Of a stretch of DNA of 64,000 nt, positions 1 through 64,000 are shown in pieces. The stretch covers positions 1,986,054-2,050,053 of the forward strand of contig CAJINV010000005.1 in assembly GCA_905178155.1 (NCBI GenBank), read 5' to 3'. The translations under genes and the position numbers were made by a program. Numbering within the stretch: position 1 is the stretch's first letter; every line of letters begins with the position of its first letter. The notes beneath the pieces are model-generated. The model saw only the letters and a list, made by a program, of their open reading frames with translations, was not told the origin of the DNA and searched no databases. This DNA is from Amoebophrya sp. A120. Lineage: Eukaryota; Protista; Dinoflagellata.

Positions 1-231
1 CTAGGTCGTCGCATAAATTAGATAAGTACTTGCTGACTTTTGCTCCGTGTAAGAAAATTGTAGCATAGGATCACAATCTCGATTGAAAAAATTCTTCACA
101 TTAAATCGGCGCAACAACAGCGACCTGCCGTGTGCTGGGTCGTTCGTGTCAAAATAACAATACGTATGATTATGAGCAAGTTCATTAGCTTTAGTGTGTA
201 GAATTGGTGTCGCATACCACTGTGAAGAAAA

Positions 232-3200
232 TCATTCTTCCTTCACCTGCTGCAACATTCTGACCTTATTGGTCGAACTGTTATCATCAACATCTTCCAC
301 TACGTCGCTCTCCGGAATTGTCACCGACGGTCGCGAGGCAGTCGCACCAGAAGTTGTGGCTGCTCCCGCTGTGTCCTCGCTAGCTGTGGTGGCCGCAGAT
401 CCGTCCTCAACTACTGGCGCGGCTGGCGGTATATGGATTGCAAATATGTCTGGGTCTGGAAGGATCCCAACTTGTGATGCTGCCTTTGGATTCTACACAG
501 AATTCGTATTTCATGAACAGCAAGGGAGGTCAAGTTTTTGCTACACAGAGAGGGCATTTCTCATGCAGTACGGGCATCAGAAAGCCGTCAAGAAAAACTC
601 TGTGATGCTAGGGCATGCATCACAGACGCCATGGGTTATGCAAAGTGTCCATGACAAACATCTGCATTCATCCAGACCCAGACATATTTGCATTCCATAC
701 GGTACGACACGACATGGCAATTCGCTTTCCCCGAACGCGATTTTCCAGACATCGTCGTACTCTTTCGCGTAAAAGATTTCAATGTTCTCCTTCAAATACG
801 CCGGCAACGCATCCACATCCCTGCGGTTGCCCTCCGGGAAAATCAGTTTCTCACAGGCGGACCGTCTTTATCCAGAGTAAAAACGTCCCCACCCCATAGT
901 CAAGAGGTAAAAATTACCAAGATGAGTTATTTGAATTGAATGAATAAGAAAATTTGCAAACAGAGGGCGCAGCGTGGCGCCGACAACAATGATCAGCAGA
1001 TATGTTGGACGGGATCAATTCGCCGAGAAGTAGTCAGCGAGCGGACGCGTCTCCGACATACATTTGCTTGTGCGCCGGATCTCCAGCTGAGTTTTTTACT
1101 GGGCGCGAGCGCCGAGTAGGGGAGGTCGCTTCTTTCGCTTTCACACAAGAATGCGGCTCGGCGAGAAAAGCCGCAAGCCAATGGCCCAAACAGAATTAAT
1201 TCGGGCCTGAATTAAATCCGCCACCACAGGCCTCACCCCGGGGCCCACGGGGGGGGAAAAATAAAAAAATCTCACTGGGCGGGAAAAAAATTCGTTTTTC
1301 CCGCCCGGAAAAAAACGAATTAAACGAATTAATCGAAAAAAAACGCGCCCAAAAAATTTGACAGGGAAATCACACATGAAATCCTGACCCAGCCCGCGGG
1401 GCCGGACCCGGAAATTAATTATTTTTAATTCCCCCTCCTGGGAGATTTTTTTTTCGATTTAATTCGAATTGATTCCGCCCCTGCTGGGCCAAAATTAAAT
1501 CCGACTCAAGGGCCAGGTTTGAATCAGGCCAAATTTTACTCGGTGCGTGGGGCCCTGTTTTTCCGGGGATGGTTTTCGTCTGGAGAAAACGCGAGTCTCC
1601 GTCGCGTCAGCATGCAGCTCCAGCAGCCATCACATCATCTGCGAGGGAGCTTGTGCAGGCCGGGCAAAACACCAACAGAAGCAAAGGACCACAACCCCAA
1701 ACAATGATGTCAACCGCTGAGCATATCAAGTCGCGCCTCCAGGTTCTGCAGCTGCAAAAAAAAAATAATTCATTTAAATGGATTAACTCATCTTGGTATT
1801 TGGACCACATAACCATAGTCAAGATGGGGAACCTGCTACACAAATCGGCCAGCTTTGGCTGTTGCGCATGACAAGTCTCGCTTCCTAGTGTAATCGTGTT
1901 GAGCTAGTTCAGCAGCATCACAGATCTAGAATGGCATGCTGATTGGAGCATCACAAATCGCAAAACACCACTCTAAAATGCTGCTCATGGGGCTCCGCAT
2001 GAGAAATATTTTAAGCACGCAGATCTGCATGACAACTATGGAGTGGGGACGTTTTTCCTTAGAATAGTCTTGCGGCGATGGTTTTCTCCTTGATGCCCCC
2101 AACGGGGAGAACCATCCCGGTCAAGGACACTTCTCCCGTCATGGCGATGTTGGGCAGGATGGATTTGTTCAAGGCAAGCGAAATGATCGCGGTGGTCATG
2201 GTGATCCCGGCGGAGGGGCTATCCTGAGTAAAAACGTCCCCACCCCAGAGTTGTGATGCAGATCTGCAAGCACAAGAGCGTTTGTAATGCGCGCTCCCAT
2301 GAGGGGCATTCTCAATCGTGTTTTGGAACTTGTAATGCTGTAAACAGCATAAGGCGATCGATTTGTTATGCGGCTTCCCTTGCTAAACTGCACTACACTA
2401 CAGCCTGCAATTTGTCATGCGTGGTTCCCAAAACTTCAAGGTTTGTGTTGCAAAATCCCCATCTTGACTCTGGGGTGGGGACGTTTTTACATAGGATAGG
2501 GACCGTCTTTCGGCGTCGCACCCTCGGGCACGTGGAGGTAAATGTCGTGCTTCCTGGCAAACTCGATTACCGCGGGGTGGAACTTTTTCGCAACCACCAT
2601 CGAGATTTTACTGGACTCCTGCATCACGTCGCCTAGACGCCCCGTCACCTGTCGTGTTTTTTGGAGGAAGGCATATATAGAGGAGCAAGAATTTATTAAC
2701 GCAAGAAGAAGTTGTACTCAGCAAACTATTGCTTCACGACGCACGAGATAAGATACAGCACAACTCGCCGTTGATCATTTTATCTCGATCAGAAAAACAT
2801 CAAGCGTTTTATATGCAAATCCCTTACATAATAAACTACGTTCAAGCTCCCTCGCCCGCTATCCGCGGTCTCGATCGCTTTTGTTTCGATATACAGCGTC
2901 GACCCGCCCAGCGCCGTCCAAGCGAGACCCATCACCACTCCGGCGGGCGGTGTCTCGTAGAGCTTGTCACTGGTGTACAGCGGCTTGCCGAGGTAGTCCG
3001 ATAAGTTCTCCGCCGTGATCGTTGGAAGGGGCTTGACTGGTGCATCAGCGGCATTTACTGTTTCTGTGGGTGCTGATGTTGAAGGAACCTGTTCACCTGC
3101 TTCTGTCGTCAAGCTTGTTGACGACGTTTTTTCGTCGGTAGTTGTACTGTCAGTGCCGGTTTTTGCTGTCGTAGTAGCTTCTGGCTCTGTAGTTGACGCA

Positions 3201-6200
3201 GGAAAAGATGCTGAAGAGGAAGAGGTTTCTGGGCTGATCGTTGTCGTGGACTCAGTTGTAGTTCCAGCGATTGCAGGACCATTCTCCGCATGATCCGAAG
3301 CTTGTTCGTTTGAAATTGAAGCCTGTGAAGTAGATGTTGTTGTACTACTGCTCTCTCCAGGTGTTATTGTCAAGTCCCCCGTTGCTTCCTCGATTGAAAT
3401 CTCTGTCTTGCTTGTTTCGGAAGATGTTGTTGAAGCTGGACCACTATCTGTGGTACTAGTTGTACTCACAGATGAATCTACTTCCGCATTCCCGTCTGCG
3501 GCGGCGATTTTCGCTTCTTCCTCTTTCTTTCGCGTCTCCTCCGCCAAAAGTTTCGCTTTTTCCTCTTCCGCCCTTTTCGCCTCTGCTACCTCAAGCTTGT
3601 CCGCGATTTCCGCGCGTTGAAAGGCCCGCTTGCGGCACAACTTCTCGATTTGCTTCTGCAGGTTTCGCACCCCCGCTTCCCGGCAGTACCACCGAATCAC
3701 GCTGTCCACCGCGTCGTTGCTGATAAAACTTATCTCGTCCTTCCCCTTCAGCCCGGACTGCTCCATCACCTTGGGAATCAAATAATTCTTCGCAATCTCC
3801 GTCTTCTCCGGGAGGTCGTATCCCGACAGCCGCACCACCTCCATGCGGTCCAGAAGCGGTTCTGGTATCGTGTCCAAGACGTTTGCCGTGCAGAGGAACA
3901 GAACCTGCGAAAAATCCACGGGTACGTCGAGGAAATGGTCCACGAAGGTGCCGTTCTGGCTGGGATCCAAAACCTCCAACAACGCACTCGACGGGTCGCC
4001 GTGCATGCCCCCGCGCCCGAGTTTGTCGATCTCGTCGATCAGGATCAAGGGGTTGTTCACTTTGGTCTGTTTCAGGCACTGGATCAGCTTCCCCGGCATG
4101 GCGCCAATGTAGGTGCGGCGGTGGCCTTTGATCTCCGCCACATCGTGCAGACCGCCTGTAGTTTCAGTATTTTTTTGAAGTTGGAGTACACAAAATATAG
4201 AAATCGTCGCATACTTAGACACCCACAGCAATAACTGCATGCTCATCATGTACATACGTACGCAGGCACCTGCAAATGCAAAACACATCATCAGCACATC
4301 ATGGGACATAAGACTGAACATGAAAATGCAAACCCACTGTTTTATGCCGAATAAAAAAAATAACTCTACTTCTATACCGACCGAGAACCGGAAAAACTCC
4401 CGATTCAGCGACTCGGCGATGCTTTTCCCAATGGAGGTCTTTCCCGTCCCTGGCGGGCCGACCAGGCAAATGATCTTTCCCTGCACCGATCCTTTTAATT
4501 TTCCAACGCCGATGAATTCCAATATTCTGTCCTTCACATCCTGCAGCCCGTAGTGGTCCCGGTCCAGGACCGTTCGCGCTTTGGACAAACTGAAATTCTC
4601 CTTCGACTGCAGGTCAAAGGGCAAAACCGTCAACCAGTCCAAATAGTTCCGCGCGACCTGGAACTCGGAGGAGTTCTTGTCCAGGAAAGACAATTTGTCC
4701 AGTTCCGCGTCGATCACTTCCTTTATCTCCTCCGGGATTTTCCGGTCTTTTATCCGTATCCCACGGAAAAACTGTTTCACTGGGATGATCTTGCAAGATC
4801 TGCATCACAAGTTTGTTACACATGACACAGAAAATTTGCCATGCGCACTTCCCAAGGGAAAACACGCTGAAAAATCCAATGTCTTGCAGGTGTAGCAAGA
4901 CAAATCGTTCTGCGCTCCATTCTCTGCATCACAAGTTCACAGTGAAACAGTTTTTTCTTGCGATAATCCGGTCCTTGAACTTGATAGCCAGCGCGTCCTT
5001 GTCGTCTTTCTCCATCCCCAGTTCCTTCTTGATCACCTTCAGCTGTTCGCGCAAATAGAAGTCCTTCTGTATTACAGTGAAAAATGCCCCCACCCTCGGA
5101 ATTTGCAGAAGTTTTCCATGCAAAGTGTCAAAATAAAAGCTTTTTGTCTTGCATAAAAGGACTGCGAGCGTTTCTGATGCAGAATCAGGGTGCGCAAGGT
5201 GCCTTGTGAATAACAGATCCGGCTGCTGTTGGGCTACTTCGCAACACAAATTTGACCTATTCAGCATGGAAAATTTGTGATGCTGAGATATGCAAGACGG
5301 GGAATGTTTCTGTTGCGAAGGTTTGCAATACAAATGCTGCCAAGCTGGGGGTGGGGGCATTTTTCACTGTAATATTCTGCTGTTTCTGCACCGTCTCCTC
5401 GACCTGGGACCGAATTTTCACCTGCGCCTCGATCACCTGCAGTTCCTTCTGCAAAAGCTGATACGCGAGCTGCAGCCGCTTCACGCCGTTCGGCTCGTGG
5501 TATGAAGTTGCACAATTGATTCCCCCTCGTTCTCAGTTTTTCATGCACAACAGCAACTGTACTACACTTTGCCTTTTAGCTTTTGCCACTACTATGCATG
5601 ACAGGTTTACAGAGAAGCCGAAGCTCAGCACTAGACTCTGTCGCGATCATTTCTTGTCATGCAAAAGCTGCACCTATCATGTCAGCACGACTCGTGTTGC
5701 TGCTCATGCCGCGTCTTGAATGCGGGGGGTCGAGGGGGAGGAGCTCTGTGCACTCTCGTATCTGGAACACCTGCATGGTCTCCTCTTTCGTGCCCGATGT
5801 CATGGCGGAGGCGAAGTCCGCCAGTCGGCCGGGGTTCTGGTGGTCCGACTTGAAGGTGGGAGACTGCATCGCGAACTCGAGGAACTCGCGGAACTGGGGG
5901 TTTAGCCGGAAGATGTCTATTGCAAGGAAAAATCCCCCCTCCCCATATTGCAAACGTATCCGTCTGAAAATTTGCGACGCGCGTTTGTGACCTCAAATCC
6001 TGTCTGTCTTGCAAGAAGGCAAGACCAGAGAGCGCCCCACATTTTGCAGGCGGTTTGTGATGCTGTTGGGCTTAGAGCATACACGGTTGTCATGCTAGTC
6101 GCCTACGTCAAAACCTCTCGACTGAGGCTTGACATATGCCTACAGTCCTCCACTGCAAGACAAATCTGATTTGTGTACGGAAATCCAGCATCAGAAACTT

Positions 6201-7659
6201 CGTTGCGATATAATGGGGAGGGGGGATTTTTCCTTTTGATAATGTCCTGGATCAGTTTGATCGTTTCTTGCACCAAAGCCCTCGATATGGATTGCAAAAA
6301 TGTCTGGGTCTGGAAGATTGCAACTTGTCATGGTAAATCTGAAGCATGCAAAAATCTATGTTGCATGAGTGCCAAAAGCTGTCCACTTTTGACCAAGTTG
6401 GAAGGGCGTTTCTTTCTCATGCAGGACAGGCATGGCAGAGACTTCGCAGAGTCTGTCATGCTCAGTCCCGCATTCCAGACCTCATGGGTCATGGAAAATC
6501 AGCATGACAAGTCTACACTTTTCCAGACCCAGACATTTTTGCACTTGATACTCGACATCTGCTCGTTTTCCTGTTCGGCGGCGGAATTCTTAGCAGTGTC
6601 GCCGTCTTTAGTACTCAAGGAGCCCGAAGAAGAAGATGATGCAGCTCCCGGGGTTCCATGCTCCGCGTTCTTGCTCCAATGCACTACGTTAGTGTGCAGC
6701 GGCGGGCCGAAGTTTTCAATTTGTTTCAGCGTTATTCTCCGATGTCCGGTCACTTGGATCTGATGCAATTCGCAGGCGTGATAAAAATCAAGATTAAGAT
6801 TGCAGTTTTATATACATTTCGAAGAAATCGCTCTTGTGAAGGACCACTTCACGACAAAGGAGGTTCTTAAAGTGGACCGATGATGATGATGATGTTACCC
6901 AGTAAAGGGTTTGGGGTGTAGAAGAATTAAACTATTCTTCAGCTTCGTCCTGTTAAACTAGTCTTCAGCTTCGATGAAATGTTACAATCTGACCTTCTCG
7001 TGAAAAAAATATCAAGTGCGTACCTGCAGTCCTCCCGTCGCCTGCAGTGGCATTACCTGCTGGATGCTAGCCAGTGTGCCGACTTCATAGAGCTGATTTG
7101 TGTTCGTCACAATCTCCTCGTCAAACGCCGAACTCCCCCTCGTCGTGGTGCTGCCCTCCTGGTCTGCGCTTTCGGCATGATCTGATGCCGTGCTGCTGCT
7201 GCTGCCTCCTGCCGCTGCTGTCGTCCCACCAGATCCTGCAATCTCTGCCGGGTCTTTCCGTAAGAACAGCCCCAGATATGGGGTCTGGCTCTGAATCAAT
7301 CGGTTAATCTCCTCTACGACTTTTGGATTCCTGACCCAGATCGGCATGCGCTGCCCGGGAAAAAGCGGCTTGCGACTGATTGGCAGGGACAGGATGGACT
7401 GAAACCGCGGGGGCTCGCCGACTTTCGACAAGCTTTTTGTCGTGGTGTTGGGCGCGCCGGCGCTGTTTCGCGCGCTGCTATTGTTTCCCGCCCCGGAGAG
7501 AACCGAGGGTCTGCGCCAGTAGGGCTCATCGGAAAAGAAGCGGAGTTGCACCTGCTGCAGCCCGCATCTGCCGAGCGGGAAGGCAAAACTCGATGGACGC
7601 GAGGTTGTTGTATACTGCGCGACCAGAGTTGACCCCGCACAAGAACCGCGGGCGAGCAT
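232..7659 (-). CDS. LONP1: Mitochondrial-type ATP-dependent Lon protease, about 12 exons
   Basis: Spliced translation gives [11 protein letters not shown] (N domain), LDRDHYGL, Walker [22 protein letters not shown], Walker B LIDEIDK, catalytic PKDGPSAG and VGGIKEK. The N-terminus is R/S-rich like a presequence. Three introns are GT-AG (6760-7023, 4156-4377, ~2649-2839) and eight are TIR elements. Confidence 0.96.
432..699. mobile_element. Introner, family A
   Basis: TIR TATGGATTGCAAATATGTCTGGGTCTGGA / TCCAGACCCAGACATATTTGCATTCCATA; TSD CGGTA; removal restores Lon CRVVP-PAAP. Confidence 0.93.
869..2066. mobile_element. Introner, family E, enlarged by a nested insertion
   Basis: TIR TATCCAGAGTAAAAACGTCCCCACCCCATAGT / ACTATGGAGTGGGGACGTTTTTCCTTAGAATA; TSD GTCTT; removal gives [16 protein letters not shown]. 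Confidence 0.9.
906..1814. mobile_element. Nested MULE-like non-autonomous TIR element
   Basis: 10-bp direct repeat ATAGTCAAGA at 896-905 and 1815-1824; GGT...ACC ends; imperfect long TIR with core TACCAAGATGAGTTA / TAACTCATCTTGGTA. Confidence 0.75.
2220..2498. mobile_element. Introner, family E
   Basis: TIR TATCCT..GTAAAAACGTCCCCACCCCAGAGT at both ends; TSD GGGGC/GGGAC; splits DGP|SAG. Confidence 0.92.
4757..4965. mobile_element. Introner, family D
   Basis: TIR TATC..GAAAAACTGTTTCACTG; TSD ATCCG; removal gives [13 protein letters not shown]. Confidence 0.92.
5070..5374. mobile_element. Introner, family C
   Basis: Perfect TIR TATTACAGTGAAAAATGCCCCCACCC; TSD TTCTG; removal gives [12 protein letters not shown]. 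Confidence 0.94.
5501..5760. mobile_element. Degenerate introner
   Basis: Imperfect TIR TATGAAGTTGCACA vs TACGAGAGTGCACA; decayed TSD (TGG shared); removal gives [13 protein letters not shown]. Confidence 0.65.
5918..6241. mobile_element. Introner, family B
   Basis: TIR TAT..AAGGAAAAATCCCCCCTCCCCAT; TSD ATGTC; removal gives [11 protein letters not shown]. Confidence 0.93.
6286..6550. mobile_element. Introner, family A
   Basis: TIR core GCAAAAATGTCTGGGTCTGGAA; TSD CTCGA; removal gives [11 protein letters not shown]. Confidence 0.93.
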
Positions 7660-8490
7660 GTTGGTGGTCGTGTCAGCTCTGCAGCTGCGCTGTTCCTCTT
7701 GCAGGAGTTTGCTCTCCCTCTATTGTCAGACCACACGAGACTGCCGCGCCTGCTGAGGACAATATACTTCCATCCCGGCTCTGAGGCCTAGAAGCCTCGC
7801 ATGGCATCCTTGGGTTTACTTGTAGCTGCTGGAGTAACGGTAAGCATGAATCAAAATTATCGATAGTCTTTACAAAGTGCTACGGATCTACGTAAGACAT
7901 CAAAATCGAGGGGATAATCAGTTATTCAGTTGTGCATGTGCTTATTTCCGCTCAGAAACAAAAACAAAACCGTGATCAAAGGAAAAATGTTGTGAAAAAC
8001 AGTTTGGAAAAAGCTTCTTTGGACCTGCTGCTGTTCTTTCGGAATTTTTAAAAGCAAGGAGGATCTACTTCGCAAAAACACTACTAAGAAGCGGCACGAA
8101 CCGAGGACCGATTTGTAGAAACTTGAGATAATCAGTTAATTTTTTGGTTCGGGAACTTCTTCTATCTTGCGTAGACCGGTGATCGAACTTCTCGCGTCTC
8201 TGGCTACTTGTACTTACCTTCTGTTTCTTGAAAAAATAACAACAAGATGAACACTGATATCGCTTTCGATTCTCTAAGCGAGAAAAGTTCCAAGTTGCAT
8301 CTTCTCGCAACTACGTTTCGTGTTTATTCGGTGCTGCTGAGAAAAGGAGCGAATAAACTATCGAGTTTTAAACGTCCTCGTGCAGCGATCATACTGCGCT
8401 CTCTTGGTTCACGCGTTCAGTTGGCGACTGACAGGCCGTTAGTTGCGCTGGAATGGACATACTGTTTCAATTCCGAGAATAAATGTTCTG

Positions 8491-9176
8491 TCACAACAAT
8501 TTCAGGTCCCCTGTGAGTTCGTCTAGCACGTCCTTTTCTTCCGGCCCGATCGCGAGAACGGTTTTGGTATTGGGCGCTATTTGTGTCCTACCCGCGTCAG
8601 TTACTGTGTAGTAGTTGAGGCCTCTTCTCCTCGCCTCCTTCTCTAGCTTCATCATTTGCTCCTCGTCCTGGCATTGCAACGCAATCTTCGCTTGGCCCCA
8701 TCTCCGCCAGACACGTATTCTATCCTTATCTGCCTGTGCCTTTTCATACGCACCCAGCACTGCGTGCCCGCACTGGGCAGCGATCTTGCCCTTCTGCATG
8801 CCGAGGTCTTTGCGCACGATCATGACCATTTTCAGCTCCTTGGTACCACTTATGGTGGCGACGGCCTGGTGGTGTTTTTGAGGTGTATCAATGAGAACGA
8901 CGTGCATTAAGTACTTTATTTGCACTGCAAAAATAATATAGAAAATTGCTTCACCGACGGCACAATACAGAGCAGTTACGAATGAGGCAAAACAAAGCTG
9001 TCATGATGAAAGTAGATCATCTACTTTATCAGGTACTTATGTATTGATACCTGTTTTGTATTTTTTCCCGCAGTCGCGATTATCGTCCTGAGCAGCATGG
9101 GTACCAGCTGCGTGCAGAGCAGCGCTATGCACACTCCAAGCAGGAAATTAGTGTCCGTGAATGCTGCGAGTACCAT
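8491..9176 (-). CDS. PTH2: Peptidyl-tRNA hydrolase 2, with probable hydrophobic N-terminal exon (9051-9176)
   Basis: Motifs KMVMIVRKDLGMQKGKIAAQCGHA, WGQAKIAL, DAGRTQIAP, TVLAIGP, TGDLKLL. The exon junction is uncertain. Confidence 0.93.
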
Positions 9177-10061
9177 GGCGTTTCGTCTATGTGTGTAGTG
9201 TTGTTTCTGGAAGTTGTAAAAACAAAAAGGAGCATGGGGAAGGCAAAGAAATTAATTTACGTAAATTTTGACAGTAAAAAACTTCAGTAAATAAAGCCAC
9301 AAAAACTTATTTTTACGAGCGGTTTTTTCAAAACGCTCGAACCCACAGGCAGCGGCTCCACCTGTGAATATTTTAGTAAGCACTCAAGGAAGGGTGATCG
9401 CTCACGAATAAAAGCAATCGCAAAATAAACCAGACCTTACAAAGGCGTCACTCAAATTAGAATCTTGCTGCACCAAACCGTGAGCTGCAATTGTTCCCCG
9501 TGTTTCACACATTTCGTTAGGCAGAAGATCACATGACGAGCCTCAGATCTGCGAATACGAGCGAGCACTGGTGAATGTGATCCGTTCGGCTGCTCTTCAG
9601 TGGTTATGGGAGCACGCGCAGTCATTTATTTTCGAAATAGAGCCGCGGAACAACGAACTGCGTTCGTGCAAGAGAACACCTTTTTCTTTTTGAAGATGAA
9701 AGTAAGAAAGTGATAGATATACTGTCTTTCATCTGATCCTGACCTTGTCTTTCACTTTTTTCCACACCACCAGGGTGGATTTCCAGATGAAAAGGTCACA
9801 ACACAAACATTGGCGTATATATAACTAACTGTTTTTTGAAGTTCGAAACCATGAGCGGTGACCCACCGGTATGTATTGTACATTTGCAGAACTACAAAAC
9901 TCTTCTTCAACGAGCAGCAGCAGGGCAACTTCTCACCGGGAGCTACGGTGGCAGAACTCCATCGCACAGCGACGGCGTCATGGTAAGTAACCACACGGAC
10001 CTGCAGAAGCAGGACCAGGACCCAGACCGAAGATGCTTGCATATTAATATCAATTTGCAAC

Positions 10062-11181
10062 CTATTTCGTCTGCGCCGCCGAGTCGAGCTTGGGACTGAC
10101 GATGTCTTGCGTGACAAGGTAGGGTGGCTCCCCGCCAATCTCCATCTTGTAGGTCGAACCTGGGAATTTTTTTGAAAAAAACGTGGGCACAAGTCGCTCT
10201 CCGGGGCAAAACACGTGCAAACGAGTGAGAGAAATAGGACAGACTGCCTTCACTATGCAAACGCATGAAGAGAGGGAGAGCTGCTACCTCACACCTCAGC
10301 AATAAATACCTAACATCAACATGGAACAGTTTGTTCTGTACAATACCGTAAAACGGCGTTTCTTCGCTGCTCATTTGTCTGGTTCCCATCCACTTTTGCA
10401 TGTTAATCGAGTCTGGCATTCCATTCCAATATTTGTACTTGTCTCGCGGCGGGCAGTGCGAAGCTGTTTTGGATTTTTCGCAACACAAATCAATGAAATT
10501 GTCTTTGTCAATTTCGTGCATATAATTCATAAGAACAGACTGTCTTACATGCCGCACAGTAAACGACTACGACTACAACATCAACGACCTCAGCAACAAT
10601 TTATAAAAGTCATTAACCTAGTAAAAGTACCTTTTATTTCCGCCTGTCTCTGCACGACCTTTCCAATCCTCTCCATGGTCACATCCCAGCTGTGGTCGTT
10701 GACGTCCTGCTGCGTGATGGGCAGGTGCCGCACCGGTTCGAGCCTCTTGAACGCGCCCGCTTTTCTGACCCGCAGGTCGTGGTTGTTCTGTTTGTGCTGG
10801 AGCAGCGCCGCCTTTTTGTGGCTGTTGATGGTCTCCTCCCGTAAGAGGACCGAGCCCTCCTTCCCGGTGCGGTTCAGTATGTCACCACCCCCCATGCTGG
10901 TCCGAGCCACCTTCTAGTATCTGAAATCGAATCAAAATGCTTCGTCGTTTATGTATGTCAGATGAAGAAAAGTTCCGTTCGTCTTAACAAAACCGATATG
11001 AAGACAAAAAAGCGTTCGAATGGTACAACAGTTTCTCGTAAAACAAAACTACTCTACTGCGCTGAAACGAAAGTGGCAACGTCAAGGAGGGCCTGTAGGA
11101 AACAAGTCGTGAGTTGAGTTCATTATGGAAAGAAAGACGAAAAGCCGCCACTTCTCGTTGAAATAGCGACGCAGTATTCAT
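10062..11181 (-). CDS. Hypothetical multi-exon protein
   Basis: GC-rich coding-like blocks at 10660-10915 and 10062-10160 with AG acceptors; no recognisable family. Confidence 0.45.
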
Positions 11182-11950
11182 TGTTCCCCTCCGATGCAGC
11201 TACACAGTTCCTCAGGACGATAGTGCGAAAAAGCTCCTCGCTATGGTCTCTCGAAATAGGCTAGGTCCATGTGCTTTAGAATTTGCTGGACAGGGACAAT
11301 TAGATGCACGACGAGGTGGATGGACGAACGAAGTCAAGACGCCAACAACCCTTCTGTAGCTAAACGAAAATAACGACCCGCAGTTGCACACGCATTTTCT
11401 TTTTTTTTCCGGTGCTGGGAATGCGCATCAGAATCAGCAAGCGCGCGATGCGACGATTAAAGTTTTATTTTGATCTTCATCTTGGTGTACAATGCATTAG
11501 ATTTTCTGCGCGCGGCAATGGCTGTATTCACGAGTTCAACGTTTCAATTGTTCTTCCACTACCCAAGCAGCGATGCTGAATTCGTGGCGTGACAATATAC
11601 CAGATTTTTTCCCGACGCCGATCCGAATCCATACGATCACTGCCAAGAGGCTACACGCACGTCTGAAAAGTTGTATCAAAAGTTAGTTTTTGTCTGCAAC
11701 AACACTAAATAAAGCATTGTGTTTATTTACTGAGTTTCTGTTTAGTTGTTTGAGTTGGTATGGTACTTTCCTGTCTAAAGTTTTACCAGAATCAGCTTGC
11801 AAAGTGTTTACTTTCTGTGGTTGTTCTTCTTCCTACCTTGTGTCTGATTTAATTGATAAGATTGTAAAAGACGGCGTTGTGCTGAACAAGATGAACGCAG
11901 CCTGCCTCCTGCTGCACCTGTTGTTCGTTGAGCGGCCGTCGTCCTGCTCT

Positions 11951-14900
11951 TCACACTTCGAACTTAAAGTTCGTGATTTTCATTTCCGTCTTCGCTCCTC
12001 TTAAGCCGCCAATGTGCCTCTTCCACCGCATGGTCGCGCTGCCCTTCTCCGTGCCCGTGCTCGTTGACTGGTCCTTCGGCAAGTAGGTCTGCGTTTCGTT
12101 CTCGCGGCGGAAGGTAGACCCGATCGTCTGCGTGCCGTGGGTGTGCTTGCGACGAATATCTGGATTGTGATGTTGGGAAAATTTTTTGTTTATTCGCATC
12201 ACAAATCGGGTTTCTAGTGCATTAGACGGGCATATGAGTAGAAACTCGACAAGTGGGTCGATCTCGAACTCGATGCTTATACTGAATTGCTGCATCACAA
12301 ATTCTTGCTGTACCTGCCATCCTCAAGGCGTCCTTCCTCAATTTCCACTCGTTCCACTCATACGTCGGGTCGATGTTCGCTTATGGGAGGGAAGAACCAT
12401 TTCACTGTCAATTTGTCATGCACAAAACGTAGCAGCAAGGTGTTCGTCTTCCTTGCCGAAGAGGCGCGAGTAGACGCTGGGTGTCTGTAAGTGTATGCGT
12501 GATTTCTCGTAGCACATAAGGAATTGAAATTCAATTATAGCGCATTATATATCCATCGTAGATTTATTTCCTGATATCATTACCATGCGACAGCACAAAA
12601 AAGTTGGCATGCCAATCAAGCACGAAATTTGCACTGGACCACAGTTTGTGTTGATTCTCCCCTCTGATACCGACTCCAGGAAGTGCACGGGCGTCTGCGT
12701 TGAACCGTCGTCCACCTTTTGCGCGCCGAAGTGCTCCAACACCGCATGCAAGGATGACTGCGGGAAGTCCTCGTGCAATCGGAGTAGCTGGATCAGCTGC
12801 GGCATCTTGTAGCAGTGCTCCCGCACGGCGAGAAAGGCGTTACTCGGGCTTTTCACAAACTCCTTCATCATTTCAAAGGACTCAAACACGCAAAACCGCC
12901 CCTTATACTGGATCACCCCGAGCCCCGGATCCCCGGAGGAGAGCACCCCGTCCGAGCTGCACAAGCGCTGCACGCAGTAGCCCTGGAAATCCAGCGGCAG
13001 CTGCAGAAAATTGGGCGTGGTGTCCGGGGAGAGAAACATCGGGTGGTCGGAAACCACGAGGGGAAACTGCTGGTGCGTGTCCGTTCCGCTCGTACTGGAG
13101 GAACTTTGCGTGGTCGTATATCCAACAAGAAAAAGGTGTTACGGTCGCACACATTTTTTGCAAGTAATCCCGCAACACCGATTTTTTGGTCGGCATCACA
13201 AGAAAAATCTGTCGTGCACCAAGTTAGAGTGAGAGGGTATGGAAAAAAAAAAACATGTACGTATGAAACTAAGCTGCTGAGTATGTCCGGCAAGACAGAA
13301 CTTTTCTGCCTGGTATTAGCATGTTCTGCAAGAAGACAGCGTGCAACTACTGTGACCACCTTCTTCTTGCGATATCGTGTTTTTCGTCTCTAATATCGCG
13401 GGCACCGGACCGTGGACCTCGGTGATCAGCGTTGTAATTTGCTCCGTGATTTCGTCCATGGTTGGCTTTGGCTCGGTATTGAGAGGAAAAATCCCCCCTC
13501 CCCATATCAAAGGGAGATTTCTGATGCGCGATTTGTGTACACAAATCAACCTGTATTGCTGGAAAGTAAAGGGACACACCCACGGCCTAGTCTTCAGGCT
13601 CTTTGTCATGCTGTTCTGCACAATGCAGCTGCTGCCCGTCATGCTGGCGAGGCAAGGCTTGGCCGTGCCAGACAGAACTACAGTCCGCATCCCTTCCCTA
13701 CCAGCATCACAACTGGATTTGTGAACAGCAATCAGCATCACAAATTTCCATTTTTTTATGGGGAGGGGAGATTTTTCGCTTTGATACTCGGCGGGTTTGC
13801 TCGACTCCGCTTTCAACGTTTCGAGAAACTCTTTTGGGAGGGTCGGGCAGTACCTGCGAGGGTGACGTCAAGTAGTTTCTGAGCTCGCGTGTTTATTTAC
13901 TTGAGGTTCAAATTCGATAACTTGGTCGCATGAGAAACTAAGCAATACATCAAGATGCGAATCAAAAAATACTGTGACTTCTGGAGCAGCTCCCTCAAGT
14001 CGAGCTTGGCCGTTGCCAGATGCAGGTCCAGTCTTGCTATTCCCAGCAATTTTCCCAGACTGTCGAAAAGCGGATACACTTCGCCCTTTGCTAGGGAACC
14101 TTTCAAGTTTCGAAAGATTTTATTTAAGTACTTCTTGGCTTCTCATCATATTAAATATGCATGTGCATCTTCACAGATTCAGATACTGGCGCTCAATCAC
14201 CTTTATAAATGGCGCTCAATCACCTTTTTCTAGAAAGAAGTAGAAGGTCTATTTTCCCCTCCCAAATGATCAAAACTGTAGATACCTCTCTGCATCTCGA
14301 TTTTTTCCACGAGCGCTTGCACCAGCCCGTCGTACTGCGCCCGGTGTTCCCCTAGCCTCGTTTGCAGCATTGTGAAATCGTCGCACAGCGTTTGCCAGTA
14401 GACTAACCTCTGCCGCCAGTGCGCGAGTTCCTCTTTTTTCGCGTTGTGCTTGAGGCTAATCACCTTCCACTGCCGACACATTTCGGTTGACTCCTCGATT
14501 TGCTCTTGGATGTGGGAAATCACCTCCTCTAATTTCGACACCGTCCAGCACTGCTCTAGCAGAAGGCAGGGCGCACTGTCGGCAGCTGTTGAGAAATTTC
14601 ATTTATAGATTTTTCCAAGGCAGGAAATCTACGCATCTTCGGCGTCACGGAGCATGCTAGAAGCTTGTGGTGGTTCTTGACAAAGACTGAAAATGAATCT
14701 GAAGACACACCTGCACTCCCCGTGGCTTGTATGGCTGCGAGTTTGAGGTTGAGAATTCTTATGCCGTGGCAGATTCGCAGCAACTCCTCGGTTTGTTGCC
14801 GCTTCTCCGGGGCGGTGAGCGCGAGAAACCGCTGCATGGTGACCTTCGGCATGACGGATTCCAGGATCTGCGTCATCTCCTTGTCGAGATACTTGTCGTT

Positions 14901-15835
14901 GTGCTCCTTTATCGGCTTGGAGGACACCGAACTCGGCATGGATGGGACCTTACACCTCTTCACCAGCATCTCCACGATTTTGTTCCACACCAAGTTGCCC
15001 TGCTCGTAATTCAGGTGCACGGAACTCGAGGCGCCCTCCTGAATGATGAAGTTTATCGTCCTCGACTCGTATTCCGCCTGCTCCTGCGCTATCGCAGACA
15101 CCTTCTGCTCGCCTTCCAGAGCTGCGGTCTCAAACCTGATGTACCGTTTTTAAATTGTCATGCGAAACATGCTGCAGAGCACAGGACGGAGGAGTTGCTG
15201 CTTCTCATGCACGGTAAAGAAAAACGAAACACGCTGCAAATGACGCAATCTGAAAGTAATTTGTCAATAGTGCCGAAGCTGTAGAAGTCGATGATGTCAA
15301 GAAACGAATAAATACGCTGCTTGTAGTGCCAATGTTTCCATGCCCGGCTGCTGTTTGGTGTTAAAAAGCTTCTTCATGTATCCCAAGAAAAAAGTATTCT
15401 AGCAGTTACACACATTTTTTGCCGACTCAGCAACAGTTCAGATATGGTCTTCTACAGGACAGGAAAAATTCAAATTTGCAGCAAGAGGACTGTATGTAAT
15501 ACAGTCACTGTATGCAAGAAAAAAAACACGCATGAACATAAAACGAGGTTCCCGGGCTACTACATCATGACCGAGTTTGTCTGTCTTGCTGATCCTGCAA
15601 AAAAATGTGTACTTAAAAACTGCCAAACCGTTGTAGTTTCTTTGCATATCACACTCTCCTCCACCACAACCCTCGCCTCTGGCTCCTGCAAGCCGCCTGC
15701 TTCGGCGTAGAACGCCGAGGTCGCATTGTTGAAGATCGTTCTGGCCACCAACGCGGCGAGCGACTCGGACACCGACAGACCGAGCTGCCGGCAGGCCAGC
15801 ACCAGCTCCTTGGTAATCGCGTTGAGCGAGATCAT
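11951..15835 (-). CDS. CFAP206: Cilia- and flagella-associated protein 206, multi-exon
   Basis: Motifs VSESLAALVAR, FLQLPLDFQGYC, QLIQLL, STQTPVHF, YEWNEWKLRK, HGTQT..FRRENETQTYLPKD, GGLRG. Confidence 0.88.
12382..12669. mobile_element. Degenerate introner in CFAP206
   Basis: Imperfect TIR TATGGGAGGGAAGAA vs TATCAGAGGGGAGAA; TSD poorly preserved; removal joins HFLES to (N/D)IDPTYEWNEW. Confidence 0.55.
13119..13395. mobile_element. Degenerate introner in CFAP206
   Basis: TAT...ATA ends; TSD TCGTA/TCGCG; removal gives PVPATTQSS in frame with VSDHPMF. Confidence 0.7.
13477..13786. mobile_element. Introner, family B
   Basis: TIR GAAAAATC(C/T)CCCCTCCCCATA; TSD CTCGG; removal gives SKPAEPKPT. 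Confidence 0.92.
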
Positions 15836-17986
15836 CGTGCGATGTACGAAGTTGTGGTGGTTGTCCTCTCGGGTTTTTTTTGTAGAAGCTGTGGTCTTGT
15901 TCTCCGATCAGCCTTAAGAACAGTTTCTCGTGGAGGTCACCAAAGAGGTAGGAGAAGACGCGTCGAAAGTGGACCACGAGTCTTCTTGTTGTGCAACGCG
16001 AACTAGAAACTCGTTTGGGTTTTATTTCTCAGCGAAGTAGGAAGAAGATGCGGGAGTTGTTACAAAGACGCCATCTTCTGGCTCAGGCTGTCTACCAACT
16101 GTAGTGACATCAAGATCCTCGGCGGCCCCTCGGTCTCCCCTCCACTGCTAGCGGTGACCTAGCAGCTACCCCGGAGGTGGGACCACACGCACGATCAGAG
16201 AAGGGCTATTTGTGAAAAAACTGAGAGACACTAAACACAGTTCTACGTTTGGGTCAAGGACAAAAACGAGTTCATGTGCACGTTGGTGCTGAGGACTGCA
16301 ATGAGTTCCGATCGACAATGACTATCACTATGCCCACCTTGGGGTTGTACGCGTATATTCAACAACAACAACCGATCGCGGTGCTGGCGACATTTCATGG
16401 AACTAGAGATTCCTCATGCTCTCCGGCTCTCACGACCCAAACCCAAGACAACTACATAATGAATCGTGATCGTCTCGTTCATGAATAGCCCACGGCGTCG
16501 AGGAATTTCTGTCGCAGCCATGTTAGAACTGAACATGCTAGATGAGCATCCGTGCTAAATTACGACCCAGAGGAGGCGGACAAAGAAATCAACACGACCC
16601 TCACGATGGTTCCATCTCTGTTCATCAATATAATCTCTCGGTCACGACACTGCGTGACGGTAAGACCACGCTAAGATCCACCACCTTAAGTGACCTTGCC
16701 AGTAAGCCCTCGATCATTCCCGAAACGACGTAATAAATGGCACTGTCCGACCAGACGAAAAGATGGACGATTCTATTAGGTACAACTCCCGCAATCTTGT
16801 ATTTACTACAGAAGTACTGAAGTCGACGAAGGTGCGGAGATCAATGAGAATCGAACCACTTGGTAGTACCAACCTCACAAAACTTTTTTTTCAATCGCGA
16901 GTGTGCACGAAGACGAAGCCTAGCTAGAGGTGGAGCTAGTAGCTACGCATGACATAACCACACAGGACCCCAAAACATCGTGGAACAGTTTCAGTGAAGC
17001 GGGCCCTTTGCTGCGGCCTGACCCTGAGATTGCGTATCACTTTATAATCAATCCTTGGTCGCCTTCTTCGCTGTTGCGAAAACGCAATTACTTTTGCTTA
17101 GGTTTTTGGTCACGCTCTTTCGTGATAAATCGGGTACTTTATAGAAGTTTCTTGATGACATTGCATATCTCTACCGAGACTGCTGGTGAGTATTGACGCC
17201 AGGATTCTACTGTCGATGCTTGAGCACCAGAAGGTTGATGTTACAAAAAAATTTGAATGCCTATGCCATGATCCCTACCTCTTTTACTACCTTCATCAAT
17301 ATAGAAGAGTCGGTGGAGGTTGGTAAAAACTTTTGACATTAGTTTTGAAAAATTCTACTTTTCGCTCTACGCCTGTTCTTGTGGCTCTTTTCCGTTGCGC
17401 GTGAAAAGTTCTTGAGTCTGTAGCGCGTCGACTAAAAAGCAGTCAAGGTGAACAAAGTGACTTCTGTCGATCATTTTCAGCTGCACAGACACTCCTCCAC
17501 CAGGGCTGGCTCATCTTCTCGACGCAAGTAGAAGATGCACGAGTTGTAGTTGTACTTTCAGTCTCCCGATCTACTTAGTCAAACAGTCGCGGATGCACGT
17601 TTGCCAGAGTACGAAAGAACTCGTGCCGTAGCGCTGCGTCCGGCGTGATGCGTTTCTCCTTGTCAAGTTTCAGCATCTTCCACGTCAAATCATTGTACTC
17701 AATCTGCAACTTCGCCTTCAGATTGACCCGCACCCGCTCCAAAGAAATTCCCTCGGGCGGATATGGAGAGGGAAAAATAGGTGACCATCACCGGTTGCTG
17801 TGGGGGGACGCGGTGCGACGAATCTCTCTTTCTGGGCGAGTAGAACTTGTTCGGCTTTACCACTTGCTTGCTCGTGATTTTCATAAAAAATAGCGGCAGC
17901 TGCATAGATTTTTTCTGAATGCATCACCATCATGACCAAGCACAAGGACAACGACCCTCAGCACGACCACGGCAAAGGGTAAATAA

Positions 17987-20900
17987 TCAGCAATCGCGAC
18001 AGTTCCTTTTTTCCGCACGTAACCTGGTCGCCGCTTGCGCCGGTGGTTTTTCCGGTGGCGGCCTGGTGCTCTTCTTTTTCTGCTGCAGTTCCTGGTTGTT
18101 GTCGCTGCCGTTCGGCGGAAAAGTCGTGGTGCCGCCGCCGGACAGAGCCGCGGGCGTTCGTTCCCCGAGCGCCGCCGTCGTCGTGGGGTCTGCAACTAGT
18201 TCCGCTTCTGCCACTGTTTTTATTTCGGGCACGCTTTTACCAGCAGGGGCAGCAGCGGCTCCGGATGTGGTCGCACCTGTAGCAATTCCTGTATTTTTCG
18301 CTAGTACGCGGAGACCCGACAACGCGCCTGGCGCGTCCTCCATCTCAACGTCAGCTGCCTGCTCTTCTGCGCCCCCACGAGAACCCACGTTGCCGCCCTT
18401 GCTTTTCTCCTCTTCACTGCTGCGCGCCTTCTTGTTCCCCTGATGTCCCTCCCCGTCTTCGCTCTTTACCTCGTCGTCGTCGTCCGCACTGCTCGACCCA
18501 GATGACGAAGAACTGGAAGAACTTGAGGAAGACTCGCCACCGGCATCCGGGCTGTCCTCGGTTTCGTTTTTCTTGCCGTCATTCGTTTTTTCGCCGCCAT
18601 TTTCCTCCCCGGCCGGCGCATTTTCCTCGTTTTCCGCTTCGAGGACGGGGTCCTGTTCTTTCTGTTGCTCCAGTAGAGCGTCGACCTCAGGTAGTAGTTC
18701 TTGCCCACTGCCGTCGTCGTTTCCTTTGGTTTCATCTCGTCGTCCCTCGGTGCCCGGGTTCCGGACTTCCTGCACCCCCTCCGAGCCATCTTCCGCGTCC
18801 GCGTCCGCCGTTTTGATCAGCCGAGAGTGCTCGCACAGGAGCAACTCCGCCTCCTTGCTGCTGTAGAAAGACTCACTGGCCGGCAGGTGCTCCGCGTTGG
18901 GGGCGCGCGAAAAATCGGAGTCAGCGTCGAGCTCATGCCTGCACCCGATCGACCACGGTTGAAATTGCCACTTTTCCAGTACCTCCTGTAGGCGGTTATC
19001 ACCTTGCGCCCTGCGCGTCACACTACCCCGGTAGAACACCCGCTCCCGTAGCATATCACACAGATAAAAGCTGGCCGGTGCTGGGCATATTTGTAAACGC
19101 AAGGAAACCCACAGAGAAATTTATCTCTACTGCAAATTGTAAACAGCATGCTACGGGCTCGCCCATGGCAGACTTTGCTGTGCGTTTGTTCTTTATTTTT
19201 GCACTTTACAAATGCCGCCTGCTAGCTTTTTTCGGTGGCATACAGCACGTCGGATGCTTTTACTTCGGCCTCGGTTCCCTTCTCGACGTACATCCGCCGC
19301 GCCAAGCTTAGCGGGACAGCCAATTTCCGTTCGTACTTTCTGCCGTTGTTGGGGTGGGGGGTTTTGCTTTCTATTCTCGTGAAAAAGATGACTGCTCTCG
19401 AGGACTACAACTAACTTTCAAAACACAGCTAGCTCTCTATTCCGAAGACTACAAGCGGGCCAAAAAATCTTCCTGTCTGCTGCACGCTCGCGTGGCACAA
19501 ATAATTGTGGGTGGTTTCATGCAACTTCACCACACAACAAGTGCCCAAACTTATGTGCTGCGCCACCAGTTTCCCAAGCAGCAGAGAGAGGAAAAGGGAA
19601 AAAATGCATAAGAAACGAAACAAAAAGCAGCAGCATGACCCCAGCAGTTCTTGGAGCTCGCGGACCGCGTCTTTTCCACGGGGTAAAATCAATGTCAAAG
19701 AGGTTGTCCTGCCGCTGGAAATTCCTCGCCATTTTCAAACCTACTTTTTTATCTGGGTAGGAAACCGTGTCGGGCGGGCCGTCGGTATGCATTGCAAAAA
19801 ATGTGTCTACTGGGTCTGAAAGAGTGCAACGTTTGTCATGAACATTTTGCATGACCCGTGCTGTCTGTGGTGCGTCCCCTAGCATCATAAATTTCTGAAA
19901 AACTCTTGGTCGTGTCTTGGTCTTGATGCCTGTTCCACATGAGTAGAAGTGCCTTCTCCGCGTACTGAAAAAAGTGGACTGACTCCCCTCGGTCTCGCTT
20001 CATATGCAATACAACAGGCTCCTGTTGTATCTGAGAATCCAAAAAATGCAGCATCACAAGGTGCACTCTTCCTGATCGCCGAACCTCAAATTTGCAAAAA
20101 TGCATAGTCGGCTTGGTGCGCCAAGTCTGGCGGGTCGAGGTCGTTGAACGTGTGCTGCGCGTACAGCTTGAGCAGGTGGTGCGTGTCCCTCTGGTCCGTT
20201 GCCGAAAGGGAAAAAAGTCTCCGGACCAAGCAATCCGGCACTTTGCCACTCTTGTTCTTCAACTTCCGCGCGCCCGTCGCCGGGTCGGTCTCGTAAAACG
20301 TCCGATAGTAGGCGGCCTCCGCGCGCGTCACGAGGTACCGCGGACAGGGGCCGACGACCTGCAGCACCATGTCGATGTGCACCCGCGCCGCCCGGTTTTC
20401 CCCCAACTTCTCCCGCCGCGGGTCCAGCGTCCGCGTGTAGCTCGGGAAGAGCTTGTGGCCACCCACGAAGGTCTCAAAGGACAGCACGGCGAAGGACCAC
20501 ATGTCGACGGCCGGGGTTGGCTATCAAATGTAAAAATGTCTGGGTCTAGAAACTTGTCATGCTGGTTGGCGTATCATGAGGCGGCCACAAATGCTGGCTC
20601 AGCATGACAAGTTTCTGAGCTCCTGGGTGTTGCCTATTCTGCATGACAAACTGCGCTTCTGCATCACAGAAACGCGGAGCTCTTGGGTAACGTGCATGAC
20701 AGATTTAAGAGTTATGCCAGACAAGCATGACAAACGTGAATTCTTCCAGACCCAGACATTTTTACATTTCATATTAGCGGCCAGTCCCCCATCCAGATCT
20801 CCGGCGCCCGGTACCAGGGAGGCGAGATGTGCTGCGATTATCACAATGAAAAGTGCCCCCCACCCCTGAAATTGCAAGTATTTGTGGTGCGCAGTTTCCA

Positions 20901-23900
20901 AATGAAAACTTTTTGTCATGCATGAAAGGAGTATGAATCTTTGTGATGCAGAGTCTAGGCGTGGATCGCATCGCTTGCATGACTGCCGCCGCTCTTGCTG
21001 GGGTCTTTTGCAATGCAAATTTTTGCTATTCACGATTGGAAACCTGTGATGCTGATAGATGCAAGAAGGCGAATGTTTCATTTGGAAAGGTTTGCAATAC
21101 AAATGCTCCCAAGTTCGGGGGTGGGGGGATTTTTCCTCTCAATAGCGATCGCGCGTTCTCCAGTGGCGCTTTCTTGATCTCGCCCAGGTCGGCCAACTTC
21201 GCGGTGCAGGCGAGGATGTAGCCTTCCACGTCTTTGGGTCTCAGCCCGTGCATACCGGTGAAGAAACGCTCCCTGCGCAGTTGGTCCTCCTTCGCGCGCA
21301 GGGCGGCTTCCATCTTTTCGTTGCCGCTCAAGACGCGCTGGTTGTCGTGCACGACCGGGTCGTAGGAGGCCGGAAAAAGAATTCTCTGCCGGTTCATCTC
21401 GTCCTGGTGGTCGGCGAGCGTCCGCACCATTTTCACTCGTTCCGGGTCCAGGTGGATCATCACGTTGTCGGGCTTCAAGTCCGTGTGCATGTACCCAATG
21501 TGCCTCAACCACCGCAGGCCCTGCAGCACGTGGTAGCAAAGACGGCCGGCGAGGTGGACGGGGAGCCCGATGCGCTTGTTTTCCGGCCGGACGCCCTCCC
21601 CCTGCGGTCTTGGCTCGTACTGGTTGATCAGGGTGCTCAGATTCTTTTCGTACGGCTCGTAGTGCCCGGTGCCCATGTTCACTTTGCCCGCCAGCGCCTT
21701 CTGGCCCGTGTTCCGCCAGAGCTCCTCCTTCACCAGGTCGTTATATCTCTCCCGCAAAAACTGCATATTTCCGTGCCCGAGCTCGAACACCTGGAAGATG
21801 TGGCCCTCATGTTCGAAGCATTCCGCGCCGCCATGCACTGCAAAACGAACCCCATCGCGCTACCAGGAATTCGAATGCTTTCTTACGCGGCAGATTTCCA
21901 CTGCGTTTGTATCTCAAACAGCTGCAAAAACGAAATTTGTAGAACATGTGCATGATGGAAACTGGAACTTACACTTACTACGAAGAAACTAACAGGCGTT
22001 CGGTTTGTGTTGCATGAGTCGTCCTCGTTCTTTGTTGCAATTGGTCCAGGTAGTGCGATGATCATAGGTACTTTTACAGGAGGTAACCGTGGAACATCAT
22101 CAGGAGCCGGGCCGTGTCTTTCTTCTGGTGTTTTTGCAGAAAATCCAACTTCTGCGAAGTGTCCCAGTAGTTCCATCTCTGGTCTTCGGAGAGCTCCGTG
22201 GCGGCCTGCGGTTCTCCGCTGGCAGGGGCAGCTGCGTCCAAAATCTTTTCCAGCTTGCCCTGCAGCCTGTCTACCATGCGGCCCTTCCAGTTGTCGTAGT
22301 GCACGGAGTACATCCTGCTCGCGGTATGTAGCTCCTCCAGGTACCGCTGCTCCTTTTTCACTTGGATTGTCCCGGAGGAAAAGAAGGCCAGCACGTGCTC
22401 AGCACATCGGACTGAACTCTGTAATGGGGTCAAGACGAAAGAAGTGCAATGGAAGCACATGCAAAATTCAGAAACTATCCGCACAGGATTTTCCTGTCTG
22501 CTTTTACATCTCAAATACCATGCAGGGAACATACATAGGTAGACGGAGCGGATTAGGCCTACGGCACACATGGTGGCTTTTTTTCGCATGATACTGTTCG
22601 CGATGAACGAGCCGCTTTTGCTACCCCAGCCAGACTATGGATTGGAGATACACTACCACTAGCAAATTGCAAGCACAGGCCACATTTTCGGCATTAGTTC
22701 CAACACACATGAAGGGAAAAAAGAAAGCCCATACATAGTCAAAACCAGACCAAATTCAAAATCTAGAAGGGCATTACAAAAAAAGCGTGGCGCAGGCACC
22801 TCGCCTCTTCCTTTATTTCCCCCACTGCCAGAGCCAAACCCCTCCGCGGCCTTTCGGGGCCCCTCCGCGGCTAGCAGAACCTTGCTAGTTTAGTGCTCTC
22901 CGCATCCGATACGGATTCCGGGTCGTTCATTTGCCGCGATGACTTTAGCGCGACCTGGGTCCAGTTGCTCGGTTTCTCCGAATCCTGCGGGGCCGCTTCG
23001 ACGGAGCGCCAGGCCTTGTAGACTATGCCATACATCCCCTTGCCCAAAGTCGCGCAGCGGTAGCGGCTTCCTCCGGCCTTCATTAACATGGGGTCACTGA
23101 TAAAGCGGTAGGTGATGTTCTCCTGTACGTCGACATTGTCCCAGACCACCGGCGCAGGTGTCGTCGCGTTTTCTGGAGAAGGTTCTTCCTGCTCCTCTTG
23201 CTCGCCAGTACTCCTAGTCGCGTTCACGGGGGGCACCGAGCTCGAGGGATGCAAGGTTGCCGGGGTAGCCGCGCCCGAAAAGTTGGCCTCCTTGTAGGAG
23301 TAGGAAACCTTGACGGGGAGGACCTGATCGGGCTGCGCGTGGAAATACGCCGAGTGGTCGCTCTTCTCCTTGGGATGTTCCCGCTTCGCTTCCTCCCTGG
23401 CCGCCGTCAGCGCGTTGTTCGCCTTTTCGATCAACGGAACCCGATCGCGCCGCCACACCAGCTCCATCTGCCTGCGCCTTTGTTCTTCCTTCTGGCGCGC
23501 CTGTGGGTCGTCGTCACTGTCGGAGTCTGAGGAGCTGTCGCTGTCACTGGAAGACGAGGCCGGGGCGCCATCCTTCCCAGCGACCTTCCCCGCCACCTTC
23601 GCCTTCCCCTATCACATGGAAAAGTGCCCCCAGTGCCCCAGAGCGGAGACATGTTTGCTATTCAAAAACCCAAACCGGAAACACCCGCCATACCGAATGT
23701 TGCAGCATCACTAATTCGCAACGCGGCGTAGAGAAAATCTTAGCCGCACACTCGCACAACAAAATGGGGACTGCCCTGCTGGAGCGGCGCGGCTCGCGTC
23801 CGTTCTGAAACGAAACGCGCCGGCCTTCCTTTATGCAACAAAGAAAAAGCTCCAGCCCAGTTGGTGGAGCTTTGCCTGGTAAACACTTCGGCTGCGGCTC

Positions 23901-24772
23901 TGGGGCCGGGGCGCTTTTCATCGTGATATCCCGGGCGCCTTCTTTTTCATCGCCTGCTTCGGCTTCGGTTCTTTTTTCACGGGCGCGGCCTTTTTTTCTT
24001 TTTTCGCCTTCCCCTTCACAGGCTTTTTTTCTCCAGCTGGAGCCGCCGGCGGGCCACCGCCCGACCCCCCTTCTGCAGCCTTCTGCTTCTTCTGCGGCGG
24101 CTCCCCAGGTGCGGCTGCGGCCTGGTCCGCCTGGTTCTTCTTCCTTTTTTGGAATTTTGGCTTGTAGTCCACGACCTGCGCCCGCTTTCGCTTGGTGATG
24201 TACTTCTGCGCCACCAACTGCCGGACCGTGTCCAGGTCCGTCCCCTTCGGCCACTGCCAGGTTACTTTTCCATCTTTTCGCTTCGGAACGACGCCAGCCT
24301 GCTCGTCCTTGCGGCACCAGTCGCGAAGCCCGTCCGTGAACTTCCTGGTCTCTGCTTCGTTCGTGGGGGCCGGGGGCCCGAGGTGTGCCGCGAATTCGAG
24401 CGCAACCGCCTCCAGCGTGCACACCGCCGCGGCCTCGTTTTGCGCTCTCTTGACGGGGTCGCTATACCGGAGCGCCTCGGCGATCTCTTCCGCGCTCGGC
24501 ATGTTCGGGGGTGGGCCGAGTGCGCGCGCCGCTGCGTCTTCTGCCACGGGGGAGGGAGGGGCTTCGGGCTCTTTGTCGCTTTTCTCTACTGGTCCTGGCT
24601 CTTTTTGTTTTTTTTGGTCCGCGTGGTGTTCGGAAACAGCTCCCGCGTCCTGCTTCTCTCCGTCTTGTATTTTTTGTTCCACTTTTTGTTCCTGCTGTCG
24701 TTGTTCGTCTTCTGGCGGATTTTCGCCTGCTTCCCCCGGCGATCGGGGAGCCGGACTGCTGTCCTCGCCCAT
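17987..24772 (-). CDS. CMGC-group, SRPK-like Ser/Thr protein kinase with long low-complexity N- and C-terminal regions
   Basis: Motifs LGKGMYGIVY, VALKS, HIFQVFELG, HTDLKPDNVMI, AKLADLG, WYRAPE, VDMWSFA across exons. The 3' end is uncertain. Confidence 0.85.
19786..20106. mobile_element. Introner, family A (right TIR decayed)
   Basis: TSD GTCGG; removal gives HQADGPPDT. Confidence 0.85.
20522..20773. mobile_element. Introner, family A
   Basis: TIR AAATGTAAAAATGTCTGGGTCT; TSD TTGGC/TTAGC; removal gives WPLTPAVDMWS. Confidence 0.92.
20839..21144. mobile_element. Introner with C-type left end and B-type right end
   Basis: TSD GCGAT; removal gives NARSQHISPPWYRAPE. Confidence 0.9.
23610..23928. 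mobile_element. Introner, family C-like
   Basis: TIR TATCAC..GAAAAG(T/C)GCCCC; TSD TCCCC/TCCCG; removal gives KAPGKAKVAG. Confidence 0.85.
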
Positions 24773-26554
24773 TTCGATGTAAAAAACTTTTTCAAAATTC
24801 CAAAGGCCAATGGTTTTGTCGGTGTATTTTTCTCATAATCTCAACTAGTAAAACTTACGCGCTCCTACTTTTGTCAACAGATTAGTGCTTCCGTCTGTTT
24901 CCACACAGGAGAATTCGGCGTACACCGGGGTAAAAAAATAAAGACTCAAGATGAAGAAGAACCAACAGCAAGGATGGAAGTCCTGTGAGGAGTTGGTGCA
25001 GCAAAAATACGGGCCAGGGAGTAGGTAGCTTTTTTTCTTTGGGGGAAGCAAGTGAGGGGAGAGCAAGTCAACTCGGAGTAGAGAGTGCACTTCATTCGGA
25101 CATCATGATCACCCTCCATAGTACTAGTACTCGAGTGAAACTACTACTACAATGAAAGTCATTGCAATCCATGATCACAGCTAGATATTAAGTACAGTGG
25201 CGCTAAAGATCATACCAACCAAAGAAATGGCGACTAGCGAAGGCCTAACTAGCGAAGGCACCTACATAAGATCTCAGACGCACGCACGGGGCTCCTTTCT
25301 TAATTCTTTTCGCATGTGGTCTCTGCTTTGTGACTGCACTTCGTTTCTGCGATTGGAACGAATTCTATTATCTGATCAGACAGCACAGCCCACGTCACAA
25401 AGGTACTCTACCGTATTCACACTTTCACTTTTTAGCTAGATCACGTATTTTCAAACCCTTCCGACGCTATCGCCGCCCAGCTACTTCGGCGGGCGAAAAA
25501 AAATTTTCCCCGCATGATGATAGCCCGGCCGGCACTCAAACAAAACACGAGCGCGCCGGCCGGCCCGGCCCCAGCAATTTGCAGCCCGGGTGGAGGCCAA
25601 GGCCGGGGGGGCTTTTACTAGAGTCGACGCGCTTCGCTGCTGAGGACAAGAACAAAGAGCAGTAGCAGTGGCAAGCTTTGCGACTCCATTCTGTCCGCGT
25701 GAACTATTTCCGAACTTTTGCTGTGTGTTCCTCGTAAAAAAAATGGACCTGCCTCGCAAAATAATGCGAGGCGCGGCTTGGTTTTATTTTTGGGGCCAAC
25801 ACCGCCAGGGGTTGGGTTGCGCAAAGTTTGCGCAATGTCTGAAACATTTGCGCCACACCTTCGATCCCTTGCCCTTGCGCATGTGTGGCGCTTTTCGTCT
25901 AGCTTCGGTCTGTGGCACCTTTAGTCTAGGCCGCGTTGTCTTGCGGTGGTCGCACTTGGTAAATTTCGTGGGGGTTTTGTACCTATATTTCTATTTCTTG
26001 TACTAGTTAGCAGCCCCGCGGCACGCCAAAAAAATCCATGATAATATTTCGCTTTTGTCATGTACGCCCAATTACACCTTTGTTCTAAAGACATATGACG
26101 ACACAAAACAAAAAAAAACGGAAAGAGACAGACTCTAGCCAGCAGACGTTTCAATGAATAGGGTCGAACAAAGTCCAGAAGAGATTTGGCCTTTGTTTCG
26201 AAAAACCAGAAGGACGGCACTTGCGCTTTTCAGTGTCTCTCAATTCCTTTGCCTCATTTTGCCGCCTGTCGCTTTATTCTTTCCAATTCCAGCATGATTG
26301 TGGTCTACTTTGACCTTCTCGAAATGTTTCGGATTCGCTTTCATCATTGACCGCATTTCACTCACACCCTCGAGGGGCAGCAGCTCTAAGAATCTTCAAT
26401 AGTTAGGGAACCACCATTGTGGACCAGCGGATTCGTTCCTTTCGTGGTTTATTTCAAGTACTTATTTCTCGTCTTTTCGACCTCTCCATTGCAGTTCCGC
26501 CAGAGAAATCTCAAACAACAATCTTTTCCGCAGCACCATATCCTCAAAACCTTG

Positions 26555-29500
26555 CTACGGCAAGACGTCCGGGTGGTGCGCCGCTAAAAATGCCGTTAGA
26601 GAATATTGCTCCTGCTGCGGTTGAGGTTGAGGCTGTCCTCCTCCTCCTGCTGCTCGTTGTACTCCCTCAGTGGAGTTCCTGGCTCCTGAAGCGGTTCCCG
26701 TGCAGCTCACCGTCCTCCGTGGTGTGGAGTCAGTAGAACCAGAACTAGCACAACTGCTCCTGGAAGCATCCAAAACTACAGGCGCCGCAAAGCCACCACC
26801 ACCACCATCACCCGCCGGAGCATCGGCGGTTTCACGACTTCGCGCAGCAGCTACAGCCGGTCCTCCTGGCAGGGCAGTGGTCCTCGTAGTAGAAACTACA
26901 TCTACAACTTCGCAGCTGTTTGATGTAGTTCCGGCTTCAGGAGTGGAACTTTTGATCGCTGTGGAATTCGAAAAATTGCCCTGCTGTGCAGTTGGAGCAG
27001 AGAAATGGTCAACGTCATGCGGCTGTGGACTAGAACAGTTTCTTCCGCCAGTGATAAGACCTTCTCCGTGGTGTTCTCGCATCATCGCCTCGCGGACCCC
27101 GTGCAACATTTCGCGGTCAACAATTGAGGCGGTCGTGCCTTGGCGATGGATCCTTGTTCCAGAGGGAGTTGACAATGTTTTTCTACTTGTTGTAACAATT
27201 GAGGACGACTCCCGCTCGGGCCGCAATTGATGTTCCTGTGGCACATCATGGTCGTGTACTAGTAGTTCTTGCCGCGCGGCTGATGTCTTCTCGGCGAGGA
27301 CCCCGTCGACAAAAAGTAGGGGTTCTTTCAGTCTTTTCTTCTCGTCCTCCGGCAGATCAACGTGCTCGGAGCAATTTGCTTTATTTTCCAAAAGCAACGG
27401 CTCGGTACAGGAACTGGCGAGATGTTCCTCCTCCTCGTCCCCCTCCTGCTGGCCGTCCCCAGCTGTGGTACAACTTCTGGTGGTCTCGCGGGTTGGACCT
27501 GCAGATGATGATGAACAGGAATCTATACAACTTCCCGCCCTGCTGGCCTTATCATCTTCTGGGGAGCAGTCGTTGGACTTGTTTCTACTTTTATCGCCAG
27601 GCGTCCGTTCATCTTCGCGGCAGCTCATTTTGATGTGTGCCGCTATTTCTATGGATTGCAAAAATGTCTGGGTCTGGAAGAATGCAACTTGTGATGCTGC
27701 ATTTGGATTCCAAAAAAATCTGTATTGCATGAGTAGCAAAGGGAATGCAATTTTTGCTACGCTGAGAAGGCATTTTCCATGCGGAATAGGCATCAAGAAG
27801 CCCTCAAAAAATCTGTATTGCTCCGGTATGCATCACGGACATCATTGCTCATGCAAAACGTGCATGACAAGTGTCAGAATCTTCCAGACCCAGACATTTT
27901 TACATTTGATAATTTCGGACGCCTTCTTAGTTCGCTTGTTTTCCACCGTTGGTCCCCCATCCGAAAACTCCTGCATTTCGACCCGCTGCACGTCGGCCAC
28001 CCAGGACTCGAGCAGGTGCGGGCATGATCCTACGGAAAAGTTAAGGTACACCCATGATCCATGCCAGAAAGAGAAACTAAATGAATTTGCGCTGCTAATA
28101 AAATCCTTTCACCTTGTGATGCGGAGACTCCCACAGGAAGGTCATTTTCTGTGAAGGAGAATGCAGTTTGCACTGCTAGTTAGCGACTAGCGAGGTGAGA
28201 GCCGAAGAAGTCTGTCCTGCCCGCGATCTGTATCTTCTTTGATTTTGATTTTATTGTGGCACTAAAATCAATAAACACAGATTCATTCTTCTTCTGGTAG
28301 CTGCTATGGGTGTACTTAGTTTCTGTGGCATAGGCAGTACTCCAGAAAGAAATATTTCGTGTCCTCCGTGTGCGCCAGGTCGTGCCCCAGGTACTCCCGG
28401 AGCTGGTTCACACTATGCATTTTTGCAAAAATAACATCGCAAACACCGTAGGTATAGGAATAGTAGAAATTGCATGAGAAATTTTCTTTAGAAGAAAAAA
28501 TGATAGTGAAATCTGCCATGCCTATTCCGGGAAAATATCAACATATCACTCATGCAAGACTGCACATGTTTCGTAACTTATGCCTGCGAAGATGCTTTTT
28601 CAGAGGATACACGCACTTCTCTCGCAGTTTGTCCTCGTTGACAAACAACAACCGGATCAGGTATCCGATGAAGTCCAAGTTGGCCCAGTAGCTGTAGTGG
28701 TACAGAGCAAGCGGGTTCGTGTCGTAGAGCAAGTTCTGCACCCGAGAGATGAGCAAGAAGTAGATGACGCACCAAATGCCCAGCATGAACCAGCGGAAGA
28801 TGTAAAAATCCGTGCCGGCCTGGAGCGACAAGATCGCGACTGGGATGGACAACACAATCAACTGCAACCCGATCAGGATGAAGGTCGCCGCTCCCGCGAT
28901 CTGCTTCAGCACGTGTGAGTAGTCCGAGGTCCGCAATGGACGTATCCTGTGTAAAAACGACGTCCCCGTGGTGCCAGAGTTTTTGATGTCATGCAGTGTT
29001 TATTCCATCTACTATGGGCAGCACACAACTTCGTAAAAATGTAAATTCCCCTAAACAGGGGCATTTCTAGTCGTCTTTCGGCGACATTTGTGATGCTGTA
29101 AACAGGATACAACTACGCGCAGGGGTATAATCATGTGATGCGGCTTTCCTTATTGAATCTTGATGCTACCCTGCACTACGCTATAGGGCAAAAGAACTTG
29201 TTGTGCCTGTGCGTGAATCCCAATGAAAAAAACTTCTGCGTGCAGATCATGAGTTCCTAACTTGACTATGGGGCGGCGTCGGCTGTGTTTTTACTCAGGA
29301 TAGACCGCGAGCTGTGGTTCTTCCGCGCCAACATCTGCGCCAAGACCGTCCGAATGTGGAAGAGCAGCAGCAACCCAAACAGCATGAAGGTGCCCGAAAA
29401 CCAGACCATCACTTTGGAAACGGAGGTCTCGAGTCTCTGCTGCGTACTAGGGGCTTGCTGCGCATCACTGGTCTGCGAACTGATGCCCACCACGGTGGAG

Positions 29501-31213
29501 AGGGCGAGAAAACTACCCATCGCGCGCAGGGCGGGCTATCCGGTGTAAATAAAACCACATACGACCCATGATCCACTACTTAGTCCTCTACCTGTTCGGG
29601 GCCGGTGTTCGCTACGCATTATTAGATCTTATTTTTACCAAATCCAAAACTTAAAATTTGCCTTCATGTACGAAAAAAGCTTTGACTTTGATGCAGTCGT
29701 GCAACATGACAGATCTTTTACATCCACCACAGAGCAATGGTGCTCCTCGAGGTCAGCATTTTCAGCTACCACGAAAACCGCGGCACGAATCAGTGGCTGG
29801 TGTTCTTGGGTACTACTGGTAGTCTTTACACCGGATCATACTTCGAGTGTCTGCATCATCACCTCCCCCCGCTGCTGCACGGGCAGGAACAGGAGAAGCA
29901 AAAACGCGCCGCGCATCCCGAGTTTCTGGTGGGGTGCCATCAAAGAGCCCTTCCAAAGGCCGTAGCCCAAACGCTCGTCCTCCTTCTCTGGGAAGAGGGT
30001 CCTCCTACTTCCCGGAGGTCGCCCAGAAGAATCGCACTCGTGTCCGGGCGCTGGAGGGAGCAGACAGGCATTTGTATTATAATCTCCTTCGGCGTCGGGG
30101 TCGTCGTGGTGGTGGGGGGTTGTACTTGTAGGTAGAAACTTATCGCCCGATTTGTTTGCTTGTCTCAGTCCTTCCTGTTGTTCAACGTGAACTACATCCC
30201 GCCCGTGAAGCTCCACGGCTCTCTCGGTGAGCAACGGGAGACAGAGGATCTCCAAATCGGTCACCAAAGCTCGGGTTTCGTCTCGCTGTTCCTGCGTGAG
30301 AAACACGGCGCGTATGCATTGCAAATATCGATCTGGGTCGGCAGAACATCACTGATAGATGAAGCTTGTGAAAAAGAATACGCCAGCCTTGCATATTTGA
30401 TTCTTATTTGTTTTTGTCCTCTGGGTCTGGCCCCAGCATGTGCCTTGCGTGACCGGCAAACGAAGCGCCACTCTCTTCGTCACGCAAACTCCTACCCAGA
30501 GGACTTTGTCATGCGCACCCACTAGTCAGGGACAAGGAAACCGCGTGAAAAACTTCTCATACTTGGGCGCAAGACGACTTTTCTTTTAAGTAAATGCCAC
30601 TATTCATCAGCATCACAATTTTCCAAACTGAAGACCTCCCGGATCGCCATCGCTATTTGCCATGCATAGCGCCAGTGAAGGACCGGAACACACTGGTCAC
30701 GTTCTGCGACGCCTTGGTCAACAATTTTTTGCCGATGGGAGGACGCAGCTGCTCCCCGTTGTGCTGATGGAACTGCCCACCACGAGGACCACCTACGGAG
30801 GTTGTCTTACTAGTAATATCCGCACAAGAACCCCTTCCCGGAGAGTGTCGTACCACCACCACCCGCGACGGGTCGTCCTCTGCGTCGACGATACAAACGG
30901 CCCCGGAGTAGTGGAAAGCAGCATTCTCCAGCTGGTCCCGCCCGACGACCGAGGCACTACCGTCCACGCTCGGTAGGTGTGTCTGTTCTTGCTGTTCCTG
31001 ATTCTGCATGGGGCCAGATGTTGAGGCACCACCTCCTTCTGGGCAGAAGTGTCGGTGCGAGGAGGATAGACTTCCCTGCTGCACTCCTCCTCGTTCCCGT
31101 CGTTCTTGTCCCGTGACCGTAGTTCGAATCGGTAGGTCTACCAAAGTGGCCCCGGTCTCCGGGACGTAGGTGTATGTCTCCAGATTACGAAAACCGGGCG
31201 AGGGGGTACCCAT
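26555..31213 (-). CDS. Hypothetical multi-pass membrane protein, multi-exon
   Basis: ORF blocks join in frame when elements are removed; several hydrophobic helices (FSGTFMLFGLLLLF, FILIGLQLIVLSIPVAIL, WFMLGIWCVIYFLLI). Confidence 0.7.
27650..27911. mobile_element. Introner, family A
   Basis: TIR core AAAAATGTCTGGGTCTGGAAGA; TSD ATTTC; removal gives ASEIAAHIK. Confidence 0.93.
28414..28609. mobile_element. Degenerate introner
   Basis: TAT...ATA ends; TSD CACAC/CACGC; removal gives EKCVNQLREY. Confidence 0.7.
28943..29302. mobile_element. Introner, family E (diverged)
   Basis: TIR TATCCTG.GTAAAAAC; TSD GGACG/GACCG; removal gives HSSRSLRTSDY. Confidence 0.8.
30313..30668. mobile_element. Introner, family A-related (AATATCGATCTGGGTC variant)
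   Basis: TIR TATGCAT.GCAAATA; TSD GCGCG/GCGCC; removal gives FTGAVFLTQ. Confidence 0.8.
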
Positions 31214-33300
31214 CCTTGTTGCGGTGCAGAGACTAATAATAGTGACGCTTGCAGTGGGCGTTACCGAATCAAGTTCGTGGGAGATAAAAGCTGTGTATCG
31301 TCCTTTTGTTTTGTAAGATCGAAATTATTCTGCGGTGCTTACAATAGTTTTGGTTTTCGTCAACCCGTAAAAGTCAAAACAGCTTTTGGTTTTTGTCAAC
31401 CCAGTTTTTGGTTTACATCCCGTAAAAGTCAAAACAACGACTCCCACAGCTGCTGAATCGACATTAAGATTATCTTTTAGTACTTTAAACTGATACTGAA
31501 CATTAAACGGTTGCTAAGCATTTCCAACAGACGTTCACCAAACATCACCGCTGCCCTCTGGTGTTGGAATACAATATGAACATTGAATTGACACAAACAA
31601 ACCGATCAACCGAAGGGAGACATGAGTCCTCCTGTTGACACTTCATGAAGATCTCCTCTTTCATTCTGATCAAAATTTTAACCACGAATTCTCGATCGTT
31701 CGCGTCCCTACTTTGGACTCATTTCATTGATCAAACTGGACAACGATGTGCTCAAAGAGCGGTTTGTCGACACGCGATGTAGATTTTCAGTGTTCACGAC
31801 GGTCGTAAGCTGCAGTTGTAGTACCGAGAATAGAAGTCAAAAACAAACTTCGAGCATTTCATATAGCTTCTCCTGTGCTTCTTGACCAGTTACCTTCTAG
31901 ATCGATCGTGTTTTTTTTGTTTCGACTTTTTACCGACGTGCGAGTGGCTGCACGGATTGTATTTTTCTACGAGGTCCGACACTTGCTTGAAATCGGGAGT
32001 GGTGGACTACATCAATTCCGTATTTACCAAACTGAAAAAAGTTCGTATCGTGGGTACATCAATTTCTTGCCAAACTTTTCGAATCCGCTCTGCTCAAGAC
32101 CAAGACCCTCAGCCTAGAAAATCTCTACATCAATGCGTCTTTTGTTGTGTGAGAACTCTTTGGTTGTGGAAGCACTCCAAGTTGTGCCACACTTGGCGCT
32201 CCCTGATAAGCAGAACGGGAAAGAGGCATAGAACAAACTCCGTGGCGCTGGTGTTGCTTACACTGTTCCTGCGAATTTGAATAAGTTTAAGTACGTTGCT
32301 GAAGAAAGAAATACGCATTCTCATGATGAGCCATTCTTCGGGCACTATTTGTACAATGGAAGCGGTTTTTGTACAATTACTTTATAGCAACATACTACTA
32401 CTGTACGGAGAAAAGGAAGACTAACTATGAAAAGTCTTCCGCTCTAGGACTCAAAGGCTTATTAAAGCGGGAAGAGGAAGATCGATGAAGACTCTATATA
32501 AAAGTGCGGTAAATAATGCAATTCATCTTCGAACGGTTCAGAATCAAGAAACACAAAGTGTATAAATACTCTTTCCGCCGACACTCTTTCATCTTGACGC
32601 TTCCCTCGCGTACCACTAGCGAAGGTTTTACCATTCGTAGCAGCTGCCTCTTTTTTCTTTTTTCTCCTGCCTAAGCGATAGTTGTAGTCACACTAGCTAG
32701 GTTCACGCTTTTACTTATCAGGCTAGCGATTCCCTGTTTTTGTTCCCCGTGGCTTTAACTTTGCGGGTGGGTTGACACTTGAATCACGTAATTTCATGTT
32801 GAATCCATTTCAGTGATTGTAACTTCTTCGTGTCAATATCGTGAGGTGGATAGGTAATTATTAAGTTGCTTGACCGGTAGGTGGAGCTGAAGACAAGCCC
32901 GCAAGGTGGGGCTCTGGTCACGGTGGTGGTGAACTCTTGTCAACAAGTTCAGGATCTCACAACTTCATCGGGTCTTCCAAGGCCGCCAGGTAGTCCTCCA
33001 ATGTGAGCCTCGAAGTCTTCATGGAGCCTCATTCCACCATAATCACCCCCTTCAACTTCATCAAATCCGTCACCATGAAGTCCACCTCTCATCTCCGTGG
33101 CCTCCTCTTCCGAACCCCGCTCCTAAACCTGATTTCGTTTTTAGACCGCATAAACTATTCGTTTGGTGCGGAATGGGATCAGAGCTCTCACCTACGGACC
33201 GAGGGAGAGCTGTAAACGTAGCTTTAGTGTGTGTTTCTATTTCCAGTTTCTTTTACTCAGCAGGCAGTGCGAAGGGCGCGCCCGGATCACAAAAGAGCTT

Positions 33301-34521
33301 TTACAAGTAGTAGATGGGCTGGGGTGCTGGCTTCGTTTTGATACAACATTGATCGTATTCCTGACACAAAACGGAGAACAGCTTTTGTACCTGCTTTTTC
33401 CCTTCTTTCTGGGCCTGCTCATCAAGTCCGAATCTTTCGCGCAATGCCTCGGTTCTCCGTTCAAGGTTCTCGATCTCGTTCTCGAGTTCGTCTGTTAAAA
33501 ACCAATATGCAGCAACGTCATCCAAACTCATCTCGATGGATCTGAGACGTTCATCCAACGGCAAGTATTGTTCCCCGGTCGCGTAGAGGCGGACGGACCA
33601 CAGCCGCTTTTCAACTTTGTCCGATAACTCTTGTATTTGTTGTTGTGTATCCAATCGCTGGTCCTCTTCCATGTCCCCCTTGTCAAGCGCGTCCCATGCT
33701 CTCACCAGCTCTGCATGATCCTTCTTTGCAAGCTGAAAATCCGCACGAGCTTCAGCAGCCCTGTCAGGGCCAGCAGAAATAACCTCAGCAGGACTAGCAG
33801 GAGGGGCAGCATCAGCAAGAGCAGCAGCAGGGTGGGCTTGCTGCGTCACTTGGTGGGCTTTAGGAGCATGATGAGGGGCAGCAGGAGGATCTTTAGCAGC
33901 AGGAGGATCTTTAGCAGCAGGAGGATATTTAGCAGCAGGAGGATCTTTAGCAGCAGGAGGATCTTTAGCAGCAGGAGGATCTTTAGCAGCAGGAGGAGGT
34001 TTAGCAGGACGACGACGAGGCACAGAGGGAGCAGTTACTGGTCGGCTTTGTGCTGCTTGATGCAAAGGACGAGTGTAGTGGGGAGGCGCAACGGCCTGGG
34101 GTGTGGCGCCCGGGACGAGCGGCTGTAAGCCCCCGCCCTGGCCGCCACCGCCCTGGCCGCCCCCGCCCTGGTCGCCCCCCACGTGGTCACCATCACCCTG
34201 GCCACCCGAAGCTTGAGCGCGAGCACTTTGAAGTGGACCGGTTTTCGTTGATGGAGGTGGTCCGCAGCAGTCCCTCCGCTCCAGAAATTCCTGATCTGGC
34301 AACTTGGCAGGTGGAGCCATTGCAGCTTTTTCTTCCGCGTTGACGTCTTCCCGGTCAACATCGTTACCGCGGTGTTTCTCGTTCTCGTCCAAGAGCCCAA
34401 CGGTTTCGCTTTCGTGCAGAATTACACGAGCCTCCCCGCCAAGTGGCAGAACGGCGGCGAAGCAGATGGCAGCGAGGTACCCGCCCGTAGTCGTCATCAC
34501 CGAAGTATTTCTGGAGCCCAC
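33301..34521 (-). CDS. Putative secreted protein with Gly-rich and PPAAKD repeats and a coiled-coil C-terminus
   Basis: 406-aa ORF with a signal-peptide-like N-terminus (YLAAICFAAVLPLGGEA); may have a further 3' exon near 32950-33140. Confidence 0.75.
   Translation of the reverse strand: MGSRNTSVMTTTGGYLAAICFAAVLPLGGEARVILHESETVGLLDENEKHRGNDVDREDVNAEEKAAMAPPAKLPDQEFLERRDCCGPPPSTKTGPLQSARAQASGGQGDGDHVGGDQGGGGQGGGGQGGGLQPLVPGATPQAVAPPHYTRPLHQAAQSRPVTAPSVPRRRPAKPPPAAKDPPAAKDPPAAKDPPAAKYPPAAKDPPAAKDPPAAPHHAPKAHQVTQQAHPAAALADAAPPASPAEVISAGPDRAAEARADFQLAKKDHAELVRAWDALDKGDMEEDQRLDTQQQIQELSDKVEKRLWSVRLYATGEQYLPLDERLRSIEMSLDDVAAYWFLTDELENEIENLERRTEALRERFGLDEQAQKEGKKQVQKLFSVLCQEYDQCCIKTKPAPQPIYYL
33878..34008. 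repeat. 18-bp coding tandem repeat (GCAGCAGGAGGATCTTTA), about 7 units
   Basis: Visible array encoding PPAAKD on the minus strand. Confidence 0.95.
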
Positions 34522-36016
34522 CTTCCTCTGAATTATGTTCGGAAGATGTTGACGAAGTTGAGATACGCATACGTATTACGAATACGACCGAGGCACTCTT
34601 ATAATTAATGTGGTGAGCTAAATGCGTTCCCCTAGGCTATCGGAATAACTTATTCTCTCACAGCAAGCTGCAAAAAACACAAACATCATACATCTTGCGA
34701 ACATCAAAAATACGAATTAAAAGCGTACAAAAATAGCAGGATTCTTGTACCTGTCAAGTGTTGTGTAGTGGCAGCACCAGTATTCCAGAAGAAAAAATAA
34801 GTAAAGCAGGAGCTAAGTAGTCGCTTCGGGGCGGGCAACTTCTATGGGTGGTTGTGTCTCTGGTAAAAACAGCCTGTGTAATCATTGTTCGTAGCAAAAG
34901 TAACAATGCCGCGACGTGAATTTTCCATAGGCCATCGACAGGGTATTTGCTGCAGCGAATGGCCATTGCGTATGAGCATCGCTGAGCTACACATCGACAT
35001 CGACAAAAGTACTTTCACGATCAACGATAAGATGACGCGGGTTGTGTTGCCAGAATCCGGACGGACGATCGGACGAACCAGGATATGACCTCGTCGAAAC
35101 GAAGTCAATTTGCACGAAAATGCTTCCCACCGAGTTCGCGGTCTAGAGACGAAGAAGTTTCCACCGAGTTTGCGGTCCAAAGCCGTAGAAGCTTCTACCG
35201 AGTTTGCGGTCTGAAGCAGAAGCCGAGGGCCAACAACAACGAAAACAGATTCCATCATTCACATCTTGTTCAAAGATTAGCATTAGGGAATGAAGACACA
35301 GAAAGGACTCATAAAATGAATGGTAATGGACTGCCTTCTGTCAAAACGCAAGCCTTTTCGAGAAATGCTGGCGACTAGGTGGTTTTCTCAAGACAGGGAC
35401 GAAGCTCTGTATTTTGCTTGGAACTGGGATACAGCTTCAAACATTACTTGTGGCTGGGGTCTATTTCTCTACTGAGCGCGAGAAATAACGCGTGGCGCAT
35501 GCATTGCCGGGTACAGCTTTCTTTTGCCATATATATAAAGACAACGTGCGGCTTTTCGCTCTCAGTCATCTGCAGCTTGTTTTCGAATATGCCTGAACCA
35601 AAAAAGCTGGTAACAATCCGAGGACACGTCTTGTACGGAACGTATGAAATTAGTTTCGCCGGTACCGGTATGCGAGATTTCGCTCTCTTTGTTGATGAGT
35701 TCTTGTTAGAGTCTCGTTGATTTATGATTACAACATATGTTAACTATTACAAAAAAGAAGTAGTTTCTAGAAAAAGTAAAAAAGAAAAATCGTATAAAAA
35801 CGAAAAAATCGTGCGATCGGACAAAAAAAAATTAAAAACCTAAAACTGTCGGTCTCGTTTCCGTTGGTTTGGCTTTCGTAGTCACTGTCTGTTAATGTCG
35901 GATAAAAGAAAAGTATACAGTAAAGGTAAACATGCTTACAAGTTCAGATACAACTAGTGCCAGTGTAGACACGTCAGATCTTCTTCGCAATTGACGGCTG
36001 CTAGTTGCAGTCGCCA

Positions 36017-37087
36017 TTAGTGATCCTCCCCGTCGTTCTGAAAGACCTCCACCTCGCTTTCTGTCAAACTGAACACGAACTCGAAAAGCGAGGCGGTTTT
36101 CGCATGCAGTACGCGCGCACGGCTTTCCGCAATGCGATCTTCCTCCATGATGCCATCGTCGCCTTCACGACTGCTGGAAGCGCTGGCTCCCCCGTGCGCG
36201 ACAGCGACACCTCCATGGCCTGCAGCATCGTTCTCCTGTAGCTGCCCACTCAGCAAGGTTGGTTGGGGCGCCACGACGGAACAAGGTCCTCCGTCGCCAC
36301 CTGTATCGGACTGGCTCGTTGCAGAAGATGAACAAGTCGAGGACGCGTCGCCGTAATCTTCATCAGCATCGCCATCAGAAGACGAAAGCACATCAGCACT
36401 GGCCTCCTCGAGTGGTCCGTCAGCAACGCACGGGTCTTCGATTTTCGTTGAGCAGGGATCCTCGCTCTTTTTGCTCCAAGTCGGCTCTGCCGTCGCATCA
36501 ACAAACACCTCACCTGCTGCCAGCGTCTTCGCCTTCGAAGAAGTCAAGACACGGGGAAATTTTTCCGTGCCGCCATTTTTCTTTCCGGCGCGGCCACGTC
36601 GCTGCTTCTTCTTTCCTGTTGCATTCGCGTCCTTCATTTTCTGACCCCCTGTTGCATTCGCGTCCTTCTTTTTCTGACCCCCCATCAGGCGCTGGCACCG
36701 AAAGAAGCAACGGCGAAAGAATCCCAAATACCAGGCAAGCCACATGAGCATCACGACAGTGTTCTGGGCCAAGATTCCAAACACAATGGTCCAGGGGTAC
36801 AGGTGCACAAAAGCTCGCAAGTCGTGGTAGTCGTGCGCCGGGCCCTGCAAATCTTCTTCGGAGCGCGCTTTTTTCTTACTTTCGGATGATGAGGAAGTTG
36901 AGGATGCTGAGCTGCGTCCCTCCGCTTGTGCCTCCTCGATGCGCTGCTTCATCCCGTCTTCGGCGGGGCCTGTGCCAAAGGGAGCAGAATCTTTCGTCGT
37001 CGCATCGATCTGGTTTTCCGTGCCACTAACCTGCCCAGACGGTGCTGAAGCAGGCGGGTTGTCACCAACAGGCAGCATGGAGTGCAA
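36017..37087 (-). CDS. Hypothetical membrane protein
   Basis: 356-aa ORF with one hydrophobic segment (WTIVFGILAQNTVVMLMWLAWYLGFF) and a GGQKxKDANAT duplication; start uncertain. Confidence 0.6.
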   Translation of the reverse strand: MHSMLPVGDNPPASAPSGQVSGTENQIDATTKDSAPFGTGPAEDGMKQRIEEAQAEGRSSASSTSSSSESKKKARSEEDLQGPAHDYHDLRAFVHLYPWTIVFGILAQNTVVMLMWLAWYLGFFRRCFFRCQRLMGGQKKKDANATGGQKMKDANATGKKKQRRGRAGKKNGGTEKFPRVLTSSKAKTLAAGEVFVDATAEPTWSKKSEDPCSTKIEDPCVADGPLEEASADVLSSSDGDADEDYGDASSTCSSSATSQSDTGGDGGPCSVVAPQPTLLSGQLQENDAAGHGGVAVAHGGASASSSREGDDGIMEEDRIAESRARVLHAKTASLFEFVFSLTESEVEVFQNDGEDH

Positions 37088-37248
37088 ATCTTACACTGGC
37101 TCTGTGATGAATGCGACGAAGGTTGTAGCTTTCTACGACGGAAACATCCGCAAGGTATGAAGAGAAAACGTGCATTTTTTCGTCATGCGTGGATGGTGGA
37201 GCCACTTGATTATTCCTTATATTCCTTCGATCGAATCCATAAATAGAG

Positions 37249-38067
37249 CTACAAATACTTCTTGTTATCCGTTCGCCCTCTTCCTCCTGCCGTATATGTA
37301 TAAAAAACAAACCCATCTCTCATGCAAGATCCAGCAGCACGAAGCAGCTGTACATTCCCGGTCCAGGCATATTTGCAGTGGATAAAGGTCGTGGAACCGC
37401 CATCTTCGGGACCGCGACCGGACAGAGGATGCACAAAGGGGGCCGCACCTTCCAAAAATGACGAAGAACTCCGTAACCTTCCCTCCTCGGGGGATGAGAA
37501 CTGCTCAAAGCGTCGGATCTCGTCTTCAATCCAGCGCAGCCGGGAGAACGGGTCTGAGATTTGTTCAAGCAAGGGGCCGAGTTCACTTTCCACCAACTCT
37601 TCGATGGCTTGCATCTTGTTCTGCAGGTCCAGTACAACCGCGGTGAGAACGTGTTTCTCATTGTCACGAAATAGCGAGTGGCGCAGCGCTTCCTTGTCCG
37701 TCTTCGTGGTCGATTTGTCGCTTTGTGATTTAAGCTTGTTATAGTTTTTTTGGCGGTCTGCATTGTACTGTTGGAGAGGCTGCCTTGCATTTTTGTAGCA
37801 GAACAGGTCGTTAGGGCCGCCGTTCTGGCGGGGGTTGGCGAGCATTCTAACATAGTCCGCGAGGCCCGTAAAGTCGCTCGGTAGTGTATATCCCGTTCGG
37901 CCTCGGATAGAGGGATGATCCGTAGTGTGATTACAAAACCAGGATGTGTGATTGGCTTGAACACATTTGACCCGTGGGGTACGCAGGCGCGAATCCCACG
38001 CGAAGATACATGCAAAGATGAGATTGTTCGACTTTCTGGTTGCCTTTGAAAGAAAAACTGCGATCAC
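37249..38067 (-). CDS. Hypothetical protein
   Basis: 272-aa ORF with a helical, protein-like core; boundaries uncertain. Confidence 0.5.
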   Translation of the reverse strand: MIAVFLSKATRKSNNLIFACIFAWDSRLRTPRVKCVQANHTSWFCNHTTDHPSIRGRTGYTLPSDFTGLADYVRMLANPRQNGGPNDLFCYKNARQPLQQYNADRQKNYNKLKSQSDKSTTKTDKEALRHSLFRDNEKHVLTAVVLDLQNKMQAIEELVESELGPLLEQISDPFSRLRWIEDEIRRFEQFSSPEEGRLRSSSSFLEGAAPFVHPLSGRGPEDGGSTTFIHCKYAWTGNVQLLRAAGSCMRDGFVFYTYTAGGRGRTDNKKYL

Positions 38068-38714
38068 ATTCTTCCGCCTTCCTACTGGAGAAACAGTGCA
38101 TTTCTTTTGTATTTGTCTGCTTCTGTCCCCTTCCCCTTCATTCTTCCAGAAGGTTTGCGGTTGATTCCTCGATGGCCTTGCTGCAGCCGGAGCTTCCCAC
38201 TCAGTATTTTTACGGTCCTACGCATTGTAGTCGAAAAAATTCTGGGAGAGACGCATTCGTGTCAGCTTCATTTAACGAGGGCATGCGCCTCATATATTAA
38301 CGGACACAATGGGCAAGTAAAAACCCTCCAGCGCTACCAGACCGCGATCGCTACGGCAATTATCGAGGCCAAGTCTTGAAAAATTCGCCGAAGCAATCGG
38401 GCCGGCTGCAACTCAACCCATCAATCGAAACGACACTCTAAGCCTCGCAGGCCGCAAACCGGCCATCGGCTGCCATCCGCTTGCACAGTGTATATATAAT
38501 ACCAAATTTTGCCAAACCTCCGCCACTGCAAAATTTTTACAAAGCTGTCATCCGGGTACTTATTTGGATGGCAGTTGAAGCCTATCAAGCTTTGACGCCT
38601 TCGAGATCTAAAAGCCTTGCTTCCAAATCGGGATTTCGGACAAAGTTAGAAGAAGCAGCCAGAAGCTTCTAGAACTTCCGCGTCTGGTTTGCAGGACACC
38701 AGCCGCGAGCCCGA

Positions 38715-39290
38715 CCTGAAGCGGCTGAAGTCAGGTGGACAGCTGACACGGCGTCCACCTGAGTTCGCTTGGCCTGGCGTCTGCACGAAAACCCAAGTGA
38801 ACTTGAAGTAGAAGTTGACCCGGCGTCTACATTAATTCATTTGACCTAGACCCGGCGTCTACCTCAATTTCAGGTGGACGCTGAGACCTTTGCGCGAAGG
38901 AATGAAACCAGGTGGACACTTGCTCCGATGGTCCCCAGCAATCCAGGTTTGTTGAGCGCCTGACCGGGCACCCACCCGAATTCAAGTTGACACCCGACCC
39001 GACGGACACCGGAAGTCCAGGTGGGTGCCAGGCCCGAAGTCCACCGTGAGCCGGCGTCCACTCGAAATTGAGGCGGACGCTTGGCCCGGCGCCCAATTGA
39101 AATTCACACGGGCGCGCAGATGAACTCAGTAGGCTGTTTGACCTCGCTTCGAATTGAATTTAGGTGGACGCTTCATCCGGCACCCAACTGAATCCAGGTG
39201 GACGCCTGGCCCGACTTCCAACTGAAGTTCAGGCTGGCGCGCGCTTGCCTCGGCTTCCGCCTGAATTCGCTTGGCCCAGCTCTTGCCCAA
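38715..39290. repeat. Degenerate array of GGCGTCCACCT / AGGTGGACGCC motifs in both orientations
   Basis: Many imperfect copies linked by GAATTC/GAAGTT-like spacers. Confidence 0.75.
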
Positions 39291-39514
39291 GTGCTTGATC
39301 CCCACGATGCTAGCAAAGGTCCGCGGACCGGCTACGGTTGCGTCAGCTTCTCAAGAAATTTCTCCAAGCAGCTTTCTGAAGGCCATGCCTGAAGCGCTGC
39401 TTTAATGGATATTCTTAGGGCTGGGTCTCTTGGCTTCGTTTTGATTTTCATTTTTCAAGCCACGCCTTTATGGATGCAAGATAATGATAGTTTCAGTTCA
39501 TGTACTTATATTCT

Positions 39515-40567
39515 TCAAATCAAGTGGTCAGCTGTCTCGCCTCTAACACATCCCGGATTTCGATCGTAAGTTTTCCCGGCTTCTTTAAAAAAGTCCGTGT
39601 TTAAAAGGTCCACCACACTTTCGTATCTGCTGCCTGAGTACGGAACCATGTACACCGTAATGTCCCTTCCTAGCTGTAGGCGGTAGCTGTAGGTATCTAC
39701 CATATAGTGCCTATTTAAAGACCGAAGCATACAAGCCCGGAATATGTTCTCCCAAGCTCGCCGAAAATCAAGATTTGTAGTGCTCTCGGTAGGACCGTTG
39801 CCGTCTGCCAACATCTTCAGGTAAGGTCCGAATACATGCTCGACAAACAAATAGCCGATTTGATAGTAATATCTATCTTTCTGTGCCTTTGTTGCCTGCT
39901 TGTATTTTGTCTCCGCGTTCTCAGCGTCGTAGCCGGAGAGTCTGACGCGCTCTTTGATTTTTGGAGCAAGTTCTTGCAATGTCGGGTCGTCGAGTGTCTT
40001 CGCGTCACCATCACCGACAGAAAAAATTGGTCTCCAGTCGTTCTTGTCTGTGATGTCGAAGTGCACCAGCAACCGGGTCATTTGCGTCTTGTAGTGATCA
40101 ATCTTGTTCTGAGGTACCTGACCTCCATGATTGACTATTAACGTCGCGATTTCCACGGGCAACACATCCAGGACGACATCAACTACAGCCATCACAGCCT
40201 CCTTTGGATCGTTGTTGCACACATCTTGTATCCTTTTAAACTGCTCTTGCTTCTTCGGAAGTTCAGCCCAGCGCGTCAATCTACCTCTTCCAGCCGTCTT
40301 CGCCCAAAATTTACTTCTCTCCAAACTTGCCTCAAGCTTCTGAACCGTGTACCCCTCGTCCCGGAAATACTTTACAAGCTCCTGGCGCCACAAGTTCTGC
40401 TTATGCAATTGAAATCTGTGGTGAGGCAAAGCTTGAAAAATGATACTTTCAGCAGCTACGCCATGCCATGCAAGAGAAAAAAAAGAACTCCGTCCCCGTG
40501 ATGGTCCTACGATCTGCAGCTGAGTTTGAATGATGAACAACATCAACAGGCCCGAGAAACGTCGCAC
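39515..40567 (-). CDS. Hypothetical, possibly secreted, intronless protein
   Basis: 350-aa uninterrupted ORF with a hydrophobic N-terminus. Confidence 0.7.
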   Translation of the reverse strand: MRRFSGLLMLFIIQTQLQIVGPSRGRSSFFSLAWHGVAAESIIFQALPHHRFQLHKQNLWRQELVKYFRDEGYTVQKLEASLERSKFWAKTAGRGRLTRWAELPKKQEQFKRIQDVCNNDPKEAVMAVVDVVLDVLPVEIATLIVNHGGQVPQNKIDHYKTQMTRLLVHFDITDKNDWRPIFSVGDGDAKTLDDPTLQELAPKIKERVRLSGYDAENAETKYKQATKAQKDRYYYQIGYLFVEHVFGPYLKMLADGNGPTESTTNLDFRRAWENIFRACMLRSLNRHYMVDTYSYRLQLGRDITVYMVPYSGSRYESVVDLLNTDFFKEAGKTYDRNPGCVRGETADHLI

Positions 40568-43500
40568 TGCAGTAGCTTCGATCGATTGGGGCGAGGTAGG
40601 TCTGTCTCATTTCCGCAGCGGACCCTACTGTTCATACTCTAGGACTGGTGTCCACCACGATTTAGACACCACGAGCAGCCTCGCCTCGTATCTGTCAGAA
40701 AGGAAAAAGCAACAAAAGCAGAGACCAGACCTGCGAAATTCGACTAAGTCTCTTGGTGGGCGAGACATCTTCACGGCAATAGGGCCGCCACCTGGCGCAC
40801 GGCTACAACCAAAGAGCCCAGAACCGGCGATCGCGGTATCGAGTGTGGTCAGACAAGCGCCCTCTTTGCGGGAGGGGGCCTCCCAATTACAGTACAAGCC
40901 AGAGGACCTCCCTTTCAGCGACGCTGGTCTTAAAAGATTGATCAAACCCGGGTGAGTAAAAACATTCTGGTGGGCAGAACTCTGCGAAAAAATGATGCAA
41001 GAACGATGAGAAAGAGAAAACAGACGAGGCAAAGAGTTCCATGGAAAACAAGCACCCCAAAGCTACGCCTTTGCAGTCATCTCGGGAACTTACAGAGCGC
41101 GAAATTTGCAAGTTTAAGTTGCTGCCACGCTTTGCCCTCATGTTCCCGAGCACCCTTTTGTTTCTCTTCTCCTTTTTGTTTGGCTTCACTAGTAAAACTG
41201 CCCACTCCATTGTAGAAGCCGACTCGATGTTGACACCATGGACACGTTGCTGCAAAATGCCTGCTTATCTATTAAAAAACAAGCAAGCAAATATTTCGGC
41301 GGCCCGATCTAAATGGCTCTGGCAACAAGCAAATACCAAGATAGAGGAATGAAGAGTCAATGAGGACGGGGAAGTGACGCCTTTCCCTTCTCTTCTTCAT
41401 CTTTGTCTTTGCGACCAGGGCGAAAACAAAGCGAAAAATTGTGCGCGCTAGAAAGCGTGGAGTGCCACTTATTTTGCCCACACTAGATTGGTGAAATAAG
41501 TAACCCTCGTCCGTGTCGCATGCAGCAGCATCATGTTGGCGATACAATAATATCAATATCTGCTAAAGACTTTTGCGCAGTCTTTTCTAGCTTCACTCTC
41601 CTGTCTAGAGAGAATATTGTTTTGCTTTTTTAATATACAATATGCAGTCTTATTTAATATTAGCAAATGAAAAATGGCCGAAAACGCTCTTCCCACAGGG
41701 CTCAAGAGGCGACCTGGGCGCGAGTTCTTGGCCAAGCGGTTCCATTATCTAAACCCCTACTCACATGCATGGCTGCGCTATCATTTTCGTGCGTGAGCCT
41801 CAGCGTCCATAGCCGATCATAAAACTTGCCGTTTCTCGAGGGGCGATTAAAAACGTAATGTACCGGTTTACCAACCAGGTATGTGCCCACAGTGAGCACG
41901 GTCTTCCCCGCAAGGGCAAAGGCCTCCACTGCTGTCTTTGCCTCAGCCGACTTCGCACCATGTCTAAGTCCTTCCGCTGGCGACCAGCTCCTCCTTGTTG
42001 CTGGAGGGATCATTGTCGATCTTCCGCTTCGTCGACTTCTGATCAATATACACTGCGTCAAATATGTCTGAGCCTGAAAGACTGCAAATATTCGGCATGC
42101 AGCTTGTACATCATCCAGGAGGCCTGTCCTCACGCATGCGAAAGCGTTGCAGGTTTTGCGCAGGCTTCTTGATGCGCATCCTGCATCGAAAGAAATCCCT
42201 TGTTCGTAATCACTGTGCAAGTGCAACGGTGGACATGACTATACAACTTTTCGTGTTTTTCTGCCCGCGCATCATCATCATCATCATCATCATCATATTG
42301 TCGTGCACTAGGGAAGGACGTGCGGAGACATGATTCTTAATGCGTGACCCAGGCTGCGCGTCACATCCCAATGGAACGCTTCGACTTCAAGACCTCGTCC
42401 CAGACATATCATATCGATATTGTATATATGTATTCTATTTGCAATGCATAAACAAAAGTTGTTGTGCCCGTTGGTCCTCCACGCTCCTTTTTTTACAGCT
42501 GGGCGCAAGATCAAATAGATTCAGGTAGTTCGTACAGGCGAAGTATCAATCACGGGGCTCGGCGGAGAAGTAGTTGCTCGTGGTGCTTCTGGCCAACTCC
42601 GACACGCCGACGAGTACTTCCGTTATTTATCCTGATTAAAAACGTACCCGCCTGAGAGTTGTAAAGATTGAAAGTCCGCCACACAAATCAAGCGAAAGCC
42701 ACTTTGGGAGCCCTGCGTGACTACAAACTTGGGCCCAGAGTCGGGTTTGGACTGATCAGGACGTCTCTTCAAAAAAATAAAAAAACTTTGAAAACAAAGA
42801 AATGAATACCGTTCGTGAAGAGCCGCGTGAGACGCTTCCCGTGCATGCGCAATCCAGGTTTTCTGTACGAAGATAAGTACGTATTACTACGTTTTCAGGA
42901 GGATGAGTGCTGTTTTCTGAATATTTGGTAAGAGTAGTTCCGTCCCAGCAGAACAGATTACTTAATCGCCGATGGGTAATATCTGGTCTCTAGAACAGAC
43001 GGTCGCGTGACAGACTGGTGTAAGTTCAAGATCAAGTTGTGATTTCAGAATTAAAAATAAACAAATGAGATTTTCTTGGTCGTAAAGCAATAGCCGAACT
43101 TCTTGCGGCATAAAACAATCTCCATTGAAAAGCTTGTCGTAGCTTCGGGTCGGGAATCTGAAAGTGGGTTAATGTAGTTGTCCAGACGCAGCCACGCTGG
43201 CAGTAACCTTTCTCGTATGTACGTCCACGGCAACAGCGGGTGAAAAGGACGAGGAAGTTGTACGCTTTACGAAAAGCACGAAACTTTTTTTGAATGCAAC
43301 CGAATAAACATCGAGGCACAGCAAAACAAGCGTCGAAAAAAAAGTACTGCATAGACTCTACTGCACGTAGTTCCGTAGAGCTCAGTGAAGAACTTCTCTG
43401 GACAAGCCTGTCCACGTTGACGAGCAGAACGAGGGGACAGAAATAAACATGTCACACAACCGAATCTTGTTCACCTAGCTTCCTCGAAGCATTGGCAGGG

Positions 43501-45422
43501 GAAACGTCGTCCAGTACGATGTCGCTGCAGTCAAATGTTGCACGAAAGACGAGAGTTGTACCGACATGCGCAAGGAGAGTTCGTTGTACCGAGAATGCCG
43601 CCGAAATTAGGCTTATCCCAAAGCAACACCGAAAATAACGGAGTGCGACATCGCCGAGCTGTACGAAACAAGATTGGAAATACATCAAAAAATGGAACGG
43701 GGACGGGTGTATAAACGCTACGCTTTTTGTTACGACACCCGGTTGACAGAAGGGGGGCAGAGATTTCGTCGCGCTGATGAACAACACTTCTCGAACTTTA
43801 TCGGGGCATAATCGTGATCATCCATCATAAGCCTCCTCTTCAATTTCTGTACTGAAAACGTGACCTTGCAAGAAGCAACGCGAGAGAACCCACGAGACCG
43901 CCATGGGCCGTAATTACTCTTTTTTTTGTCGTAGAAATTCTTTCAGTCTCGCTGCGGATTCAAAGCCAAGAAATTTTCCGCAACTTCGAATGCAAGTAGA
44001 AAACAGCTTCAACACCGTGGTGAGTGTACTTAGTTTCTTGGAAATTCCTTCGCAAAGGTCTTGCGCAATAATTCGCCCCAGTAGAAAGAGTGATAGATTC
44101 ATGGATTATGTGAGGTTTTTCTTGCTTCCAAATCGTCCGGCGTTTTCAGCATGTACTATTCTTGCGTACCAACCGCTTACCAGAACTGCCTCCGCCGCGC
44201 AAGAACTATTCATAAGTTCTCCTCCCTGGGTACAAAAACCGCGTCGAGCTTTTCGTCTGTGTCAACATTCGGCGGGGCGACAAGGGAGATAAACCAGCGT
44301 CGCGAAGGACCGCCACCGCCTGGTCCCGAACTGCCCGCGTTGGCTTCGCTTGTTCTCTACCTCTTGATGTGTCCCAGCCGGTTGCCGCCTTTATTCTGCA
44401 CCGCTGCACAAGTTCATCAAGCTCTTGTTGATCGTTCCAGAAGAACGAACCGTTGTTCCACTACTTCCGCAGCTCTTCAACATCGTATGCCGCGTACTAT
44501 CGAATGCGAATAGCTCTCGGTCTGGAAGCTTCTGATGCCGGGTAAGGAAACACAGAGACGCCTCAAATGCAGGCCAAGCATGGAAAGCTGCTGAGCAGCT
44601 ACTTGCTAGAAGTTTTGTTTATTGATCATTTTGCACGACAAACTGCGACTTTTCCTAACAGAAGCAAGCTTTTGGCTGGTAATCCGCATGGCAGACTTGA
44701 CACTCATGCTGGCCAGGCATCAAAAGTCTTCGTTCTCCCTTCTACTTCCAGACCGAGACATATTTGCACTGCATACCATCTTGGCCTCGTCGCCAAGTTG
44801 AAGTTGCGAACGCCCAACTCTGCGTGTTCGTGTGGCGTTTGTTGAGAGCCCGGATTAGGAAGTGGTGCCACAACGGCCGACACGAGACGGAAAAGAAGTC
44901 CGTGCAGTTCTTTGGAAATCACGAACGAAGTTCTCGGTACTGTATCCCGTGCAAAAAAAGAAGTGACCAATTGCCAAGAGTTCTTGTCTTTGTAAAATGC
45001 AACTCTGCGTCCCCAGAACGTCCTCTCTCTTTCTACGGCTGTACATGAGATGGGGTTTCAGAATGCAAAGGTTGTATTGAAAGTCTTTAATACGGCTCTT
45101 CAGTGTGATAAGATTAAGTAGAGAGTGAATGCGTGCAGATAGTATTATGTTACCGAAGCATGACCATGATATGTGTGGTGCGGACTTCTAAAGAACAGAA
45201 CTGGGAGAATGCGCAATAACACTTCGACCTTCAGCTTGCCTCATTCTCTACGAAGACTTCACACTGCCTGAATCTGGGGTAATTACTGGAAACGTTCTCT
45301 TCACACAGGATACTTGGACCGATCTCGTACGTGTTTGTTTCCCAGCAACGTGAATCCGCGCGAGCGAGAGGAGGAGAATCACCGGCGCCAAGTTTTACTG
45401 CTCCTGTCCGGGAGACAATAAA

Positions 45423-48400
45423 TCAGTTTGCCTCACCCTTTCATGCCCTTCAGAGCCCGCATTTTGCCCTTCCCCATGCCCGACGCCACCTTCTTTCCCT
45501 TCATCCTCGCAAATTGTGCTTTCGCCGCAGCTATCGAGTGCAAACATGTCTGGGGCTGGATAAGTTCAAAAGTTTTTCATGCTTGTCTCGCATGACAGTT
45601 GAATCTGTGATGCTTGGGCAGGAAAAAAGCCGCTTGACTGTCAGGCAAAAGTGCAGCTTGCCATGCGGAAAGCGAAACACAAAAAAGAGTCTGGAAACTT
45701 GTCATGCGGGGCTGCGCGATGGAGTTGCACGCCCATCACTCACAAACTAGCATCACAAGTTTCCAGAGCCAGACATATTTGCACTGCATAGCAGCAACCT
45801 CGTCCATGTCGTCCGCCGAAGATTCGGAGCTGGTCTCGCTCTGCTCAAACTCCGTATCAGAGTGCACATCTCCCCCTTCCCCTCATTTGCAGTGCGTGAA
45901 CAGCAACACAAACGCCAGCACATGTGGAGCTTGTGCATGATAAATTCAAGCCGCGACGACGGACTGCAGTACTGTCTGGGCCACTTCTAGAATTCGTCAT
46001 AATGCCAACAGTGCTATAGGACTGCGACTGGATTTGGGATTTTGGATAACGTGAGCAAATGAGGGGGAGGGGGAGTTGTGTCCTCTCATACTCCCGCGCT
46101 TTCGCGTACAAGTACCCGTTGCACAGGACCCGCATCAGACAGAGCAGCATCACGATCCACAAAAAGTACGTGCCGACGTAGTAGGGCGGGTTGGGCTAGT
46201 ATCCCGAGAAAAAGAGGTTACAGTTTCATTCACGAATTTGTTCGTCACTTCAGAAACACAAACTTTCTTTTTTTGCATGCTGGCAGAAAAAAACTTGAAA
46301 AGCAGAGAAAGAGATGATTACAGAGAAGGCAATAGAAAAAACACGTATGAAACTACTAGGCCCCTGAGCACCAGTGTCCGGCATGACGGAACTCGTCTGC
46401 CTTGCTTGGCCTGCATCCCAATGTCTACCCGTAACACTCTTTTCTGTGCATAGGTAGTAACTCTCCCGGTCCAGCTGCGAAAACACGGCATCCATTGCCA
46501 TGTCGAACCCGAAAAAAGTGATCACGAGCGATATGCCTTGCAACTATGTCTGGGTCTGGATAATGCTGGTCTTGCATTCCTGTCAGAGGTATTTTGCATG
46601 ACCATACAAAAATCGCACCAGCCCCGTTTCTCGTCATACAAAAACGCAGTTTCTCGTGCGGACTGCGCATGAGGAAGCGCCCTGCAAGCTTGATGTCATG
46701 CTTGGCTGCATTCGGAAGTGTTCTCATTATCCACAGCTCAGCATCACAAATCTCCAGGCCCAGACATATTTGCGGTTGATAAAGGACCACATGGCACAGA
46801 ACATCGAGACGAACGCGTACCGGAGCTCCCGTGGGGAAAACGACGTGGTCCACAGCTATGGCCTCGTCAAATGGAACCCTAGCGTAAATCGGAATTTGTC
46901 TTGCATAAAGAGCAAAGGCGGAGAAAGGTGCCATTTACAGTTTTGCATCACAAATCTTGTGCGGATTTCTCCAATGCGGTTTGGAGTGTCAAACATTTGT
47001 CATGCTAGACTTCGTCGAAGCATCACAGATCGTTCGCACTTTGCATCGCAAATTGTTCCAGTTGAGATTGTTCCATTTGAGCAGGTCATAGCAGCAACGC
47101 CCGAAACTGGAGGATCAACGCGAGCGACATCACTATCCCACAGAAAAAAGCTCACAGGTCAACATATTAATTTGTAATTCTAAAATCTATAACACGGAAC
47201 ATCAACATCTATCATGCGCAAGCCCCTAGGATGCTGCTCCATGAATACAAGAGCGACGATTTTCTTCATCCCTACATTTCTGCACTATATGATACCAACG
47301 TGACCTGCCAGCTTTTTTCTGAGGGATAATCACCCTATCGAACGCAAAAAGTTGTGTTTCACCGTAACAATTTGTTTCTGGAATAGTACTCGCATGACAA
47401 GCTTGTCTCTGGAGATATTTGAAAACCTGATTTCTATGCGCCGTGATTTCCGAATGCAAACCATGCGGCGAAGAATGATGCCTGATAGAAATGCATTTTT
47501 TGTGATTTTGCATTTTGGCAAGGGAAATTAAAGTTTAAGTTTGTGTGTCGCATCATAATTTCCTGCGTCTCAAGAAGTTTACCGTGAAACCGTTTTTTCT
47601 TTCCCTAAACACACGCCACGATGTACTGGTAGACCGACTATGGAGTGCAACAAACGCGTCTGGGTCTGGAAGAAAAATGAATAAGAAAAACAGTACTGCT
47701 TCTCCTGCGTTATTCCTGCAAAAACAAAAAGTTCACTGCTGCAAAATCATAAGAAGCCTCAGTTGTTCCTTGTCATGCAGAGCCGCAGGTGGTATTTGAA
47801 AAAAATTAAAAATGCGCACTATGCGGAAAAAGCAACAAGCGTAGTGTTTTTATGAAGTTTGTCATGCTACTTGTGTGTTCTCGTGCTGTCCTCCTCAACT
47901 TTCTTATCGAACCAATCAGCCCCGCAAAATTTCCGGATCCAGACAAGCTTCTTTGCATTTCGTACCGCCATCTCGTTGTACATCTTGCACTTCAACCGGT
48001 ACCTTTTTGCATTTTTCTTTTCGCATCAGAATTTTTTCTAGAATGCCACTCTTCACAACATGATCGAAAGATGATTGATCTAGATCCTCCATGCTGCAGC
48101 GAAGATGAATAAAGCCATATCTATGCTTAGTGCGTGTACTCTACTTATGTATTTTTGACAAGCAAGTATCAAGAACAACATTTTCGAGTTCCTCACCAGA
48201 TGCAGATGGGGCTCTGGCACCCAACGAACATTAGATTGTTTTTCGTGAAGTAATCGCACTGCTGCGCCGCCCATTCGAGCCACTCCACCTGGCTTTCCGT
48301 CTCCACACCCCACCAGGACCAGTAACGAACCTGGATGAACAGGTTGTACCAGCTATGCTGCGTAAAAACGTCGCACCCAACCTCGATAAATAAAGCTGCT

Positions 48401-48965
48401 TCAATAGAAGTAGTTTTGCTGCTGCCTATCAGACAAAGTTCTTTTACTTCTGCTTGTTATGCTCCTTTCATCTACAAGCGTTTATGCAATTTTTGCAAGA
48501 AACTGTGGATTTTTATTCGATATGGTAGCTGTACGTAGTTTTCACACGGCCTATCCCCCCTCGGTTTTTCGCATCCAACCCAGCACTACCAACTGTAAAA
48601 ATGTCTGGGTCTGGAAGAATGCAAGTTTGTCATGCTTGTCTGGCATGACTCGAGAATCTGTGTTGCATAGGCACGAAAAAGCCCTCTTATCTGTCACGCA
48701 AAAACGCAGTTTGCCATGCGGAATACGTAAGACATGGCAGCCACAAAATTTGTCATGCATAGCTGCGTATTGCAGTGCGTCTATCATTCATTTTTAGCAT
48801 TACAAGTTTCCAGACCCAGACATTTTTACATTTGATAAGCACCATGATAAACAGCTCCAACCACATAGAGAAAAACGCGAAGATCAAAATCGCTTTGGGC
48901 ATCCTGCCCTTCATGCGCATGCGACACATCTTGCGCGGGGAGGTTCAGCGGGAAAGGTGGCCGCC
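45423..48965 (-). CDS. Hypothetical multi-pass membrane protein, multi-exon (5' end uncertain, perhaps to ~49350)
   Basis: Joined exons give KAILIFAFFSMWLELFIMVLGW, FCAMWSFVITFFGFDMA, FLWIVMLLCLM and a C-terminus DEVAAAKAQF...GEAN*. Confidence 0.6.
45532..45790. mobile_element. Introner, family A
   Basis: TSD GCAGC; TIR GTGCAAA.ATGTCTGG. Confidence 0.88.
46532..46781. mobile_element. Introner, family A
   Basis: TIR TATGTCTGGG(T/C)CTGGA; TSD AGCGA/AAGGA; removal gives AMWSFVITF. Confidence 0.85.
47639..47964. mobile_element. Introner, family A (diverged)
   Basis: GTCTGGGTCTGGAA / TTCCGGATCCAGAC; TSD CCGAC/CCGCC. Confidence 0.75.
48587..48837. mobile_element. Introner, family A
   Basis: TIR TGTAAAAATGTCTGGGTCTGGAA; TSD AGCAC. 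Confidence 0.92.
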
Positions 48966-49695
48966 TGGGGGAGAACAAAATTACAAACAACTACGGATCT
49001 AGGTTTTTCCTTTTTTTCTTCGAATCTAAATTGAAGTATGGAGAGAACTACAACCTGGAAACCTACGATTTGATGTTTTTTGTCGTATTCTTTCTTCCAC
49101 TTCCGCGGGGAAAATCGAGAGTTGCCAAGACGACTAAATTTGTTCTGCTTGCGACATTATTTTTCGAGAAACGAAACGCCAAAAACGAAAAACTCTCTCT
49201 CAGTATACGAATACAGTCTCGACGTCTTTGAAAGAGTCTCTGCTCTCCTCCAAGAGCGCTCGAATTCATTTCGGCTTCCTGTTTGCACTCCAAGTGGTCC
49301 CAGCCACAGACACAATCATCTTCCGACGCTCCGACGAAAGAGACCACCATGGCAGGTACTTACACTGGAAAATCGATTTGACGGTTTGCCAAAGTATAGA
49401 AGTTTTATTTCCCGTCGTTTATCTTATATCCACGAGCAGGAGAATGAGAACTAGAACTACTTGCGAGAGCTTATGCGTTGAAAAAATCCCGTCAACATCT
49501 CAGGGTGGCGCAAATGGTTAAAAATTCAAATTCAATCAGTCGCTTTTTGTGATGCAGCATGCATTTGCGGAGACGAGGAAGTGCACATGACAAGAACGAC
49601 AGGTTCATTTCGCTCCCGACTTAAACGAAATTCCTCGATCATCTACGTGGTCTTGCATGATGCTTCGACATCCCCTGCACGACATTCCAACGCCA

Positions 49696-51382
49696 CTACT
49701 TCGCTGTCGGTTTTGTAGCCCAGGCGTTGGCTTCCCAGGGAAACCAATGCCCTTGGTAGCTGTTCGTGCGCAACAGAAAAGCCAGAATGCCGATGATCAG
49801 GCCGAAACCGGAACCCATCAGTATCCACCGTTGGTCAGATCATGACACAATCTCAATACTAAGTGGAGCAAAGTAAGTACAAGAAGCCCATGCCCAAATT
49901 GGTCTTGCATAGGGGGCCAATCTGTTCTGCGCACAATGCATCTTTGCATAACAGATTTGGCACGCATTCGATTCGGAGTATGATAGATATGTCATACATA
50001 AACAGTATAATACGCAACTTGCTCCACCAGTAGCTGAGATTGTTCTAGCGGACGATTCCATAATGAGGACCTGGTTTGTCGTGTGATCCTTGTTCCAGAC
50101 GCGCGACCATGGGACTGGCAGACCTGATGAAAAATAAATGTTGCTCAACTTCAAGATCCCCTTGTGCTTGTACCTGTTCAGGTAATACAGGCATATCCAT
50201 AACACGTTTGTCTTTGACTATGCAGCTTACGTCGTGATCCCTATGCATGACAGAATCGCTGTCTTCACAGCAGCAAAGACAAACTTCCGGCGTTCTTATA
50301 CGACAAGAACAAACTAGTAGCAGATCTATACACAGTGCCAGCGTGACGCCGAGGAACCAGAAATTTATGTCGTTCGGGTCGGCGTCGCCCTTGCCAAGAA
50401 CCAAATATGCGAGGAAAAAAGAGTAAAAATCTGTGACGCAAAGAAAAGAAGATGCGAACCAGCTCAGTCTTGATGTCACGCTGGAGCTGCCCTTGTTGAT
50501 CTCGTTGCTTATGCTCGTATGCCTGCCAAATTTTCCTTTTCGTCATGCGGCCATCGGTCCAAGATGAAATTATTGTACTTGGTAGTACCCTTCTAACCGA
50601 CAGTTTCAAAATTATTTTCCCTGCATACCAAATCCCGGCACACGACTTCCAAACACACCCACGTCATTTGCGCGACGGTGGCAAGCGCGTGGCCGGACGG
50701 CTGTCCTGCGTGAAAACGTCCGTCCATCTCCGAGTTCGGCTAGCCATACTTGTCATGCTAATAAACCGCACCATGATGGTGCAACTACACGCAATTTATA
50801 TACGTTTGTGCTTTTGTCATGCATGTTTGGAGCTGAAGGAAAAACCGTTCCACGAGTAAAAGCATGTCCCCTTATGGTCTTTGAAATTCGGTTCGTGATT
50901 TTTGTTTTATTCTGTTTAAAACCAAACAAAATATTGGTTGAGACATCATCTCAGATGACTGAAAAGGACACAACCTCCTGGAAGATGACACGATAAGCAA
51001 TTATGGCTGCGGAAACATCAAGGACGACGTTTTGAAAACGTATCTATTAAAGTGGTATATTCCCATGGGATAAAGGCATGCCGTATTTCATGCTCCCGTC
51101 CGGGTGCCGGTTCGCGGATTCCGGCGGCCGTGGGTCCTTGAATAAGGGCTTCAGGCAGATTTCCGAGATCGCCATGCAGGCTAGCCCAATCGCGATTCCG
51201 TAGAGGTACACGAACCGCTGCGTCACCAGGTAGAAGGCCGGCAGCAAAAAGGAGAGGAGGAATGGTAGAAAACCGTACGCGACCGCGATCCAGTTCACCA
51301 CGCTGTACTCGGGCAGCCGCACCGTGACCTGCAACATCGCGAACTTCGTGTGGTTAAAATCCTCAGGAAAAACGTGCGGCAC
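49696..51382 (-). CDS. PAP2-family phosphatase, dolichyl-pyrophosphate phosphatase (DOLPP1/CAX4)-like
   Basis: Three PAP2 motifs across exons: K-x6-RP (KPLFKDPRP), YGMPSGH, and SR-x5-H-x3-Q (SRVWNKDHTTNQ); several transmembrane segments. Confidence 0.85.
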
Positions 51383-51722
51383 ATATAAACACAGCCGAAA
51401 TTATGTCGAAGATAATCTGCTATCGAAAAACTTTTATCCAAAAGCTTTACGTCGAAGTCCCCATGAGAGGAAATTTGAACACGTAGTGCGGTAGTGCTTG
51501 TGCTGGGCAGCTATAGAAGCCGCAGCACAACAAATTGGCCGCTTTATTGTCCCGACGAGGGCATGTGCATGACTTATTCCAAAACACTATAATTTAGAAA
51601 ATGCCCCGCCTCATGTTGGAATTGCGAACGACAGAGACAGACGTCCTGCCCATCAACATCATGGACGAGATCTGCATGACACTTATACGGCCGCCGGTGC
51701 CACGTTGCATTTCCCCAGGATA

Positions 51723-52289
51723 CTACGGTCCACCGTTGTTCTTCAGCTCGAAATCATCCTGGAGCACGGGCGAGTACAGCTCGTGTCCGAGAACCATGAT
51801 CTTCCGTCCCGCAAGGACCCCGAAGAACTCCACACGTTCCGAACAGCAGAAGAAAGCCCTCGCGTCGCGGTCCACCTGACTGCCCTGACACTGACGAGTG
51901 ATGAAATCACAACCAGTTTTTATCCACGTGGCTCTGCAGAAGAAAGTCACTTTTTTCCAAGGGTCGTGGCGGAAACCGAATAGTAGAGGATGACAGTGAG
52001 AGGACCCTGCTGCTCTGTCACCTCCAGCAGAACTGTTCTCGTATGTTTTTGAGTTGTTCAACTTTGTCGACGCTCCAGCAGCACCGCCGTGGGTTAGTAT
52101 TTCCACTCGCCGCGGCGGAGAACGAGGTTGAGATGATCTCGAGGAGAGCCCAGTTGTCAAACTTTCCAGCTCGTCGTCGTCGATGCTGCAGGCAGTGGAA
52201 CTAGAGCCGAGGATGGTGTGGTCATACTTCTCTTTCTTGTCGAAGACGTACCGAAGGAACACGGCATCATGCGAGGTAGAAATAACCAT
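51723..52289 (-). CDS. Hypothetical protein
   Basis: 188-aa ORF with coding-like composition, same strand as its neighbours. Confidence 0.45.
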   Translation of the reverse strand: MVISTSHDAVFLRYVFDKKEKYDHTILGSSSTACSIDDDELESLTTGLSSRSSQPRSPPRRVEILTHGGAAGASTKLNNSKTYENSSAGGDRAAGSSHCHPLLFGFRHDPWKKVTFFCRATWIKTGCDFITRQCQGSQVDRDARAFFCCSERVEFFGVLAGRKIMVLGHELYSPVLQDDFELKNNGGP

Positions 52290-54185
52290 GCAAGAGGAAA
52301 TAAAAGCAGAAACACGACCTGCGTCAATCTCAATAATGTTGTCTAAAATTTCTCAAAAAATCTGAAAAACGATGCAATGTTCACATTCTTAACACGAGCG
52401 ACACAGCAAAGTTTTAACGCTCAAGTACAAGTTCAACTTCAACATGCTCACGCCCGCATATTACAGACTTCTTTTTTCACCGACGCAGCAATATTGTCAG
52501 CTTCGCGGGGCAGAGGGCTACATATGAGGATGTGAGGTCCATAATCATTCCTAGATGGGTACTAGAAGACCAAGTTTAATAACCGAGTCTTATCTTCATC
52601 TCGAGAGAACTTCCACTACGTCTGTGGAAAGGGAAGAAGGCTAAAGCGGTGAATCAAAAATGTGAAGTCTTTTACTACATGCAGGTCTTTGGATTTTTCT
52701 GATGTTCCAGAATTTCCACAAGTTCAAATGAAACGCAAGTGCTCCTCAGTTCCAGAACCTCCTCCCCAATGGTTCCTCGGGACAGAAACTAAAACTCAAC
52801 CCTTTGCTCGCCTCTTATGGCCTGCGAGTAACTGTCCGACATATACAGCTAAAGAATCCTGAGAGTGAGTCCTTTGCGAAAGCTCGAGAGAGCTTAGGCA
52901 CTACAACAAGACCAAACACCACCCGTTTTAGCGGTGAACGACCTAGCGTAGGGAGTCGCACAGTTTGAATGAATCCGAGAACTCACTGCTGCTGTGCTTC
53001 AGATAAGCTTCACACTACCACCTCATCCGTGTGAGCAGATCAACCTCCAAAGAGCCGCCAGTGCTGAACAACCCGCCTCACGTGCTCAACCTGACGTCAA
53101 ACCGGATCCAAGAACCACAGCGCTACCAAAGGTCTCGCTGACTCTCCAACCACCGGAGCGGAAGGAGAGGTATACCGACGCCACCGGGGGCCACAGGAAA
53201 ACACGGAGTTATGCCCTGCGCCGCCAGTTACCACCGCCTAGGCTTGGAGCCTTGCCTAAATTCAATAATCAAACGCAAATAGCCCCGTCAGAAGATCATG
53301 CTCTTTCATGATCTGAGCTAGACTCTTTTCTAACATATCGATTTTTCATCCCGCCCCGAGTAACGCAAGAACGAGCGAATGAACTTCACCTACACGGAAA
53401 AGAGCGCCGGCGACCGGCTACGAACCCGTGTGCGCGAGCACCATGTTTTATCAAAAGATAAAGGCAAAAGCAGGAACACCATTCGCAACTATGCCCTGCT
53501 GCACTGGGCCAGGGAAATCAAGAACAAGCGTGTATCAAAAAAACTGCGTAAGAAGTTCCTCTCCTCCTTCACAAAGGTGATTGTCAGATGAAATTTGATT
53601 CATATTTCAGTAACATACTACAGCCATCACCTAACGTCGAAATCCTGAATGCGCAAAAGTTCTGCAGTGGCGAGAGCCTTTGACAGACAAAAGGACCTTT
53701 GACAGGACCTCTTCGCGACCGCAGCAGGCGCACGGGAAACGTGGCGACAGTGGACAGTTTCATTCTAAAAAAATTGTGAAGACGTCTGTTTCGCGTATTC
53801 TATTCCACCTCTAGAAGTACCGATGCGCGGCTCGGCTTGTTGTGGACGCAGCTTGCGTACTACGTGCACGACGGGTGTTATTGATTATTATTTCGAGAGT
53901 CGCTGAAGATTTTCATTTTTGCTCTTTTGTGTCTTTTGTATGATCTGGTGCTGCCGGGACAACGCGCGGAAAGTGGCAGTCAGTTCATCCTCTATAATCG
54001 ACAAAATTCTGCCACGTGGTCGTCATTGCATCAAATCACGCTTTTTTACCAATCGTATTAAAAGCGCTTTATTTTTATCTTCGTGTAGTAGGTCGTCTTG
54101 TTGGTCCAAGACGCACGACCTCCTCGTCCTCCCGCAAGAAGTTCTTATCTTTTATTGTTCTCCCTCTTGTCAGACTTCTTCACTT

Positions 54186-57100
54186 CTACCACCCATTCGG
54201 CGCCCCCATTTTCCCGTTACCCTTCTTGCCCTTGCCGCCCTTCTCTGACGAGGCTGTAAAAAATCCTGGATGTTGACCGTGGTGTTGCAGTATGCATTGC
54301 AAACGCACCATCTTCGTGCTAGTAGTTGTAATTGCACACGATCCACAAATGATCACTCCAGAACAATTATGGAAGAACGCGCTAATATGCAGAGTCAGGT
54401 ACTTCTAAAGCAAAACACGTCCACCGACATGGAACAGGGTGCAATTCCAATTCCTAGTACGAGTACGACACTGTTGCAGAGGATATGCAAAGAACTACCG
54501 TACTGATTGCAATAGAGATTGTTCTCTCCGCCCTTCTTTCGCTCGGATCCGATATCCCGAATCAACTTAGCGGTCATCCTATCAAATGTAAAAATGTCTG
54601 GGTCTGGAAGAGTGCGCGATTTGTCATGCACATTTTGCATGACTCCTGATGTCTGTGATGCATGCCCTAGCATCAAAGATTTTGTGAGGGCTTCCTGATG
54701 CCTATACCGCATGACAAATGCTCTTTCCGCTTAGCAAAACTTGGACTCTCTTTGCTGCTCATGCAAGACAGATTTTTTTAAAAATCAAAAATCAGCATGA
54801 CAAGCTGGATTCTTCCAGACCCAGACATTTTTACAGTTGATACATCCGCCCACCCTATCCGAATTCACAACCCCCGCCTCCCTACTTATCTCATTCGCAG
54901 GGCACATGCAGAAAAAACAGCGGCAAGAACAGAAGCAGAACCGTGTATTAAATAAGTAGCTTTTATTGCATGACGCAGCTATCTATCAGAACTGTAGTAC
55001 CATGCCTTCTGGGAACTAGGACCGCTTCTCCGGTCGTGTGTGAATAAATTGCAAAAATTTTGCACGACAAATACCAAGGAGGGCCGCGAGTAGTTGCGCA
55101 CTCGGATACAAACCAGTTGGTTTTTTCGCCCTCCGACACTTGCGACCCGTACTTTTGCCACAAAGAATGCAACTTATCCAGCACGTCATACATGTCCTCG
55201 GCGCCCTCCCGCCCGTACTCGCTATCAAATGCAAATACGTACTTAGCAGTCTGGAAGTAGATGAGTTGTGGCTGCAGCATATGATATTGCGTGTTACGAC
55301 ATCAAAAGCGCTTGCTGTTGTTCACTTCTTGTGTCGTTCAGCAAAATAAACTACACGTCACTTTGTCATGCGTAAAAATCTGGAGCCCGATGCGCCCGTC
55401 GTAAAATAATTTCTCATGCTTGACTAATATGCAGCCGGTGCAACAGCGCGCTAGCTAGATGTGTCCGATCACGAAGTTGCATCGCAATTTCATAATTTTT
55501 CCAGACTCAGACTACATATTTGCTATGGATACTTGTTGAGCCTCGCCAACTTCTCCAAAACGGTCATGTCCAGCACATCCGCGGCGCAAATATCCTTCAG
55601 AAAAGTCGTACACCCATACCGGAAAAAAAGATTTGCGCTGCTGTTTTTCTGTCGTGTGATGCTGATCTGCGAGAGCGCCAACAACAACACTCTTTCAGGC
55701 ATAAAAAAATGGACCACTACGAGAATGCAGAAAATATGTGCGTCAATGGGCATGAGAAGGGTCATCGTGCGAACATTGCTTGCCATGCTGAACAGAACAG
55801 GTTTTATTCCGGGACTCACTCTTTGTCTTTCTGACACAGAAAAAGAGCATGTTCTTGGAAAATATCTTCAACTCCGGTAAAGCTGTATCAGTACTTCTAC
55901 TTTTGGATAGCAGACCCCATCCTCCGAAAAGCTGCTGTCAAAGCTATCAATCACCACTTCATAGTCCGCGCGGTTCTTTTGTCTCCAGCTGCTGGTCGCT
56001 CCTCCTGCGTTACCACTAGATGAGCAGGTAGCTGTGCCCGAATTGTTCGCATTGTTCTCTGACAGTTTCCGGGATGAAACAGAGCTAGGATGCGGCGCAC
56101 CATAGTGCACCCCTATCAAATGCAAAAGTGTCTGGGTCTGGAAGAATACAAACTTCTGATGCGCATTTCAGAACACAGAAAAATCTCTCATGCACGGGTA
56201 GCAAAAGCTGCCCGCTTTCTGTCACCAAAGTGGGGGATTTGTCATGCGGATTCAGCATTGCGGAAGCTTCTCGAAACCTGTAATGCTAGAGCTTCCATGC
56301 CAGACCTTCTGTGTCATGTTGGGAAGCTAAGGGCTGGGCGTCCCTGTCTTTCTCTAAACCTTAAAACGGTAGCCACTTACTCGACAAACTCTAGGTAGAA
56401 TAAGTTTGGACAAAGTGATCACTACCGAGAGACAACAACAAAATAAAGGCTCCTGGGACGGCTGCGGCGTGAGCATTTGTTGCTATCTGGGTAGGGATAA
56501 CGTTGTATGCAAACCTAAACACTAGCGTCAAGGGAGAAAAGAAAAGTAAAAAAGCGGTAAACTATCCTACTATGACACAGTCCCAACTACGAAAAAACCC
56601 CTCTTAAAAAGTGAGGCAAGATGTAATGTAGTTGTTTTCATGGCGAGCAGCCGCAAACGAGGCGAACTGTCGCAGCGGACAAATGCAAAAACGTCCGCAA
56701 CCGAGGGAGCAAAGATGGAACCGCAAACGCCACCGACCGAGACAGCATCAGATCATGCAAAAGGTCGGAACAAGCCCGAAAACACAAGGGCGGAGCAACT
56801 ACATTACAAACCCCAAGACGGGAAATATAACTATCTAACCCAAGCTAAAATAAGTAATAATCTACCTTAACTAACACTCTATACTAGCGCGCGTCTAAAC
56901 TTCTGTGTAGTGTCATGCAAAAACAGCATGACTCTTCCAGACCCAGACATTTTTACTCTTGATAACCCCAGTCGGCGCACAGAACTGCTTCACTCGGTTC
57001 TGCAACAGGTATCTGACGGGAACGAACGCGTTGGTTTGGTACCGATTGTAGCTCCCACTGGTGCTGTTCATTCCGCTGTAGTAACCCGTGTGCCACCCAC

Positions 57101-60100
57101 CCATGCTGCCACCAGCGCCCGCATACTGGCTGTTGTTTTCCCGGATCTTGGCAACGTCCTCGATAGCAGTCGGCCGGAACACGAGATGGTATCCAAGAAT
57201 GAATAAAGTGGTAACAATCACAACTTACGACCCAGCACGTATTGCTGCAAGTACTTATAACAACTTCTGAGCATGACAGAGAAATAAAATATTAGTATAT
57301 TTGCAAGAAGAAAAAGATCATTCATAAAAGAGGTAATAAAAACGTGTCGTGAAACTAGGCTCCCAAGCATGAAATCCCGCATGAGCATGACAGATGAACT
57401 GGTCTGCCTTAATACTTCCTTGGTCCTCTCTACAACACTACAATCGGTCGTCGTAAGTAACCACTGTAATTATTCCTACACTTTCTCTTTTGCATAGATC
57501 GGGCTTGGTCGCGAGTAGAAACCGCTATGGATTGCAAAAATGTCTGGGTCTGGAAGAGCCAAACTTGTGAAGCTGCATTTGGATGCTAAAAAACCTGTAT
57601 TGCATGACCAGCAAGAGGATTCAAATTTGGCTACGCGGAGAGGGCATTTGTCATGCTGGATGCGCATAGATAAGCGCTCAAAAAATCTGTGATGCTATTG
57701 CTATAGCATACATCACAGACATCATGGATCATGGAAAATGTGCATGACAAAGTTGTGCTCTTCCAAACCCAGACATTGTTGCAAGCCATAACCGCAGGAG
57801 CAAGGCGATGTTCTCCGTGTCCGCCGTTCCCTTATCAAACAAAAAAAGTTCGTCACGATCACTCATGCGCATTTTTGCAATACAGAACTGTTTGTCATGC
57901 GTAAAAATGCATCACAGCCAAACTTTATCAGGGATTTCCCTAGTGTTTCTGCAATACAAGGAAAATTTGTGATGCTAAGAAAATTTGTAATGCAAACCCT
58001 GCAAATTAGCGACTGTGATAAACTTTTTTCTCTCCATATCCCTGGTGGTGACAGCAGTACTGCATCGAGCCCTCCCCGGTCCGTTCGAGCATTTCGTTCC
58101 AAGACTTCTTCGGGGTGATCTGCGGCGTGTATCGGAACCCGTGGAGAGCCACGGTGGGCGCTTTGAAGTATTTCTGCATCTTCATATGGATTGCAAAAAT
58201 GTCTGGGTCGGGAAGAGTGCAAACTTGTCATGCAGAATTTGCATGCCCCATAAGGTCTGGAATGCAGGACATAGCATGACAGATTCTGCGAGGTCTCTAT
58301 CATGCCTGTCCTGCATGAGAAGTTCCCTCTCATGGTGGTCAGAAAAGGGCGTCTTTTGTTGATCACGCAAGACAGATTTTTGTGTGATCCACAGGACGCA
58401 TCACAAGTCCCATCCTTCCAGTAGACCCAGACATTTTTACATTTGATACTTCACCATCCCGGACAATTCCTCCGCCTATCGAAAGGAAAAATCCCCGCTC
58501 CCCATATCGAAAACGAAATTTGTGATGCTGTATTTGAGGTCACAAATCGGCTTGTCATGCTGGAAGGCCAAAGCCGCAGTCGCGGCCTCGTTTGCAAGCC
58601 ATTTGTCATGTTGGGAAACTAAGGGCAGGGCGTCCCTTTGTAAATCAGAACTACAAAGTTTAAACCGCCTGCTCGGTAAACTCTAAAGCAGAAAATTGAA
58701 CTGCGCGATTTCTACCGAGAGACAACAACCGAAACTCCTGGGACGGCTGCGACGTGAGTTCTGTTGTTATCTGAGTAGAAATAGCACTGTGCAACCATCG
58801 TGCCTTAGCACCGAGGGAACAGAAAAAATAAAAAAGGTGTGAAGAAGCTAACTATGACACAGTCCCACTTACCCAAAGAACCATCCTAAAGGTGGTATCT
58901 CGAATTTCTAGCATGAAGGAACTGATTGGTTTGGAAAATGGGGTTGCGATCGTGGCGCCAACAACCAAATCCAGGGACCAGCATGCAAAGGACCCGAGGA
59001 ACCACGAGGTTGGTGTGTCCAGCATGACAAACACGTCGTCAAAGACAAAAAATGCCACGAGACCGGAGTAAATCATGACCAAACCGAGGAATTGCATGAC
59101 AAATTTGGCCGAGCTGTAACAAATTCGAGAACCAGGACGGAAAAAGTGTACTTGACCAGCGTAGTGGTCGCGTACTACGAACCCCTAGGAAGAAAGTAAA
59201 TATCATTTAAAGTCAGGTTCTATAGTAAAAATTTCGCGCGTTTGTAAAACTAGACCGGTCAAAAACCACTTCTGCCTGTGCCGTCTCTATTCTATATTCC
59301 CTTGCTACCCTAAGAAGTAGCACTTAAATGCAAGTCATACAAGAACACGTTGACCATGGTATGCAAAAGCCGGCGCATCTACCGAGTTTTCGTTCCCAAC
59401 AGGCAAATTGCAAGCCAACGCGCAAGCCATTTGTCATGCTGTTTCCCACTCTCAGCTGCCTCCTATCATGCTGAAGATACAAGGCTTCCCCACGCCACCC
59501 AGCACTACAGTCCGCATCTTTTCCCGTGTAGCATGTTGATTTGTGACAACAAATCTGGATCACAGATTTCCGTTTTGATATGGGGAGGGGGGATTTTTCC
59601 TCTCAATACCGCCAGCGCGATCTTTTCCGCCGCCGTGGTCTCCCGAGCGAAAGTTCCGTTGTGCAGCACGTAGTCGAACGCGAGGTCTTTCAAATTACAC
59701 CACCGGGACAGCAGCGCCACAAACGGGTGCTTCTCCGCCTCTCGAATGCAAATATCGATCTGGTGATGTTCTGGAAAGAAGTACCGGATGAAACTTGTGA
59801 TCATGCGAGTTGTCACCAGCACTAGCACTTCTCAACTTGTTGCGTCGGCCGCCAAGCATGAGCACAACAAGTTCGGGAGATGCTACGTGCTGCCGATTCT
59901 GTATCTGTTCCTGCCTGCTACGAACTGCGGTACCTGAAAGTATACAGAAACATCCGGCTAAGTACTTACTTTACTTTTGCATGCTTAAGGTGCGTGACAG
60001 ACTTTTGAGAGTCGAGCCAGCCGAACATGACAAAGCTTGCGCTCTTCCAGAGGACCCAGATCGATATTTTCAATGCATACGGGCCGGTTTGCGTTGATTT

Positions 60101-61890
60101 CCCGCATTTCGGACCGGAGCGCGTTGGCGTCGAAGTCCCCGCAGTGCACGAGCAGCGAATTTTCCGGCGTGAAATCCGGCAACTCCTGATTCAGCTTCAC
60201 CCACAAGTCCGTCAGCGCCTGGGGCAGGAACACCGCATTGCTCTGGTCATTGATCCGGATGTCCCCCCGGTTTTCGTGCTGGTGTACGGAAGTTCGGTTT
60301 ATCCAATGCAAAAGTGTCTGGGTCTGGAAGATTGTGAAGAGATTTGTCATGCATATTTCGGATCACGCAAATGGCGTCTGGTGCAGGCAACAGCATCACA
60401 GGTTCTGAGCACGTCTCATGATGCCTGTCGCGCCGCATGAGAAACTTCCTACTTGCGTACCAACAAATGGACAGCTTTTGGCGCTCATTCAACACAAATT
60501 TTTGAGTGTTCCAGAGTTTGCATCACAAGTTCCAACTCTTCCCGACCCAGACATTTTTACATTTGCTACGGTTCTTCCGCTGGTCCTGCTTCGGAGACGG
60601 CGTCGAGGTGGACTATTGAAAGGAAAGATCCCCCCTCCCCATATCGAAAAGGTACGTCGCAGAAAATTTGCCATGCTGATTTGCGACCACAAATCATCTC
60701 TGTCTTGCAAGAAGGCAATTCCACAGGCTCCGCCGCATTATGGAGGCGGTTTGTGATGCGGTTTGGCCGACAGCGCAGACGTTTCTGATGCTAAGCGCCT
60801 AGGCCAAAACCTCTCTACTCAGGCTTGATGTAGGCCTGTCGTCCCCTTCCGCAAGACAAATCTGATTTGTGTACGCAAATCCAGCATCACAGATTTCCGT
60901 TTTGATATGGGGAGGGGGGATTTTTCTTTTCGATATGGACATCGCAATCGACATTTGACACAGCGGCCACCATGCCGGGCACATGGAATGCCCCCCGCTG
61001 GTGGAGTAGCAGGAAGTGGCATCGTCCGCGGGGTCCTTTTTGCTTGCAGAAGTGCTGCTCTTCGCGTTGCGGCTCGAATGGTTCGAACTCGGGGTGGTGC
61101 TGTCGCTGTTCCAGCTCGCGTTCATCTTCTGTTCCTGAGCGGCGTAATCCATACTCTCCTGCACCCCCCTGCTGCGGACCCAGCGATGGAAGCGCATCGC
61201 CTCCTTCAGGTCGTCCTGGAGAGCGAGCACAATGACCGGCAGCTCAATGATCCCCTCCCGCCCTTCCACGTCGATCACCAGCGCGTACTTCAGTTCCGGA
61301 AAGTCCGCCGGGGTGCTGGGGTTGCTTACCGCGTATTTTTGCACGCCCGTGCGACCGAGGTACCCCGGAATCGGCCAGTTCTCGGATCGCGCCACCATTT
61401 TCTATCCAGTGCAAATATATGTCTTTTTCTGCTAAAAGGATTCATTTACAATTTGTCATGGTGGTCCTTCCCTTTTACGGCAGAACAGCATGACAAGCGC
61501 TCCTTGACTCCTTGCGACGACCTCTAGTGTGTTTAGTGTGACACACTGAGTTTCACAGCAGAAAGCCTGCTCGTCAATCGTATTTACATCCTCGCTGTCC
61601 CTCAAATTTTTGCGCATCACAAAAAATCCAGACCCAAACATATTTCTTGCAATGCATATTTTCGACTCCTCCGCAAAGTGCGACTTGCCGGCGGGCGACC
61701 CGTAGTCCCGGTCAAGGTTCCCCCGCAGCCACTCCTGCTCCAGCAGCTGCCCGTCGTCCTTGTGGTGCCGCTTCTTGACCCAGTTTCCGTTCATCCCAAC
61801 CCGCTCCTTGCAAACCTTGTTCTCCGCGGCATTCGGACAGTATCCCGCGGCGTAGTACTTGCACGGGATGTCTGTCGCGAGAAAATTCAT
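54186..61890 (-). CDS. ERI-family DEDDh 3'-5' exoribonuclease with N-terminal CCCH-like zinc finger and long C-terminal extension
   Basis: After element removal: ExoI VIDVEG..IIELP, FHRWVR, ExoII HCGDFD, WCNLK, ExoIII HHQGTADTENIA; N-terminal CKYYAAGYC. The junction near 55610-55910 is uncertain. Confidence 0.8.
54580..54842. mobile_element. Introner, family A
   Basis: TIR TATCAA(A/C)TGTAAAAATGTCTGGGTCTGGAAGA; TSD CATCC. Confidence 0.94.
54856..55108. mobile_element. Introner (TATCCGA..CAAC type)
   Basis: TIR TATCCGAATTCACAAC vs TATCCGAGTGCGCAAC; TSD CACCC/CAAAC; removal gives TNWFGRMTAK. Confidence 0.72.
55223..55531. mobile_element. Introner, family A (diverged)
   Basis: TAT...ATA ends with GCAAATA..GTCTGGAA; TSD CTCGC/CTTGT; removal gives RLNKYGREG. 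Confidence 0.75.
56114..56964. mobile_element. Introner, family A, carrying a nested insertion
   Basis: TIRs intact; TSD ACCCC; removal gives APTGVHYGAP; about 590 bp longer than its siblings. Confidence 0.92.
56319..56909. mobile_element. Nested TGTCATG-targeting element, copy 1
   Basis: Flanked by GTGTCATG direct repeats; first ~265 nt homologous to 58611-58867. Confidence 0.8.
57190..57496. mobile_element. Degenerate introner
   Basis: TAT...ATA ends; TSD GATGG/GATCG; removal gives TKPDLVFRPT. Confidence 0.75.
57526..57790. mobile_element. Introner, family A
   Basis: TSD ACCGC; removal gives LLLRFLLATK. Confidence 0.92.
57833..58038. mobile_element. Introner (AAAAAAGTT..TCAC type)
   Basis: TSD TCCCT; removal gives HHQGTADTEN (ExoIII motif). 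Confidence 0.88.
58185..58448. mobile_element. Introner, family A
   Basis: TSD CTTCA; removal gives GMVKMQKYF. Confidence 0.92.
58477..59608. mobile_element. Introner, family B, carrying a nested insertion
   Basis: TIR AGGAAAAATCCCC.CTCCCCATATC; TSD CCGCC; removal gives KIALAEELSG. Confidence 0.92.
58611..59421. mobile_element. Nested TGTCATG-targeting element, copy 2
   Basis: 17-bp direct repeat GCAAGCCATTTGTCATG at 58594-58610 and 59422-59438; homologous to copy 1. Confidence 0.85.
59740..60079. mobile_element. Introner (AATATCGATCTGG variant)
   Basis: TIR core AAATATCGATCTGG; decayed TSD; removal gives NRPEKHPF. Confidence 0.78.
60300..60568. mobile_element. Introner, family A
   Basis: TSD CGGTT; removal gives QRKNRTSVH. 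Confidence 0.92.
60614..60935. mobile_element. Introner, family B
   Basis: TSD TGGAC; removal gives IAMSTSTPS. Confidence 0.93.
61403..61658. mobile_element. Introner, family A (diverged)
   Basis: TSD TTTTC; removal gives EESKMVARS. Confidence 0.85.
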
Positions 61891-62119
61891 CCTGGTAGTG
61901 GATGTTGAAATGAAATTGAAACCTCCAACCGGTGTTCTTGGAAAAAAATTCTACACCACGAATTTCAACAAACCGTGGTGGATCTCCTCGCTGACGTTGA
62001 CTAGAAGAGTTTCATCCGGTGAAGATGGTACAACTAGTAGCTTCTAAAATTGTAGAACACTGTCGCTCGAAGGTGTAGCTCGAAGGTGTCGCTGGTGAGG
62101 GTGGACCGCCGTCGTAGTC

Positions 62120-63289
62120 GTGCCGCTGGTCAGCTTAGCTTTCACGAGAGGTGGAGGACAGTGGTAGCTGCAGGTCGACGTTCCCGGGGGCGTGGTTAGC
62201 TTTCAGGGGGAAGGGGAGGGGATTCTCCTGGGGGCGAAAACTCTGCAGGCGCAGGGCTTTTGAGTGCGCCGGAGCCCCCTGGAGGAAGACAAAGGCGTGA
62301 CAGCGGCCCGCCCCAGGCCCCTGGAGAAGGAGAAGCACCGGGAAACCGAAAGAACACCCGGGGCGAGCCCACCCTGGGAGGGGACGAGCCCTCCAGGGTG
62401 TTCCCAATTTGCGAGCACCCCCCCAAGTTGCGAGCCTTAAGGGCGGCCGCTCGTCATTCTAGCTACGCCCCACTCTATTTCTAGTTACGCCGCCAAGGCG
62501 GTGGGGCTGCTTTCGACGGAGCCCACAGGGCCGCAGCTGCGGAAGCTGCGCGACAAAAAACCTGGCCAGCCAGGCAGGTGCAACCAGCCCAGGGGGACTA
62601 GGCGCACTGTGTGTGATGGCCATTCCTTCGGGGCAGCGAGAAAAGGCGCCGCTTTCTTTGCGCAGGGCGGCGGGGGCATCCACACGAGGAGGGGCCTCCG
62701 CCGCGAGGCAAAACGGGGTAGCCCAAACAAAGCGCAAAGCCATCCCGGGCACCGTGGCCGGGCCGGAGCTGCTAGTTCGCCTGCACCTGCGGGCGCAGCA
62801 GCGCGCAGCGCGCCACCCTCAGTCAGACAAATAAGCCCTTTCCCTCCCACGGCTGCGCCCCCTTTTCCCAGGAACGAGCGCCACGTCCCGCGCTACCACA
62901 CAGACACGGGTTGCTCGGCGCTAGTTTCTCCACAGGGGGCGAGGGAAGCCAGCAGCGCTGGCGAGCTCTGTGGCGCAAGCTCGGGGCGAGCCGACCCGCG
63001 CGCGGGGCAATGGGGGCGATTTTGTACTAGTAAGCTTTCTCCTAGTAAACTCTCTACTAGTACGCTTACTAGTAGTTTTTTTCCTTCCGTGTCACGTTAA
63101 ACTTACTAGTAACGTTGTTCACTAGTAAAATTCTTGGATTTTCCTTACTAGTAAGATTTTACTAGTAGAAATCGGGCCATGCGTCAATCACTTTCCTTGC
63201 CGTATAGTATATAGGGTATTGTGCCGCTGGTCAGCTTAGCTTTCACGAGAGGTGGAGGACAGTGGTAGCTGTAGGTCGACGTTCCCGGG
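62120..63289. repeat. 69-bp direct repeat pair (62120-62188 and 63221-63289) enclosing a GC-rich segment and an ACTAGT-rich tract
   Basis: GTGCCGCTGGTCAGCTTAGC...GACGTTCCCGGG occurs twice with one mismatch. Confidence 0.9.
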
Positions 63290-63344
63290 TTACTTGGGTA
63301 AGGCCCGCAGCATCTGTGAAACTTTTAATCGCGCGGCAAATTCT

Positions 63345-63710
63345 TTGTTTTAAGCCTTAAAGTGCCTAATCTAGGAAATCGCGTTCATAAGGTTTAAGCA
63401 TTAGAACGCCTAATCTAAGAAGTCGCAATTTAAGCACTCGAGCGCTTAAACTCACGGAAACGCAGATTGCAGCAATTTGCTCTAGCAAATTTCAAATTTG
63501 TCCACACAGCTTCAAAGATAGCCAGTCAATTAGCCATTCGAATGCTTAAAATGACTGCTTATTTTCAAGCAGTTAAGCACTCGAATGGCTAAACTGATTA
63601 TTTGTCTGTGAAGTTGCGTGAACAAATTTGAATTTGCCCAGCAGAGCAAATCTCAGACGCAGATTGCAATCTGTGTTTCCGTGAATTTAAGCACTCGAAT
63701 GCCTAAACGC
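63345..63710. repeat. Degenerate repeats of TTAAGCACTCGAATG(C/G)CTAAA and ACGCAGATTGCA
   Basis: Several imperfect copies, some inverted. Confidence 0.65.
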
Positions 63711-64000
63711 TATATCTACCCCGAGCGCGAGTGCTGTTGGTGTTGCTCGAGAGACAAAGAGCTCTCGCACCATGGGAAACAAAAGCTCCGCCGGTGCAAG
63801 AGCGCAGAGCCTGCCAAAGCGTCCCGCGGCGCTTTTGTCAAGTGCCCGCCCGGCGCAAAACCGCCGTGGGCGTCGTGATCCCCCCAGATCGCGACGCCTG
63901 GGGCAATTTGCCCCATTGGGCCCCCTGCGGGCTTCGATGCACAATGCTGCAGCGCGGCGCGGGCGCCTGGCGCGCGAGGGCGAGGAGGCGAATTCAAGAG

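Follow-up and report, generated by a model that had tools for sequence, protein, structure and literature searches.

Two introners in a 64,000-nt stretch of the Amoebophrya sp. A120 genome (the window) each carry a second mobile element, which is found at the same short motif in several unrelated introner families and has likely been copied into place by reverse transcription. The inserts are copies of a single element family, truncated and without coding domains, and they probably arrived by target-primed reverse transcription with the help of a partner enzyme.

Host introners and host gene

The family A host introner (56114..56964), which has inverted TAT...ATA ends and is enlarged by passenger copy 1, is bounded by an exact 5-bp duplication, ACCCC, and its terminal inverted repeats match at 21 of 25 bases. 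The family B host (58477..59608), enlarged by passenger copy 2, has an equally exact duplication, CCGCC, and inverted repeats matching at 22 of 25 bases. Minus their inserts, hosts A and B measure ~252 and ~304 nt, respectively, which is the size of their siblings; empty siblings can be aligned with both hosts on either side of the insertion site and contain the target site once. The inverted repeats, the duplications and the empty siblings agree that these are two real introners, each enlarged by an insert, as the earlier note on this DNA had proposed. They fit the published description of A120 introner elements, which are ~240 nt long with 3-5 nt direct repeats, and whose ends read TAT, then seven variable bases, then an A run (PMC7789003, PMC12130899).

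Both hosts lie in a gene segment on the minus strand (55869..59831), from which the in silico removal of five introners, hosts A and B included, together with one duplication each, leaves a 302-codon frame with a codon log-likelihood of +44.7, compared with at most +3.4 for the remaining five frames. Each host is thus a repeated sequence with inverted ends and a duplication, whose removal in silico restores the reading frame, for host B as for host A. For host A, removal is also visible at the contig level, in that one transcript-like contig joins 56108 to 56965, skipping the introner and its passenger together, and the exon chain of the host gene is supported from the same analysis; raw RNA run X9 was uninformative, its 80 partial reads being confined to family-A ends. 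A plus-strand gene suggested by GT/AG-like signals near 55910 and 57189 was rejected, since these signals look like introner ends (57190 was detected computationally and 55910 judged by eye). An unrelated element also lies inside an introner of the window, at 869-2066.

Passenger copies in the window

Passenger copy 1 (56319..56899; putative RNA sense on the minus strand) begins immediately 3' of the left copy of an 8-bp target duplication (56311..56318, plus strand), GTGTCATG, which starts at 56311 and again at 56910, placing the junction at 56319. Its far junction (56900..56917, plus strand) is composed of a 9-nt partial target copy, 1 extra base and the 8-bp duplication. Copy 2 (58611..59407, minus strand), with its junction at 58611, follows a 17-bp duplication (58594..58610, plus strand) that recurs at 59422, and its far junction (59408..59438, plus strand) contains a 10-nt partial target copy, 4 extra bases and the 17-bp duplication. 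The start of both inserts right after TGTCATG, the two duplication lengths and the stuttered target fragments at 56900 and 59408 had all been described correctly beforehand. Close to its far end, copy 2 contains TTCCCAA, which was considered as an inverted copy of the junction but proved to be family sequence.

The two copies have in common a block of ~290 nt with 69.6% identity (E 5e-25), for which the local alignment score of 212 compares with a mean of 30 and a maximum of 48 in 300 shuffles. This block I, the putative 3' end of the RNA, occupies 56319..56603 in copy 1, where its conserved structure is a long rod with a possible pseudoknot, and 58611..58885 in copy 2 (both on the minus strand). 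Sequence comparison places copy 1 in subfamily 1 (96% identity over ~600 nt with L009, than which it is shorter) and copy 2 in subfamily 2 (72-73% identity over ~800 nt with L004 and L007). A block of ~265 nt followed by divergence had been proposed; the shared block stands, while simple divergence does not, since further blocks past block I are common to two subfamilies of one longer element. One of these, block II (59250..59330 in copy 2, minus strand), has a predicted stem of 8-9 bp, and copy 1 ends just short of it. Open frames in the inserts, such as 56550-56867, had no match in Pfam at the curated cut-offs.

Wider sampling and target site

A metagenome scan with one 18-mer, which leaves diverged families unsampled, gave nine matches, eight of which are the element; the ninth, L008, is a chance match to the 18-mer that has no model hit and was left out of the counts. 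Together with the window, 10 copies representing 9 independent insertions were obtained, with what appears to be one host-plus-passenger unit at two loci, L002 and L005. A further diverged copy was absent from the 111 kb searched, and no matches were found in viral contigs with two patterns or in prokaryote genomes. In all 10 copies GTCATG precedes TTGGGAA, with TGTCATG in seven of the scan copies and GGTCATG in one, followed by C in every independent event, and all 10 copies lie inside TAT...ATA introners, which belong to five families. The element is therefore specific for (T)GTCATG^C, a motif that is abundant in the introners of this genome. The earlier note had named two findings that would speak against a site-specific second-level element, namely copies at random sites and a motif that is only the element's own terminus; neither was found.

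Total added lengths are 137, 301, 331, 599, 731, 790, 828 and 1445 nt, with one end fixed and the far ends stopping variously, from ~120 to 1350+ nt, along a common non-coding sequence. In DNA run X1, read depth is 5447 at the fixed end and drops to 35-44 past 1 kb, and among the matches listed from this run, six contigs have a match that starts at the T of TGTCATG and diverge thereafter. For eight of the nine events, the duplications are 8, 9, 11, 15+, 17, 17, 19 and 19 bp long with host-specific bases, and in the ninth (L006) the duplication candidates are of 6-7 bp only. No poly(A) or simple-repeat 3' tail occurs at any of the 10 fixed ends, and no terminal repeats were seen on the copies, which thus lack the long terminal repeats and 4-6 bp duplications of an LTR element. 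A uniform junction at a fixed position, variable truncation at the far end and variable duplications without terminal repeats are features of a site-specific non-LTR retrotransposon or its non-autonomous derivative.

Long copies encoding a reverse transcriptase or endonuclease had been suggested as a search target, and no such domain was found in the 9 + 62 frames scanned, or within the 1.4 kb of the longest copy. Nor was the head of a classical SINE, with its Pol III boxes and its origin from tRNA, 5S or 7SL RNA, found in L007, whose 5' end may be missing; the proposal that its end corresponds to the 5' end of a donor intron was rejected, as the match scored 46 against a shuffle maximum of 43.

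Introners had further been viewed as a safe harbour that is spliced out of mRNA. The skipping of host A with its passenger agrees with this at the contig level. Introners as such are not necessarily the target, since 55-68% of GTCATGC sites already lie within introners, exon insertions would be purged and the unrelated element too sits in an introner of the window. The introner preference may thus reflect motif abundance plus selection. The variant GTGATGC was used in none of the nine events, although it represents 59 of the 153 motif sites in introners (p ~0.012).

Conserved RNA fold and polarity

An RNA structure is conserved at the fixed end and shows compensatory changes. In the block I fold, 9 of 56 pairs show two-sided changes, this covariation being carried by only about three lineages, and 99% of cells are paired, compared with 32-51% when the fold is slid along the alignment. 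Each of the six one-sided changes produces a G-U pair if the minus strand is read, which favours this strand, i.e., the sense strand of the host gene, as the RNA. Single-copy z-scores of -2.3 and -3.4 for the minus strand compare with -0.4 and -0.8 for the plus strand; the fold is non-random on the plus strand too (z of -3.7 to -5.7 vs -5.0 to -7.2 on the minus strand). On this polarity, the fixed end would be the 3' end of an RNA. Rfam, in which distant members can be missed, gave chance-level matches only, at E up to 10 and up to 5.

All six firm calls place the passenger in sense orientation relative to the host gene, although the motif sites are oriented both ways (22 vs 23). The plus strand contains 33-36% A and the putative RNA strand is U-rich, and the sense bias could result from selection against the A-rich strand and not from the mechanism.

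Mechanism of insertion

The precise 3' end, the absence of poly(A) and the ragged 5' end are the footprint of target-primed reverse transcription, and the long variable duplications with one fixed and one nested end support the earlier suggestion of this process. We propose that a copy in sense orientation would be co-transcribed in the pre-mRNA and leave with the introner. A partner protein of the non-LTR type would bind the folded 3' block and nick the template strand of a gene after GTCATG, whereupon read-through target bases in the RNA could anneal to the DNA end released by the nick, so that the junctions are exact and lack poly(A). Copying would halt early, the second strand would be cut 8-19 bp away, and repair would leave a long duplication, sometimes with stuttered target fragments. 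Copies would persist because introners are spliced out, and might be carried as cargo when the host transposes.

In an unlikely variant, insertion would be RNA-guided or ribozyme-assisted: an invariant internal UGUCAU loop would base-pair with the target, either through a strand swap or because the 3' end of the RNA is partially reverse-spliced into the sense strand. Reverse transcription would then be primed by a cut in the opposite strand 8-19 nt away, and the final product would be the same as in the cycle proposed above. Both copies contain an internal 13-mer (56569..56581 and 58851..58863, minus strand), the core of which reads UGUCAU in RNA sense and is the complement of the target flank. 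This 13-mer does not vary between subfamilies that are only ~70% alike, is paired with the 3' flank by RNAalifold in all 8 rows and can also fold as a small stem presenting UGUCA, and thus hints weakly at RNA-assisted targeting, of which the sense-strand bias would be a natural outcome. However, the target helix never varies, so that covariation is uninformative, and a chance match among 43 invariant hexamer windows has a probability of ~2-13%, because ATGACA recurs elsewhere in subfamily 2. Moreover, no ribozyme or group I/II match was obtained in Rfam (E up to 5-10), and the 3' end, judged by eye, has neither the terminal G of group I introns nor an adjacent domain V/VI. Equally doubtful is the broader form of this idea, a promoterless retroelement parasitic on introners and partly RNA-guided, whose loop would pair with the motif through a strand swap or through insertion into the transcribed strand by partial reverse splicing, and which would be expressed in excised introns and spread as introner cargo.

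Less probable still is capture, whereby the protein that normally binds the introner motif, be it a transposase or something else, nicks the two strands at staggered positions and the break is filled by reverse transcription of an abundant structured RNA. The occurrence of the target in unrelated introner families and the lack of a dedicated enzyme in the frames scanned would suit it; however, the base-exact end of a single RNA family in all 10 copies points to an RNA and a protein dedicated to each other, GTGATGC goes unused although it is the sister motif, and the introner ends themselves give 5-bp duplications. An ordinary LINE or SINE of weak specificity, with copies surviving in introns only, is very improbable and largely refuted: selection must contribute, as the unrelated element at 869-2066 illustrates, but it cannot explain why nine of nine events share one bond within an identical stretch of 6-7 bases. 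The reading of TGTCATG as merely the element's own TG-start terminus, with short duplications as in a plain LTR or TIR element, which the TG at the junction recalls, is refuted, since the motif is single in empty siblings, the joint that skips 599 nt is present in 11 contigs of DNA run X1, the duplicated bases vary by host and reach 19 bp, L003 is flanked by GGTCATG on both sides, and terminal repeats are absent.

Implications

The passenger adds a layer to mass intron gain, in which introners are exploited by an element keyed to their common motif. Being inside an introner, the passenger would leave the mRNA with its host intron, and it may ride along when the host jumps; the tagged unit at two loci is as DNA-level transposition would predict, and passenger-tagged introners could trace introner movement. 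A non-canonical intron of 250 nt still seems to be removed with precision when enlarged to 851 nt, which suggests that the splice cue is end-pairing and not length. Should the partner enzyme come to light, it would be a target-primed reverse transcriptase that recognizes 6-8 bp and does not require poly(A).

Comparison with known systems

Linear-RNA retrohoming of group II introns likewise involves an RNA loop complementary to the target, with fixed 3' and ragged 5' junctions; in group II introns the pairing is with the 5' exon, whereas the putative pairing here is with the 3' flank, and no Rfam group II match was obtained.

R2 elements have non-autonomous derivatives, the SIDEs. Their uniform 3' and variable 5' junctions (PMC3774820) and structured 3' end, a pseudoknot in the 3' UTR of R2 (PMC12222951), resemble the element here if its fixed end is the RNA 3' end, and co-transcription with the target and annealing of read-through sequence to the target flank, which helps R2 insertion (PMC6530143), resemble the proposed cycle. 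In contrast to R2, which targets 28S rDNA, the element uses a short dispersed motif with duplications of 8-19 bp as a rule, and neither an HDV ribozyme nor a coding frame was seen in its copies.

For A120 itself, the available portions of the introner literature describe no motif-specific passenger (PMC7789003, PMC12130899); the element may overlap one of four A120 families labelled non-LTR in a 2025 table (PMC12130899).

The closest likeness is to Tx1L in Tx1D of Xenopus and to Tx1-Mar and SINEU in Mariner-N4_AMi of crocodilians, in which non-LTR elements or non-autonomous passengers prefer non-autonomous DNA transposons, with ~16-bp duplications and proposed transcription from the flanking host (PMC4494074). 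Unlike those systems, which target one position in one transposon family or close group (PMC4494074), the passenger recognizes a motif of 6-8 bp at varied positions in five introner families, its hosts are introns of protein genes, and neither an snRNA head nor, in the frames scanned, a Tx1-clade protein was found. The earlier note knew of no precedent; since retroelements aimed at DNA transposons are already in print (PMC4494074), the system described here is a variation on a known theme.

Passenger inserts in two introners

The window is rich in elements of 150-350 nt that start with TAT, end with ATA, and carry inverted ends and 5-bp duplications. Strict detection yields 28 in the window compared with 0-1 per shuffled window, and they fit the introners (intron-forming transposons) of Amoebophrya A120 as described in the accessible part of PMC7789003. 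Host A (56114-56964) and host B (58477-59608), singled out in the earlier note as enlarged introners, are indeed so: empty siblings align on both sides of each insertion point, and removal of the insert restores sibling size. The inserts, hereafter passengers (copy 1 from 56319, copy 2 from 58611), have ~290 nt in common at 69.6% identity (E 5e-25), with an alignment score of 212 where shuffles reach at most 48, and the target duplications and stuttered target copies reported at their junctions were found at the same positions. They belong to two subfamilies and lie 2.3 kb apart within one gene; the family seems rare among introners, and such proximity may reflect either a hot spot or ascertainment.

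A third introner (869-2066; sibling 2220-2498, 279 nt) is enlarged by an unrelated insert of ~920 nt, which has its own inverted ends of ~35 bp (912-945, 1768-1801), is accompanied by duplication of 12 bp (894 and 1813) and does not lie at TGTCATG. Elsewhere, a 69-nt direct repeat (62120-62188 and 63221-63289) shows 99% identity at a spacing of 1101 nt.

Further copies and their ends

One conserved 18-mer, searched for in metagenome contigs, returned nine loci, of which L008 was rejected as a chance match and the other eight are the element. The proposed motif specificity holds in their flanks, since GTCATG directly precedes TTGGGAA in 8/8 (seven TGTCATG, one GGTCATG). Added length and duplication are 137 nt and 9 bp in L003, 301 nt and 17 bp in L002 and L005, 331 nt and 19 bp in L001, 731 nt and 11 bp in L009, 790 nt and 19 bp in L004, and 1445 nt and at least 15 bp in L007; the window copies have 599 nt and 8 bp (copy 1) and 828 nt and 17 bp (copy 2), and the values for L006 (403-495 nt, 7 bp) are candidates only. 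The base after each duplication is C, followed by A or T. In L006 (3898-4400), an inverted 8-nt copy of the upstream target stands just before one candidate duplication, possibly through snap-back synthesis.

The far ends, opposite this fixed junction, stop at varied points along one common sequence. The shared block reported earlier stands, at ~290 nt (block I); the divergence reported beyond it is not complete, as the two subfamilies share further blocks ~650 and ~950 nt from the fixed end (II and III). Depth of the DNA run X1 on L007, read as a gradient and not as a copy number, falls from 5447 at the fixed end to 1147-1568 just inside, 454 at block II, 621 at block III and 35-44 past 1 kb, the unique flanks having 42-53. 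At least six X1 contigs agree with L007 from the T of TGTCATG before diverging, at least eight extend past the start, and none among the matches listed starts with the element's first base. In this longest copy, the 80 nt at the far end (L007 1367-1447) are not found in X1 and contain an introner-like motif; they could be flank carried over from a donor or the result of a template switch.

Motif and introner preference

All ten copies lie within TAT...ATA elements of five end types, with both host ends visible for the window copies, L001, L002, L003, L006 and L009, and one end for L004, L005 and L007. Family A introners are occupied at three different positions; thus, the motif decides, not the position. 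The earlier suggestion of an introner harbour stands as motif-specific insertion inside introners, whereas targeting over and above the motif is not established: GTCATGC sites already fall within introners in 77/139 cases (strict mask) or 94/139 (extended mask, 16% of 102.5 kb), so that 9/9 insertions give p ~0.005-0.03, before selection and undetected introners are allowed for. The sister motif GTGATGC has 59/153 masked sites and no insertion (p ~0.012). Across the window, internal TGT(C/G)ATGC motifs are common to unrelated introner families in both orientations; a transposase or a splicing factor is a candidate binder.

L002 and L005 have one insertion in common (456 nt with one difference, identical truncation and duplication, same host) and different outer left flanks, and this composite of host and passenger likely moved as one unit. 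As L005 stops within the host, gene conversion or misassembly is possible.

Splicing and orientation

The claim that passengers are spliced out is borne out in part. Contig 17 of X3, a run presumed to be RNA and from a different sample than X1, joins 56108 to 56965, gap-free in contig coordinates, and lacks the next introners too; host A thus appears to be removed together with its passenger, provided that the X3 sample carries it. For host B, splicing is suggested by the reading frame: removal of five introners with one duplication each yields a 302-codon minus-strand frame across both hosts.

When copies are oriented with the fixed end at left, the minus strand carries the host gene in 6/6 firm calls, i.e., both window copies, L001 (345 codons), L002 (1595 codons, kinase), and L006 and L007, which have long frames on one side. 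The tendency is the same in L004, L005 and L009, and L003 gives no call. Motif sites in window introners are split 22 vs 23 by direction, giving p ~0.016 for 6/6 sense if all window genes are minus-strand, as checked for the Pfam-hit genes and the host gene. Those Pfam hits (2792-21859) are to Lon protease, PTH2, FAP206 and a protein kinase, and introners split several of the genes; at 33842-34033, an 18-nt tandem repeat encodes proline/alanine-rich units in a minus-strand frame. The sense bias could also arise if pre-mRNA carrying the A-rich strand were selected against.

RNA structure of block I

Block I is predicted to fold into a long rod, in which two-sided changes occur at 9/56 pairs and pairing holds in 99% of cells, compared with 32-51% with slid partners; only about three lineages contribute to this covariation. 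Read on the minus strand, each of the six one-sided changes gives G-U, as do two wobble pairs that never vary. Column shuffles score worse than either strand, with a wider margin for the minus strand (z -5.0 to -7.2, plus -3.7 to -5.7), and minus-strand RNA polarity is hence favoured, though not proven. A 6-bp pseudoknot, invariant and with zero covariation, is possible. An invariant 13-mer ~250 nt from the fixed end contains UGUCAU, complementary to the flank beyond that end; as chance would give this in roughly 2-13% of cases, it can be only a hint of target pairing. No Rfam match to the passenger was found, and the copies scanned yielded no coding domain, whether of a reverse transcriptase, an endonuclease or otherwise.

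Mechanism of insertion

The phenomenon is real, recurrent and mechanistically coherent. The fixed end is an exact, constant bond, and the far ends are nested and ragged, with 0-3 nt of microhomology, extra bases or stuttered target; together with duplications of 8-19 bp, this is what target-primed reverse transcription should leave behind, a mechanism that the earlier note had proposed and by which a putative enzyme quite probably inserted the passengers. RNA-guided insertion or reverse splicing would leave an identical product and would account for the loop and the sense bias; we consider it unlikely. Less likely still is that the passengers were captured at DNA breaks due to a motif-binding protein; selection alone is very improbable, and an ordinary LTR or TIR element is scarcely tenable.

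Comparison with known elements

The earlier note knew of no such case. A motif-specific passenger in introners was not found described in the full-text literature covered, which includes few subscription papers, nor in the available portions of PMC7789003, PMC12130899 and PMC11282704. Retroelements that target DNA transposons are known: non-LTR elements and SINEs insert into non-autonomous ones, examples being Tx1L in Tx1D, Tx1-Mar and SINEU, according to the accessible part of PMC4494074. A table in PMC12130899, as far as available, labels four A120 introner families non-LTR, their sequences not being given. Excerpts on R2 describe 3' junctions that are uniform, 5' junctions that vary and joint transcription with the target (PMC3774820), insertion helped by annealing of read-through RNA (PMC6530143) and use of a 3' UTR with a pseudoknot (PMC12222951). 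The passenger works like a site-specific non-LTR element, a likeness of behaviour that implies no clade.

Follow-up and report, generated by a model that had tools for sequence, protein, structure and literature searches.

A structured RNA block with a target-matching hexamer at the fixed end of site-specific insertions in Amoebophrya introners

The conserved block at 56309..56585 of the window, i.e., of the whole 64,000-nucleotide stretch of Amoebophrya sp. A120 DNA that was analysed, is the fixed end of longer insertions of 284-1430 nt, which lie at 8 distinct sites within TAT…ATA introners. On balance, we regard the block as the likely 3' RNA module of a non-coding, target-specific retroelement of the non-LTR type that inserts via target-primed reverse transcription (TPRT), with its hexamer UGUCAU predicted to sit on the RNA's own tail. 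The observed basis is a fixed junction, variable truncation, target-site duplications of 7-19 nt, a single target motif, structure on the minus strand and sense orientation. A preliminary description of this DNA, whose coordinates and motifs were correct, had proposed a structured RNA containing a segment complementary to its own insertion site. The mobile insertion is indeed site-specific and does hold a structured RNA that is conserved and includes a conserved segment of this kind, but what had been taken for a self-contained block of about 280 nt is in fact only one end of variably truncated insertions flanked by duplications. The features are listed in Table 1.

Table 1. Positions in the window of the host gene, its two enlarged introners, the element copies and their conserved segments.
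Feature	Position	Strand	Description
Host protein gene	54189..61890	minus	orthologous to an unnamed protein of Amoebophrya sp. A120 (692 aa)
Host introner 1	56114..56964		terminal inverted repeats (TAT…ATA) and a direct repeat of 5 nt
Target-site duplication of copy 1, fixed-junction side	56311..56318		8 nt, ends TGTCATG
Element copy 1	56319..56909	minus	591 nt, truncated at its 5' end near 56900; the RNA 3' end lies at 56319
3'-terminal segment GGGACG…UUCCCAA	56319..56344	minus	invariant or nearly so; pairings putative
Long irregular hairpin	56380..56532	minus	41 consensus pairs, 9 with both sides changed; apical loop conserved
Apical-loop CGUCCC	56455..56460	minus	candidate pseudoknot partner of 56339-56344
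Hexamer UGUCAU	56572..56577	minus	within a 17-nt run identical in copies 1 and 2; complements 3' flank AUGACA
GUUGGGA adjoining the hexamer	56581..56587	minus	in subfamily 1, can pair with the 3'-terminal 7 nt
Target-site duplication of copy 1, truncated-end side	56910..56917		second 8-nt copy
Host introner 2	58477..59608		from another TAT…ATA family; direct repeat of 5 nt
Target-site duplication of copy 2, fixed-junction side	58594..58610		17 nt
Element copy 2	58611..59421	minus	of subfamily 2 and 811 nt long; 3' block conserved at 58611-58890, hexamer at 58854-58859
Second conserved domain, both subfamilies	59266..59321	minus	hairpin 59304-59321 with a U-A/C-G exchange
Distal UUGGGAA	59393..59399	minus	complements the 3'-terminal 7 nt; in copy 2 and L014, not in L019
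Target-site duplication of copy 2, truncated-end side	59422..59438		second 17-nt copy, partial target repeat before it

The window holds exactly two copies, as found by blastn (E ~5e-29, 70% identity over 300 nt) and by a covariance model, whose weak match at 19556-19646 (E 0.003) was rejected because the block is absent there. A two-motif pattern scan of metagenome contigs returned 18 matches; 7 of them, all from assembly JACKZZ01, are homologous copies (the L-numbered loci L004, L006, L007, L011, L014, L019, etc.), and the other 11 were dropped as chance, the best of these reaching 10.6 bits. L008 was omitted from the alignments because it represents the same site as L007, and the 8 distinct sites are copies 1 and 2 plus the JACKZZ01 loci. 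Since the search pattern contained GGGACG and the hexamer, both are fixed in the 7 fetched loci. Pattern scans found a single unrelated match in viral contigs and none in genome contigs, and the L014 element gave no blastn match to plasmids or phages.

The junction TGTCATG|TTGGGAA is identical at all 8 sites, the next target base being C in each of them, and in six additional contigs from sequencing runs the match likewise starts exactly at TGTCATG. The far end shows 8 different lengths (284, 312, 396, 501, 591, 720, 811 and 1430 nt), and short copies break off within sequence that is continued in longer relatives; other contigs also continue the element past the stop of copy 1 at 56900. The duplications, in the same order of sites, measure 17, 19, 7, 18, 8, 11, 17 and at least 15 nt, and all end in TGTCATG. 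At the truncated junction, copies 1 and 2, L004 and L007 carry partial target repeats or extra bases, in copy 1 as 9 nt that resemble a partial target repeat. In L011 the truncated end repeats 8 nt of the upstream target in inverted form just before the duplication, which suggests priming or template switching on the other strand. No further motif-ended duplications enclosing inserts were found in the window or the loci. One end fixed, the other at 8 lengths and duplications of 7-19 nt are not the ends of an LTR or solo LTR, so that the reading of the hexamer match as short inverted LTR termini is disfavoured.

The copies form two subfamilies, which are about 70% alike; copy 1 shares 96% identity with L019 over 589 nt, and copy 2 shares 72% with L014 over 777 nt. 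A copy identical to copy 1 over 166 nt is present at another site, and the family has apparently been mobile recently. Copy 1 also carries a perfect 13-nt inverted repeat (56622-56634 and 56796-56808, 187 nt apart) without a flanking duplication.

By homology, both copies in the window lie in sense to their host gene. The exons of this gene run on the minus strand from 61890 down to 54189 with TAT…ATA elements bearing 5-nt direct repeats in between, and the exon at 60060-60299 matches the A120 protein at 100% over 73 aa; a peptidyl-tRNA hydrolase frame in the window is 89% identical to an A120 protein. Introner 1 is an intron of the host gene, with the exons of A120 protein P0121 stopping at 56964 and restarting at 56113, and it grew to 851 nt, from about 260 nt, when copy 1 inserted. 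Introner 2 measures 1132 nt compared to about 310-320 nt in its empty relatives, the excess in the two introners being about 600 and 830 nt. Across the 8 sites, the hosts have inverted repeats and a 5-nt direct repeat in 5 cases and inverted repeats only in 2, and one host is cut by the contig end. Introners of the A120 type are described as having a TAT start, an A run and direct repeats of 3-5 nt (PMC7789003, accessible text), and non-LTR-derived introners have also been reported in A120 (PMC12130899, accessible text). One RNA-library assembly contains the element, in contigs that reveal neither strand nor transcription, and in 3 runs labelled with the same species the raw RNA reads covered neither the element nor the host exons.

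Several other features were seen in the window. An introner at 869-2066 is 1198 nt long in a family that normally measures about 260-300 nt, and the unrelated sequence of about 900 nt within it, with A/T runs and GC-rich palindromic stretches, is possibly another nested element. A Lon protease gene on the minus strand (2789-7719) is interrupted by at least 5 introners of several families. A 69-nt direct repeat (62120-62188 and 63221-63289, 99% identical, 1101 nt apart) flanks a GC-rich stretch, and beyond it, at 63349-63708, short direct repeats are clustered with inverted ones; this is perhaps another mobile element or a promoter region. An 18-nt tandem repeat present 8 times at 33842-34033 encodes PPAAKD units of a predicted secreted protein on the minus strand.

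A fixed end combined with a truncated end and variable duplications is the pattern of target-primed reverse transcription. The fixed end is therefore taken as the 3' end of the RNA, and the RNA as the minus strand, whereas the preliminary description had read the plus strand. The folding energies agree: the consensus reaches -55.1 on the minus and -39.6 on the plus strand (alifold), the central 145 nt give z -2.4 to -6.5 on the minus compared to -0.8 to -2.1 on the plus strand in 5 of 5 copies, and whole copy 2 gives -3.9 compared to -1.7. The plus-strand block alone folds no better than shuffles (z -0.31 and -0.81). With each strand folded separately, 7 Watson-Crick/G-U toggles fall on the minus and 2 on the plus strand, while Watson-Crick/A-C toggles number 0 and 4, respectively. 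Folding, wobble polarity and junction geometry thus all favour the minus strand as the structured one. 5' truncation and a structured, stringently recognised 3' end are features of LINEs (PMC3747384, accessible text).

Within this RNA, the long hairpin of the preliminary description is real and extends further than had been noted. Its covariation score was reached by none of 500 shuffles and 98% of its cells pair, compared to 34-51% in slid controls, but the covariation mostly reflects one split, as most double changes separate only the two subfamilies (effective sequence number 1.29). The pairing of TGGGA with TCCCA is also present, with 89% of cells paired and no compensatory change; the terminal helix comprises 7 bp (GTTGGGA/TCCCAAC) in 5 of 8 aligned copies and 5 bp in copy 2, and is further broken in L004 and L014. 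Both motifs of the proposed CGTCCC/GGGACG pseudoknot are invariant in 8 of 8 copies and so lend the pairing no covariation support; GGGACG was part of the search pattern. The same lack of covariation in the 8-copy alignment holds for the terminal helix and the hexamer-flank helix.

The 3'-terminal segment is predicted either to fold into a local hairpin or to bind the apical loop, in which case its last 7 nt would find an upstream partner. These 7 nt have three possible partners, i.e., the local GGGA, the segment beside the hexamer, which is a perfect partner in 5 of 5 subfamily-1 copies, and a segment about 785 nt upstream. A distal GACGGY complementary to the apical loop in 3 of 3 long copies was dropped because it is absent from the continuation at 56900 seen in two runs. 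Further 5', a stretch of 33-38 nt (919-956 of the L014 element, 686-718 of the L019 element) is 92-94% identical between the subfamilies; neither viral nor prokaryote contigs contained a match to it.

Copies that are only 70% alike share three identical runs of 17-18 nt, and the hexamer is part of one of them. Such runs offer 48 hexamer starts, and a match to the target has a chance probability of about 0.01, calculated post hoc and before allowing for motif enrichment. TGTCAT occurs 74 times in the window, with 2-3 extra occurrences within subfamily-2 elements, and since it is enriched genome-wide, the match is only modestly unlikely. The proposed 10-bp match to the target holds at copy 1, which is 1 of 8 sites; common to all 8 are only 6 bp and the next base. 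The segment had also been called invariant, but in an unbiased set of contigs of the same organism A>G is seen at 56575, in 385 of 796 (run X1) and 204 of 570 (run X2) of summed depth, among the 40 rows listed of 63. This variant, TATGGCAC, reads UGCCAU in the RNA and has a natural matching motif, TGCCATGC, present 11 times in the window. Being the sequence of the would-be priming DNA strand, UGUCAU can pair with a read-through tail or with the sense DNA strand. On the favoured strand it complements the 3' flank and not the 5' exon, therefore the suggested analogy with the EBS1-IBS1 pairing of group II introns does not apply.

All 8 insertions use TGTCATGC, although the window holds TGTCATGC 53, TGTGATGC 42 and TGCCATGC 11 times; the probability of this is 0.004 if sites were used by abundance, assuming the same motif mix in the other assembly. 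This exclusive use indicates that the site is read base by base, either by a protein or by RNA. For an 8-mer, about 2 occurrences of each would be expected. The three motifs often form inverted pairs about 7 nt apart, spread over several unrelated introner families, and they are likely a shared protein-binding site. The element is clearly in sense to the host gene at 6 of 8 sites, including L004, L006, L007 and L011 by a codon model on both flanks; L019 is mixed, L014 is weak, and none is clearly antisense. Six of six in sense would occur by chance once in 64, and the motif itself has no such preference, with 12 occurrences in one orientation and 13 in the other among 18 introners of the window. 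The bias could stem from targeting of a displaced strand during transcription, or from selection against an A-rich antisense strand.

We hypothesize the following course of insertion. The element would be transcribed by read-through in host pre-mRNA or in an excised introner, giving an RNA that ends in …UUCCCAA followed by the flank (C)AUGACA. UGUCAU and the adjoining GUUGGGA would hold the tail and the terminus and so mark the end of the template, and a hypothetical reverse transcriptase acting in trans would bind the long hairpin; the partner is hypothetical since neither a reverse transcriptase nor an endonuclease was found in 1430 nt of element. The strand reading TGTCAT(G) would be nicked, displace UGUCAU from the tail and prime cDNA synthesis, which would halt at variable points and jump to the target 7-19 nt further on, leaving a duplication and partial target repeats. 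A read-through donor is favoured by the final ~50 nt of L014, which start at a further target motif and resemble the introner flank of a donor, in one case only. In R2, downstream homology on the RNA raises the accuracy of TPRT and is not required for its start (PMC10499050, accessible text). The hexamer-tail pairing is the same in every aligned copy and therefore lacks covariation support. The A>G variant counts against it, for this variant would mismatch an AUGACA tail unless the target changed too. Against the model also stands the duplication of L011, which is nothing beyond the 7-nt motif. The sense bias is not explained by TPRT alone, and selection would be needed in addition.

The same hexamer could instead choose the target, which we consider possible, though unlikely. 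UGUCAU would then pair with the ATGACA just 3' of the insertion point on the sense DNA strand, probably when host transcription displaces that strand. The primer for the RNA tail would be the opposite strand, or else a ribozyme step, as in linear group II introns, would join the RNA 3' end to DNA. Such guidance would suit the exclusive use of TGTCATGC, since TGTGATGC and TGCCATGC together are equally common, as well as the sense orientation despite motifs in both orientations and the matching motif of the UGCCAU variant. The match also ends at the junction, and …AC is a possible reading of the element end; the RNAs of linear group II introns join their 3' end to the downstream exon in a reaction completed by end joining (PMC3898094, accessible text). 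However, a match of six base pairs is short, guide and target showed no covariation with the hexamer fixed by the search pattern in the 7 fetched loci, and neither a shared domain V-like hairpin nor an Rfam ribozyme was found. The motif is accounted for just as well by a sequence-specific endonuclease, and the orientation could result from selection. It is a tentative idea that the internal UGUCAU and the target-derived tail swap partners with both DNA strands of the introner motif within transcribed genes, in which case recoding six bases would retarget the element; a choice of target guided by RNA at all is likewise possible, though unlikely.

We find it quite improbable that the block is an ordinary long 3' UTR of a site-specific LINE whose protein alone reads the target, the hexamer being a chance match or a protein-binding copy. 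TGTCATGC is frequent in the window and occurs inside the elements too, the hexamer tolerates a common substitution and extends to 10 bp at a single site, R2 starts without RNA-target homology (PMC10499050, accessible text), and target-specific LINEs of the Tx group exist (PMC3747384, accessible text). This reading has to contend with a hexamer that is kept in its 17-nt run across subfamilies, lies right next to another stretch able to pair with the RNA terminus and has A as its next base, while G follows 67 of the 74 window occurrences of TGTCAT. We hold for very improbable a plus-strand ribozyme of about 280 nt that applies an EBS1-like segment to the 5' exon, and likewise an LTR with short inverted ends. 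On the plus strand the element would start with GUUGG and carry the hexamer about 255 nt in, the A>G variant would retain a G-U pair, and the plus strand is A-rich (33-36%). The strand tests nevertheless favour the minus strand and there are no paired LTRs. Moreover, copies reach 1430 nt and are truncated at the would-be 3' end, which disfavours the plus strand because reverse transcription from the 3' end cannot give 3'-truncated copies.

Assignment of the element to a known class gives a similar picture. Read on the minus strand, a fixed 3' end, variable 5' truncation, variable duplications and a conserved structured 3' end were all found, as in non-LTR elements. An ORF search found none in the 1430 nt of L014, and Pfam detected no reverse transcriptase, endonuclease or other domain in 8 frames of L014 and no reverse transcriptase among 9 frames of the window. 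A SINE-type head of tRNA, 7SL or 5S origin was not seen, with no tRNA genes in 4 loci and no Rfam match of L014, though the copies may lack a true 5' end. The absence of domain V and of a hammerhead core, stated previously, was confirmed by Rfam and motif scans. Rfam gave no match above the gathering threshold in the window, and in targeted searches at E up to 10 it gave only weak snoRNA matches (E 0.85-7.1), which were rejected. A relaxed domain V descriptor found no hairpin that is common to the copies or at the expected place, directly before domain VI. Group II introns end in AY with a bulged A at -7 or -8; here U occupies both positions in 8 of 8 copies, though the end may be AC. A Penelope-like element or retrozyme would carry a hammerhead core, CUGANGA, and pseudo-LTR repeats; no such core was found on either strand of 9 copies, which may not be full-length. 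Group I and lariat-capping ribozymes have a P3-P7 core, a U-G at the 5' splice site and a terminal G; they were rejected, there being no Rfam match, look-alike motifs on the plus strand, and junctions with duplications and truncations. Look-alikes of RNase P/MRP, SRP, telomerase, twister and hairpin ribozymes were dropped for want of Rfam support or for wrong order or strand.

The family is apparently undescribed. No description was found in the accessible literature, while supplementary files and subscription papers outside it could hold the family; its motifs are absent from 12 of 14 supplementary files of PMC12130899 and from the single file of PMC7789003. The findings point to a recently mobile retroposed family that parasitises introners and is concealed in sequence that is spliced out. 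If the hexamer is a guide, this would be RNA-directed target-primed insertion in a eukaryotic nucleus. To our knowledge, known non-LTR elements choose their targets by protein. RNA guidance, if true, would bear on the origin of LINEs from group II introns and on programmable gene insertion, and a ribozyme step, if real, would link group II introns and non-LTR elements. As a guide variant occurs naturally, existing genomes suffice for testing the guide question.

The host introners match the A120 type of Amoebophrya introners as far as these are described in the accessible text of PMC7789003 and PMC12130899, but the present element is a passenger within introners and not the intron itself. IS110 bridge RNAs resemble it in being non-coding RNAs of a mobile element with an internal target-matching stretch; their role is to direct a recombinase on DNA, and covariation led to their discovery (PMC11208160, accessible text), whereas the junctions here point to reverse transcription. 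Linear group II retrohoming shares the exact RNA 3' end readable as AC, a site-complementary segment, a variable far junction and a small terminal hairpin, but the 6-nt pairing with the 3' flank is not EBS1/EBS2, domain V, branch A, reverse transcriptase and Rfam match are missing, and the element is nuclear. The closest parallels are those with R2, R1/SART1 and the Tx1 group and with their non-autonomous derivatives, which likewise have a fixed 3' junction at one motif, 5' truncation, variable duplications and a structured 3' end, and likewise parasitise a multicopy target. In SART1, target-like triplets in the 3' UTR may anneal to the primer strand (PMC7265360, accessible text); the internal hexamer of the present element is itself the primer-strand sequence, therefore it cannot anneal to the primer in this way and matches the 3' flank. 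Unlike R2, SART1 and Tx1, the element has no ORF in 1430 nt and no poly(A) or simple-repeat tail, its target is a motif inside introners, and its copies lie in sense to the host genes.
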